DNA of 64,000 nucleotides from Macrostomum hystrix. Lineage: Eukaryota > Animalia > Platyhelminthes. The notes below the pieces were generated by a model. It was not told where the DNA came from and searched no databases. It saw nothing but the letters and a program-made list of their open reading frames with translations. Position 1 is the first letter of the stretch, and each line of letters begins with the position of its first letter. Made by a program: the position numbers and the translations under genes. Positions 1-64,000 of this stretch are shown piece by piece. Location of the stretch: positions 20,956,001 to 21,020,000 of the forward strand of contig CATNEN010000038.1 of assembly GCA_950097015.1 (NCBI GenBank), given 5' to 3'.

Positions 1-237
1 TGTTTAAGGTGGCGACCGCCATCAATTTCGCCGGTAAAAAGCCTTGTCCTCAGAAAGTAAAAGAGAGAAGACAAAAGATATTTCTGACGGAGTCCAAATA
101 GATATCATTTGATTGTATTCGCATTAGATTCGCATTAACGAAACAATCATTAAGGCATTTCATTTGAGTCCTTCTCTGAATGAAACAGGTCGGGCTGTAA
201 GAGAACATAGCTGTTTGCTAGTCGTTTGTAGTTGGCT

Positions 238-2445
238 ATGTTGTCCACAACGACACCGCCGACCCTGCTGCTGCTGCTGATGCTGCTCTGGACAGGTGAG
301 AATCACGAGTTCTTAAGACTAGCGTCTAGACTTCCTAGCCTTCCCATTTACTCTCTTCGCATCACCATCCCTTTATTTCCTTCACCACCCACTCTTCCCT
401 TCATCATCTCTCTCTTCTGTCACCATCCCTCTCTTTCTTTCACCATTCCTCTCTTCCATTCACCATCCCTCTCCTCCATTCACCATCCCTCTCCTCCATT
501 CACCATCCCTCTCCTCCATTCACCATCCCTCTCCTCCATTCACCATCCTTCTCCTCCATTCACCACCCCTCTCCTCCATTCACCATCCCTCTCCTCCATT
601 CACCATCCCTCTCCTCCATTCACCATCCCTCTCCTCCATTCACCATCCCTCTCCTCCATTCACCATCCCTCTCCTCCATTCACCATACCTCTCCTCCATT
701 CACCATCCCTCTCCTCCATTCACCATCCCTCTCCTCCATTCACCATCCCTCTCCTCCATTCACCATCCCTCTCCTCCATTCACCATCCCTCTCCTCCATT
801 CACCATCCCTCTCCTCCATTCACCATCCCTCTCCTCCATTCACCATCCCTCTCCTCCATTCACCATCCCTCTCAAACTCGCAGCTCCTGCAGTGGCGCAG
901 TCGGCCGCCGCAGCGCAGACCCCGTACGCCGCAATGGTGATTGTGGCTCTCATCCTGGCATTGATGGGAGCAGCACTGCTTGTAGTCCTTGTCGTTGTTT
1001 GTCATTTCGCCTGGCTACGCCAGACATCGTTGAAGCGTCGAGCGGCGAGGCAGCCTCAGCTGGCGCTGCCATCGACAGTGCCAAAGGGTCAGACAGTTAC
1101 CGACGCATCTTTGAAGCTGACGCAGAGACATGTACCACAACCGGAGCCTGTACCTAGCATCGCTGATCCTGCCCACATAGGACTGCAGATTCAAGAGCCT
1201 GTCATTGAAATTGTGAAAGTGCCAGCGATTCGGTCTCAGCCAAAGCTGACGCCGCAGTCGCCGCGGGTGGAGATGCGTCACACTGCCAGCCAGTTCCTGG
1301 AGTTTCTCAGCCGAAAGTGGAATATAGAGCAGCATCCGGCACCGGCTGCGAAGGTGGGCAAGAAATCCCGTGTTGCTAGCCAACCACAATCAAACTCAGA
1401 AAAAACCGCCGCATACCCAACAATCTCAGCAACGTAGGAACACCGCTTTTCTTCAATCGATAATTGGTTCGCCGATTTTCTCCCAATATCATTGTGGAAT
1501 TTTCCATTTTTGCAAACTTCTATAGTGGGATCGCCGATTTCGCCACCATTTCATAATGTGCCGTTTAAGCCAAAATTTTATAGTGGGATCGCCGATTTCA
1601 TCACCATTTCATAATGGGATCGCCGATTTCATCACCATTTCATAATGGGATCGCCGATTTTTCCCCAATTTCATAATGGGATCGCCGATTTCGTCAGAAT
1701 TTCTTAATGGGATCGTCGATTTAGCCAAAATTTTATAGTGGGATCGCCGATTTTGCCCCAATTTCATAATAAGATCGCCGATTTAGTTAGAATTTCGTAA
1801 CGGGATCGCCGATTTTGCCACAATTTCATAATGGGATCGCCAATTTTGTCACAATGTTATAGTGGGATCGCCGATTTTGCCCCAATTTCATAATGGGATC
1901 GCCGATTTCGTCAGAATTTCTTAATGCGATCGTCGATTTAGCCACAATTTTATAGTGGGATCGACGATTTCGCGCCAATTTCATAATGGGACCGCCGATT
2001 TTGTCACAATATAGCAGTGGATCGCCGATTTTGCCACAATCCAATAGTGGATTTCCGCAAAAAGATCAACTCCAAATGACCCCTCAACCCGCAGGAGCCT
2101 GAGATGACGACATTCAAGCCACCACAAGCAGACAGCCAGCCATCCGGTGCCGCGCCGCAGAACACCCAGCCAGTCTGGCCACAGCTCGGCGACGCCTTCT
2201 TTGACATCTGCGAGCAGGACGTTGGCCAGTACGACAATGCGCTGTCACAAGCCGCCGGGGATCGCGAAGCTGACCGCTACGAGATTGCCTTGGAGCTGAG
2301 AGACACGCGGCGGAGTCGGGCATCGACACCGGGACTAAGCGGCCGAATTTCGGAGGCGGAAAGCGACGATCAGCAGCAGCAGCAGCAACAACAACAACAG
2401 GAACAAAAAAGCGATTGGTTTGAAGAGGTTTCCGAGGCCTTGTGA
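238..2445 (+). CDS. Uncharacterised type I single-pass membrane protein, 3 exons (238-295, 884-1353, 2095-2445; ~292 aa)
   Basis: ATG at 238. Signal-peptide exon MLSTTTPPTLLLLLMLLWT ends at a phase-1 donor (CAG|GTGAG, 296). Acceptor CTCGCAG|883 restores frame and leads to the TM segment MVIVALILALMGAALLVVLVVVC. Phase-0 donor AAG|GTGGGC (1354) joins in frame to CCCGCAG|2095 and the 2104-2445 ORF. No family recognised. Confidence 0.6.
421..873. repeat. 20-bp minisatellite (CACCATCCCTCTCCTCCATT)n in intron 1 of the membrane-protein gene
   Basis: Direct tandem repeat, ~22 copies. Confidence 0.95.
1520..2045. repeat. Degenerate ~30-bp minisatellite with core GGGATCGCCGATTT in intron 2
   Basis: Core recurs about every 30 bp. 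Confidence 0.85.
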
Positions 2446-2624
2446 GCGGACATAACATGCTCTTTTCTCTCGTTGAAGTTTTTTTTTAATTCGCGTCATT
2501 TTCTGCGTGTTGCCTTTACCTATCATATAAGCAGACACAAGAAATGTAACTCGGTTTTTTAAGGGGTGTCCATCTTAAAAATAATTCGCTTACCGTTGAG
2601 AAAGGATGTCTACTTTAGAGGCAG

Positions 2625-4142
2625 GGGTGTCCGTCGTAGGGATAGGGGTGTCCATGTTAGAGATAGGGGCGTCCATCTTAGAGACAAGGGTGTCCGTCTT
2701 AGATACAAGTGTGTCCGTCTTAGATACAAGGGTGTCCATCTTAGAGACAAGGGTGTCCATCTTAGAGACAAGCGTGTCCATCTTAGAGACAAGGGTGTCC
2801 ATCTTAGAGACAAGGGTTTTCATCTGAGTGACAAGGGTGTCCATCTTAGTGACAAGGGTGTCCATCTTAGAGACAAGGGTGTCCATCTTAGAGACAAGGG
2901 TTTTCATCTGAGTGACAAGGGTGTCCATCTTAGAGACAAGGGTGTCCATCTTAGAGACAAGGGTGTCCATCTTAGAGACAAGGGTGTCCATCTTAGAGAC
3001 AAGGGTGTCCATCTTAGAGACAAGGGTTTTCATCTGAGTGACAAGGGTGTCCATCTTAGTGACAAGGGTGTCCATCTTAGAGACAAGGGTGTCCATCTTG
3101 GAGACAAGGGTGTCGATCTTAGAGACAAGGGTGTCGATCTTAGAGACAAGGGTGTTCATCTTAGAGACAAGGGTGTCCATCTTAGTGACAAGGGTGTCCG
3201 TCTTAGAGACAAGCGTGTCCATCTTAGAGACAAGGGTGTCCATCTTAGTGACAAGGGTGTCCATCTGAGAGACAAGGGTGTCCATCTTAGTGACAAGGGT
3301 GTCCATCTTAGTGACAAGGGTGTCCGTCTTAGAGACAAGGGTGTCCATCTTAGAGACAAGGGTGTCCGTCTTAGAGACAAGGGTGTCCATCTGAGAGACA
3401 AGGGTGTCCGTCTGAGAGACAAGGGTGTCCATCTGAGTGACAAGGGTGTCCATCTTAGTGACAAGGGTGTCCGTCTTAGAGACTAGGGTGTCCATCTGAG
3501 AGACAAGGGTGTCCATCTTAGTGACAAGGGTGTCCATCTGAGAGACAAGGGTGTCCATCTGAGTGACAAGGGTGTCCATCTTAGTGACAAGGGTGTCCAT
3601 CTTAGAGACAAGGGTGTCCATCTTGGAGACAAGGGTGTCGATCTTAGAGACAAGGGTGTCGATCTTAGAGACAAGGGTGTTCATCTTAGAGACAAGGGTG
3701 TCCATCTTAGTGACAAGGGTGTCCGTCTTAGAGACAAGCGTGTCCATCTTAGAGACAAGGGTGTCCATCTTAGTGACAAGGGTGTCCATCTGAGAGACAA
3801 GGGTGTCCATCTGAGAGACAAGGGTGTCCATCTTAGAGACAAGGGTGTTCATCTTAGAGACAAGGGTGTCCATCTTAGTGACAAGGGTGTCCGTCTTAGA
3901 GACAAGCGTGTCCATCTTAGAGACAAGGGTGTCCATCTTAGTGACAAGGGTGTCCATCTGAGAGACAAGGGTGTCCATCTGAGAGACAAGGGTGTCCATC
4001 TGAGTGACAAGGGTGTCCGTCTTAGAGACAAGGGTGTCCATCTTAGTGACAAGGGTGTCCGTCTTAGAGACAAGGGTGTCCGTCTTAGAGACAAGGGTGT
4101 CCATCTGAGAGACAAGGGTGTCCATCTTAGTGACAAGGGTGT
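2625..4142. repeat. 21-bp minisatellite (GACAAGGGTGTCCATCTTAGA)n
   Basis: Tandem array of ~70 units; source of the spurious MDTLVSK/DKGVHLR ORFs. Confidence 0.95.
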
Positions 4143-4766
4143 TGATTTTTGTGACAGGTGGTTCTATTTGCCTTTAAAGGTAACAATATTTTCGCGTTTT
4201 TCTTCTTAAATACAAGTTTTTTTAATTGCTTATCAAAGACGCTTTACTGTTATAAAAATTATGAAAATTATGCAAATCTTTGATACCACTAAACGGACAA
4301 ATCGATTATAAATTTGCGTCATTTTTGCTTTTAAACGAGTTTACTGCTTTTTGCATGAATAAAATTGCAAGAATCAATCAATTGTAAATTGGAAACTATT
4401 TATTACAATTTAGAAATACCTTGTCCATGGCAAAAGTATTGTTTACCATAGACAAATCTTAGATACGATATCCTTAAAAAGTACATACAATTTACAACAT
4501 TTTTACATTGCTCTTATATTTTTACGTACAGCTCATACTCAGCCTCTATATTACAGCTTTGTTTAGATAAAATAAATTGTTATCTTTCAAATTTATCAAT
4601 CGCTTCTTGCCTACGGAGAAAAGTTCTGCTTGCTATAGTACTTTTATAATATATTGACATGGTTTTAGAATAGCCGCCAATACTAGCTCGTATCATCGTG
4701 GTTTAAAATGTTTGTCATGGGGCTTTCATGAATCTAATAATTATGCCTTTTATGTGTTCAGTCCGC

Positions 4767-6724
4767 CCCTGTCCAATCAGAGCAGTGAAACCCTGTCCAA
4801 TCAGAGCAGTGAAACCCTGTCCAATCAGAGCAGTAAAACCCTGTCCAATCAGAGCAGTGCAACCCTGTCCAATCAGAGCAGTGAAACCCTGTCCAATCAG
4901 AGCAGTGAAACCCTGTCCAATCAGAGCAGTGAAACCCTGTCCAATCAGAGCAGTGAAACCCAGTCCAATCAGAGCAGTGAAACCCTGTCCAATCAGAGCA
5001 GTGAAACCCTGTCCAATCAGAGCAGTGAAACCCAGTCCAATCAGAGCAGTGAAACCCTGTCCAATCAGAGCAGTGAAAACCTGTCCAATCAGAGCAGTGA
5101 AACCCTGTCCAATCAGAGCAGTGAAACCCTGTCCAATCAGAGCAGTGAAACCCTGTCCAATCAGAGCAGTGAAACCCTGTCCAATCAGAGCAGTGAAACC
5201 CTGTCCAATCAGAGCAGTGAAACCCTGTCCAATCAGAGCAGTGAAACCCTGTCCAGTCAGAGCAGTGAAACCCTGTCCAATCAGAGCAGTAAAACCCTGT
5301 CCAATCAGAGCAGTAAAACCCTGTCCAATCAGAGCAGTGAAACCCTGTCCAATCAGAGCAGTGAAACTCTGTCCAATCAGAGCAGTGAAAACCTGTCCAA
5401 TCAGAGCAGTGAAACCCTGTCCAATCAGAGCAGTGAAACCCTGTCCAATCAGAGCAGTGAAACCCAGTCCAATCAGAGCAGTGAAACCCTGTCCAATCAG
5501 AGCAGTGAAACCCTGTCCAATCAGAGCAGTGAAACCCAGTCCAATCAGAGCAGTGAAACCCAGTCCAATCAGAGCAGTGAAACCCTGTCCAATCAGAGCA
5601 GTGAAACCCTGTCCAATCAGAGCAGTGAAACCCTGTCCAATCAGAGCAGTGAAACCCTGTCCAATCAGAGCAGTGAAACCCTGTCCAATCAGAGCAGTGA
5701 AACCCTGTCCAGTCAGAGCAGTGAAACCCTGTCCAATCAGAGCAGTAAAACCCTGTCCAATCAGAGCAGTAAAACCCTGTCCAATCAGAGCAGTGAAACT
5801 GAGATGTAGCCACTCACACCAAATGCGTTCTAGCGTAATCTCTCCAACGCACCACTTCCTATATGCTGATTTGCTAAACGCAGGCTACCAATGACAGCTT
5901 AACAACACGCTATATATATAACATACGAAAGTGCGAAGCAGTCAACTTTCCGTTCCCACTACCTTAGCTTCTTCCATCTCCTAGTCTCGCTAGCAAATCA
6001 ATCTAAAGTTATAATAGTCAACTGACTACCGACTCAATCACATAGACAACAGGCCTTAGCCTTGAACTGCTGAATATTCGACGAGTCTGATAAGTACCAC
6101 GTTCCTGACTGCTTCTTACTTAGTATTCTGATTGCTCACCATCATTGTGCATTGCTTAATCAACACCAGTAATACGATTGGAAATATAACACCCAAGAGA
6201 AGGTTTAACACCGCTGGAAACTTGAGTTGAACTTGCCGCTGATTGACTCAACACAGGATATACGTATTTAGAACAGAGAGTTAGAGAGCATCATAGAGAA
6301 GATAACGATAAAGTATATCAAAACCCTGTCCAATCAGAGCAGTGAAACCCTGTCCAATCAGAGCAGTGAAACCCTGTCCAATCAGAGCAGTGAAACCCAG
6401 TCCAATCAGAGCAGTGAAACCCTGTCCAATCAGAGCAGTGAAACCCTGTCCCATCAGAGCAGTGAAACCCTGTCCAATCAGAGCAGTGAAACCCTGTCCA
6501 ATCAGAGCAGTGAAACCCTGTCCAATAAGAGCAGTGAAACCCTGTCCAATCGGAGCAGTGAAACCCTGTCCAATCAGAGCAGTGAAAACCTGTCCAATCA
6601 GAGCAGTAAAACCCTGTCCAATCAGAGGAGTGAAACCCTGTCCAATCAGAGCAGTGAAACCCTGTCCAATCGGAGCAGTGAAACCCTGTCCAATCAGAGC
6701 AGTGAAACCCTGTCCAATCAGAGC
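4767..6724. repeat. 24-bp CCAAT-containing minisatellite (CCCTGTCCAATCAGAGCAGTGAAA)n, interrupted by a solo LTR
   Basis: Blocks 4767-5799 and 6321-6724 share the same unit. Confidence 0.95.
5800..6320. mobile_element. Solo LTR (521 bp, TG...CA, 4-bp TSD AAAC), probably Ty3/Gypsy-type
   Basis: Starts TGAGATG and ends TATATCA. AAAC of the repeat unit is duplicated on both sides, with the repeat unit serving as the empty site. Internal TATATATA at ~5911. Confidence 0.8.
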
Positions 6725-8023
6725 TATTTAAAGAGAATAAACTCTTGATTACAAGAAAAACATGAAACTAAAACTTTCTGTTTCTGGTAACAATTTGTAA
6801 TTTTATATTTGATTTAAACATTTAGCAGAATAATAGCCATGAAAGTGCATTGTGCATAATTGATAATAAAATGCATTTCGCAGTCTTCGCAGCGGCGCGT
6901 TAAACAATTAGCATAATCAAAGTGCCGAAATGAATATAAACTGTCTGTATGATATTTCCGATCATAAAATAAGTATATGAACATATTTGACATATTTGTT
7001 TGACAAGGCAAGTTCAAATGGAGACCTGTAGTTTTGGAATGACGATTGCCAATTTTTTAAAAAAGCAATCAGCCCTTCTTAAAACACAATTTAAAAAAAG
7101 CATTTTTAACAGGAAAGCATTGATCGATGCAACTGAAGGTTGTTTTTCTGCTTTTCAATTTTTTCTTTACAAAGAAAACGGCTAAAACAAATGATTCTCA
7201 AAGCGAATATAGAAGAAAATGCTATGCGTGCTATGTAAGCATATATTAGGCTGAGACAACATAGAAAAATATTAAAAACAAATACACTTGCTTTACACAA
7301 TCGTACAGTCTTCAATAGTACAAAATGCCGCTAGCTCTTTGCTGAAATAACCACCAGTAAACTTCGTTAAAACTAAATGACAGTACTAATGACTATAATA
7401 GCAATGGCACGCTGTAAAACAAACCTGTCAACTTACCTCAACACAAAGCGGCAACAAATATTCATTTTTTAAAAGATAATCACAACTTTTTAATACGGCC
7501 CTAGATTATATAAATTCACATACTACTCAAAAGTAGGATTGGCCAGGTCATGTTCATTTAATTATTAAAAAAGTGAATAGACAACAAAGACAATTAATCG
7601 ATATACAACTTAGCGCAACCGTGATGCACATGGCCAGATCAGCTTTTTTGTGCAACAGGTGTGAGTGGTGTGGTGCTGAGTTTCTACATGGCGCATAAAT
7701 TGCTGCACCCACCCGCCCTAGGGGGGAAAAAGATCCCTCCTAGGTATGGGTGGGGAGGTCAGCTCTTTTTAAGAGTAGGAACTACGATTTTTAGTTTAGA
7801 GATTCTATAATCCCACTAGATAGTCCCCGGATATCTATAGTTAAGAATGCCCTGTAAAAAAATCCCAAAATTATAATCCCAATTCCTAATTACTGTTAAG
7901 AATAATCCCAAATTCTTTATTCTAATATATAAGATCGACAGGAAGACAAAATGGATGCAACAAACACTAGGAATGTCACGGCCATAGGGTGGGTGGCGGT
8001 GATTGGCTGCAGGAGCTAGCCAA

Positions 8024-10622
8024 TCAGAACAGAACATCGCCAGCGGCTAGACGCTCCAGTCGACTGTGCCTGCTGCGACTGTTCTGGCGCTCCCAGGCGC
8101 GACCAACTCGTTGGAATTCGGCCAGCTCTGCTTTGTAGACTGGGTCCACCATCTTCACGTAGTTGGGCGGCTGACAGTTGCACTGTTAGTGATTTCGGTG
8201 CGCAATACTGTTAGTCAATGTGCCATGGATTGGTACAGGTAGAGAAGGGAGGACAGCGACAGAAACTGGACAGGGTGAAAGGTTTGTAGAATGAGAAAAA
8301 GGTGTCGGGTGTGAAAACGGTTTGTAGAGAAAGGTGGATAGATGAGAGAAGAAATGTGAGTAGAGCGAGAGAAAGGTTTTTAATATGGTGGGATATAAAT
8401 AGTGAGGGAAATATGGGTAGAGTGAGGGAAATATGGGTAGGGATAGAGTGGAAGAGGAGTGTCAGAGTGGTAGGAGAGGTAAAGTTGGAGAGGGAGTGTC
8501 AGAGTAGTAGGAGAGGTAAAGTGGGAGAGGGAGTCAGAGTAGTAGGAGAGGTAAAGTGGGAGAGGGAGTGTCAGAGTGGTAGGAGAGGTAAAGTGGGAGA
8601 GGGAGTGTCAGAGTAGTAGGAGAGGTAAAGTGGGAGAGGGAGTGTCAGAGTAGTAGGAGAGGTAAAGTGGGAGAGGGAGTGTCAGAGTTGTAGGAGAGGT
8701 AAAGTGGGAGAGGGAGTGTCAGAGTGGTTAGTGGTAGGAGAGGTAAAGTGGGAGAGGGAGTGTCAGAGTTGTAGGAGAGGTAAAGTGGGAGAGGGAGTGT
8801 CAGAGTGGTTAGTGGTAGGAGAGGTAAAGTGGGAGAGGGAGTGTCAGAGTGGTTAGTGGTAGGAGAGGTAAAGTGGGAGAGGGAGTGTCAGAGTGGTTAG
8901 TGGTAGGAGAGGTAAAGTGGGAGAGGGAGTGTCAGAGTGGTTAGTGGTAGGAGAGGTAAAGTGGGAGAGGGAGTGTCAGAGTGGTTAGTGGTAGGAGAGG
9001 TAAAGTGGGAGAGGAAGTGTCAGAGTAGTAGGAGAGGAAAAGGGGGAGAGGGAGTGTCAGAGTGGTAGGAGGGGTAGAGTGGAAAAATGGTGCGGCATCT
9101 GAGACAGGTATGGTAGGAGGCATGCGTAGAGTTAGTGGGAGTGAGTAAAGTCAAGAGGTAGCGGGAGAAAGTAGAGAGCTGGAGCGAAGGAGGAAAGCAC
9201 TATTGACAATGCACACGTAGAAATCACCTTGAAATGCTCATAGAAGGCCTTGTAGCCACCCTGCAGCACGTAGACCTCCGGATAGTACAGATCCGGATAG
9301 TTAGTAGCATTGGCCTCCCGGTCGCATTGGCGTAGTAACCGGGCCATTTTTGGCGCCCGCTCGCTGCTGAACTCACAGTGGAAGATCAGCACGGTGGCGG
9401 CGGCTGGCCGACCAGCCGGGCCGGCGCTGCGTACTGGCTCCAGGAAGCGCCGTAGAAGTTCCTCCTGGTAGATGTCGATGATTTGGGTATTCTTGATTGA
9501 TACAGAAAAAACACCAACCGGCACTGATACTCTACTAATAATAGTAGCTGATATTCTCACCTGGTTATAAATGTTAACAGCGCCTCGAATGTGGCCACCG
9601 GAAAACTCGTACGGGTAGCGGCAGTCGATGATCGCGTAGCTGGTCACGGTGTCGGCGAACTCGCCGTTCACCAGCCGGCTGACAGTGGCGCTAGTCACGT
9701 GACGAATTCCGTAATCGAGCTCCTTGACGGTAGGAAGCGCATGCTGCTGCTCCGAGTTGCCAATGAGATTCAGAGAGTCGATGGAAGCAATGGCTCGGTC
9801 CACTCTGGCGGAGTCTAAAGCAGTCGACACAGACTCCTGACGATGCATAGTCGGTCGTACAGGGGCATCGACGGCGGCGCCGCAAGTCACCTCGCTGGAG
9901 CAGCGGTGAAGAGCCGCTAGACGCTGCTGCTGATTCTGAATCAGTGACGGCTTCTTGAAGCCGAATGTCGGCGTAGTCGAATTTGTTAGATCGCCTAACG
10001 GCCTGGCTAGACGACGGCGTTTCGGTGTGCCGCCGGAGCCGGCGGACTTGCCTTCGTCAAGAGTCTTCGTCGACATGGAATCGCGCCGACACTCCGAGTC
10101 CTCGTCGTCAGTGGTGCTGTAGCAGTCCTCAGTGTTGTTGCTAGGCGTTCTCGCGTTGTCCCTGCTGGTTATGGTCCTCGCTGCGCTAGGCGAAGGTCTC
10201 TTGCACGACTGCCGGCGACTCCCAGACGATGTCTTCGTCGATGGCGGGGGAGCGGACGGCTTTCTCGGCAGCAGTTCAGAGGCTAATCTCTGGCCACCTG
10301 ACTTAGTCCTCGGTCCCGGCTCCGACGGCGACGGACGGAAAGCCACGACTCCTAGCGGCTGCCAGTCCATGCCGGAATCTTCCTTGTCGTCCTCGTCGTC
10401 CTCTTCCTCGTCGTCGTCGAAGCTCAACGGTACAGGGAGCGTCAGGCCGGCTCTTGGCGAATCAACGAAGCGCATGAACGAATCGTCGTGACCGCAGTCG
10501 TCGTAGCCGAAGCCGACATTGTCGCTGAATGGCATTCTACCACGCGGACTAAATACAGTCGCCGCCGCTGCCGCTGCGGATGGCCTAATGTTTTCCTGAT
10601 CCTCAGTAAAAGACACTTCCAT
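8024..10622 (-). CDS. CDC25: CDC25/String M-phase inducer phosphatase, 3 exons (10622-9561, 9464-9228, 8182-8024; ~485 aa)
   Basis: Motifs IIDCRYPYEFSGGHIRGAVN, catalytic HCEFSSERAP, YPDLYYPEVYVLQGGYKAFY. The last exon CNCQPPNYVKMVDPVYKAELAEFQRVGRAW matches the Cdc25 C-terminus. GT-AG phase-0 introns at 9465-9560 and 8183-9227. Confidence 0.95.
8455..9070. repeat. Purine-rich ~37/44-bp minisatellite (AGGAGAGGTAAAGTGGGAGAGGGAGTGTCAGAGTAGT)n in CDC25 intron 2
   Basis: Tandem repeat. Confidence 0.9.
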
Positions 10623-12065
10623 GATTATTGCTTGCTTTTCTCCGTGTTCACTTTCTCAGGAATGGCAAGCCTTTGGAGGACGACTAATAAAACAGCTTCG
10701 CAGCCTAATGACAAACAACAGAGTCTATCTATCGAGCTTAGCTTTTTAGCTCCTAAGGCAACAGATTTACATGATCATCGTCTGGTCTGGTCTTAGTCCT
10801 TTTATTAACGAAACCAACTATGGGAGGTTGTCGTCGCTTCGATCGGTAAGGGGAGGGCCCGCGCCCAAGAATTGGGGTGGCGGGTGGTTTGGCCTTCGGG
10901 GGCCCGGCGGATTGATTTTAGGGGTGTGGCGTGCCGGTCGGGCCACGCTGTCTGAAATTTTTCTAACCCCTCAGCTGGCCAGGGCCCCAGTCGGTAGTGT
11001 GGAAAGGGTTTTGGGTGATGGGGTGTTTTAGATACTCCAGCCAATAAGAAGCCGACAGCTACACAGCTGATTATTTTAACAAACGGCAACCCTACTTCGA
11101 CAGACAAAAAACCGATGACTGGTCGAACCGTCAAAGCGAGCGCCTCGGAAATGTACATTCTCTGTACATTCTCTATATCTGAACTGTGCCTGCCTCCGAG
11201 ACCAAACCGGGGGCTTAAACATCGTCCTCTAATATGTTCAATATCGTTTGAAATAATAGATAGCAGATCTTAGCTTCCACTGAAATAGTTTAAGTTGATA
11301 ACGGGGTTATCTAGTAAAACGAAAGATATTATACACGTATATATAGCCAATTCAAGTTCTTTAGTCTATACAATAGCACTTCTTATTATAATAAGAAGAA
11401 AACTAAATATGTTTTCAATATCTGTCTCGGTCTTAGTATGTACTTTTTACTGTAGATTATTAACCAGGACAACAAGTACGGCTGCCTTATCAGTGGAAGA
11501 TGTAGTAAAAGGCTTCTAAAGGTAGGTAGGTAAGGTAGTAAATAAAGCTTCTAGCAATTATTTTAATTGTGATACCTACTTTTAGGCCCCATACTAAAGA
11601 CTAAACTCAATGCTGCCTCTATTAAAAAAGCCCCCCATTAAAATCTAGTCATCAGGTGTCAATCAACAAAATAAGTTGCAAATGACGCGAAAATAACGAT
11701 GGCGTGTGCGTGTTGACACGCCGTCTAGCTATAGACGTCTATACGCTCGTATAAACTCACTAATTCCTTTAAAACCTTCGTCGGCTCATTTTCTTACGTC
11801 TACCCGCTCCAGGGGGCAGGGCCGCGAGACGACGCACATGCATCATAACCTTCTTAAGCCTTGGGAATGCAGATCTTAATCTTCGTGTTGGCATATTGAT
11901 TGAATAGGCTATCTATAGGCTCGATCGAGTATGACCAAAAGCGACATTCTTGACTTGACTTCGTTGGCTGGATATACGATCAGGGGTTAAAAAATTAATT
12001 CTAGACTCCTAGAAAGTCACGGAATATAGGATATAAAATTACGCAAACCAAATGCCTATAGATAG

Positions 12066-12306
12066 GAGAGAGAAGCACCTAGGTGGGGGAGAATCAGATG
12101 GGAGAGAGAAGCACCTAGGTGGGGAGAATCAGATGGGAGAGAGAAGCACCTAGGTGGGGAGAATCAGATGGGAGAGAGAAGCACCTAGGTGGGGAGAATC
12201 AGATGGGAGAGAGAAGCACCTAGGTGGGGAGAATCAGATGGGAGAGAGAAGCACCTAGGTGGGGAGAATCAGATGGGAGAGAGAAGCACCTAGGTGGGGA
12301 GAATTA
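12066..12306. repeat. 35-bp minisatellite (GGAGAGAGAAGCACCTAGGTGGGGAGAATCAGATG)n
   Basis: ~7 near-perfect copies. Confidence 0.9.
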
Positions 12307-13369
12307 GATCGATTAGGAGAGAAAACAAAATTCGTTTTGGGAGAAATGACAGAGAGAGAAGCTACAACTCGGTTTGGCAGAAACGCAGAGAAGTGAAACA
12401 TTAGATGCAGGATAGCAGTTGCATCGTGCATGGAAACTATATATAGCCTAAGAAAAAAAGATGAATGATTGAGGAAGGACACAATGCTATGAATAATAAA
12501 CCTCGGAGGCATCGTAAACTGTACCGAAATCCAGAACAGCAACTGGATGTCTGGAATCGGAAGAATAATTAAGCTTAGAAACAGGCCAGCGAGGCGTGCA
12601 AAAAACTCCCATCATTTATTGGACATTCGTCTCGCTTTTTAGATTCATGGGTTTTAGATTTCCCAAGCCCAGAGTTTGACAGAACTAACTGCCATACGCT
12701 GTCTAAAAATGATGATCGATGATGAATGATGAATGATGAATGATCAGCTGTAGGATGATGAACAGCTGAGCGGGCACGGAATGTTGGCATCCATTGTGTC
12801 CAACCCCCAACTTCAGCTGTGACTCAACATACTATTATACAATACGTACGCAACATTATAACTATTAGTTATATCCCTTTTTGTCACCAATAGGCCGATA
12901 CTGGCGCAAATACCCGGATGTTTAATAAATAAATATTCTCTGAAGCAAAATATTAGAAATTTCTGAATGTGAGAAAAAGAATTAGCAGGATTATTTAGAA
13001 TCCTGCTTTGTTTAAACTGCGTGGCTTATTGACAAGCGAAAATGCATTGTTTAGCTGGCTTACACATAGCTGCGGCTTGTGTGTTAGTTGCGTAATGTAG
13101 CTAAACTCAAAATCTAGTCAGATGGAATGCAAAATATACTATATTATGTGCTCAAACAGGGCTTCTGTGTATAGCATTCAATCCAAGATGACATTATACA
13201 GAAGTCCTCGGGTAAGTGATACTAGACACCCTTCGGACTATAGACAATTGTATTGATTGCTTCCTATTTACCCGATAGGGGCACTTTTAAATTTGATTTC
13301 CTAGAACAGCTCATCCTAGAACAGCTCATAGAAGAAATCGAAATGCGTTAAAACTGAGGGGGATAGAAC

Positions 13370-13457
13370 CATGGATGAATGAATAGAATTTCTATTCATT
13401 TCTATTCATTTCTATTCATTCTATTCTGTTCTATTCATTTCTATTCATTCATCCATG
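13370..13457. mobile_element. 88-bp hAT-type MITE
   Basis: Perfect 19-bp TIR CATGGATGAATGAATAGAA; 8-bp TSD GATAGAAC at 13362-13369 and 13458-13465. Confidence 0.75.
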
Positions 13458-13889
13458 GATAGAACTGAGGGGAATAGAACTGAGGGGAATAGAACTCTTG
13501 GCAGCTCTAGACACTAGACAGAATATTAACAACTTCAACTGGTCTTAAGAAATTGGATTTTTCTTAGTTGAGATCAGAAAATTGGCTGGAAAACTGCGAA
13601 GCAACAAAGTTTAGTGAGAATTGTAGCTAGGCAAATTGTAGGATCAGTTGGGCCGAATCGGAATACTTTTCCGACTGTCGACTTTATGATTTCCTTTTAT
13701 AGGTAAAAAAGGTCACGAATACAGAAAAAAAGTTATAAAATTATGGAACTGAAATTTGGAAAAGGATTGAAAACATTGCTACTTTAGTCAGAGGGTCAGA
13801 AGCGATCATGGGCCATATTCTCTTATTTTGTTTTTTTGTCATTATTTCTATGTCGAATTCCTTCTTACATATTTTATCGTCTATTCTCT

Positions 13890-14830
13890 ACAGTTCTATT
13901 CTATTCTCCTCAGCTCTATTCCCCCCAGTCCTATCCCCCTCAGTTCTATTCCCCTCAGTTCTATTCCCCTCAGTTCTATTCCCCCGTTCTATTCCCCCCA
14001 GTCCTATTCCATTCAGCCCTATTCAACTCAGTTCTATTCCCCTCAGTTCTATTCCCCTCAGCCATATTCCCCTCAGTACTATTCCCCTCAGTTCTATTCC
14101 CCTCAGCCCTATTCCCCTCAGTTCTATTCCCCTCAGCCCTATTCCTCTCAGTTCTATTCCCCTCAGTTCTATTCCCCTCAGCCCTATTCCTCTCAGTTCT
14201 ATTCCCCTCAGTTCTATTCCCCTCAGCCCTATTCCCCTCAGTTCTATTCCCCTCAGCCCTATTCCTCTCAGTTCTATTCCCCCGTTCTATTCCCCCAGGT
14301 CTATTCCCCTCAGCCCTATTCCCCTCAGTTCTATTCCCCTCAGTTCCATTCCCCTCAGCCCTATTCCTCTCAGTTCTATTCCCCTCAGTTCTATTCCCCT
14401 CAGCCCTATTCCCCTCAGTTATATTCCCCTCAGCCCTATTCCCCTCAGTTCTATTCCCCCGTTCTATTCCCCCAGTTCTATTCCCCTCAGCCCTATTCCC
14501 CTCAGTTCTATTCCCCTCAGTTCTATTCCCCTCAGCCCTATTCCTCTCAGTTCTATTCCCCTCAGTTCTATTCCCCTCAGCCCTATTCCCCTCAGTTCTA
14601 TTCCCCTCAGCCCTATTCCCCTCAGTTCTATTCCCCTCAGCCATTTTCCCCTCAGATTTTTCCCCACTGTTCTATTCCCCACTATTCTATTTCCCACGGT
14701 TCTATTCGCCACTTTTCTATTCCCCACTGTTCAATTCCCCTCAGTTCTATTTCCCCCAGTCCCATTCCCCTCATTTCTATTACCATCAGTTCTATACCCC
14801 ACTGTTCTATTCCCCTCAGTTGTATTCCCC
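13890..14830. repeat. 15-bp minisatellite (CAGTTCTATTCCCCT)n, with inverted units at 13351-13497
   Basis: Tandem array; reverse-complement units (AGAACTGAGGGGAAT) lie ~400 bp upstream. Confidence 0.9.
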
Positions 14831-15360
14831 AAAAGCCTATAGTTTTATGGCAATTTTATCCATAGGAGTGTTTGCAATTTCTCAGTCCCGAACGCACCCA
14901 GGTGTGCCCGCATTTTAAACAAATTATTGCGCAACCAAAAAGAGCCTTGATGCAACACAAGCATCACCGCTTCGAATTGAACAATGGGCCCTTAAAACCC
15001 CGGGACAAAAGCTACCCATGCCACACAGAAACTGGTATTAAGGTAAAAGCTAAATACACACACGACAAATTTTAGACAAAAAAGAGAAAATTGGTGTTTC
15101 CTTTTGCATTTGTAGCAGTTAATTATAAACGGGCCCACGCAGGTAACATACAGATGGCTTACACCAGCCATTAGCAAATAAGGGTCCACAGAAACGGTGT
15201 GTCATTTTCGACTCTAAGCTTGATTTAGAATCATAAAAATGCTGCGCAACTCACGCGTAATCGAGAAGGGAGAATAAAGTCTATTTTTGGTTCCATTTTG
15301 ATCTAGCATCTGTATACAGAGGGAACAGAGCTTAAAACTCATGAGTTGTAAAAAATTCTA

Positions 15361-16053
15361 AGTGAGTAAGTGAATTAGTGATTGAGTAAGTGAGTTAGTG
15401 ATTGAATGAGTGAATTAGTGATTGAGTAAGTGAGTTAGTGATTGAATGAGTGAATTAGTGATTGAGTAAGTGAGTTAGTGATTGAATGAGTGAATTAGTG
15501 ATTGAGTAAGTGAGTTAGTGATTGAATGAGTGAATTAGTGATTGAGTAAGTGAGTTAGTGATTGAATGAGTGAATTAGTGATTGAGTGAGTGAGTGAGTG
15601 AGTGAGTGAGTGAGTGATTGAATGAGTGAATTAGTGATTGAGTAAGTGAGTGAGTGAGTAAGTGAGGGAGTGAGTGAGTGAATAAGTGAGGGGGTGAGTG
15701 AGTGAGTGAGTGAGGCAGTGAGTGAGGGAGTGAGTGAGTGAGTGAGTGAGTGAGGGAGTGAGTGAGTAAGTGAGTAAGTGAGTGAGTGAGTGAGTGAGGG
15801 AGTGAGTGAGTGAGTGAGGGAGTGAGTGAGGGAGTGAGTGAGTGAGTGACTGAATGAATGAGTGAGTGAGTGAGTGAGTGAGTGAGTGAGTGAGGGAGTG
15901 AGTGAGTGAGTGAGGGAGTGAGTGAGGGAGTGAGTGAGTGAGTGATTGAGTGAGTGAGTGAGTGAGTGAGTGAGTGAGTGAGTGAGTGAGTGAGTGAGTG
16001 AGTGAGTGAGTGAGTGAGTGAGTGAGTGAGTTGGTGAGTGACTGAATGAGTGA
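15361..16053. repeat. (GAGT)n microsatellite with a 40-bp higher-order left part
   Basis: Direct observation. Confidence 0.95.
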
Positions 16054-16795
16054 ATATTTTCTTGATATTATCAAGCACTAGGCTGTATCGTACAGTCCCT
16101 CAGTGTAGTATTGTTGGCTTGTTGCCAAGACAACCAATAACAATAATGGAGCAGCGTAAACTGAAAGACGCAAAATGACCATTCAGCTTCAAGCATGGCA
16201 ACTGGGCTAAGACTGATCTCTGATGACGACCACTTGAAGACTAGTGGCTAGTTTTCGGTTGCTATGGTCAGTTCTTTCACATTAGCGAAAATCAAATGAC
16301 GGAATCAGTTCAACTTTGGGAGCTGTAATTACGAGGCGCAAATTTCTCTTCAATGATAATTAGCAGAGCACTTTTTCTCTTTATTGTCATCGTCATATCA
16401 CCTTTCCTGTTCGTGCATTGGTGAATAAATGCTTCATGCCTAGTCTCTCACCTGTCTTCATCAACTTCTTATCTTAGTCTTCTCTCTTCTGTCATCTCAT
16501 TCTCCTCTCTTACCAGACTTCAGTCTCGCCCCAAATCTTATCATAGTCTCTCTTTAATCACATCTCACAGCCTCACCAAATCTTTGAGATATACAACATA
16601 GACATAGTTTTAATGGTCATAAAATTCCACGATCCTATCATGATGGCTATTATTATTAATTATTTTATTATGGAACCAATATGGATTCGCAATAGAAGTT
16701 CATACAGCGCAATGACAGTTGTCCTTGTAACCAGGACGATGCCGACGTCGGACGGCTTTGAAAGTTAATTCATCGTAAATGAACGAGCGGAAAGA

Positions 16796-17641
16796 CACTC
16801 ACTCAGTCACTCACTCACTCACTCACTCCCTCACTCACTCATTCACTCACTCACTCACTCCCTCACTCACTCACTCACTCCCTCACTCACTCACTCCCTC
16901 ACTCACTCACTCACTTACTCACTCACTCACTCACTCACTCACTCCTTAACTCTTTAACTCACTCACTCGTTCACTCAGCACTTACTCGCTCACTCCCTCA
17001 CTCACTCACTCACTCACTCACTCACTCACTCACTCACTCACTCCCTCACTCACTCCCTCACTCCCTCACTCACTCATTCACTCACTCACTCACTCCCTCA
17101 CTCACTCACTCACTCCCTCACTCACTCCCTCACTCCGTCACTCACTCATTCACTCACTCACTCACTCCCTCACTCACTCCCTCACTCCCTCACTCACTCA
17201 TTCACTCACTCACTCACTCCCTCACTCACTCATTCACTCACTCACTCGTTCACTCAGCACTCACTCGCTCACTCACTCACTCACTCACTCACTCCCTCAC
17301 TCACTCCCTCACTCCCTCACTCACTCATTCACTCACTCACTCACTCACTCACTTACTCACTCACTCACTCACTCACTCACTCACTCACTCACTCACTCAC
17401 TCACTCACTCACTCACTCACTCACTCCCTCACTCACTCACTCACTCACTCACTCACTCACTCACTCACTCACTCACTCACTCACTCACTCCCTCACTCAC
17501 TCATTCACTCACTCACTCACTTACTCACTCACTCACTCACTCACTTACTTACTCACTCACTCACTCACTCACTTACTTACTCACTCACTCACTCACTCAC
17601 TCACTCACTCACTCACTCACTCACTCACTCACTTACTTACC
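16796..17641. repeat. (ACTC)n microsatellite, reverse complement of the 15361-16053 array
   Basis: Direct observation. Confidence 0.95.
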
Positions 17642-18377
17642 TAATCACGCACAAACTAATTCGTTAATTCCCTTTGAAAATCAAAAGCAAAAATGGAGTG
17701 AAAAGCACATGGCAATTATTATCAAAGGCAGGTAGGTTTCTACATCCAAGTGTGCGTTGCGGTTTATTAAAAATAAGACATATTTAGCATAGAATGTACT
17801 CAACCCTTGGCTGTGTTTTTCTCACTGGTGCTGCTCTTGTATCTAGGGTAACAAAGCAGACACTTTTTAAGTAACTTCTGGCTGCTTATAAAAAATTTGA
17901 CGTCGGTTTGCGCATGAAAGCAGAAAAACGACTGAAAAAAAATTGGAAAAAAATTGGAAAAGAAACTCCGCAGTTTTATGGCACAGACAAAAATTGTGGA
18001 TCGATAGTTGGGATGTGAGTAGTAGAGTGCGCGACTTTTTCACTTCCTTTTTTTCTCACATTTTACCCAGAAGAAATAGTGGATTTTGTTAGAAAAATGC
18101 ACTAATAAGAGCAAGCAGTACAGAATGGCAACTTCGCTGTGTTGTTTTTGTTGACAAGACAGTGCGTCTACAAATGGTTTATAAAAGACCTTGTGTTATA
18201 ATGAATACGCCTGTACGATAGAGCGAAAAATAGAACATGCTCTCAGTATAGAAAAACAGTGGCTTTGCGTCTTGTTCTTCACAAGATTTTGCTTGAAGTA
18301 AGCCGAAAATGCTCAGGAGAAATTAAGAATTGTTGTTGACTGCTTTAGCGTAAAACTTCTGTTGCCGCGCGTCGATT

Positions 18378-19945
18378 TCAAATCTCGTGCACAAAAGAGG
18401 GTCCAGACTGGGCTGCAGTTTGGTTGTGCTGCTGCAGCTGCTGCTGCTGCTGCGTCAGAGGCGGCTGCGTCTGCGGCTGTTGAGTCTGCTTGCCACTTTC
18501 TCGCCGGTCAAAGTCACCAGCAGCAGCTTGACTTAACCAATTAGCGTAGGCCGCATCTTCCTGGCTCAGCAGACTCTGCGGCTGCTGCTGCATTTGATGA
18601 GGATTGTGCTGCTGATGCAGCTGAGACGGTGAATGGCTGCCATTGTTCCAACTGGTGATCGATTGAATATAGGTTGGCGGTGGCGGTGGCGGTGGTGGCG
18701 GTGGAGGTGGCGCCAGAGACGGCCAAGCAACCAGGGTCTGGTGCAGCCAGGGCGGAGGCTGCTGCGGCTGCTGCTGATGAGCCCAAGGCGCAGCGGCGCA
18801 GAAGCTGCCGTCAATGAGCTGCTGCTGCTGGACCTGCTGTTGCTGATGTCCAGGATAATAAGCCAAAGTGCAGACGCCGCCGCCGCTCGTGTCGCAGGGC
18901 ATCGCAGCCGCTGATGGCCACGCGGTGGCCGGATAGGCAATGTGGGCCGGCATCTGGGACTGCAGCGGCTGCAACGGCTGAGCTAGAGCCTGATGCTGCT
19001 GCTGGGGATGCAACAGGTGATGAAGCATTGGCGCTGGCTGTAGAGTTGGCAGCTGCAACTGGTGCGGCTGCTGCATCAGCTGATACGGCTGGGCGGGGTA
19101 TTGGTACTGCTGCAGTTGCTGCTGCTGCTGCTGGTGATACTGAGAAGCCGCAGCCGCCGCCACCGCTGCAGCCGCGGCAGACGCTTGAGTCTTAGCCGAA
19201 TTGTCAAAATTTGGCGGCTTCATGGCTTTGACTTCAACTAGCCGGCCGCAGATGTCCACGTAGTGCAGCTGCACCAGCCGGGCAACGACGCGTTCGTCAT
19301 CGAATGCGACAAAGGCGAAGCCGCGATGCCGCTGCTTGGTCTGGTCCAGCATCAGATTGACGTCCGTGACGCGTCCGAAATGCGAGAAGCAGGCGCGAAC
19401 CTAGCGGTGCAAGAAAGTTAAAAAAAATTCGTAAGAAATTCAGCATAGCGACATGACGGATGTGAAAGTGGCAGCATACTCACAGTTCCCACATCGTGCT
19501 CCGGAGCGATTCCGCCTACGAAAATCTTTAAACTTCTACTGCTCTTGCCTTTGACATTGATATTGCTCTGCTTAACGTCGACAGCTTTGCCGTCGATCAC
19601 GTGATCATTGGTCTCCAGCACCGCGTCAACCACGGCTGGGTCGCGAAATTTGACAAAACCGAAACCACGCGACCTGCCAGTCTGGCTGTCCATCATCACC
19701 ACGGCGTCCTCGACCTGGCCGTACATGCCGAAATGGCAGCGAAGACTGCTCTCATTGGTCAGCTGACTCAGGCCTCCAATGAACAGCTTGCCAAACTCGT
19801 TGCCGGAATTGTCAGTGGCTCCGGGAACCGGCAGGCAGGAGTGCAGCTGCTGCTGACTACTCGAAGCGTCCTTTATGCCGCCGCTGCCTTCGCCGCCGCT
19901 GCCGCAGCTGCCGCAGTCATCAACGTTGCAATCGTTAGTCAGCAT
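18378..19945 (-). CDS. DAZAP1: Two-RRM RNA-binding protein, DAZAP1/Hrp48 (Hrb27C)/Musashi-like, with Q/P-rich tail; exons 19945-19484 and 19400-18378 (~494 aa)
   Basis: RRM1 GKLFIGGL...GRSRGFGFVKF; RRM2 KIFVGGI...QRHRGFAFVAF...HYVDICGRLVEVK; 83-nt GT-AG phase-0 intron 19401-19483. Orthology within the hnRNP A/B-Musashi group is not proven. Confidence 0.8.
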
Positions 19946-20555
19946 TAAGGCTTGCGTTTGTAGCTCGCGCTGCTTCACTAAGTTTGTCTGCGCTCTTTCT
20001 AACCCTAGTCGGTCAGTTAAAGGCTAAGCTAATCCGATGACACCAACTCGTAGAAGTCTTTCAATTCCTGTCTTGATAACCTTGCGTTATCAAAAATTCA
20101 CTGCGGCTTTAGGGCAGAATTTCTATCGGCCAAATAGCTGCAGCTAAGGCTAGGATCAGAGCTAAGGAATGCCGCTGTCAGCCGCGTTCGCTTCTGACCG
20201 CGGGGTCAATACAGAAAAGCCGTAGGCTGGTTTTAGCCATAGAATATTTCTCAATTTTTCTCTCTGAGGGCTTTGCTATGCTTCGCAGGAAAGACAGCAC
20301 AGATATTAAATATTAAAGTGGGGTCAATAGTAGTACACGGTACACAACCTACTTGGGATCAGATAGATCCCCGAGGCCGATAGCTTGAAAACAGACTTAA
20401 CAGTGTTATTTTCAAACTTTCAAGTTTCAATAGTCATTGCTGAGAGCAATGGTCCATCAGCAATCGTTTATATTTATATAAGTATGCATATGATGGTTGA
20501 ATATACAGTACTGTTACTTACCGACACTTAAGAACATCAGCACTTAAGTGTTACA

Positions 20556-20766
20556 GGCACTTAGTACACATGCACTGTAGTACACAGGCACTATAGTACA
20601 CATGCACTGTAGTACACATACACTGTAGTACACAAGCACTGTAGTACACAGGCACTGTAGTACACAGGCACTATAGTACACATGCACTGTAGTACACAAG
20701 CACTGTAGTACACATGCACTGTAGTACACAGGCACTATAGTACACATGCACTGTAGTAGACAGGCA
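20556..20766. repeat. 16-bp minisatellite (GCACTGTAGTACACAG)n
   Basis: Tandem repeat. Confidence 0.9.
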
Positions 20767-21031
20767 ATTTAGAACACACGAATATTAGTTAAGAAAAGGA
20801 GAGCACGAAAATTGCTTGCAGGAAAATTGCTTGCCAAAAACTTCTTGCAGTGCAAGATTGCAGTGCAACATGATGACAGCCACAAGCCACAAGTTTTTAA
20901 ACTCATAAAAAATTGAAGGAAGAATACGATTATCATAAGCTGCTTATGCAGCGCGCCAACGCCACCGGTGAAGATAAATGTATGAAATAAAAACTGGACT
21001 GGAAAATTATTGTGAATTCGATAAAGACACC

Positions 21032-22387
21032 AAGCAAGCAATTTTCCTGCAAGCAATCCTCGGCAAGCAATCCTCGGCAAGCTATCCACGGCAAGCAATC
21101 CTCGGCAAGCAATCCTCGGCAAGCAATCCTCGACAAGATATCCTCGGCAAGCAATCCTCGGCAAGCTATCCACGGCAAGCAATCCTCGACAAGATATTCT
21201 CGGCAAGCAATCCTCGGTAAGCTATCCACGGCAAGCAATCCTCGACAAGCTATCCACAGCAAGCAATCCTCGGCAAGCAATCCTCGGCAAGCTATCTACG
21301 GCAAGCAATCCTCGACAAGCTATCCACGGCAAGCAATCCTCGACAAGCTATCCACGGCAAGCAATCCTCGACAAGCAGTCCTCGGCAAGCAATCCTCGGC
21401 AAGCAGTCCTCGGCAAGCAATCCTCGGCAAGCAGTCCTCGGCAAGCCATCCACGGCAAGCAATCCTCGGCAAGCTATCCACGGCAAGCAATCCTCGACAA
21501 GATATCCACGGCAAGCAATCCTCGGCAAGCAATCCTCGACAAGATATCCTCGGCAAGCAATCCTCGACAAGATATCCTCGGCAAGTAATCCTCGGCAAGC
21601 AATCCTCGGCAAGCTATCCACGGCAAGCAATCCTCGACAAGATATTCTCGGCAAGCAATCCTCGGTAAGCTATCCACGGCAAGCAATCCTCGACAAGCTA
21701 TCCACGGCAAGCAATCCTCGACAAGATATCCTCGGCAAGTAATCCTCGGCAAGCAATCCTCGGCAAGCAATCCTCGGCAAGCAATCCTCGACAAGATATC
21801 CTCGGCAAGCAATCCTCGGCAAGCTATCCACGGCAAGCAATCCTCGACAAGATATTCTCGGCAAGCAATCCTCGGTAAGCTATCCACGGCAAGCAATCCT
21901 CGACAAGCTATCCACGGCAAGCAATCCTCGACAAGATATCCTCGGCAAGCAATCCTCGGCAAGCTATCTACGGCAAGCAATCCTCGACAAGCTATCCACG
22001 GCAAGCAATCCTCGACAAGCTATCCACGGCAAGCAATCCTCGACAAGATATCCACGGCAAGCAATCCTCGGCAAGCAATCCTCGACAAGATATCCTCGGC
22101 AAGCAATCCTCGACAAGATATCCTCGGCAAGTAATCCTCGGCAAGCAATCCTCGACAAGATATCCTCGGCAAGCAATCCACGGCAAGCAATCCTCGACAA
22201 GATATCCACGGCAAGCAATCCTCGGCAAGCAATCCTCGACAAGATATCCTCGGCAAGCAATCCTCGACAAGATATCCTCGGCAAGTAATCCTCGGCAAGC
22301 AATCCTCGACAAGATATCCTCGGCAAGCAATCCTCGGCAAGCTATCCACGGCAAGCAATCCTCGACAAGCAATCCTCGGCAAGCAAA
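21032..22387. repeat. 14-bp minisatellite (GCAAGCAATCCTCG)n
   Basis: Tandem repeat; two inverted related units at ~20808-20835. Confidence 0.95.
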
Positions 22388-22972
22388 TTTTGCTGACCCA
22401 AACAATAAAGAGGTGAGACAATTTTTTTTAGAGTTTTTCTTCAGTCGTTTTTTCCAGCAAGCAAATTGCAGACAGACACGGTATCAGTTGCTTTTTAGGG
22501 AATTTATATTTAAGCAAATTCGTCACTCACTTGACAACAACAAATGAGTATACATCAGAATGATTTGTGGAAAAGCTAAAACACACCAAAGACACAACAC
22601 GGAGTTCCATTATTATAATTTAAACTTCCAAAATTAACATCAAGCGAAAAAAGCAAAGTACAGTACAGGGACCAGAATCCAGAATATAGATTATATCCTG
22701 CCAAATCTTATAAATGTATCTTTATATCCGATCGCGTTTTTCGCAGAAGTTTAAATCTTTTTCGAATTCTCACAGCTCTTAGATCAGATTAGAGTTTCAA
22801 CAATAAAGCGTTGCTTTTTTAAGATCTTTTAATAACATGTCAACAAGGACAAGAGACTAAAATCACAATTTTCTTATTAGAGAGTTTAACTACCCGACTG
22901 AAAAAACGCATCAAAGCTACTAACAGTAGAAACAAAGGACAGGAATTCTATTTTTAGCTGGTTTATTATAAT

Positions 22973-23458
22973 TCATCGATTCTTCTTTTGCTTCTTTTTC
23001 TCCTGCGACTGACCACCGCCGCCGCTGGTGCCGCCGCCGCCGCCACCACCACCACCAGAGGCGCCGCCGCCGGAAGCACCACCGCCGGAAGCACCCTGGC
23101 GGGTCTTCAGTTTCGGTATCTGGGCGGCGGCGTGCAAGAATATGGCCATCCGATTTGGAAACGTGTCTGGATGCCGCAGGCTGCCGTCGTCATTGCGCAG
23201 TTGAATGCGAATCCGGCCGCGCAGATTCTTGTCGTAGATGTCCCGCTCGCGCGGGTGAATCTTATTTTCAACGCCGAGAGTCAGGCCGGCGGCGGCGCAC
23301 ACGTCGCGAATTTCTTCCGCCTTCGGATTGTCTATGGCCAAATTGGCTGGCACCTTGCGGCCGCGAGCTCGCGACCAGGTCTTGTTAATGTAGCCGGGAT
23401 AGAAACAGATCCATTTCTCCCTGTCCGAGTGGGAGAACTCGGGACTGAAGGGCCGAGC
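22973..23458 (-). CDS. SRP19: Signal recognition particle 19 kDa protein; single coding exon lacking an in-exon ATG
   Basis: ARPFSPEFSHSDREKWICFYPGYINKTWSRARGRKVP...DNPKAEEIRDVC...ENKIHPRE...RGRIRIQL...IPKLKTR followed by a Gly/Lys-rich tail. The exon begins at acceptor TTGATCCCCAG|23458. Confidence 0.95.
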   Translation of the reverse strand, partial: ARPFSPEFSHSDREKWICFYPGYINKTWSRARGRKVPANLAIDNPKAEEIRDVCAAAGLTLGVENKIHPRERDIYDKNLRGRIRIQLRNDDGSLRHPDTFPNRMAIFLHAAAQIPKLKTRQGASGGGASGGGASGGGGGGGGGTSGGGGQSQEKKKQKKNR

Positions 23459-23659
23459 CTGGGGATCAATTAAGAAAATACGGGATTATTTTGCTGTTAT
23501 AGATATTTGACACCTAGCTAATTACTATTATAATCAGTATCTTCTCTCCACCGTATCATCTCTTCTCATCTCTTCTTTCGCTCAATATTCAATATGCCAA
23601 TCAATTCCGTGTTTCATCGCTCACTATCACATGTCACCTCATCCCTGTGTCTAATTTAT

Positions 23660-26110
23660 CTCTTGTCTAATATCCAGCCGTTTCTTATCTCTACCTTGTC
23701 AAAATTTCAGCCCTGTCTTATCTCTACCTTTTCTAAACTTCACCCGTGTCTTATCTTTACCTTTTCTAAACTTCACCCATGTCTTATCTCTACCTTTTCT
23801 AAACTTCACCAGTGTCTTATGTCTACCTTTTCTAAACTTCAACCGTGTCTTATCTCTACCTTTTCTAAACTTCACCCGTGTCTTATCTCTACCTTTTCAA
23901 AACTTCACCCGTGTCTTATGTCTACCTTTTCTAAACTTCACCCGTGTCTTATCTCTACCTTTTCTAAACTTCAACCGTGTCTTATCTCTACCTTTTCTAA
24001 ACTTCACCCGTGTCTTATCTCTACCTTTTCAAAACTTCACCCGTGTCTTATCTCTACCTTTTCTAAACTTCACCCGTGTCTTATCTCTACCTTGTCTAAT
24101 ATCCAGCCGTGTCTTATCTCTACCTTTTCTAAACTTCACCCGTGTCTTATGTCTACCTTTTCTAAACTTCACCCGTGTCTTATGTCTACCTTTTCTAAAC
24201 TTCACCCGTGTCTTATCTCTACCTTTTCTAAACTTCACCCGTGTCTTATCTCTACCTTGTCTAATATCCAGCCGTGTCTTATCTCTACCTTTTCTAAACT
24301 TCACCCGTGTCTTATGTCTACCTTTTCTAAACTTCACCCGTGTCTTATGTCTTCTACCTTTTCTAAACTTCACCCGTGTCTTATCTCTACCTTTTCTAAA
24401 CTTCACCCGTGTCTTATCTCTACCTTGTCTAATATCCAGCCGTGTCTTATGTCTTCTACCTTTTCTAAACTTCACCCGTGTCTTATCTTTACCTTTTCTA
24501 AACTTCACCCATGTCTTATCTCTACCTTTTCTAAACTTCACCAGTGTCTTATGTCTACCTTTTCTAAACTTCAACCGTGTCTTATCTCTACCTTTTCTAA
24601 ACTTCACCCGTGTCTTATCTCTACCTTGTCTAATATCCAGCCGTGTCTTATCTCTACCTTTTCTAAACTTCACCCGTGTCTTATCTTTACCTTTTCTAAA
24701 CTTCACCCATGTCTTATCTCTACCTTTTCTAAACTTCACCAGTGTCTTATGTCTACCTTTTCTAAACTTCAACCGTGTCTTATCTCTACCTTTTCTAAAC
24801 TTCACCCGTGTCTTATCTCTACCTTTTCAAAACTTCACCCGTGTCTTATGTCTACCTTTTCTAAACTTCACCCGTGTCTTATCTCTACCTTTTCTAAACT
24901 TCAACCGTGTCTTATCTCTACCTTTTCTAAACTTCACCCGTGTCTTATCTCTACCTTTTCAAAACTTCACCCGTGTCTTATCTCTACCTTTTCTAAACTT
25001 CACCCGTGTCTTATCTCTACCTTGTCTAATATCCAGCCGTGTCTTATCTCTACCTTTTCTAAACTTCACCCGTGTCTTATGTCTACCTTTTCTAAACTTC
25101 ACCCGTGTCTTATCTCTACCTTGTCTAATATCTAGCCGTGTCTTATCTCTACCTTTTCTAAACTTCACCCGCCCGTGTCTTATCTCTACGTTTTCTAAAC
25201 TTCACCCGTGTCTTATCTCTACCTTTTCTAAACTTCACCCGTGTCTTATCTCTACCTTTTCTAAACTTCAGCCGTGTCTTATCTCTATCTTTTCTAAACT
25301 TCACCCGTGTCTTATCTCTATCTTTTCTAAACTTCACCCGTGTCTTATGTCTACCTTGTCTAATATCCAGCCCTGTCTTATCTCTACCTTTTCTAAACTT
25401 CACCCGTGTCTTATGTCTACCTTTTCTAAACTTCACCCGTGTCTTATCTCTACCTTTTCTAAACTTCACCCGTGTCTTATCTCTACCTTTTCTAAATTTC
25501 ACCCGTGTCTTATCTCTACCTTTTCTAAACTTCACCTGTGTCTTATGTCTACCTTTTCTAAACTTCACCCGTGTCTTATGTCTTCTACCTTTTCTAAACT
25601 TCACCCGTGTCTTATGTCTACCTTTTCTAAACTTCACCCGTGTCTTATCTCTACCTTTTCTAAACTTCACCCGTGTCTTATCTCTACCTTTTCTAAATTT
25701 CACCCGTGTCTTATCTCTACCTTTTCTAAACTTCACCTGTGTCTTATGTCTACCTTTTCTAAACTTCACCCGTGTCTTATGTCTTCTACCTTTTCTAAAC
25801 TTCACCCGTGTCTTATGTCTACCTTTTCTAAACTTCACCCGTGTCTTATCTCTACCTTTTCTAAACTTCACCCGTGTCTTATCTCTACCTTTTCTAAACT
25901 TCACCCGTGTCTTATCTCTACCTTTTCTAAACTTCACCCGTGTCTTATGTCTACCTTTTCTAAATTTCACCCGTGTCTTATGTCTTCTACCTTTTCTAAA
26001 CTTCACCCGTGTCTTATCTCTACCTTTTCTAAATTTCACCCGTGTCTTATGTCTACTTTTTCTAAACTTCACCCGTGTCTTATCTCTACCTTTTCAAACT
26101 TTCACCTGTG
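23660..26110. repeat. 33-bp minisatellite (CTTTTCTAAACTTCACCCGTGTCTTATCTCTAC)n
   Basis: Tandem array of ~70 units with recurring variant blocks. Confidence 0.95.
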
Positions 26111-26742
26111 TTCAATATTAAAAAAAATACTTTGGAAAGATATAAATTGAACCGTCAGTGAGATAAGATTAATAGAGAAGGAAGTAAATCCTATTTTCGA
26201 AATCATTCCGAAATCAAATAAATATATTTATATAAAAATTGAGTGTAGAAAATAAATAAACAGAAAGCATCAACAATTAAAATCTGTTATTCAAAAACAA
26301 ACAGGACCAAACATGAAATACTTGATCAGGATAAATGTACAGAGATAACAATGGAAAAACACAAATACCCGCGTGAGATTCAAAGCATATAAAAAACTGG
26401 AATAAAAGTGCTGATATCAGTAAAAAAAGTTTGTACATAGCAAGTGTTTATTCTGGAATCCAATACAAATTACAATTGCACGCGAAAATGAATCAGATGA
26501 ACATAAATAACTAAACCACCAGCACATGATTGGTGCAATAAGATAAACAAAAAAGTAGTCAATACATACTACTGTTAAAAGTGAAGTCAACAAGTAGTGC
26601 AAGGCGATAAATAAGTGAAGTACGGTCGAACAACGGAAAACATTAATAAGTCGCATTGTTGATTATACAACTTAAGTTGACAATTTTAACTTCTGTAGCA
26701 AATTCAACAAAAAGTAGAGCAGAGTCAGACAGAGAGATACAG

Positions 26743-28969
26743 ATCATGGGGTTTCAATGGATAGTGTGGTGTCAGTAGCTCATGGGGTTTCAATGGATAG
26801 TGTGGTGTCAGTAGCTCATGGGGTTTCAATGGATTGTGTGGTGTCAGTAGCTCATGGGGTTTCAATGGATAGTGTGGTGTCAGTAGCTCATGGGGTTTCA
26901 ATGGATTGTGTGGTGTCAGTAGCTCATGGGGTTTCAATGGATAGTGTGGTGTCAGTAGCTCATGGGGTTTCAATGGATAGTGTGGTGTCAGTAGCTCATG
27001 GGGTTTCAATGGATAGTGTGGTGTCAGTAGCTCATGGGGTTTCAATGGATAGTGTGGTGTCAGTAGCTCATGGGGTTTCAATGGATTGTGTGGTGTCAGT
27101 AGCTCATGGGGTTTCAATGGATAATGGGGTGTCAGTAGCTCATGGGGTTTCAATGGATTGTGTGGTGTCAGTAGCTCATGGGGTTTCAATGGATTGTGTG
27201 GTGTCAGTAGCTCATGGGGTTTCAATGGATAGTGTGGTGTCAGTAGCTCATGGGGTTTCAATGGATTGTGTGGTGTCAGTAGCTCATGGGGTTTCAATGG
27301 ATAATGGGGTGTCAGTAGCTCATGGGGTTTCAATGGATTGTGTGGTGTCAGTAGCTCATGGGGTTTCAATGGATTGTGTGGTGTCAGTAGCTCATGGGGT
27401 TTCAATGGATAGTGGGGTGTCAGTAGCTCATGGGGTTTCAATGGATAGTGTGGTGTCAGTAGCTCATGGGGTTTCAATGGATTGTGGGGTGTCAGTAGCT
27501 CAAGGGGTTTCAATGGATAGTGGGGTGTCAGTAGCTCATGGGGTTTCAATGGATTGTGTGGTGTCAGTAGCTCATGGGGTTTCAATGGATAGTGGGGTGT
27601 CAGTAGCTCATGGGGTTTCAATGGATTGTGTGGTGTCAGTAGCTCATGGGGTTTCAATGGATAGTGGGGTGTCAGTAGCTCAAGGGGTTTCAATGGATAA
27701 TGGGGTGTCAGTAGCTCATGGGGTTTCAATGGATAGTGGGGTGTCAGTAGCTCAAGGGATTTCAATGGATTGTGTGGTGTCAGTAGCTCAAGGGGGTTCA
27801 ATGGATAGTGGGGTGTCAGTAGCTCATGGGGTTTTAATGGATAGTGGGGTGTCAGTAGCTCATGGGGTTTTAATGGATAGTGGGGTGTCAGTAGCTCATG
27901 GGGTTTCAATGGATTGTGTGGTGTCAGTAGCTCATGGGGTTTCAATGGATAGTGGGGTGTCAGTAGCTCATGGGGTTTCAATGGATAGTGGGGTGTCAGT
28001 AGCTCATGGGGTTTCAATGGATTGTGTGGTGTCAGTAGCTCATGGGGTTTCAATGGATAGTGTGGTGTCAGTAGCTCATGGGGTTTCAATGGATTGTGTG
28101 GTGTCAGTAGCTCATGGGGTTTCAATGGATAGTGGGGTGTCAGTAGCTCAAGGGGTTTCAATGGATAATGGGGTGTCAGTAGCTCATGGGGTTTCAATGG
28201 ATAGTGGGGTGTCAGTAGCTCAAGGGATTTCAATGGATTGTGTGGTGTCAGTAGCTCAAGGGGGTTCAATGGATAGTGGGGTGTCAGTAGCTCATGGGGT
28301 TTTAATGGATAGTGGGGTGTCAGTAGCTCATGGGGTTTTAATGGATAGTGGGGTGTCAGTAGCTCATGGGGTTTCAATGGATTGTGTGGTGTCAGTAGCT
28401 CATGGGGTTTCAATGGATAGTGGGGTGTCAGTAGCTCATGGGGTTTCAATGGATTGTGTGGTGTCAGTAGCTCATGGGGTTTCAATGGATAGTGGGGTGT
28501 CAGTAGCTCAAGGGGTTTCAATGGATAGTGGGGTGTCAGTAGCTCATGGGGTTTCAATGGATAATGGGGTGTCAGTAGCTCATGGGGTTTCAATGGATAG
28601 TGGGGTGTCAGTAGCTCAAGGGGTTTCAATGGATAGTGGGGTGTCAGTAGCTCAAGGGGTTTCAATGGATAGTGGGGTGTCAGTAGCTCATGGGGTTTTA
28701 ATGGATAGTGGGGTGTCAGTAGCTCATGGGGTTTCAATGGATAGTGGGGTGTCAGTAGCTCATGGGGTTTCAATGGATAGTGGGGTGTCAGTAGCTCATG
28801 GGGTTTCAATGGATAGTGGGGTGTCAGTAGCTCATGGGGTTTTAATGGATAGTGGGGTGTCAGTAGCTCATGGGGTTTCAATGGGCGTCAGTAGATCGTG
28901 GGGTGTCAGTAGATCGTGGGGTGTCAGGGTAGACTCTCGGGAGTCATTGGATAATGGGGTGTCAGTAGC
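26743..28969. repeat. 36-bp minisatellite (TCATGGGGTTTCAATGGATAGTGTGGTGTCAGTAGC)n immediately 3' of the LIX1L stop
   Basis: ~60 units; source of the 718 and 741 aa artefact ORFs. Confidence 0.95.
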
Positions 28970-28989
28970 AGTGCAGTGCTGAGGAGGCA

Positions 28990-37713
<8,724 letters not shown>

Positions 37714-37844
37714 TGCTGTTAATCCAGTTATTGGAGTGCGTTCAACTGAAACTGTCAATATGGTGGCTAATCTGAATTGGTAAAATAATAATCACAAACA
37801 TAGAATAAGAAACTTATTTTCATTTATAATAATTACAATATCAA

Positions 37845-38880
37845 TCAACACAGTCTATGGAATCAATCTACAGTAGCTATTTAATCAGTCTACACAGTCT
37901 ATGGTATCTATCTACAGTAGCTATTCAATCAGTCTTCACAGTCTATGGTATCAATCTACAGTAGCTACATAATCAGTCTACACAGTCTATGGAATCTATC
38001 TACAGTAGCTATTTAATCAGTCTACACAGTCTATGGTATCTATCTACAGTAGCTATTCAATCAGTCTTCACAGTCTATGGTATCAATCTACAGTAGCTAC
38101 ATAATCAGTCTACACAGTCTATGGTATCTATCTACAGTAGCTACATAATCAGTCTACACAGTCTATGGAATCTATCTACAGTAGCTATTTAATCAGTCTA
38201 CACAGTCTATGGTATCTATCTACAGTAGCTATTTAATCAGTCTACACAGTCTATGGTATCTATCTACAGTAGCTATTTAATCAGTCTACACAGTCTATGG
38301 TATCTATCTACAGTAGCTATTTAATCAGTCAACACAGCCTATGGTATCTATCTACAGTAGCTATTTAATCAGTCTACACAGTCTATGGTATCAATCTACA
38401 GTAGCTACATAATCAGTCTACACAGTCTATGGTATCAATCTGCAGTAGCTACATAATCAGTCTACACAGTCTATGGTATCTATCTACAGTAGCTACATAA
38501 TCAGTCTACACAGTCTATGGTATCTATCTACAGTAGCTACATAATCAGTCTACACAGTCTATGGAATCAGTCTACAGTAGCTATTTAATCGGTCTACACA
38601 GTCTATGGAATCTATCTACAGTAGCTATTTAATCAGTCTACACAGTCTATGGTATCTATCTACAGTAGCTATTTAATCAGTCTACACAGTCTATGGAATC
38701 TATCTAGAGTAGCTATGGAATCAATCTACAGTAGCTACGGAATCGATCAGTAGTAGCTATGGAATCAATCAACATTGTCTATGGTATCAATTAACATTGT
38801 CTATGGTATCAATCTACCACTGTCATGGTATCAATCCACAATATCTAAAGTGTCAATCAAGAACGGTAGCTATGGAATTA
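37845..38880. repeat. 44-bp dimeric derivative of the 22-bp satellite, upstream of LIX1L
   Basis: Alternating CAGTCTATGGTATCTATCTACA and GTAGCTATTTAATCAGTCTACA halves; canonical 22-mers at ~38710-38770. Confidence 0.85.
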
Positions 38881-39359
38881 TCTTGTAAAAAGAGCTTTAA
38901 ATGAGAAAGCGTTAAATGTGCAATTCGGTAACTGAACAATTAAAAACTGTCTTTGTTACTTTCAATCTAGCAAAAAATTCTTAGAGGAACACAGGTATAA
39001 CTAATATGATGACGCATGCCAGACAATACAAACTTAACAATTGCTAACAGTTAGCAATTTGACGAAAAATTTCTTTGCGTGAATATTTCATTCAGATAAA
39101 AATTGCGAAGTTTGGCTAACAAGTCTCTGGATAAAGACTGGATAAAAGTTAACAAGTACTTTAACAGAAAAATGCATTTATTAATAAACTAATGCCAAGT
39201 AAAACATTTATGAGAAAACGAGAAATTTTCCAACACCAGACAACAATCGACATCTCAAAATAATTCAGATTTAGATAAAATTATTTTTGCAACATAAATT
39301 AGGTTCTTAGATTTCAGTATCTAGACTTCAGATTAGTTAAACTAATTAAATCTGCCCAA

Positions 39360-39603
39360 ATTGGTCAGATGTGCAGCCGACAGCACAGCCGCAGCTATTG
39401 CGGGCTGAATCTGTAGGGTACGTATGGCTGTTCAGTCCATGGACTGTGGGGACGCCACACCTTCAATTATCCCAGCTGATGCTGGAACCCATTTAACAGC
39501 TAGTTGCTACACAGCTACACTAGTTGTTCCAGTAGAGTGAAGAATCGAACCCACGATCTTTAAGTCGTGAGTCCGAAAACTCTAACCACTATACTACAAC
39601 CCC
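39360..39603 (-). mobile_element. tRNA-derived SINE
   Basis: Minus strand has A-box TAGTATAGTGG (39596-39586) and B-box GGTTCGATTC (39551-39542), followed by a CAGCTGTTAAATGGGTTCCAGC-type core reminiscent of conserved SINE central domains. 3' limit approximate. Confidence 0.6.
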
Positions 39604-39610
39604 AAAAACG

Positions 39611-40053
39611 CCTTACTAGGCTACAACCCCTTAATAGGCTACACCCCTTTACTAGGCTACAGCCCCTTACTAGGCTACACCCCTTTACTAGGCTACAGCC
39701 CCTTACTAGGCTACACCCCTTTACTAGGTAGGCTACAACCCCTTACTAGGCTACACCCCTTTACTAGGTAGGCTACAACCCCTTACTAGGCTACAACCCC
39801 TACTAGGCTACAACCCCTTACTAGGCTACAATCCCTTACTAGGCTACAGCCCCTTACTAGGCTACACCCCTTTACTAGGCTACAGCCCCTTACTAGGCTA
39901 CACCCCTTTACTAGGTAGGCTACAACCCCTACTAGGATACAACCCCTTACTAGGCTACAATCCCTTACTAGGCTACAACCCCTTACTAGGCTACAACCCC
40001 TTACTAGGCTACAACCCTTACTAGGCTACAACCCTTACTAGGCTACAACCCTT
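39611..40053. repeat. ~18-bp minisatellite (TACTAGGCTACAACCCCT)n
   Basis: Tandem repeat abutting the SINE head. Confidence 0.9.
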
Positions 40054-40280
40054 AGATAGTTTTCTAGATCTTATCTAGTGTCTTTAGGATTCTAGATTTC
40101 GGCAAGTAGATGCTGGCGCCCCGGACACTGCCGGCGGTGCGGCCTTTGTTCGCGCCCAGGCTCTGAAGCGTGCACTGTGACGCTGCCTTTTCCACCTGAC
40201 GGCGTACTTTGTTGTTGTTGTTGTTGTTGTTTTCAGCAACACTAAGAAGCATCGCGAAAGAATAGCACAGTGAATGCACT

Positions 40281-43200
40281 TCACAGCTCAATGCTGTGTT
40301 TATTATCCACGGGTAAACGGGGAAATTCATTTAATTTAAGTTTGAGCGAGTCGACTTTCAGTCGCATGGTATCGAAATATCCGCCGGTTACGCCGTCCTC
40401 AGCCAACTCCTCTTTAGCTAGATCATTGTAGCGAGCGGCCAATCGATCTATTGTTGTCTTAGCGTCAGGCTGGGACGCGAACTCGCGACCACAGACGTCA
40501 AATAAAATAGACATAGCCGACGTAACCTTTTCAACGGAGTCGTGATCTTGAAACTCAAGCAGCCTTGGAATCAGGGTGCACCAGCCAGTTTCAGCTATGG
40601 ATCTGGCAGCTGACACCTGCTGATATTGGCGCTGTCTCTCCACTGTGGCCGAAGATTTGGCGACTTCAGCGGCGGCTTCGGCAGCCTCCAGGGTCATGTC
40701 GGCTAGCAGGGTGACAATTCGCAGTAGGCGAGGTCGGTCCACATCCCGACTTTCAAAGGCGGAGCGCAGTGCCGCCAGGCCGCCTGATTTTAACAGAACT
40801 GTCTGCATTTGTGGTGCACAGGATGAGATTTTGAGTTTACTCCAAATTGAGAGGGTGAGATTTTGAGTTTACTGCAAACTGAGAGGGTGAGATTTTTAGT
40901 TTACTACAAACTGATAGGGTGAGATTTTGAGATTGCTCCAAACTGAGAGGGTGAGATTTTGAGTTTACTCCAAACTGAGAGGGTGAGATTTTGAGTTTAC
41001 TCCAAACTGAGAGGGTGAGATTTTTAGTTTACTACAAACTGATAGGGTGAGATTTTGAGTTTACTCCAAACTGAGAGGGTGAGATTTTGAGTTTACTCCA
41101 AACTGAGAGGGTGAGATTTTGAGTTTACTACAAACTGATAGGGTGAGATTTTGAGATTGCTCCAAACTGAGAGGGTGAGATTTTGAGTTTACTCCAAACT
41201 GAAAGGGTGAGATTTTAAGTTTTACTCCAAACTGAGAGGGTGAGATTTTGAGTTTACTACAAACTGATAGGGTGAGATTTAGAGATTGCTCCAAACTGAG
41301 AGGGTGAGATTTTGAGTTTACTCCAAACTGAGAGGGTGAGATTTTGAGTTTACTCCAAACTGAAAGGGTGAGATTTTGAGTTCACTGCAAACTGAAAGGG
41401 TGAGATTTTGAGTTCACTGCAAACTGATAGGGTGAGATTTAGAGATTGCTCCAAACTGAGAGGGTGAGATTTTGAGTTTACTCCAAACTGAAAGGGTGAG
41501 ATTTTGAGTTTACTGCAAACTGATAGGGTGAGATTTTGAGATTGCTCCAAACTGACAGGGTGAGATTTGGAGATTACTATACGATGAGAGAGTTTAACTT
41601 CAAGATAGTAGGATTAAAAACTAGTAAAGACTACAAACCTGAGCGAGTGGAAAGTTTCTACACAGGCCGGCCAAAGCCAGCACACTTGCTGATCGGGTCT
41701 GCTTGTCGGCGCCACTGCCAGCCATCATAATTCGCAGAAGCAGGGGCAGAAAGCCTGCTTTAATAGCAGCCACCTGAGCAACAAGAATTAAAATGCGAAT
41801 CAGTCACAAAATGTCAAGACATGCACACAGAGACAGTGAGACCGTCGTATAGGGTTTTAGGGTGTCAGAGAGTCAATGGGTGTCAAGGAGTTTTAGGGTG
41901 TCAGAGAGTCAATGGGTGTCAAGGAGTTTTAGGGTGTCAGAGAGTCAATGGGTGTCAAGGAGTTTTAGGGTGACAGAGAGTCAATGGGTGTCAAGGAGTT
42001 TTAGGGTGGCAGAGAGTCAATGGGTGTCAAGGAGTTTTAGGGTGACAGAGAGTCAATGGGTGTCAAGGAGTTTTAGGGTGTCAGAGAGTCAATGGGTGTC
42101 AAGGAGTTTTAGGGTGTCAGAGAGTCATAGGGTGACAGAGAGTCAATGGGTGTCAAGGAGTTTTAGGGTGTCAGAGAGTCAATGGGTGTCAAGGAGTTTT
42201 AGGGTGTCAGAGAGTCATAGGGTGACAGAGAGTCAATGGGTGTCAAGGAGTTTTAGGGTGACAGAGAGTCAATGGGTGTCAAGGAGTTTTAGGGTGTCAG
42301 AGAGTCAATGGGTGTCAAGGAGTTTTAGGGTGGCAGAGAGTCAATGGGTGTCAAGGAGTTTTAGGGTGACAGAGAGTCAATGGGTGTCAAGGAGTTTTAG
42401 GGTGTCAGGGAGTCATAGGGTGACAGAGAGTCAATGGGTGTCAAGGAGTTTTAGGGTGTCAGAGAGTCAATGGGTGTCAAGGAGTTTTAGGGTGACAGAG
42501 AGTCAATGGGTGTCAAGGAGTTTTAGGGTGACAGAGAGTCAATGGGTGTCAAGGAGTTTTAGGGTGTCAGGGAGTCATAGGGTGACAGAGAGTCAATGGG
42601 TGTCAAGGAGTTTTAGGGTGTCAGAGAGTCAATGGGTGTCAAGGAGTTTTAGGGTGTCAGAGAGTCAATGGGTGTCAAGGAGTTTTAGGGTGACAGAGAG
42701 TCAATGGGTGTCAAGGAGTTTTAGGGTGACAGAGAGTCAATGGGTGTCAAGGAGTTTTAGGGTGACAGAGAGTCAATGGGTGTCAAGGAGTTTTAGGGTG
42801 GCAGAGAGTCATAGGGTGTCAGGGAGTCATAGGGTGACAGAGAGTCAATGGGTGTCAAGGAGTTTTAGGGTGTCAGAGAGTCAATGGGTGTCAAGGAGTT
42901 TTAGGGTGTCAGAGAGTCAATGGGTGTCAAGGAGTTTTAGGGTGTCAGAGAGTCATAGGGTGACAGAGAGTCATTAAGTGTCAGAGAATCATAGGGTGTC
43001 AAAGACTTATAGGGTGTCAGAAACTCATAGGGTGTCAAAGACTTATAGGGTGTCAGAGACTCATAGGGTGTCAAAGATTTATAGGGTGTCAGAGACTCAT
43101 AGGGTGTCAAAGATTTATAGGGTGTCAGAGACTCATAGGGTGTCAAAGATTTATAGGGTGTCAGAGAGTCATAGGGTGTCAGAGAGTCATAGGGTGTCAG

Positions 43201-44756
43201 AGAGTCATAGGGTGACAGAGAGTCATAGGGTGACAGAGAGTCATAGGGTGTCAGAGAGTCATAGGGTGTCAGAGAGTCATAGGGTGTCAGAGAGTCATAG
43301 GGTGTCAGAGAGTCATAGGGTGTCAGAGAGTCATAGGGTGTCAGAGAGTCATAGGGTGACAGAGTCATAGGGTGTCAGAGAGTCATAGGGTGTCAGAGAG
43401 TCATAGGGTGTCAGAGAGTCATTGGGTGTCAGAGAGTCATAGGGTGACAGAGAGTCATAGGGTGTCAGAGAGTCATAGGGTGTCAGAGAGTCATAGGGTG
43501 TCTGCGTTATTAGGCGCAAGTGTATTTAAAGTCAGCGATTTGCCTGCACAGGCGCGTTGCCTTGACAACTGGCGGCTAGGACACGCAGCGCAGCCGTGGC
43601 AGCATTGCTAGCCTCAGCGGACTCATTGGCATAGGATCCATTCACCTGGCCCATCAGCAAGTCCAGGCCGCCAAGTTGAACAAAATTCTGGGCATTATCG
43701 ATCTGTCGTAGGTGGTACTCAAATTCCCCAAGAATTCGAAGACGATTAACCGGGTCAGCCGAAGATACAGCCCACTCAGCTAGAAGATCTTTAATTATTT
43801 CCAAGTCTGTCTTGATACCAGCGTTCAGCTTGGCAAAGTCGGCCTATAAAATTATTGATAAATTGAGATACAAAAATATAGAGAGATTTTTGGACCTTAT
43901 ATTTAGAAAGGAAGATCTGGATGACTGAATACTTAATCTGGGGATCTGAGAGGATAGAAATTTATCCTCAATATGACGATCTGAGATGACGGCGGCTCAT
44001 GTTGTAGGTCCTCCAATATGAGGATCTGAGATGATGATGGCTGATCATCACCAATATGAGGATCTGAGGTGATGATGGCTGCTCATTACCAGCATGAGGA
44101 TCTAAGGTGATGATGGCTGCTCATCACCAACATGAGGATCTAAGGTGATGATGGCTGCTCATCACCAACATGAGGATCTGGGATGATAGCAGGTAAATTA
44201 AGCAATGAAAAAGCACCTTTAACTCTTCATAGCTTCGAAACTGACTGGAGCTCGAATCGGCGCCATCACTACTGTCGCTAGCCAGGTTCTCGGCTTTGAT
44301 TTTTTTCAATGCCTCTTTCATTCTTCGACTACTCAGAGCCTCACGCAGCGTCTCGGATGTCAATCCTCCAATCTTGTCATCTTCATTTTCTCCTGCCGTC
44401 TCCTTGGCCGAGTTGGCTTCGTTGTTATTGGCAACCAAAGCAGGGAGATTAGCATCAGTCTGAGCCTGATCACCTGGCGGCATCAATCTGGCTTCAGTGT
44501 GGCCTGTCTGAATGTTCATGCGCACATGTAGTCCAGGAGGAATTCTCTGGCCAGGTAATACCAAACGCCACTCTTGCGTGGCGACAAAGTCGCTACTGGC
44601 AGCAGTAGATTTTGTATCTATGGCAACACCTTGACGCTTACAATAGACACTAATTGGCAATTGAATTAGGCACATTATGACTAACAGAGTTAGAGCTGCG
44701 AGCAATGTAGCCTGTTTTGCAAACTGACGATGTGAAGAAGTGAGAAGATTTGGCAT
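40281..44756 (-). CDS. SIL1: SIL1 (BiP nucleotide exchange factor), 4 exons (44756-44217, 43843-43544, 41773-41639, 40802-40281; ~498 aa)
   Basis: Signal peptide; FVATQEW...IPPGLHVRMNIQTGHTEARL; FRSYEELK|ADF; EYHLRQIDNAQNFVQLGGL; NAPVQ|VAAIKAG; RNFPLAQ|TVLLKSGGL; GWC; C-terminal SIEL (KDEL-like). Intron 2 is GC-AG. Confidence 0.93.
40824..41570. repeat. 32-bp minisatellite (GAGATTTTGAGTTTACTCCAAACTGAGAGGGT)n in SIL1 intron 3
   Basis: Tandem repeat. Confidence 0.93.
41850..43502. repeat. 18-bp/36-bp minisatellite (TAGGGTGTCAGAGAGTCA and dimeric variants) in SIL1 intron 2
   Basis: Tandem repeat with three sub-domains. Confidence 0.93.
43970..44190. repeat. Degenerate 38-bp minisatellite in SIL1 intron 1
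   Basis: Units of TGAGGATCTAAGGTGATGATGGCTGCTCATCACCAACA. Confidence 0.8.
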
Positions 44757-47569
44757 GGTTTTCTGTTCTGTAATTTGTTAGGAGCATTGTGTATACATGG
44801 ACAGAACCTTTGAAAGGCACCATCAATTTCTTAAAACATAATGTTTACTAAGTCTGTGTACTTATACAAAAAAGTCTGTACAAAAGTGTAGTCTTTAATT
44901 GCTAGAGACACTGGTCCCAGAATATATGTAGCTAGGAGTCACAATAACAACCTAGCTTGTCTTCCTATGCAAGTAAAGTCTGGAAAAAATTTGTAAATAA
45001 ACTTTTTGAGTAAGTCAAATGTCATTAATATGTGACAACATTAACATAGCTAAGTTGTTATATACTAACTTAAATGCTTAAAATACCAAATTGGATATCA
45101 AATAAAGTCTCTAAGCATTTTATATTAAAAAAATAGTTAATAGGCCTAACAATGTGTTTGATAGTTGATACATGTGTTTCACTGACACATATTGTTAACA
45201 TTTACAATAAACTCTTACCAAAAGGAATCTATAAATAACATAATAACATCAACCAGACTAGTCAATTTTTTTAATCCATGTCCATGCCACAGATCCATGA
45301 ATTTGAAAGTCAACTGATTTGCTTTCCTAATGACACATATTGCATGCATTATAAATTTAAGGCGTATTATTAAACAACAAATCATCAAACAACAAATTGA
45401 TTATTACCCTATAAAATAAAATAATTAAATTAAATGCACATCACACAACAACAACAGTTAGCTCTAGCCTAACTGAACATCAACAGATTTTATAGCAATA
45501 GGCCTACTGTATGATTTGTTTTTGACACTTAGGCCTATCCACCTATTGTTGTCATTGTATGAAAAACAATTTTGTTATTTTTATATTCACTCTATAAATA
45601 CCTGTTTTGCTATTTGTACAGCCATCATAAGTCCATACAAACAACGACTGCCTTTTATATATTTGCTCTAATAACAATTTGGTTAGGCCTAGGTGAAGGG
45701 GTGTGACTGAAATAAAATAAAGATCATGATTCCCGAGGCAAGTGAAATAATTTGATTTTGGCACAAATACTTAGACCTAGGCTATAGTCTATAGAAATTG
45801 GCCGCAGTGGCTATTTTTAGAGGGAATATATAGCATATTCAAATGGGGTCCCATTGAAATACAAATAGGACAAATAATGGTTAAAATTCGAGGCAATAGC
45901 TCGATATCCAATCATAGGCAAATTATGAAAACGTGAAAATATTAAAGCTAAAAATAGAGACAGGTATGCGAAAAAACAATCATACTACCTCTATTAAATC
46001 CCATCAAGCCTAGAAGATGCATAGGTATATAAACCAAATTATCTTACACGTCCAGAGATGGTAATTGTTGAATGTAGATTTTCTGGAAAAATGATGACGC
46101 CGAAATATAGAATGTAATTTTTACTTCTGTAGATAAAATGAAAATAAACAGCAAAAATGTATGCGTTACAGTTATCGCCTTTATGCTTATTTACATATAA
46201 TTTTATAGCAAATAAAAACATTCGTTAAGCTACTTTCCTTTTTTGCCTGCTCGATTAGAATCTCCCTTTCTTAGAAGTCGGTGCTTAACTAAATTTACAA
46301 AAAGCTGAGCTCCCGTAGTGCCTATGCTGTAGATGCATGCGTTTTTTATATTTTTTCCAGACTTTTATGCACAGAGGGTTTCCCAAGATTTGCAAAACTA
46401 TCTTAAATTTTTTCATGTATAGTTGACTAATCGAGACTACTTGAAATTATATTGGCAATATTGCTAGTTAGGTCGAAGTGCAGTCCGGAAAAATTGCCAA
46501 CGAGGAGCGAAGCGAGCGAAGCGAGCGTAGCTCCTCGTTGGCAATTTTTCCGGACAAACGAGACCGATATAAGATTGCCCGGAGACTCCCCCAACGTAAA
46601 ATCAACGTTTTAGAAAATAAAATTGATGCAGAATTAAAACCACTTGAGATGAAACCATGTGTGACCCCTCTATGGACGTAAAACATTTAGGGCTACAAGA
46701 TGAGTGACGTGAAAGTTCCATAGCAACGCGTCTTGGTTGCCATGGCAACAAAAAAGTGACTTTTTTTAGACCCATCGAAATCTTGAATCTTAAAAAATAA
46801 GGATTCACAATATGGAGTCAAAAATTGATTGAACCCAACTTTTGGCGAATTTTTAGACCTTCAAGACACTGATTGGTTATTTTCCGCTAAATGCTTACCT
46901 TGATAGGTAATTCTGTAAAAGTGTGTTTTTTAAGTGTCAAAAAATGCACATTTTTTTTAACTTTCAACTGACGCAGCTCAAAGGTCGCGCGTCAGCGCGA
47001 CCTTTGAGCTGCGTCATTCTAACGATGGCACCTGGGACTCTTACATGACGCACGACTTTAACCAAGATACTCACTTTAACTGTACATTCGCACCTGTTAA
47101 TTACATTCGAATATTCGACGGGTAGGTATTCGAACCGAAATAAAGGAAATTCAACCTTGTTGCGAGGTTCTAAAAAGTACATGAATGCGGTCATTCAGGT
47201 AAGATCTACATGTTTATAATACATTTTGAGCCGTTTCGTTCCACTGACTCTGAGCCATACACTGCTAAAGTCGATAAACGTGATTTAGGCTATTTTTATG
47301 CATTTTTCATGATACAAATGTACAAAAAATAAGCAACGACGACATGCTAGGAAAATCAGACTTTTTAGGCAAGGTGCACAACTAAATTTCGCACAATTTG
47401 TATATCTTGAAATTTCGTCTTAGTTTATTGAAGTCGCTGCCGGTACAGAAATGTACTTTAACGACGGTACGGGGGGCTTGCATATCGAACATACTTTTTA
47501 GCCTGTAACTTTTGAACGGATTACCGGAGCGCGACGCACTTGGTGTCATTGAACTACATTTTAGATGTA

Positions 47570-48628
47570 CTTTAATTTGAATGTATGTTCGCTGTCATTG
47601 CACGATGCGTTGTACACCTCAGGACAGGTCACGTGACTTGCTGGAAATGAAATAATGACTTTGTACCTATACTAAGGATAGGTGAAGCGTAAGAATGAGC
47701 CAAAATTTGTACTTATTAGAAACACCTAGATGACTACTGTCAGAAAAAATGATATTCACGTCTGTCAGTTGCAAAATTTTGTTATAATTGACTTTTAAAA
47801 TCGAAAAACGTGATTTTGTGCAAAAACAACCCATATGAGCACACATAGGGTGAAAAATTTATTGATTTTCGCTATGAGGTTCTTAGCTTCCAAGAGCACT
47901 ATTGTGCCCAGTAAACACGTACAGATGACTGCTATCTTCGTTAGTGTGCGAAAATTCGTATTTTTACGCTAATAACATTTACCGAATTACGAGGTTCCGG
48001 TGTTATGCGTTTTTTTGCTATATTTCACGCTGCCATTTATTAACGATGCTACGCCAGGCCTTCAGTGTGGTGTCAATAGTTAGCATTTAAAAAGTGCTTT
48101 AATTTGAGTGTATGTTCGCTGGCATTGCACGATGCGTTGTACACCTCAGGCCAGGTCACGTGACTTGCTGGAAATGAAATAATGACTTTGTACCTATACT
48201 AAGGATAGGTGAAGCATAAGAATGACCCATATTAGTACTTATTAGAAACATCTAGATGACTACTCTCAGAAAAAGTGACATTCACGTCTGTCAGTTGCAA
48301 AAAAAATTTTTAATTGACTCTCAAAATCGGAAAACGTGATTTTGTGCAAAAACAACCCATTTGAGCACTACATAGGGCGGAAAATATATTAATTTTCGCT
48401 ATGAGGTTCTTAGCTTCCAAGAGCACTATTGTGCCCAGTAAACACGTACAGATGACTGCCATCTTCGTTAGTGTGCGAAAATTCGTATTTTGACGCTATT
48501 AACATTTTACCGAATTACGAGGTTCCGGTACTATGCGTTTTTGCTATATTTCACGCTGCCATTTATTAACGATGCTATGCCAGGCCTTCAGTGTGGTGTC
48601 AATAAATAGCATTTAGCAAGTGCTTTAA
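47570..48628. repeat. Two ~527-bp tandem units inside the element left arm (also ~54460-55520 in copy 2)
   Basis: TGTATGTTCGCTG.CATTGCACGATG at 47582 and 48109. Confidence 0.85.
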
Positions 48629-50213
48629 GATGACATCATGCGCATTGCGTTGCGTAAAAGTGTGGGTCCACAGTTTCGTAACAAGTTAAAATGACCTGAT
48701 TTCGCAAAAATCTTTAAAAGAAAAAATACCAAATAGATAACTAAAAAGCCTTTTGAAACTGAATAAAAAATGCATATAAAAGTGCTATTTTGTAACGTAA
48801 AAAGTCTTGCGTCCTGCAAAAATCTTCTATGGTGACTTTTTGGAGCCGTGAAGTGTAAAAACGTGCGCATTTTTAAAGCTGCTGAACTTACTTTTTGAGG
48901 TATATTTTGAAAATAAGCATTTTATAAATTGTATAACAAAATTTAATTGAAGAAAGAAATAAGTTGCTTCAAAATCTGAATTAAAATAATTTTTAAATAA
49001 TCAAATTGTACATTTCAGTCGTTCTGTTTCATATGGTTTCTACACGAAAATAAAATTCAAATCGGCTATGTTAACATAGCATTCGAAATTTTTGTCGTAC
49101 GGCAAATTTGACATAAAAATTTCAAAGCAACTTAACCAAGCAATCACTATCTAAATCTGAATTTTTTTCAAGCCTTTAATCTGTAGCTATTATATTCGCT
49201 TTTTACTCTATATATTAGTATCCTACTACCTTATAAATACTTGTTTTACAATATATTGTGTTGTAGGGCTATTTACTAAAATCTCACAGCCGTCACCAGT
49301 TGTCGTAAAGCCCTTCTCTTTATTTTTATTCTTTATAAATTACTTATATTTATCCACTGCAAAAATGCTTATTTAAATGTCAACTTTCGTTATGTTTTAA
49401 AAATTTCCCTATTTATAGGGAAGTATAGGCCTAACACTTTAATATAAATTCAATTACTGTGGTAGCAAATCATAAGTGCCCGAGTGGTAAGACACTTTTA
49501 CTTTTAACTGTATAGAATTATTCTTTTAATACTTATTGATCACACCCAGTCTTTAAAGGCTCCAACTGATTGGAGGGTACCAGACAAACACAACATATTT
49601 ATTTCTATCCAAAACTGGCCTTTTGCTATCGTCTCGATAATAAACTGCCCTCCAATACGTTTTATGTATTCCCATTGTTATTTCCTCTTTATAACAATTT
49701 TTATTCAAAGAACACATGCATTCAGCAAATCTTATTCTTGAACTTGGGTTAAGCTCCCAAAAGTTAGTTTTTCTCCCTACAGCGCGCATATATTTATAGC
49801 AAAAATTGGGGGTGGGTATGCATATTTAAACAAAAATTAAAGTGTAGTTAAACAACGGTGAACAACGGTAAAAATATATATTAAATTGGAAATCAGAATG
49901 ATAAAATTCCTAGCCAAGTTTTCTAAGAAAGCCATAATAAGTGCTACTAATTATTAGTACTTACTCCAGTAGAAGAAATATCTGTCCTGACTCCTCACCA
50001 TTAATTAAACAAACCCGGTAGTTAGTCCTCGCCGGTTGTCTACGCCGGTTCGTCATATTGCATGACGGTTAGCAACATGCATATAAATAGCATTCGATTC
50101 GAGAAATATTCAAACAATCAACAGTTTCGGAATCGCCATCGAATGACCGCACAGCAAGTTCTGCTGGAGATAGGCCTAAGCAAAGCTAGGAAATGGTAGC
50201 GTAGTACGCGTAG

Positions 50214-50737
50214 CTAGAACATCGTAGACACTGGCATCAGCCATTCTTTTGCATCGCTGTAAGCGAGAAAACATCCAAAGCCGAGACCAACCAGTCGTAC
50301 TAAGTTTGTCTTTGGCTCTTGACTCGGTTGATCAGGAGACCAGAGCAGATTCAGATTGTTGCAAGTAAGTCCCATCAAATACACGGACTCTTTGTTCATC
50401 ACGACCAGTCGGCGACTGACCACTGCGATGTCGACAACATTTTCTACTGGAATCTGAGAGTGCTCTTGAACTTCCAGTGTCTCCGAAGACAGGCACAAAA
50501 GTTTTGAGTTGCTACCGAGAACGAATATTTTGCTGGCACAGCCCGTTACTCACAAAGGGTGCTCAAATTGGAGTAAGCACACAGTGTGGAGCACTGAGCC
50601 AGCCAAATCTGTCACCACTAGGTTTGAATCAAAAAACAACAAATAGAACTGCTGTTGTTTGTCGCTACAGTAACAAGACATCAGGTCAGATAGGTGTGAC
50701 ACTTCCCATTTGGCGATGTGGAGAGGCTCTCCGCTTG
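50214..50737 (-). pseudogene. Cargo 1: ~175-codon beta-strand-rich (possibly beta-propeller) reading frame with one in-frame TGA at 50550-50552
   Basis: GEPLHIAKWEVSHLSDLMSCYCSDKQQQFYLLFFDSNLVVTDLAGSVLHTVCLLQFEHPL*VTGCASKIFVLGSNSKLLCLSSETLEVQ...MPVSTMF*; the frame is open right up to the arm junction. Fold is inferred. Confidence 0.5.
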
Positions 50738-51113
50738 TAAATATATAAATATTTGTAGAAATTGATTTATTAGGCCTAGTCTAAATGTGTGCTAATTAGA
50801 CAATAAAAACAATTGAAGTATGTAGCTAAATATTTTGAAAAGCCTACTCCTAACATTTACCAAACTAGTGTTTAGCATTAAGAAAGTATATTTGCCTGTT
50901 TAAATTGCACTTTTTGTTGTTGTGATTTGGAATCACATTAACAACAATTATAACACAGCTGTTTTAATAACAAAATGAATAATAAATAATACACAAATGA
51001 AGAAAAAAAATTTAAACAATCCATTTTAGATTTAAAACTATAAATGATTATAATGTTAAAGTTAGAAGCATTATATTTCTATAGGGCCTATGCTTTGTTT
51101 TTATAATAATAAT

Positions 51114-51933
51114 TGTTGTACTCGCGACTTCCCAGAGGGACGCCCCTAGGAGGGTCAGAGTACGCGGGCCCGTGCTGGCCTGCGTCAGGGCGCGAGTGTC
51201 CGCACGGGACCCTAAGTCTGGGGCGTCAGGACGCACCCAAGTGGCCGGCACACGCGTCGGGACGCTGTGATGTTGATCACCCTTCAGTGGGGCGTCAGGG
51301 CGCACAAGCTGGCGTCTGAGTACAGCGGGCGTACAGTACAGGGTGACCCCTGGCTGGCAACCTGGTCTAGTCCCCCTCCTTAGTCGGCGTCAGGACACAC
51401 GGACGGTCCCCACTACAGCCCCCGAAATGAAGGAGACAAGGCAGCGACTTACTTCTGGTTCACTCGCACTCGTGCGTGTAGTCAACTTCGTGCAGCGGAC
51501 TTCTGATTGCGGCTGGCAGACTGGGTGGTCGATATTTATTAGTTATTATTTGTGCGTGGGGGACGGGTTATGGAAACAGTAGTCAGGCGTTGTAGAGCGT
51601 GAACACGCGCACGGGGGAGCCACCCGCCCCCGGCCGCGCCTTTATAGGACACGGCTCACCAAGGGCCGGGGCCCCCCCCCGCCCCACCCCCACCCACCAC
51701 CCCGGCCCAGCCACCCACCGGCCAATCACGGCGCAGCTGGGGGAGGGGCAGCCTGGGGCGAGGACCAAAAAGGGCGGCCCAGCCAACCAGCGCGCAGCCA
51801 ACACAATGGCGGCTAAGCGGCTTACACCACTGAGCCTTTAACGCCAAAACAACAATGCCAAAAACAACTGCGAGTGCACTTGTTGCGCGGGGGGGCGAGT
51901 GCACTTGAGCAGTGCAAGCGCACGTGCACAACA
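51114..51933 (-). mobile_element. Solo LTR (820 bp, TGTTGT...ACAACA, 4-bp TSD TAAT) inserted in the right arm of copy 1
   Basis: Absent from copy 2 (empty site ATAATAATAAT|ATAGAC at ~59036). GC-rich. Minus-strand TATAAA at ~51646-51641 followed by AATAAA at 51540-51535. Confidence 0.88.
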
Positions 51934-52230
51934 TAATATAGACAATATGATATTTAAGCCTAACTATCTTTGTTTGTTCCTTTTTAAACAGCTATAGCAG
52001 TGTAATATGACAATATAATATGGTGCCTAGAAAATGTAGTGTCCTAGTTGTGCCACTATCAGTAGGCCTAGGCCTATTTGATATCATTGGATGAGATGCC
52101 TAAGCAACAAGATAAGCAAAGGCACATTAGCAGATTTGTTATTGACAAAGTTAATAGGACTAGGTGTACAGGTGGATAGTAGCATGGCCAATATAGCATT
52201 GGGGCCTAGTCAGTAAAATTAGTAAAATTT

Positions 52231-52398
52231 TACACCACTTCACACCTCTTCAGATGCAATGCCAGGCCTACGGAGATCACGTTAGAAAACCTCTGGACTG
52301 ATCCTGTTAAGGCCGCCACCTTCCTGAGACTACCGACGAGCGAGGTAGAGTGTGAGCGTCCCGAACTAGCCTAAAGGAAGGCTACAACATACAACACA
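52231..52398 (+). mobile_element. 3'-terminal fragment of a non-LTR retrotransposon in the element right arm (second copy ~59330-59497)
   Basis: Translates to YTTSHLFRCNARPTEITLENLWTDPVKAATFLRL...*, resembling the C-terminal end of LINE ORF2 proteins, followed by an ACA-rich tail. Confidence 0.55.
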
Positions 52399-53358
52399 TT
52401 GCTAATCCGGGCTGCATCTCGCTGCTTTTATATATTTTTTGTTAATTAAAAGTAAAGTACTTGTCTTCGTTCCTCGAACCCAGTTTCTGTTTAAGGCAGT
52501 GTTTTCACAGTGTACTCTTTGAGCACTCTTAAGTACTCGTACTCTGGTACTCTTTAAGGGCGTAGCAATAGAGTACTCTGGTATTCATTTAAAGTGCGTA
52601 CTTTGAAGTGGGCGAGTACTTTTTAAAGTGCAACGCATTTCAGTCTGTCATCATCAATCCTAATTTTGTACTATATGAAAGTGTCAATAATCGCTGGTAC
52701 ATTAGTACATTCTCGCAACGTAAAATTAGTAGATTTATTATATGCATTTTAAAGATACGTTGCTTAGTAAATAACAGATATGTTATCAGTCCCATTAATT
52801 ATACCCTACGTACAGAAGTAACACAACATAATATATATGGTAACGTGGCTTGATGGCACTGCTAATGTGTGTGTCTGCCCATTCGTGTTGTTGCATGTAC
52901 AAAACAAGTGCTGTTTGGATAAATCTTTCCTTTAATTATGTTTTACGTTTTTTGACAGATGGGCATAGATAGATAGGTAGATAGATCTCATACTGTCTCT
53001 CTCACTCTCCGATTCTCCGCGCTCCCTCCCGCTGTTTTAATTTTGTTTATTTTGTTCCCTAATAAAAACATAAATTCACCCTCTCCCTCCATATGTGGGT
53101 CCCACATTCGGCTGTCAGTCAGTCAAGGAGATATTAGCGCTCATCAAGATTTTGATACAGGAGTCAATGATGCAGTAGTCTGCTCTATTAAAGTGCTTCA
53201 GTGAGTATCCTCAGTACAAAGGCCGCTAAGTTTTGGAATATTTATTAAGTCTTTTGTTCATTTTATTGGGTGACATGATCAGAAGTAAAAAATAATTTCG
53301 AAATATTGAGCAATTAATGCACTTCGACCTGCTAAGGTGGCACACCTTCAATCTAGTT

Positions 53359-56300
53359 AGGTCGAAGTGCAGTCCGGAAAAATTGCCAACGAGGAGCGAA
53401 GCGAGCGAAGCGAGCGTAGCTCCTCGTTGGCAATTTTTTCGGACAAACGAGACCGAGATAAGATGTGCTTGAGACTCCCCCAACGTAAAATCAACGTTTT
53501 AGAAACTAAAATTGATGCAGAATTAAAACCACTTGAGATGAAACCATGTGTGACCCCTTTATGGACGTAAAACATTTAGGGCTACAAGATGAGCGACGTG
53601 AAAGTTCCATAGCAACGCGTCTTGGTTGCCATGGCAACAAAAAAGTGACTTTTTTTAGACCCGTCGAAATCTTGAATCTCAAAAAATAAGGATTCACAAT
53701 ATGGAGTCAAAAATTGATTGAACCCAACTTTTGGCGAATTTTCAGACCTTCAAGACACTGATTGGTTATTTTCCGCTAAATGCTTACCTTGATAGGTAAT
53801 TCTGTAAAAGTGTGTTTTTTAAGTGTCAAAAAATGCGCATTTTTTTCAACTTTCAACTGACGCAGCTCAAAGGTCGCGCGTCAGCGCGACCTTTGAGCTG
53901 CGTCATTCTAACGATGGCACCTGGGACTCTTACATGACGCACGACTTTAACCAAGATACTCACTTTAACTGTACATTCGCACCTGTTAATTACATTCGAA
54001 TATTCGACGGGTAGGTATTCGAACCGAAATAAAGGAAATTCAACCTTGTTGCAAGACTCTAAAAAGTACATGAATGCGGTCATTTAGGTAAGATCTACAT
54101 GTTTATAATACATTTTGAGCCGTTTCGTTGCACTGACTTTGAGCCATACACTGCTAAAGTCGATAAACGTGATTTAGGCTATTTTTATGCATTTTTCATG
54201 ATACAAATGTACAAAAAATAAGAAACGACGACATGCTAGGAAAATCAGACTTTTTAGGCAAGGTGCACAACTAAATTGCGCACAATATGTATATCTTGAA
54301 ATTTCGTCTTAGTTTATTGAAGTCGCTGCCGGTACAGAAATGTACTTTAACGACGGTACGGGGGGCTTGCATATCGAGCATACTTTTTAGCCTGTAACTT
54401 TTGAACGGATTACCGGAGCGCGACGCGCTTGGTGTCATTGAACTACATTTTAGTTGTACTTTAATTTGAATGTATGTTCGCTGTCATTGCACGATGCGTT
54501 GTACACCTCAGGTCAGGTCACGTGACTTGCTGGAAATGAAATAATGACTTTGTACCTATACTAAGGATAGGTGAAGCGTAAGAATGAGCCAAAATTTGTA
54601 CTTATTAGAAACACCTAGATGACTACTGTCAGAAAAAAAGATATTCACGTCTGTCAGTTGCAAAAAAATTTTATAATTGACTCTCAAAATCGAAAAACGT
54701 GATTTTGTGCAAAAACAACCCATATGAGCACACATAGGGTGAAAAATTTATTGATTTTCGCTATGAGGTTCTTAGCTTCCAAGAGCACTATTGTGCCCAG
54801 TAAACACGTACAGATGACTGCTATCTTCGTTAGTGTGCGAAAATTCATATTTTGACGCTAATAACATTTTCCGAATTACGAGGTTCCGGTGTTATGCGCT
54901 TTTTTGCTATATTTCACGCTGCCATTTATTAACGATGCTACGCCAGGCCTTCAGTGTGGTGTCAATAATTAGCATTTAAAAAGTGCTTTAATTTGAGTGT
55001 ATGTTCGCTGGCATTGCACGATGCGTTGTACACCTCAGGCCAGGTCACGTGACTTGCTGGAAATGAAATAATGACTTTGTACCTATACTAAGGATAGGTG
55101 AAGCATAAGAATGACCCATATTAGTACTTATTAGAAACATCTAGATGACTACTCTCAGAAAATGGGACATTCACGTCTGTCAGTTGCAAAAAAATTTTAT
55201 AATTGACTCTCAAAATCGAAAAACGTGATTTTGTGCAAAAACAACCCATTTGAGCACTACATAGGGCGGAAAATATATTAATTTTCGCTATGAGGTTCTT
55301 AGCTTCCAAGAGCACTATTGTGCCCAGTAAACACGTACAGATGACTGCCATCTTCGTTAGTGTGCGAAAATTCGTATTTTGACGCTATTAACATTTTACC
55401 GAATTACGAGGTTCCGGTACTATGCGTTTTTTTGCTATATTTCACGCTGCCATTTATTAACGATGCTACGCCAGGCCTTCAGTGTGGTGTCAATAAATAG
55501 CATTTAGCAAGTGCTTTAAGATGACATCATGCGCATTGCGTTGCGTAAAAGTGTGGGTCCACAGTTTCGTAATAAGTTAAAAAGACCTGATTTCGCAAAA
55601 ATCTTTAAAAGAAAAAATACCAAATAGGTAACTAAAAAGCCTTCTGACACTGAATAAGAAATGCACATAAAAGTGCTATTTTGTAACTTAAAAAGTCTTG
55701 CGTCCTGCAAAAATCTTCTATGCTGACTTTTTGGAGCCGTGAAGTGAAAAAAACGTGCGCATTTTTAAAGCTGTTGAACTTACTTTTTGAGGTATATTTT
55801 GAAAATAAGCTTTTATAAATTGTATAACAAAATTTAATTAAAGAAAGAAATAAGTTGCTTCAAAAACTGAATTAAAGTAATTTTTAAATAATCTAATTGT
55901 ACATTTTAGTCGTTCTGTTTCATATGGTTTCTACAAGAAAATCAAATTCAAATCGGCTATGTTAACAGTAGCATTCGAAATTTTTGTCGTACGGCAAATT
56001 TGACATAAAAATTTCAAAGCAACTTAACTAAGCAATCACAATCTAAATCTGAATTTTTTTCAGGCCTTTAATCTGTAGCTATTATATTCGCTTTTTACTC
56101 TATATATTAGTATCCTATTGATTTGGATATTGATTGATTGATTTGATTTGTTTTGCATTTTTAAAGATACTAGGCCTATGTATAATTATGGACTTAGCTA
56201 AATAATTAGCCTAGGCCTACCTAATGTTGGGTAACTTGTATTGATTGGCAAAGCATTTCACTGCAAAGGCATATCTTGTGGTTTCAGATTTTCATCTTTA

Positions 56301-59300
56301 GAATTCCTAATCCAAATATACAGAATGTCCAAGATTTTCTATTATGAGTATTATTTATTGGACCTTAGTATATGATGTTAATTCATGTGGCTCACTTTGA
56401 TTTTTAAGTCTATTTAATAGAACTTTGTGATAAAAAATTAATGAATGGTAAATTATAATTAATTAGGCCTAGTCACACAGGACATCTGTAGCTATAAAAA
56501 CTTAGCATCTAAGTAGTTTACAATAGTTTAGCATTTTTAGGGTTTTATGTGTTGCAAAACTGTTTGCTTTCTACAGTATTTGGCTTAGGGCTGCATCCAT
56601 AATTGGAAACAATAAGCTTCTAGATATGTACATTAGAGACATATCTAGTATGTCTGTAATGTCTCTAGCTGTAACAAAAGAAAGAGCTTGTTACAGCTGG
56701 TGGTGTGTCTATGACGGATTTCACAATCTACTTCAAATTAAAAATAAGACTTCCCAACTTCAGCAATCCTGCCAAAACGAAGAAAATGAATGCAACTCAC
56801 AAAGATCTGTGATCTGCGATTTGATCTGCAAATTCCAAGATCGAACAACAGGTATCTACTTGAGTTAGAATTGAGTGATTTTAGAGACTTGTCAACATAT
56901 ATATTTGCTTCTTGGAGTCAATTGATACACAATAGAACACAAAGTTATTGTCAAAATAACGAATATAAAATACAAAAATAAATCAACAAGGAAAAAACGA
57001 GCACTATTTTTAATCCGCACAAGGCATGCTATCCACAAAGAATGACTATTATGAAATTTAAAAGTACACAAAAAACCTTAAAAAATAAATTTTCGTCCAA
57101 TTTACAACTGCAATAAGGCGGAAGGCCTTTTTGTTTACGAGTTGGAGTGGCAGCAAAGTTTGTGCTGCATTGCACGTATATTTATATACAATGCGAGAGC
57201 GAGATAGAGGGGTCTAGGGAGGTGTGAACTGGTGGCGTGACTTCATACCCCGGCTTAGCAAGCCGGCTGGCTGGGTGCACCAACCCCCACCTCAACTAGA
57301 CTGAGGTTGAGGGGTTTTGGGTGCGGCTGCACTGGCGCTGGTCACGTGTTGACTCTACGCCACAGCAAAGTATTATTCTTTTAGTTTCGATGACAAAAAG
57401 ACATTCTCGTAGTGGAAAGTTCCAAGGCAAGGATGAAATGCAAAGATACATTTCTACACATTGCCATTATTTCGAAGAAATAAGCATATTGGCAGGAGTA
57501 AGTCATGAAATAAAATCCTATTGTTGACACTTAGAAGCAATAACCAAAGCACAGGCACAAACTTTGTCACTTCTGAGATGCTAATTAACCCTGAACACAG
57601 ATTGACATTCAAATAAAAACTGTTGATTTCGTTATTTAATAACAATATTGGCAAATTAAAAGCTGAAAATTGAGCAAATGTTCTATCGATCAGGCACAAG
57701 GTTCAATTAAAATCATTTGATGCAGCCATATCAAATTGAACTAAGAAGACTAAAAAACTAAAAAGACAGGGGGAAGCTAAAAACATAAAATAAATCATAA
57801 AAACAAGATTGGACAGCACAAAGGACATAAGATCTAATTGATTTTAGCTGGGGAAGCGATACCAAGCAAGGGGCACCTTAATTTTTTGTAAAATGACACA
57901 CACAGTAGCAACCAACATTAATAGTGCGCTAGGTCCCACACAACTAGTTTCCAAGCAGTTCAATTAGACCCTGACTGGCCAGCGGCCATTGCTAGACCGG
58001 TCCACAATGTGCCTATCGTTACTGATGGTGACACGCAGGCTGCCAGTGTTGGCCTTGCCAAGGCGCACCAACTGACAGGGCAACTCCTCGTCGCTTTCCT
58101 CATCGACTCTGATAACAGACAGACAGACCCGCTGCCGCTGCTGCTTATAATCAGACTGATAATAGTTGGCGTTCTCATCTCGGCTCCGAGAAGACTGAAT
58201 AGTAGTGTAGCGCAGTTTATAGCGACTGTGAAGCTTCTCCTGCTGGAGTGCGCGCTGGCCAAAGCTCTGCGATCGAAAAGCGCCACCACCTCGACTAGCG
58301 CCTTGGTTGGCGCCACCTGTTCTCTGTCGCTGGATAAGCGAGCAGATGTGGCTTGTCTCCTCTGTTTCTCGACCAAATGCGACTAACTCGCCATTCACTA
58401 GGTGGATGTAGCCTACATTAGGCAAGCTGCGCATTAGTGAAGTCACATTGTCATGTCCAGCCAGATCGAGGGCGTGCCCGGCCAGGGCCCTGTACTGGGC
58501 CTGCAGCTCGCATAGTCGGACACCATTCTTAGTGCTGAGAAGTACAGCCCGAAGCAGGCTGTCTTGAGCAGTGGGGCTGGGAGTCGACATGAATAAACAG
58601 CTGAAAATCAATATATAAGGATTAGAGCAAAGAGGCTAGCTAAGGAAAATGCTGTATACTTCATAAATATATAAATATTTGTAGAAATTGATTTATTTGG
58701 CCTAGTCTAAGTGCTAATTAGACAATAAAAACAATTAAAGTATGCAGCTAAATATTTTGAAAAGCCTACTCCTAACATTTACCAAACTAGTGTTTAGCAT
58801 TAAGAAAGTATATTTGCCTGTTTAAATTGCACTTTTTGTTGTTGTGATTTGGAATCACATTAACAACAATTATAACACAGCTGTTTTTAATAACAAAATG
58901 AATAATAAATAATACACAAATGAAGAAAAAAAATTTAAACAATCCATTTTAGATTTAAGACTATAAATGATTATAATGTTAAAGTTAGAAGCATTATATT
59001 TCCATAGGGCCTATGCTTTGTTTTTATAATAATAATATAGACAATATGATATTTAAGCCTAACTATCTTTGTTTGTTCCTTTTTAAACAGCTATAGCAGT
59101 GTAATATGACAATATAATATGGTGCCTTGAAAATGTAGTGTCCTAGTTGTGCCACTATCAGTAGGCCTAGGCCTATTTGATATCATTGGATGAGATGCCT
59201 AAGCAACAAGATAAGCAAAGGCAAATTAGCAGTTTTGTTATTGACAAAGTTAATAGTACTAGGTGTACAGGTGGATAGTAGCATGGCCAATATAGCATTG

Positions 59301-60458
59301 GGGCCTAGTCAGTAAAATTAGTAAAATTTTACACCACTTCACACCTCTTCAGATGCAATGCCAGGCCTACGGAGATCACGTTAGAAAACCTCTGGACTGA
59401 TCCTGTTAAGGCCGCCACCTTCCTGAGACTACCGACGAGCGAGGTAGAGTGTGAGCGTCCCGAACTAGCCTAAAGGAAGGCTACAACATACAACACATTG
59501 CTAATCCGGGCTTCATCTCGCTGCTTTTATATATTTTTTGTTAATTAAAAGTAAAGTACTTGTCTTCGTTCCTCGAACCCAGTTTCTGTTTAAGGCAGTG
59601 TTTTCACAGTGTACTCTTTGAGCACTCTTAAGTACTCGTACTCTGGTACTCTTTAAGGGCGTAGCAATAGAGTACTCTGGTATTCATTTAAAGTGCGTAC
59701 TTTGAAGTGGGCGAGTACTTTTTAAAGTGCAACGCATTTCAGTCTGTCATCATCAATCCTAATTTTGTACTATATGAAAGTGTCAATAATCGCTGGTACA
59801 TTAGTACATTCTCGCAACGTAAAATTAGTAGATTTATTATATGCATTTTAAAGATACGTTGCTTAGGAAATAACAGATATGTTATCAGTCCCATTAATTA
59901 TACCCTACGTACTGAAGTAACACAACATAATATATGGTAACGTGGCTTGATGGCACTGCTAATGTGTGTGTCTGCCCATTCGTGTTGTTGCATGTACAAA
60001 ACAAGTGCTGTTTGGATAAATCTTTCCTTTAATTATTACGTTTACGTTTTTTGACAGATGGGCATAGATAGATCGGTAGATAGATCTCATACTGTCTCTC
60101 TCACTCTCCGATTCTCCGCGCTCCCTCCCGCTGTTTTAATTTTGTTTATTTTGTTCCCTAATAAAAACAAAAATTCACCCTCTCCCTCCATATGTGGGTC
60201 CCACATTCGGCTGTCAGTCAGTCAAGGAGATATTAGCGCTCATCAAGATTTTAATACAGGAGTCAATGATGCAGTAGTCTGCTCTATTAAAGTGCTTCAG
60301 TGAGTATCCTCAGTACAAAGGCCGCTAAGTTTTGGAATATTTACAATGGTTTTTTGTTCATTTTATTGGGTGACATGATCAGAAGTAAAAAATAATTTCG
60401 AAATATTGAGCAATTAATGCACTTCGACCTGCTAAGGTGGCACACCTTCAATCTAGTT
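53359..60458 (+). mobile_element. Non-autonomous Helentron-like element, copy 2 (head-to-tail with copy 1), carrying a LOTUS gene
   Basis: Same 5' subTIR (53359), left arm to 56117, right arm 58664-60458, with 3' subTIR (60418-60430), palindrome and CTAGTT. Confidence 0.75.
57964..58590 (-). CDS. Cargo 2: stand-alone extended LOTUS (OST-HTH) domain protein, TDRD7/TDRD5-like N-terminus, 208 aa, intronless
   Basis: LLRAVLLSTKNGVRLCELQAQYRALAG...SLMRSLPNV...GRETEETSHICSLIQRQR parallels the TDRD7 N-terminal LOTUS, including the C-terminal extension helix. Acceptor TTTTCAG lies 10 nt before the ATG. No Tudor domain. Confidence 0.8.
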   Translation of the reverse strand: MSTPSPTAQDSLLRAVLLSTKNGVRLCELQAQYRALAGHALDLAGHDNVTSLMRSLPNVGYIHLVNGELVAFGRETEETSHICSLIQRQRTGGANQGASRGGGAFRSQSFGQRALQQEKLHSRYKLRYTTIQSSRSRDENANYYQSDYKQQRQRVCLSVIRVDEESDEELPCQLVRLGKANTGSLRVTISNDRHIVDRSSNGRWPVRV

Positions 60459-62227
60459 TGTTGGTAGCTTATTGTTGTTGTTAACTTATCGCCGCTTATA
60501 AAATTAGGCTTATCGTCAATTTTTTGGTCAAGTCCGTTCCTTCTAGGCCTACTATATGATTTCAAAGCGGTCGACGAACTTTTCTCACGATTTTGCTACT
60601 GTTGACAAAGTATTTTAATTTTCTGCTTACCACATGGCAGCTTGTATCATTGTATGAATAAGTCTAAAACTCATTATAGGCCCCTATAAATATGCCGTGC
60701 CATTAATTTCAATTTTATCCACATGGTTCTGTTTTTTGAAATGAGGCCCTTTTGGGTTTGAACGTTTTGTTGAACCCTCGAGCCAATAGATTGACAAAGT
60801 TGCCAATGTGTTACGATATGACTGTGTTCTATACCATACTCTCAAATCTTACATGTACACTGAAAAAATTCGGTGTACATTTGCACTAGATTAGCTGGGG
60901 TATATGTATTTCCGGCGTACACAGTGCATACTGGGATACATTGGCATATTAGCGTATATTGGCATACATCGGTGTATGCTGCCATATGCCGGCTAGCAGT
61001 GCTGCGCAGGCAGAGGCAGACAAGCTGCAGGCACACATGTTGTGTGGGCATGCGGCTTGCATTGCATTGCACTTAGAAAGCGAAACATTCCATGAAATGA
61101 AATTGAAAAAATAGCATTTTAATTCAGATTGTTGAAAGAAGAGTAAAACAAAATTCCACAAAAGGATCATTGAATGGAAAACTTGATGGTGAATTTCTGT
61201 GTTGCATAAATTTTTTATTATTTTTTTGGCCCAGGGCCAATGTCGGCATGCTTTTTATCCCTACGTTTTAGGCACTAAAATTACTTTTTTCTTGTAAAAT
61301 GATGCACATTGTTTTTTTAAATTTTGCATACAGTTGCTATTTCTTTCTAGCATACATTTTATGGGCTACAGTTTGCTTCCACCGTACATTTCATTTTCTG
61401 GTGTACAAGACCAAGGCGTACAGTTAAGCACATTTGTGAGTATGGGTTCTACATTTTGACCTACACATTCATTAACTGACATTATGTTATCCTTTTTAAT
61501 TATTGTAGGCCTAATTTAACAACTTACTAAATCTTTTGTCACCGTTACATGTTTTCATTCAAATTGTATTGACTTAAAAAGTAAGAAGTCTATCAAAGAA
61601 AATCATACAAGTCAACCAGGAGAATTCTAGTCAGCACCAAACTCATCACACATATTATCACACATCATTGTTATTATTTTACACTATGCATTGATAGTGT
61701 ACACTATACACTATACTCTGAAGCAAAAGCCTTATGCTCAGAGAAGAATAGGTAGGGACTTGAAAGTAGACCTATTCATACAAGCTGCCGTGTGGATAAA
61801 ATTGAAATTATTGGCACGGGACCATGGGAATAAGCACTTCCTAATGATTATGCCATTTTGGATTTGTTCATGCCAAGCTTTTAAACTAAACTTTATTTCC
61901 ATTTGTCTGTTTCAGATGTTCTTCTGATGCACACTAAAATAAATGCCACCTGTAATGTACAGCAGACAGTGACTGTGTTGTATGACTTGACTGACTTGAC
62001 TTAGCTGCAGGGCGGTCCCATAGAGGGACACAGCAGGAAGACGATGCTGCCCATTCCGCTATTCCCTGAATGACCAAGGCTCCATCACGGACTAGGAGTT
62101 GGCATCACCCAGGGTGGTCCCTTGGAGTTGCTCTCTGCAGCCATGTTGCTCCCTGGAAGAGGGAGTGCAGCTCTGTGGGTGGCCCAAAGGTAGCGCGTGA
62201 ACTGATTAAGTGTTGTATGACACCTCT

Positions 62228-62508
62228 CATACATGCGCAACACCCGGCCGACCCGGCCGAACCGGCCGGGTGAAACAAGGGCCAAGCAAGGTAAGTCGCA
62301 AAAACCAATAGACCAAGCGCAAAAAAATCAAAGGGGGGACCAAGGGACAAAAAAGGAAGGCGTGAAGAAAAGGAAAAAGGGGAGAGAAAAAGAGAGCAAA
62401 TGAGAGCAAACTAAGTCGTAAATAGAGCAATGAAATGAACTAAGTCGCAAATGAGAGCAAAAACTAAGTCGCACGGCCGGCTAAGATTTGGGAGGTTGCG
62501 CATGTATG
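62228..62508. mobile_element. 281-bp hAT-type MITE
   Basis: 14-bp perfect TIR CATACATGCGCAAC; perfect 8-bp TSD ACACCTCT (62220-62227, 62509-62516). Confidence 0.88.
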
Positions 62509-62864
62509 ACACCTCTGTGGACCTCTTTGTGGACCTGTAAGTTGCGCCTAGATTGGACTCGACATTAGCAAATCGAATATTGGGTGTGTTGGAAATGAAT
62601 GATAAAAGGTGTAGTATTGTAATAAGTCACATTAGTTGCTGTTATTTAAAGTAAAAAATAAGAAAAATGCCTTTAGATATTTAAATTATATATAGTGAAT
62701 AGCCAATACTACCACAGCTCTGACCAAAATCAAAAGCAGAGGCAAATTTCTTCCTTTCGAACTGGCAAATTTTGAGGTGGGTATTTACACCTGCATTCTA
62801 GTGTGAGTTGTCCTAGGGAGAGCAAAGGTTTGCTCAAATACTCATTTTTCATGCATTTATATTG

Positions 62865-63425
62865 GGCGATCTTTCGGTTCCCCTGCTCTAAATTATTTTA
62901 ACAATTTTTTCAAACTTTTCAGAGTCTGTTAGGTAAAGTTCAGGTAAGTAAAATATTAAGTTAATTAATTATTAGACTGGATAGTACTGGGTGATCCAGT
63001 ATAGGATGTTGCCAAAGTGGTGTTCAGGGAAAGCTCGACGCCACATGAACTCTTGCAGGTAGTTCTCCTCCTTCGAATTGAACGAAGCCTCTTGCACTGC
63101 TTGCAGGACCATGCAGCACCAGCCATCGATGGAGTCCTCGCCGAGACGTTGCTGAAGTGACATAGCAATGTCACAGGTCTAGCAATTCCTGCTATTGGCA
63201 AGCAGGTGGTGCCTCGCCATCCAACGCATCACCTCGTCAACATCGGGACCAATGCAACCAGTCCTCGATGATTGACATCAATGTCACACAGAACTATGCT
63301 GTTCAGGACTTCGGTGGCTGGAACAATGCTCTGTGGCGCAGGAGGTCGACCAGCCATACTAGCAGTAGCTGAAACGTTTGAAAAAATCGTTAAAATAATT
63401 TAGACTGGGAAACCGAAAGATCGCC
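62865..63425 (-). mobile_element. Internally deleted Merlin (IS1016/ISXO2-like) DNA transposon
   Basis: ~57-bp imperfect TIRs starting GGCGATCTTTCGGTT; 8-bp TSD TTATATTG/ATATATTG (1 mismatch). Remnant transposase with N-terminal Zn ribbon (LLANSRNC..C...WSCKQCKRLRSIR) joined to the C-terminal YLQEFMWRR...F.NIL..I.QYYP; DDE core missing; stops and frameshifts present. Confidence 0.85.
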
Positions 63426-64000
63426 ATATATTGTATTATGTATACATATATATTAGTCACATATATATCTAAATTTATCTATACTAAAGTCAATAAGCTC
63501 TTTTATTTTTTCTATAACTAGGTGATCCTGACTTTTAAACAATTATTGCTATTCTAAAGGATTACCAAGCATTTATGTTCAAACAGTTCAAACTTTTTAT
63601 ACATATAGGCAAAGTAATCAATAAAATATTATGAAAAATCTAATTGTTTCATTTTTTGTTCAAGTGTTGTTTCATTAGCTAATGTAATTTAGGCAAGCAG
63701 TTAAAAAATAAAACGGACAAGTTTAGCTGTCTAAAGCAGTAGTCAAGAGCTATGCTATTTGATGGAAAGCTTACCATGATAATTTAATTATGGTTTTATG
63801 TAGTACTGCTCACTGATTGCCTTATAATTATAGTTAGCCTATCTAATTCCCATAGGGCACAAAAATATTAGTCATTGTAAAGTTTGTTTGCAAAATCTCT
63901 TAAACAACTTATTTCAGTTTTTTTAAACAAAATATAAAAGCTGACTATAGCTAATGAATGGCTGCTGATAGCAATGTCAGATCTGATGCTCAGCAGCAGG

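Follow-up and report, generated by a model that had tools for sequence, protein, structure and literature searches.

Gene cargo of a multi-copy, HINE-like element in Macrostomum hystrix, probably acquired by separate internal insertions

The HINE/DINE-1 (PMC4067079) and HLE2 (PMC11417382) elements, as far as the available parts of these papers describe them, combine asymmetric subTIRs of 12–15 bp, a 3′ palindrome, TT flanks and internal tandem repeats with the absence of mobility coding. In the related Helitron2 type (Bao and Jurka), the 5′ hairpin takes in part of the 5′ repeat, while the ends of a proto-Helentron read 5′-TT and 3′-CTAG (available text of PMC4067079). Gene capture by HINE and Helentron elements is thinly documented: the same text reports only disabled fragments in Culex Helentrons, one fragment of a gene in the proto-Helentron of a Phytophthora and no gene cargo in mite HINEs. 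Related flanking modules around unrelated centres are found in the oyster Cg_HINE, where the available part of PMC7492417 invokes either an insertion in which the old centre was lost or a filler-DNA model. Finally, Pack-TIRs and Ssk-FB4 of Drosophila are described as taking up DNA internally, through template switching at short microhomologies, and as being amplified afterwards by transposition, the latter having captured nearly a whole gene together with upstream DNA (PMC8277862, in part).

The locus analysed here shares the features of HINE and HLE2, and differs from them in its size of 7 kb, in a whole open host gene and in CTAGTT at both ends. It resembles Cg_HINE in its modular layout, except that the centres are genes instead of satellite-like repeats, and it resembles Ssk-FB4 in its cargo, although in Pack-TIRs the gene travels on a TIR element of the cut-and-paste kind, which makes target duplications. 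No earlier account of such an element among Macrostomum Helitrons, or of a Helitron or Helentron with LOTUS cargo, was found in the literature covered, for the former as judged by title and opening of the abstract among the papers listed, with most subscription papers and Repbase outside the scope; PMC10468722 mentions neither Helitrons nor Cryptons.

The window is a stretch of 64,000 nucleotides of the M. hystrix assembly GCA_950097015.1 (contig CATNEN010000038.1, 20,956,001 to 21,020,000, forward strand). Two units of 7 kb lie in it head-to-tail, the whole pair spanning 46470–60458. The left arms (46470–49225 and 53359–56117) differ in 64 of 2763 aligned columns (2.3%, with the alignment starting 11 bases into the flanks) and the right parts in 5 of 372 and 19 of 1434 columns (1.3%), so that overall arm identity is 97.7–98.7%; between centre 1 and centre 2, no local match above noise was detected. 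These alignments confirm the near-identical arms and unrelated centres reported in the first-pass annotation. The main parts are the following:

46470–49259, plus strand: left core of unit 1, whose last 34 bp had earlier been assigned to centre 1; a loose contig end lies behind 49259 (runs X1 and X3)
53359–56117, plus strand: left core of unit 2 (arm alignment and contig ends)
47541–48628, plus strand: internal tandem duplication of ~527 bp
51114–51933, no strand assigned: solo-LTR-like insertion in unit 1 only, 820 bp, 64% GC, TG..CA

At 56117, the junction of the unit 2 left core probably reflects a deletion. A 4-bp target duplication (TAAT) flanks the insertion in unit 1, and a contig joint skips 824; it is labelled LTR for its TG..CA ends and target duplication, no internal part having been identified. 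The solo LTR as driver of the cargo transcripts was considered and dropped, since the long LTR contig of X3 shows 67 differing letters and 17 gaps over a length of 589. The outer junctions are covered by contigs of single-copy depth with 0 differences, yet these hold only 21 and 27 element letters where our rule asks for 31. An Rfam search of 46000–61000 gave 0 matches.

The ends of the units were compared with the end anatomy of HINE and Helitron2 elements as set out in the available parts of PMC4067079 and PMC3627910:

46464–46469, plus strand: CTAGTT in the left flank; the same 6 bp stand at the unit junction (single copy) and at the right end
46470–46482, plus strand: 5′ subTIR of unit 1, 13 bp
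46483–46555, no strand assigned: hairpin with a 31-bp arm, adjoining the subTIR (folding)
53318–53358, plus strand: end of unit 1, with the 3′ subTIR (53318–53330), the palindrome (53334–53348) and CTAGTT (53353–53358)
60381–60458, plus strand: terminal 78 bp, common to a second organism, with the subTIR (60418–60430), the palindrome and CTAGTT

The 13-bp subTIR is 100% complementary and is present solely at the four expected places. Its 5′ copy begins 2 nt after TT and its 3′ copy stops 26–28 nt before the end, in agreement with the 12–15-bp subTIRs of HINE/HLE2, which lie 0–4 nt from the 5′ end and internally at the 3′ end. Likewise, the 15-bp 3′ palindrome stands 8–10 nt from the end, where 8–35 bp are typical. 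TT is found at all ends, and X5 contains a further insertion site, seen as a loose end behind 53358/60459 with a second T-rich flank directly after CTAGTT. The family is multi-copy with sharp ends: its depth is 14–25 times the single-copy value and falls to single-copy level right at both element ends. The 5′ hairpin folds far better than 200 shuffles (z −9.85), while the last 82 nt taken together are not folded more stably than shuffled sequence (z −1.25). Judged from these sequence features, the element is likely a non-autonomous rolling-circle transposon of HINE/HLE2 type with non-coding ends, which supports the class proposed at first pass from the subTIR, the palindrome, the flanking TT and the internal repeats. 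A search of metagenome contigs for the end motif gave 0 matches, and a Rep/helicase partner was found neither in these contigs nor in the window.

The first-pass annotation had also described a minus-strand coding frame in both centres. This holds for centre 2, which carries an intact gene; the frame of centre 1 lacks a start and is interrupted by a stop.

49260–50737, minus strand: centre 1, 5′-truncated RING/coiled-coil (TRIM-like) gene piece plus downstream DNA (protein comparison, contigs)
50217–50738, minus strand: broken frame, 50% identical to residues 360–533 of M. lignano P0002
56118–56563, no strand assigned: part of ‘centre 2’ forming part of the element core; 56217–56563 also occurs in the element of the second organism
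57964–58590, minus strand: intact extended-LOTUS gene of 208 codons, stop included (frame, profile, alignment)

Relative to its family, the centre 1 frame starts only at about codon 360; it carries an in-frame stop at 50550–50552 and meets the right arm with a 1-bp overlap. A contig of 1751 nt in X5, a run that we treat as RNA on account of its spliced-leader ends and a spliced SIL1 exon, matches 50089–50738 and then continues upstream for 1106 nt, as expected given that 360 codons are absent from centre 1. Position 49966 was considered as the splice donor of an intron in centre 1 and dropped, because the X5 and X3 contigs pass through it unspliced. Centre 1 may therefore have arrived by an RNA route, although no poly(A) was seen at 49260. 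In centre 2, an acceptor-like TTTTCAG precedes the LOTUS ATG by 11 nt.

The so-called right arm is a composite that holds the 3′ end of a LINE:

58664–59326, no strand assigned: AT-rich inner ‘right arm’, 23% GC over its first 376 bp in unit 1
59327–59496, plus strand: 3′ end of a 5′-truncated non-LTR retrotransposon ORF2, with a stop and a tail rich in CAACA; the AG of a spliced-leader acceptor lies at 59351–59352
52228–52397, plus strand: LINE 3′ end in unit 1, by identity with 59327–59496; spliced-leader acceptor AG at 52252–52253

Because of the block boundaries described below, the inner part (58664–59326) is likely the LOTUS gene's own upstream DNA. The LINE piece is flanked by no repeat longer than 3 bp; it has no match in Pfam and only unrelated ones in the Atlas. 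The sole spliced leader found in the right arm (X5) lies on the plus strand and points away from the cargo. X5 has no cover at 58739–59007, an observation that we do not count as evidence.

The forms of the element were reconstructed from contig ends, the window's two units being the copies read at full length. With single-copy junction contigs at depths of 63 and 74, the X1 depths of 722 (centre 1 core), 580 (centre 2 core), 1045–1270 (left arm) and 933–1608 (right part) correspond to rough multiples of 10–11, 8–9, 14–20 and 13–25, respectively, which are depths and not copy numbers. The two centres together (722 + 580) exceed the inner right arm (933), so that part of their depth should stem from the parents or other loci, or from GC bias. 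Two blocks are delimited by joints:

56564–60380, no strand assigned: 3817-bp block absent from the second organism's form (joint 56563→60381)
56635–59499, no strand assigned: 2.86-kb block with a 5-bp direct repeat at both ends, skipped by a third form (joint 56634→59499)

The first joint is found in X13 (depth 1607), the run used for the second organism, whose left arm (about 98% alike) joins the last 78 bp directly. The second joint is present in X1 (depth 215) and also in X3, and its block stops within 3 bp of the LINE tail. As for the borders of the cargo, the right junction has one alternative contig each in X1 and X3, in both mappings and in both cases the other known centre, while the left junction is not fixed (loose ends behind 49259 in X1 and X3, and before 56117 in X3). 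Another loose end in X3, before 57740, may lead to the parent LOTUS locus. The loose ends listed are 24 of 194 and 24 of 261, and rare variants are lost from contigs, so that cargoes present once and joined at other places could be hidden. X13 covers the SIL1 exon (44216–44768) in no more than short pieces of 80% likeness, a hole in cover that we do not count as evidence of horizontal transfer.

The reading that we favour, with a probability of roughly 0.68, is that a multi-copy element grew through a few separate internal insertions, whose breakpoints differ, and afterwards spread in two or more forms that carry cargo. The order that we infer from the observed anatomy, forms and joints would start from a core consisting of the left arm, ~0.5–1 kb and the last 78 bp, common to the second organism. 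About 0.95 kb would then have been inserted ahead of the last 78 bp, and the 2.86-kb block, comprising the LOTUS gene, its upstream DNA and the LINE 3′ end, inside this addition. A single later event, presumably break repair with template switching, would have exchanged the LOTUS part for the truncated TRIM-like piece. Both forms, with intact ends, would be copied by a putative partner enzyme encoded outside the window, and the tandem pair would have arisen when one copy inserted at another's T-T end. The shorter forms could also be deletions, which would reverse this order. Core only, core plus 0.95 kb, core plus LOTUS block and replaced centre apparently coexist as stages, so that the internal-capture route can be read from one genome. 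The data favour internal capture of host genes over terminal read-through, as proposed at first pass, and also fit the single replacement event offered there as an alternative.

Two observations sit uneasily with the favoured reading: the 5′ hairpin adjoins the subTIR and leaves it unpaired, unlike in Helitron2, and the CTAGTT of the left flank is unexplained by a plain T-T target. With the same capture history, the element could instead be moved by a Crypton-like tyrosine recombinase or by a Replitron-like HUH enzyme that lacks a helicase, with CTAGTT as a fixed site at which circles join before they integrate into a genomic CTAGTT. We consider this unlikely. CTAGTT stands at the left flank, the junction and the right end; given TT, CTAG in the left flank has a chance of about 0.003, an X13 contig of depth 1097 starts exactly at CTAGTT 46464, and 6-bp terminal direct repeats mark both Cryptons (PMC3212892) and Replitrons (PMC10288648), according to the available parts of these papers. 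However, no recombinase or Rep is seen here, and the way the subTIRs are spaced, the palindrome near the 3′ end, the flanking TT and the internal tandem repeat all agree with HINE/HLE2. Nor is a CTAG end Crypton-specific, being known from the proto-Helentron. Moreover, the 13-bp inverted repeats at the junction are 28 bp apart, whereas a Crypton core site has inverted repeats of 11–13 bp at a distance of 6–8 bp (PMC3212892, in part), and the accessible text of PMC10288648 names algae, plants and stramenopiles as Replitron hosts, and no animals. A composite that has lost transposition as a unit, and was multiplied by segmental or tandem duplication and by gene conversion among old copies, is very unlikely: the two units do stand in tandem, and neither partner enzyme nor circle was seen, but depth drops to single-copy level at both ends and X5 has the other 3′ flank after CTAGTT.

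The first-pass annotation had seen in the locus a cassette shuttle, with a fixed slot that repeatedly takes host genes and a right arm that expresses them as promoter or outron. Such a shuttle has very little probability. Both cargoes of the element share one orientation, and at least two internal captures fell within one and the same 4-kb portion of it. On the other hand, the shared switch points of the two centres, on which the slot was based, arise automatically when just two copies are compared; in other copies the divergence sets in 34 bp deeper, at 49259. The right junction meets only the two known centres in two runs, the left junction varies, joints are scattered, centre 2 includes a stretch of element core, and the right arm is composite. 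As for expression, the depth in X3, high across the two centres, drops inside the right arm from 174 (58664–58920) to 24 (58891–59535), which hints faintly at the proposed role, although the contigs show neither start, strand nor level; against it stand the broken frame of centre 1 and the opposite direction of the spliced leader. Finally, an assembly error in the tandem arrangement or the unit 2 left junction is extremely improbable. Neither the unit 1/unit 2 junction nor the unit 2 left junction is bridged by a contig among the matches listed, and X1 possibly derives from the window's own source and would then not be independent; but the units differ by 1–2%, by the LTR and by their centres, and both centre/right-arm junctions occur in X1 and X3.

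With an intact gene of Vasa-binding type on a multi-copy element, a role in counter-silencing can be put directly to the test, and Macrostomum is a flatworm genus with laboratory tools. The LOTUS protein matches PF12872 with 23.8 bits, exactly the cut-off, and its residues 10–90 align with Oskar chains that hold the C-terminal extension (E 2e-6 to 4e-6). The extended LOTUS domains that Oskar, TDRD5 and TDRD7 contain are recognised by this extension, by a small residue at Oskar 162 and by Leu/Ile at 228 (PMC5458760, in part); with Oskar numbering deduced from chain length, Ala15 falls at Oskar A162 and Ile82 at L228, and both of these Vasa-contact positions fit. The cargo protein is therefore predicted to bind the germline helicase Vasa; it differs from those proteins in being a stand-alone 208-residue product without Tudor or OSK domain, inside a repeat. 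We regard it as quite improbable that LOTUS was kept as a germline-made decoy or modifier of Vasa/piRNA silencing, amplified about eightfold, on a carrier that is site-specific at CTAG^TT and copies its own circle junction. If true, this would be a eukaryotic transposon with a host-derived counter-silencing gene; yet a form without LOTUS is equally abundant, and the second organism's abundant form also lacks it. In the window's copy, 4 of the 6 listed differences change a residue, as drift would give. A weak search among 2311 candidates revealed no longer relatives of the protein, and its single-sequence fold is uninformative (pLDDT 48). As a lead only, the Atlas places LOTUS clusters at 0.85–0.87.

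Alignment of the two head-to-tail units confirmed near-identical arms (2.3% difference between the left arms, 1.3% between the right parts) around centres that are unrelated to each other. The 13-bp subterminal inverted repeat (subTIR), the 5′ hairpin, the 3′ palindrome and the CTAGTT end were likewise all recovered. The element contains a 527-bp internal duplication, and, in unit 1 only, a solo-LTR-like insertion of 820 bp is accompanied by a duplication of 4 bp. CTAGTT also stands directly before unit 1, where it was overlooked at first reading, so that one copy lies at each of the three unit boundaries:

46464-46469, CTAGTT before unit 1
53353-53358, CTAGTT at the boundary of units 1 and 2
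60453-60458, CTAGTT at the end of unit 2

Contigs from 4 of 20 public sequencing runs (X1, X3, X5 and X13) were compared with 53359-61400 and 44100-53420. X1 matches 2341 bp of flank without a single difference and is possibly the source of the window itself; X5 was taken as RNA from its content, and X13 comes from a coded organism, C. X13 contigs beginning at 46464 suggest that CTAGTT stands at the left end of other copies too, and an X5 contig runs out of the 3′ end into another T-rich flank.

The first-pass annotation proposed, partly from the shared switch point of both centres, a fixed slot receiving different host genes. Such a shared point is automatic for any two sequences and does not indicate a slot. 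Among the loose-end rows examined (24/194 and 24/261, from contigs, which drop rare forms), the right junction gave one contig each in X1 and X3, leading in both comparisons to the other known centre. X1 depth is 722 and 580 over the centre cores, 63 and 74 at single-copy junction contigs and 1045-1270 over the left arm, roughly 10x and 8x single-copy depth for the centres and 14-20x for the arm; two centre types suffice to account for the arms. On the left side the junction varies: in X1 and X3 the arm continues 34 bp into the centre 1 first drawn and parts at 49259, and X3 has 217 other letters before 56117, so the left junction of unit 2 is likely a deletion. A slot with many cargoes is not supported by these contigs, and we regard this reading as very improbable.

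We favour serial internal capture with one replacement (probability about 0.68). One X13 contig joins 56563 to 60381; therefore, 56217-56563 belongs to the core rather than to the cargo, and the right end proper measures only 78 bp. A second joint, 56634 to 59499, occurs in X1 (depth 215, about 3x) and X3, the letters between being marked as not known in the contig comparison. The tail of a LINE 3′ end closes the skipped block: of the 48 matches to the frame at 59327-59470, 37 stop no more than 25 residues from the C-terminus, and among the 12 that were scanned RVT_1 occurs in the longest two. An insertion, perhaps LINE-primed, would have brought the LOTUS gene (centre 2) and its upstream DNA into the element. 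Alternatively, the block, which is framed by a 5-bp direct repeat, could be absent from the other form through microhomology deletion; the flanks of the LINE piece show no direct repeat longer than 3 bp. On the insertion reading the right arm would be composite, and 58663/58664 need not be the capture junction for centre 2, being one for centre 1 only.

Over the seven contigs listed, the X13 left arm is 98.0% identical to unit 2 (1228 bp) and 96.6% to unit 1 (1299 bp). The non-coding core in organism C (53359-55854, 56217-56563, 60381-60458; about 98% identity, high depth) differs from unit 2 as little as unit 1 does, and recent horizontal transfer or introgression of the core between the two organisms is possible.

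For both centres the closest relatives are proteins whose source labels them Macrostomum lignano, and identity is no more than 41-50%. Together with the spliced leader described below, this points to a Macrostomum-type flatworm as host, likely a species other than M. lignano. Centre 2 contains:

57964-58590, minus strand, open 208-codon frame with a LOTUS domain

The domain's Pfam score equals the cut-off. The product and an M. lignano protein of 218 residues (cluster of 2 members) align over their full lengths, and residues 10-90 of the product align with the LOTUS domain of Oskar together with its C-terminal extension, also in chain 5nt7_A. According to PMC5458760, Vasa binding requires this extension, and the interface includes A162 and L228 of Oskar, with Ile in TDRD5/7 at L228; the alignment places Ala15 and Ile82 of the frame at these positions. 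X5 contigs contain LOTUS sequence (57320-58044, 58311-58677) and may come from a parent gene. Three observations count against a function of the LOTUS cargo: the form lacking it is equally abundant, it is missing from the abundant form of organism C, and 4 of the 6 listed differences in this copy alter a residue, as expected under drift. An X3 contig departs from the element at 57740 with at least 255 other letters, a lead to a parent LOTUS locus or paralogue. A short hairpin-forming repeat at 57244-57341, of far higher X1 depth (bin 3576), is likely a separate small element.

Centre 1 corresponds to residues 360-533 of a protein of 604 residues, whose N-terminus gives weak RING matches (E 0.01-0.03) and is followed by a coiled-coil-like part; TRIM-like is our label for it. 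It is a truncated gene piece, since the frame has no start and contains a stop at 50550-50552, and an X5 contig extends 1106 nt upstream of the match with other sequence. Within it lie another repeat (49387-49697), which reaches a bin depth of 2079 in X1 and has several loose ends, at 49427 and 49603, and a frame at 49556-49825 with a sub-threshold PAZ_2 match (E 0.07).

The right arm had also been proposed as promoter and outron. X5 spliced-leader ends, which reproduce exactly the 21-23 letters that precede the final G in the M. lignano leader (PMC8629364), occur at 44768 on the minus strand, in a SIL1-like gene serving as control, and on the plus strand within the LINE piece, at AG 59351-59352 and 52252-52253. 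The right-arm transcript observed here faces away from the cargo. X3 depth is high over both centres and near 58900 drops from 174 to 24, a pattern compatible with transcript starts in the inner right arm, in contigs that give neither start nor strand and from a library whose type is not on record.

The element ends agree with HINE/HLE2 as described in PMC4067079, PMC3627910 and PMC11417382, with the difference that the 5′ hairpin here excludes the subTIR; the assignment, drawn from end anatomy, is putative, and a Helentron proper requires an endonuclease-bearing partner. Helitrons are known to occur in tandem and with their ends joined (PMC5148889). Oyster Cg_HINEs likewise have related flanks around unrelated centres, and Pack-TIRs likewise combine internal capture with later amplification. 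In its CTAGTT repeat the element resembles Cryptons and Replitrons, and the mobilising enzyme may be of another kind than in HINEs. Three features raise the element above routine: an intact extended-LOTUS cargo that is present in several copies, build-up stages that coexist, and a fixed repeat of 6 bp at the ends.

The element lies 1.7 kb upstream of the SIL1-like nucleotide exchange factor gene (40284-44777, minus strand; named from reading of frames, Fes1 E 0.06), whose spliced-leader site is the one at 44768. Other host genes are:

9135-10655, Rhodanese-domain gene, Cdc25-like by reading
19421-20023, RRM gene
22976-23485, SRP19
35458-35889, LIX1

Many long minisatellites lie between and within the host genes of 9135-37791, the longest being 5.5 kb with a 22-bp unit (29771-35260). 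Just right of the element is a very high-depth repeat (60622-60890, X1 bin 23918). A 64-bp inverted repeat pair (62859-62922 / 63369-63431) flanks a short Cys-rich frame, and 62859-63431 is possibly a small TIR element.

What the first reader, a model, noticed from the sequence alone, without database searches (positions are those of the whole stretch)
57964..58663. Transposon-borne stand-alone eLOTUS gene: possible piRNA-pathway decoy
Seen: an intact, intronless 208-aa ORF inside element copy 2, with a LOTUS domain, the extension helix (ETSHICSLIQRQR), a low-complexity R/G/S/Q tail, no Tudor domain, and its own splice acceptor. Known: extended LOTUS domains of TDRD5/TDRD7/Tejas/Tapas/Oskar bind and stimulate Vasa in germ granules of the transposon-silencing pathway. 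Inference: a mobile element carrying only the Vasa-binding module could titrate Vasa as an anti-silencing factor, or could seed a lineage-specific LOTUS family.
Basis: partly seen in the sequence, partly recalled or inferred. Interest (0 to 1): 0.85.

Follow-up and report, generated by a model that had tools for sequence, protein, structure and literature searches.

The report
Transposon-amplified flatworm Vasa-binding gene
In a Macrostomum-type flatworm, a repeat with the ends of a rolling-circle transposon carries an intact copy of an ordinary small host gene whose protein is predicted to bind, but only weakly activate, the germline helicase Vasa; it most likely rides as a passenger, and a role in blunting transposon silencing is untested.

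Summary
The 208-aa ORF (57964-58590, minus strand) is real. It is an extended-LOTUS (eLOTUS) protein without Tudor: Pfam, PDB and the folded model agree, and the Vasa-contact residues are kept. It sits in the second of two head-to-tail 7-kb units whose ends look like a non-autonomous Helentron (13-bp subterminal inverted repeats, 3' stem-loop). It is not a transposon-made truncation. M. lignano has a same-length ortholog (Mlig017850, 41% identity), its orthogroup occurs in four Macrostomum transcriptomes, and it belongs to an existing Macrostomum LOTUS clade. The first unit carries an unrelated, broken host-gene fragment in the same slot, at similar read depth, so this family captures genes generally. 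One DNA-like run puts the LOTUS part at about 9 times the flank depth, nearly all joined to the element arm; RNA-like runs hold it too. One feature fits the decoy idea: the basic tail that Tejas needs to stimulate (not bind) Vasa is missing. The host ortholog lacks it too. Verdict: whole-gene capture and amplification of a likely bind-but-weakly-activate eLOTUS gene; anti-silencing is possible (about 12%) but unsupported. Vasa binding and germline expression were not tested.

The parts
57964..58590 (-). Intact 208-aa ORF: eLOTUS domain (aa 8-91), Gly-rich linker without a basic stretch, variable tail, conserved C-terminal motif; ortholog of M. lignano Mlig017850
58318..58569 (-). eLOTUS domain, aa 8-91; A15, I82 and R90 align with Oskar A162, L228 and K236
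   Evidence: alignment read against residue numbers; model
58601..58607 (-). Acceptor-like TTTTCAG 10 nt upstream of the ATG; use not shown
   Evidence: sequence; no joint or leader in 4 of 4 runs
58174..58289 (-). 116 nt skipped in one contig of run X6 (GT..AG ends, weak acceptor, 3-nt ambiguity); gives a 107-aa eLOTUS-only frame
56118..58663 (.). Cargo of unit 2 (2546 bp): the LOTUS gene with 73 nt of upstream and about 1.8 kb of downstream DNA; no other copy in the window
53353..60458 (+). Unit 2 of the Helentron-like non-autonomous element (arm A 53353-56117, cargo, arm B 58664-59036, arm C 59037-60458); longest open frame in the arms 87 aa
46464..53358 (+). Unit 1, head-to-tail with unit 2, sharing the hexamer CTAGTT at 53353-53358
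53359..53371 (+). 5' subterminal inverted repeat of unit 2 (13 bp; unit 1: 46470-46482), followed by a long hairpin (53372-53444; 46483-46555)
60418..60448 (+). 3' subterminal inverted repeat (60418-60430) and 6-bp stem-loop (60434-60448); unit 1: 53318-53348
60453..60458 (+). CTAGTT at the right end; the same hexamer is at the junction (53353-53358) and at the left end (46464-46469)
54430..55519 (+). Two internal tandem copies of about 527 bp in arm A (unit 1: 47541-48628)
49226..50737 (.). Cargo of unit 1 (1512 bp), unrelated to the LOTUS cargo
50214..50737 (-). Broken fragment (one in-frame stop, front part missing) of a host gene, 50% identical to M. lignano Mlig032293 / Mlig016575; the latter has a weak N-terminal RING hit, TRIM-like by inference
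51114..51933 (.). Solo-LTR-like insertion in unit 1 only (TG..CA ends, 4-bp duplication TAAT); empty site in unit 2
59351..59352 (+). Spliced-leader acceptor in arm C (unit 1: 52252-52253) for a + strand transcript pointing away from the cargo
   Evidence: loose end of run X5 equals the 3' part of the published leader; site

Best explanation
An intact copy of a conserved Macrostomum stand-alone eLOTUS gene lies inside a repeat with Helentron-like ends that likely captured and amplified it as a passenger, and its protein is predicted to bind Vasa but to stimulate it only weakly. Shown: the element anatomy, two different cargos between the same arms, the intact ORF, a same-length host ortholog, and higher read depth over element and cargo than over the flank. 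Inferred: (1) the element is non-autonomous and is moved in trans by a rolling-circle RepHel protein; (2) it took up about 2.5 kb of host DNA at the DNA level, since upstream and downstream flanks came along; (3) it likely prefers CTAG/TT targets, which its own 3' end recreates, so a second copy with another cargo landed directly behind the first; (4) the cargo is transcribed from its own upstream DNA or from arm B; (5) the protein docks on the Vasa C-terminal domain through helices 2 and 5 and, lacking the basic tail, acts as a scaffold or mild competitor, as the host gene likely already did. Any effect on silencing would be a dosage side-effect, not an adaptation of the element.
For: Ortholog of 218 aa, 41% identity over 95% of the query, ending at the same motif. 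Orthogroup OG0001688 in 4 of 4 Macrostomum transcriptomes. The window protein groups with M. lignano LOTUS proteins, support 96/84 (names). Unit 1 holds a broken, unrelated host fragment at the same two breakpoints. Run X4: flank contig depth 63, LOTUS 580, cargo-arm B junction 572, unit-1 cargo 722, arm B 933, arm C 1188-1608. Ends match the description of non-autonomous Helentrons in PMC4067079. Run X5 shows another, T-rich right flank. RepHel-type transcripts are annotated in M. lignano. The window protein and both ortholog copies have 0 K/R in the 7 residues after Q-K/R; 1 of 42 other eLOTUS proteins does, median 3.
Against: The LOTUS cargo is intact while the other cargo is broken. 0 of 17 listed substitutions in the ORF fall in codons 1-91, while the tail shows 13 replacement and 4 silent changes; this hints at selection on the domain, which pure hitch-hiking does not predict (the changes are not independent, and contigs drop rare variants). 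About a third to two thirds of the arm depth carries LOTUS. Contig depth is not a copy number and X4 is DNA only by the tool's guess. No autonomous partner and no empty site could be looked for, because no genome is held. The hexamer at all three ends also fits a recombinase-type element.
Confidence: 0.63

Rival explanations
1. Protein decoy: the element keeps the gene because extra non-activating eLOTUS protein occupies Vasa and competes with activating LOTUS proteins, lowering piRNA output and favouring the element.
For: Vasa-contact residues are kept and the stimulatory basic tail is absent. Tejas mutants with the same lack bind Vasa but do not stimulate it or rescue fertility. The domain shows no listed variant while the tail drifts. 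About 9-fold depth in X4. Runs with RNA-like features hold the ORF.
Against: The missing tail is ancestral, shared with the host ortholog. The sibling cargo is a pseudogene at equal or higher depth. The ortholog has no germline or neoblast label, unlike the basic-tailed paralog group OG0002518. A trans-acting decoy would help all transposons alike, so selection for the carrier is weak (inference). The word 'dominant' does not occur in the Tejas preprint's main text, so a dominant effect of such mutants is not reported there.
Confidence: 0.12
2. Host-benefit amplification: the element spread the gene, and the host keeps extra copies because more of this LOTUS scaffold or regulator is useful.
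For: Intact ORF and invariant domain. One species contributes 9 of 13 transcripts to the orthogroup, which may reflect an expansion or only isoforms. The group is up in adults and regenerants against hatchlings in one species.
Against: Tail changes look neutral (13 replacement on 269 sites against 4 silent on 82). Frameshifted forms are seen in minor contigs. Copies are young (arms 0.9-2.3% apart), so intactness needs no selection.
Confidence: 0.12
3. RNA-level counter-defence of the TART-nxf2 type: piRNAs made from the element-borne copy silence the host LOTUS gene in trans.
For: Repeated capture of nxf2, aub and piwi fragments by Drosophila telomeric elements is described with this mechanism (PMC13534243, passages). 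Element-borne and variant copies are near-identical, so cross-targeting is possible.
Against: Here the whole ORF is kept in frame rather than a fragment. The only leader-bearing transcript seen points away from the cargo. No small-RNA data were available, and the gene is not shown to act in the piRNA pathway.
Confidence: 0.07
4. Not transposition: a local or segmental duplication of a mosaic of repeats that happens to include the host LOTUS gene.
For: The two units are adjacent, and parts of the cargo are themselves high-copy repeats. No empty site was seen.
Against: The repeat boundary coincides with the inverted repeats and stem-loop. The middles differ completely. Another right flank exists in run X5.
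Confidence: 0.06

Closest known systems
eLOTUS proteins Oskar, TDRD5/Tejas, TDRD7/Tapas (PMC5458760; bioRxiv 10.64898/2026.03.28.715021)
   Same: Winged-helix LOTUS with the C-terminal extension helix; small residue at the Oskar A162 position, Ile at L228, Arg at K236.
   Different: No Tudor or OSK domain; Gly-rich instead of basic stretch after the helix; carried in a repeat element.
C. elegans EGGD-1/EGGD-2 (MIP-1/MIP-2) (PMC8616582 passages; PMC8331183 start of abstract only)
   Same: eLOTUS plus disordered regions acting as Vasa (GLH-1) recruiters; shows that LOTUS-plus-IDR scaffolds are a known host type.
   Different: Two LOTUS domains there, one here; they are host genes, not element cargo; no orthology was tested.
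M. lignano Mlig017850 (orthogroup OG0001688) and its paralogs Mlig016662 / Mlig011525 / Mlig029870
   Same: Mlig017850 is the ortholog: same length, same architecture, same missing basic tail.
   Different: Whether the M. lignano copies lie in an element was not testable; the paralogs keep a lysine-rich tail, and the Mlig016662 group is labelled germline/testis.
Non-autonomous Helentrons (HINE, DINE-1; HLE2 type) (PMC4067079; bioRxiv 10.1101/2024.02.08.579435)
   Same: 13-bp subterminal inverted repeats, TT at the 5' end, 3' stem-loop, internal tandem repeats, no coding capacity, association with gene duplication.
   Different: 7 kb long with two exchangeable gene-sized cargos; the 3' repeat is about 28 bp from the end (38-60 in the mite families); CTAG also precedes the left end; partner and empty site not seen.
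[quoted passage not shown]
   Same: A mobile element holds sequence of a gene family tied to the piRNA pathway.
   Different: Those are retrotransposons with gene fragments thought to act through piRNAs; here a DNA element holds a whole intact ORF, and the LOTUS-free sibling is as abundant.
Helitron-mobilised multicopy SGNH hydrolase gene of the platyfish (PMC4021074, title in a search listing only)
   Same: Whole host gene captured and amplified by a rolling-circle element in an animal.
   Different: Different cargo; I saw only the listing.

Membership tests
eLOTUS domain | LOTUS / OST-HTH winged-helix core | tested here: met
   Pfam at cut-off, PDB sequence hits, fold hits
eLOTUS domain | C-terminal extension helix (alpha 5) | tested here: met
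   helix 80-91 in the model; H81, I82, Q89 conserved in 36-42 of 43 relatives
eLOTUS domain | Vasa-interface residues (small at Oskar 162, Leu/Ile at 228, Lys/Arg at 236) | tested here: met
   A15, I82, R90 by the alignment and the numbering
eLOTUS domain | Basic unstructured stretch after the helix, needed to stimulate Vasa | tested here: not met
   0 K/R in 7 and 1 in 10 residues; medians 3 and 4 in 42 others
eLOTUS domain | Binds Vasa | not testable with these tools
TDRD5 / TDRD7 / Oskar | Tudor (or OSK) domains behind the LOTUS domain | tested here: not met
   no other Pfam family up to E 1; the ortholog ends at the same place; no longer close relative found, weak evidence
Non-autonomous Helentron (HINE) | 11-17 bp subterminal inverted repeats, the 5' one a few bases from the end | tested here: met
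   13 bp, four exact copies
Non-autonomous Helentron (HINE) | Short stem-loop near the 3' end | tested here: met
   60434-60448, also in unit 1
Non-autonomous Helentron (HINE) | Insertion in TT without target duplication | tested here: inconclusive
   TT at all ends and a second T-rich right flank in X5, but a 6-bp direct repeat stands at all three ends and no empty site was available
Non-autonomous Helentron (HINE) | Autonomous RepHel partner with the same termini | not testable with these tools
   no genome held; RepHel-type transcripts are annotated in M. lignano
Crypton-like tyrosine-recombinase element | 4-6 bp terminal direct repeats and no terminal inverted repeats | tested here: inconclusive
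   6-bp repeat present, but inverted repeats and a 3' stem-loop are present too; PMC3212892 passages
Transposon anti-silencing cargo (TART-nxf2 type) | Capture fixed in all or most copies | tested here: not met
   LOTUS junction depth 572 against arms 854-1608 and sibling cargo 722 in X4; rough, one run
Transposon anti-silencing cargo (TART-nxf2 type) | Measurable weakening of host silencing | not testable with these tools
   needs small-RNA data and knock-down

The most novel reading that the evidence does not exclude
Macrostomum has a natural non-activating eLOTUS protein, a brake on Vasa, and a Helentron-like element has captured the whole gene and raised its dosage about tenfold, turning a host regulator into a protein-level, dominant-negative counter-defence against the piRNA pathway.
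Probability: 0.12. Interest if true: 0.85.

Novelty: new variant of a known kind. Interest (0 to 1): 0.48.

Why it matters
Gene capture by rolling-circle elements is known, and capture of piRNA-pathway gene fragments is known from Drosophila retrotransposons. My searches listed no case of a whole eLOTUS gene carried by a transposon, nor a description of this Macrostomum gene or element. Two things become testable. First, whether a natural eLOTUS protein lacking the basic tail acts as a Vasa brake, which the 2026 Tejas work makes a sharp prediction about. Second, whether an element family with two alternative cargos, one intact and piRNA-related and one broken, shows any advantage for the first: a built-in control for the anti-silencing idea, in a genus with RNAi and transgenesis.

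Tried and rejected
No whole genome is held, so copy number, donor locus, empty sites and an autonomous partner could not be searched. Search for longer fused relatives: none at E up to 1 among 2311 candidates, weak evidence. Metagenome scan for related loci: 323 pattern matches, none confirmed. Run search: no listed holder is on record as RNA. ESM Atlas: best score 0.87, OST-HTH clusters, a lead only. Earlier findings of the scan: nothing by place, sequence or words. Mlig017850 occurs in no main text and not in the supplements read of PMC5730564, PMC12801592, PMC5816591 and PMC7806878; the supplement of PMC8629364, which may list trans-spliced genes, could not be read. No complex was folded because no Vasa sequence was available. 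Rejected: truncation of TDRD5/7 by the element (the ortholog has the same ends); retrocopy (flanks on both sides, no poly-A seen at the cargo end; the ortholog's gene structure is unknown); reading the X6 skip as a proven intron (weak acceptor, 3-nt ambiguity, one contig). In the tree I labelled P0024 as Macrostomum by guess; one search names it an ostracod protein, so the group row 'Mac_other' is void and only the five-row clade (96/84) is used. P0008 was left out of the alignment (its match is in the low-complexity part), P0012, P0027 and P0046 out of the tree as near-copies, and P0035 out of the tail count as too short. The P value of 5.7e-5 assumes independent changes and overstates the case. 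Holes in contig cover were not used as evidence.

Full report
OBSERVATION. The window is eukaryotic, and the two proteins searched (the LOTUS protein and the unit-1 cargo) have their closest relatives in Macrostomum lignano, so the source is most likely another Macrostomum; the species was not determined. The ORF 57964-58590 (minus, 208 aa) is there. It carries a LOTUS domain: Pfam PF12872, E 4.1e-5, at the curated cut-off and the only family up to E 1; Oskar, TDRD7 and TDRD5 LOTUS structures by sequence and by fold. The model has the extension helix at 80-91. The alignment, read against the residue numbers in PMC5458760 (passages) and bioRxiv 10.64898/2026.03.28.715021 (abstract, section 8 and passages), puts A15, I82 and R90 on Oskar A162, L228 and K236; the offsets of 66 and 8 residues agree. 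So it is an eLOTUS domain by sequence and predicted fold. Binding to Vasa was not tested.

THE ELEMENT. 46464-60458 is two head-to-tail units. They share arm A (2.3% mismatch), arm B (1.3%) and arm C (0.9%), and differ completely in the middle, at the same two breakpoints. Each unit starts with TT, a 13-bp repeat and a long hairpin, and ends with the inverted 13-bp repeat, a 6-bp stem-loop and CTAG followed by Ts. Arm A has an internal tandem pair of about 527 bp. The arms of unit 2 hold no frame longer than 87 aa. This matches non-autonomous Helentrons as described in PMC4067079 (passages) and bioRxiv 10.1101/2024.02.08.579435 (passages). One feature does not fit cleanly: CTAGTT stands at the left end, the junction and the right end. 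A Crypton-like 6-bp direct repeat (PMC3212892, passages) is therefore not excluded. My preferred reading, an inference, is a target preference for CTAG/TT that the element's own 3' end recreates; it would explain why two copies with different cargos sit in tandem, which one round of rolling-circle copying would not give.

THE GENE IS A HOST GENE. The only close relative among 371 candidates is M. lignano Mlig017850 (218 aa, 41% identity, 95% coverage; two copies). It is annotated 'partial', but it has a Met at the same place and ends at the same C-terminal motif. In the supplements of PMC7336406 (rows and passages) its orthogroup has 13 transcripts from 4 of 4 Macrostomum species, 9 of them from one species; it is classed non-specific, with no germline or neoblast label (a blank may also mean unannotated). 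A profile search of 1.84 billion proteins gave 45 hits; 42 of the 44 new ones have a LOTUS hit in Pfam, several with Tudor domains. In a tree of 43 LOTUS rows (90 columns) the window protein joins Mlig017850 (100/99) and then Mlig016662 and Mlig029870 (96/84). A Tudor-less Macrostomum LOTUS group thus predates this element, and LOTUS-plus-IDR scaffolds are known from C. elegans (PMC8616582, passages).

THE OTHER CARGO. Unit 1 holds a fragment 50% identical over 172 aa to M. lignano proteins of 442 and 604 aa, with the front missing and one in-frame stop; the longer one has a weak RING hit (E 0.014). So the same slot holds an unrelated pseudogene. Loose ends at 49259 and 58615 suggest further internal forms.

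COPY NUMBER AND EXPRESSION, FROM RUN CONTIGS (rough). Six of 12 listed runs were laid (X1, X3, X4, X5; X2, X3, X4, X6). In X4, guessed to be DNA, the flank contig has depth 63, the LOTUS contig 580, the cargo-arm B junction 572, the unit-1 cargo 722, arm B 854-933 and arm C 1188-1608. That is about 9-fold for LOTUS, nearly all of it joined to arm B, and no excess over the broken cargo. The tool warns that depth is no copy number. X2 and X3 show a minor form that leaves the window sequence after 58673, possibly the donor locus; X4 does not list it. X5 has a loose end at 52253 equal to the 3' part of the published spliced leader (PMC5173321, passage), so X5 holds RNA although not recorded as such; X1 has an overhang of the same length there. 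Both hold ORF contigs, and the X1 contig runs 30 nt into arm B, one short of the tool's bar for a bridge. This is a hint that the gene family, and perhaps the element-borne copy, is transcribed; strand, level and cell type are unknown. No run showed use of the upstream acceptor.

VARIATION. Of 24 listed substitutions, 17 fall in the ORF, all in codons 92-201: 13 replacement and 4 silent, about what neutrality gives for the tail (269 and 82 sites), and none in the domain. Many lie on the same few contigs (one X6 contig has 10 differences) and contigs drop rare variants, so this is a weak hint of constraint on the domain. A 2-nt insertion in a minor X2 contig and the 116-nt skip in X6 both shift the frame of the tail and leave the domain intact.

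THE MISSING BASIC TAIL. Tejas residues 94-100 are needed to stimulate Vasa but not to bind it, and such mutants localise but do not rescue. In the matching 7 residues the window protein and both ortholog copies have no K or R; 1 of 42 other eLOTUS proteins shares this, the median is 3, and the Macrostomum paralogs have 5. This is the best argument for a decoy-like biochemistry. It rests on transfer from Drosophila, arginines further along the tail might compensate, and it is an ancestral property of the host gene.

MECHANISM AND VERDICT. Most likely (0.63) a non-autonomous rolling-circle element took up a host segment with the whole gene and copied it about tenfold as one of at least two cargos; the protein is predicted to dock on Vasa and to activate it weakly. 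Rivals: selected protein decoy (0.12), host-retained dosage (0.12), piRNA-mediated silencing of the host gene as described for telomeric elements in PMC13534243 (passages) (0.07), plain duplication (0.06). That Macrostomum has a Vasa is recalled, not from a call of mine beyond search listings.

NOVELTY. Gene capture by Helitron-like elements and capture of piRNA-gene fragments are known kinds. Searches for LOTUS with Helitron or capture (1 of 15 listed papers held the LOTUS term, on another topic by its title and abstract start), Macrostomum with Helitron, LOTUS, Vasa and Macrostomum, anti-silencing captures and the gene name listed no such case; the library lacks most subscription papers and I read listings only for most hits. 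PMC10468722 (passages) says the repeats of two Macrostomum genomes await detailed work. New variant of a known kind; interest 0.48.

Noticed in passing
window 46464-46469, 53353-53358, 60453-60458: The same hexamer CTAGTT stands at both outer ends and at the junction. The X4 flank contig stops at 46490, which suggests that another locus shares the bases just upstream of the left end: a target preference or a terminal direct repeat, unusual for Helentrons.
   Followed up: partly
window 49225/49226 with 56117/56118, and 50737/50738 with 58663/58664: Two unrelated cargos are exchanged at the same two breakpoints of the element, like a cassette slot; loose ends at 49259 and 58615 hint at more forms.
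   Followed up: partly
window 52253 and 59352, + strand: A spliced-leader trans-spliced transcript starts inside arm C and points to the element's 3' end; only short frames follow. Runs listed as DNA or unknown can thus be RNA.
   Followed up: partly
window 51114-51933: GC-rich solo-LTR-like insertion with TG..CA ends and a 4-bp duplication, in unit 1 only; high depth in X4.
   Followed up: no
window 60630-61480: Another very high-copy repeat just right of the element (depth above 20000 at 60629 in X4), with a short inverted pair 60695-60726 / 61788-61819.
   Followed up: no
window 62859-63431: Inverted repeats of 64 bp around about 450 bp, MITE-like; a frame inside has a weak PI3K accessory-domain hit (E 4e-4, below cut-off).
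   Followed up: no
window 9132-10622, 18378-19945, 40281-44756: Ordinary host genes: a rhodanese-domain (Cdc25-like by inspection) gene, an RRM gene, and exons that look like SIL1 (recalled resemblance; no Pfam hit).
   Followed up: no
window 2590-43500: Many long minisatellite arrays, including about 295 copies of a 22-bp unit from 29617 on, which give spurious long ORFs.
   Followed up: no
proteins P0009, P0012, P0044, P0056: M. lignano has several more LOTUS proteins without a Pfam Tudor hit and with lysine-rich tails; the Mlig016662 group is labelled germline and testis.
   Followed up: partly
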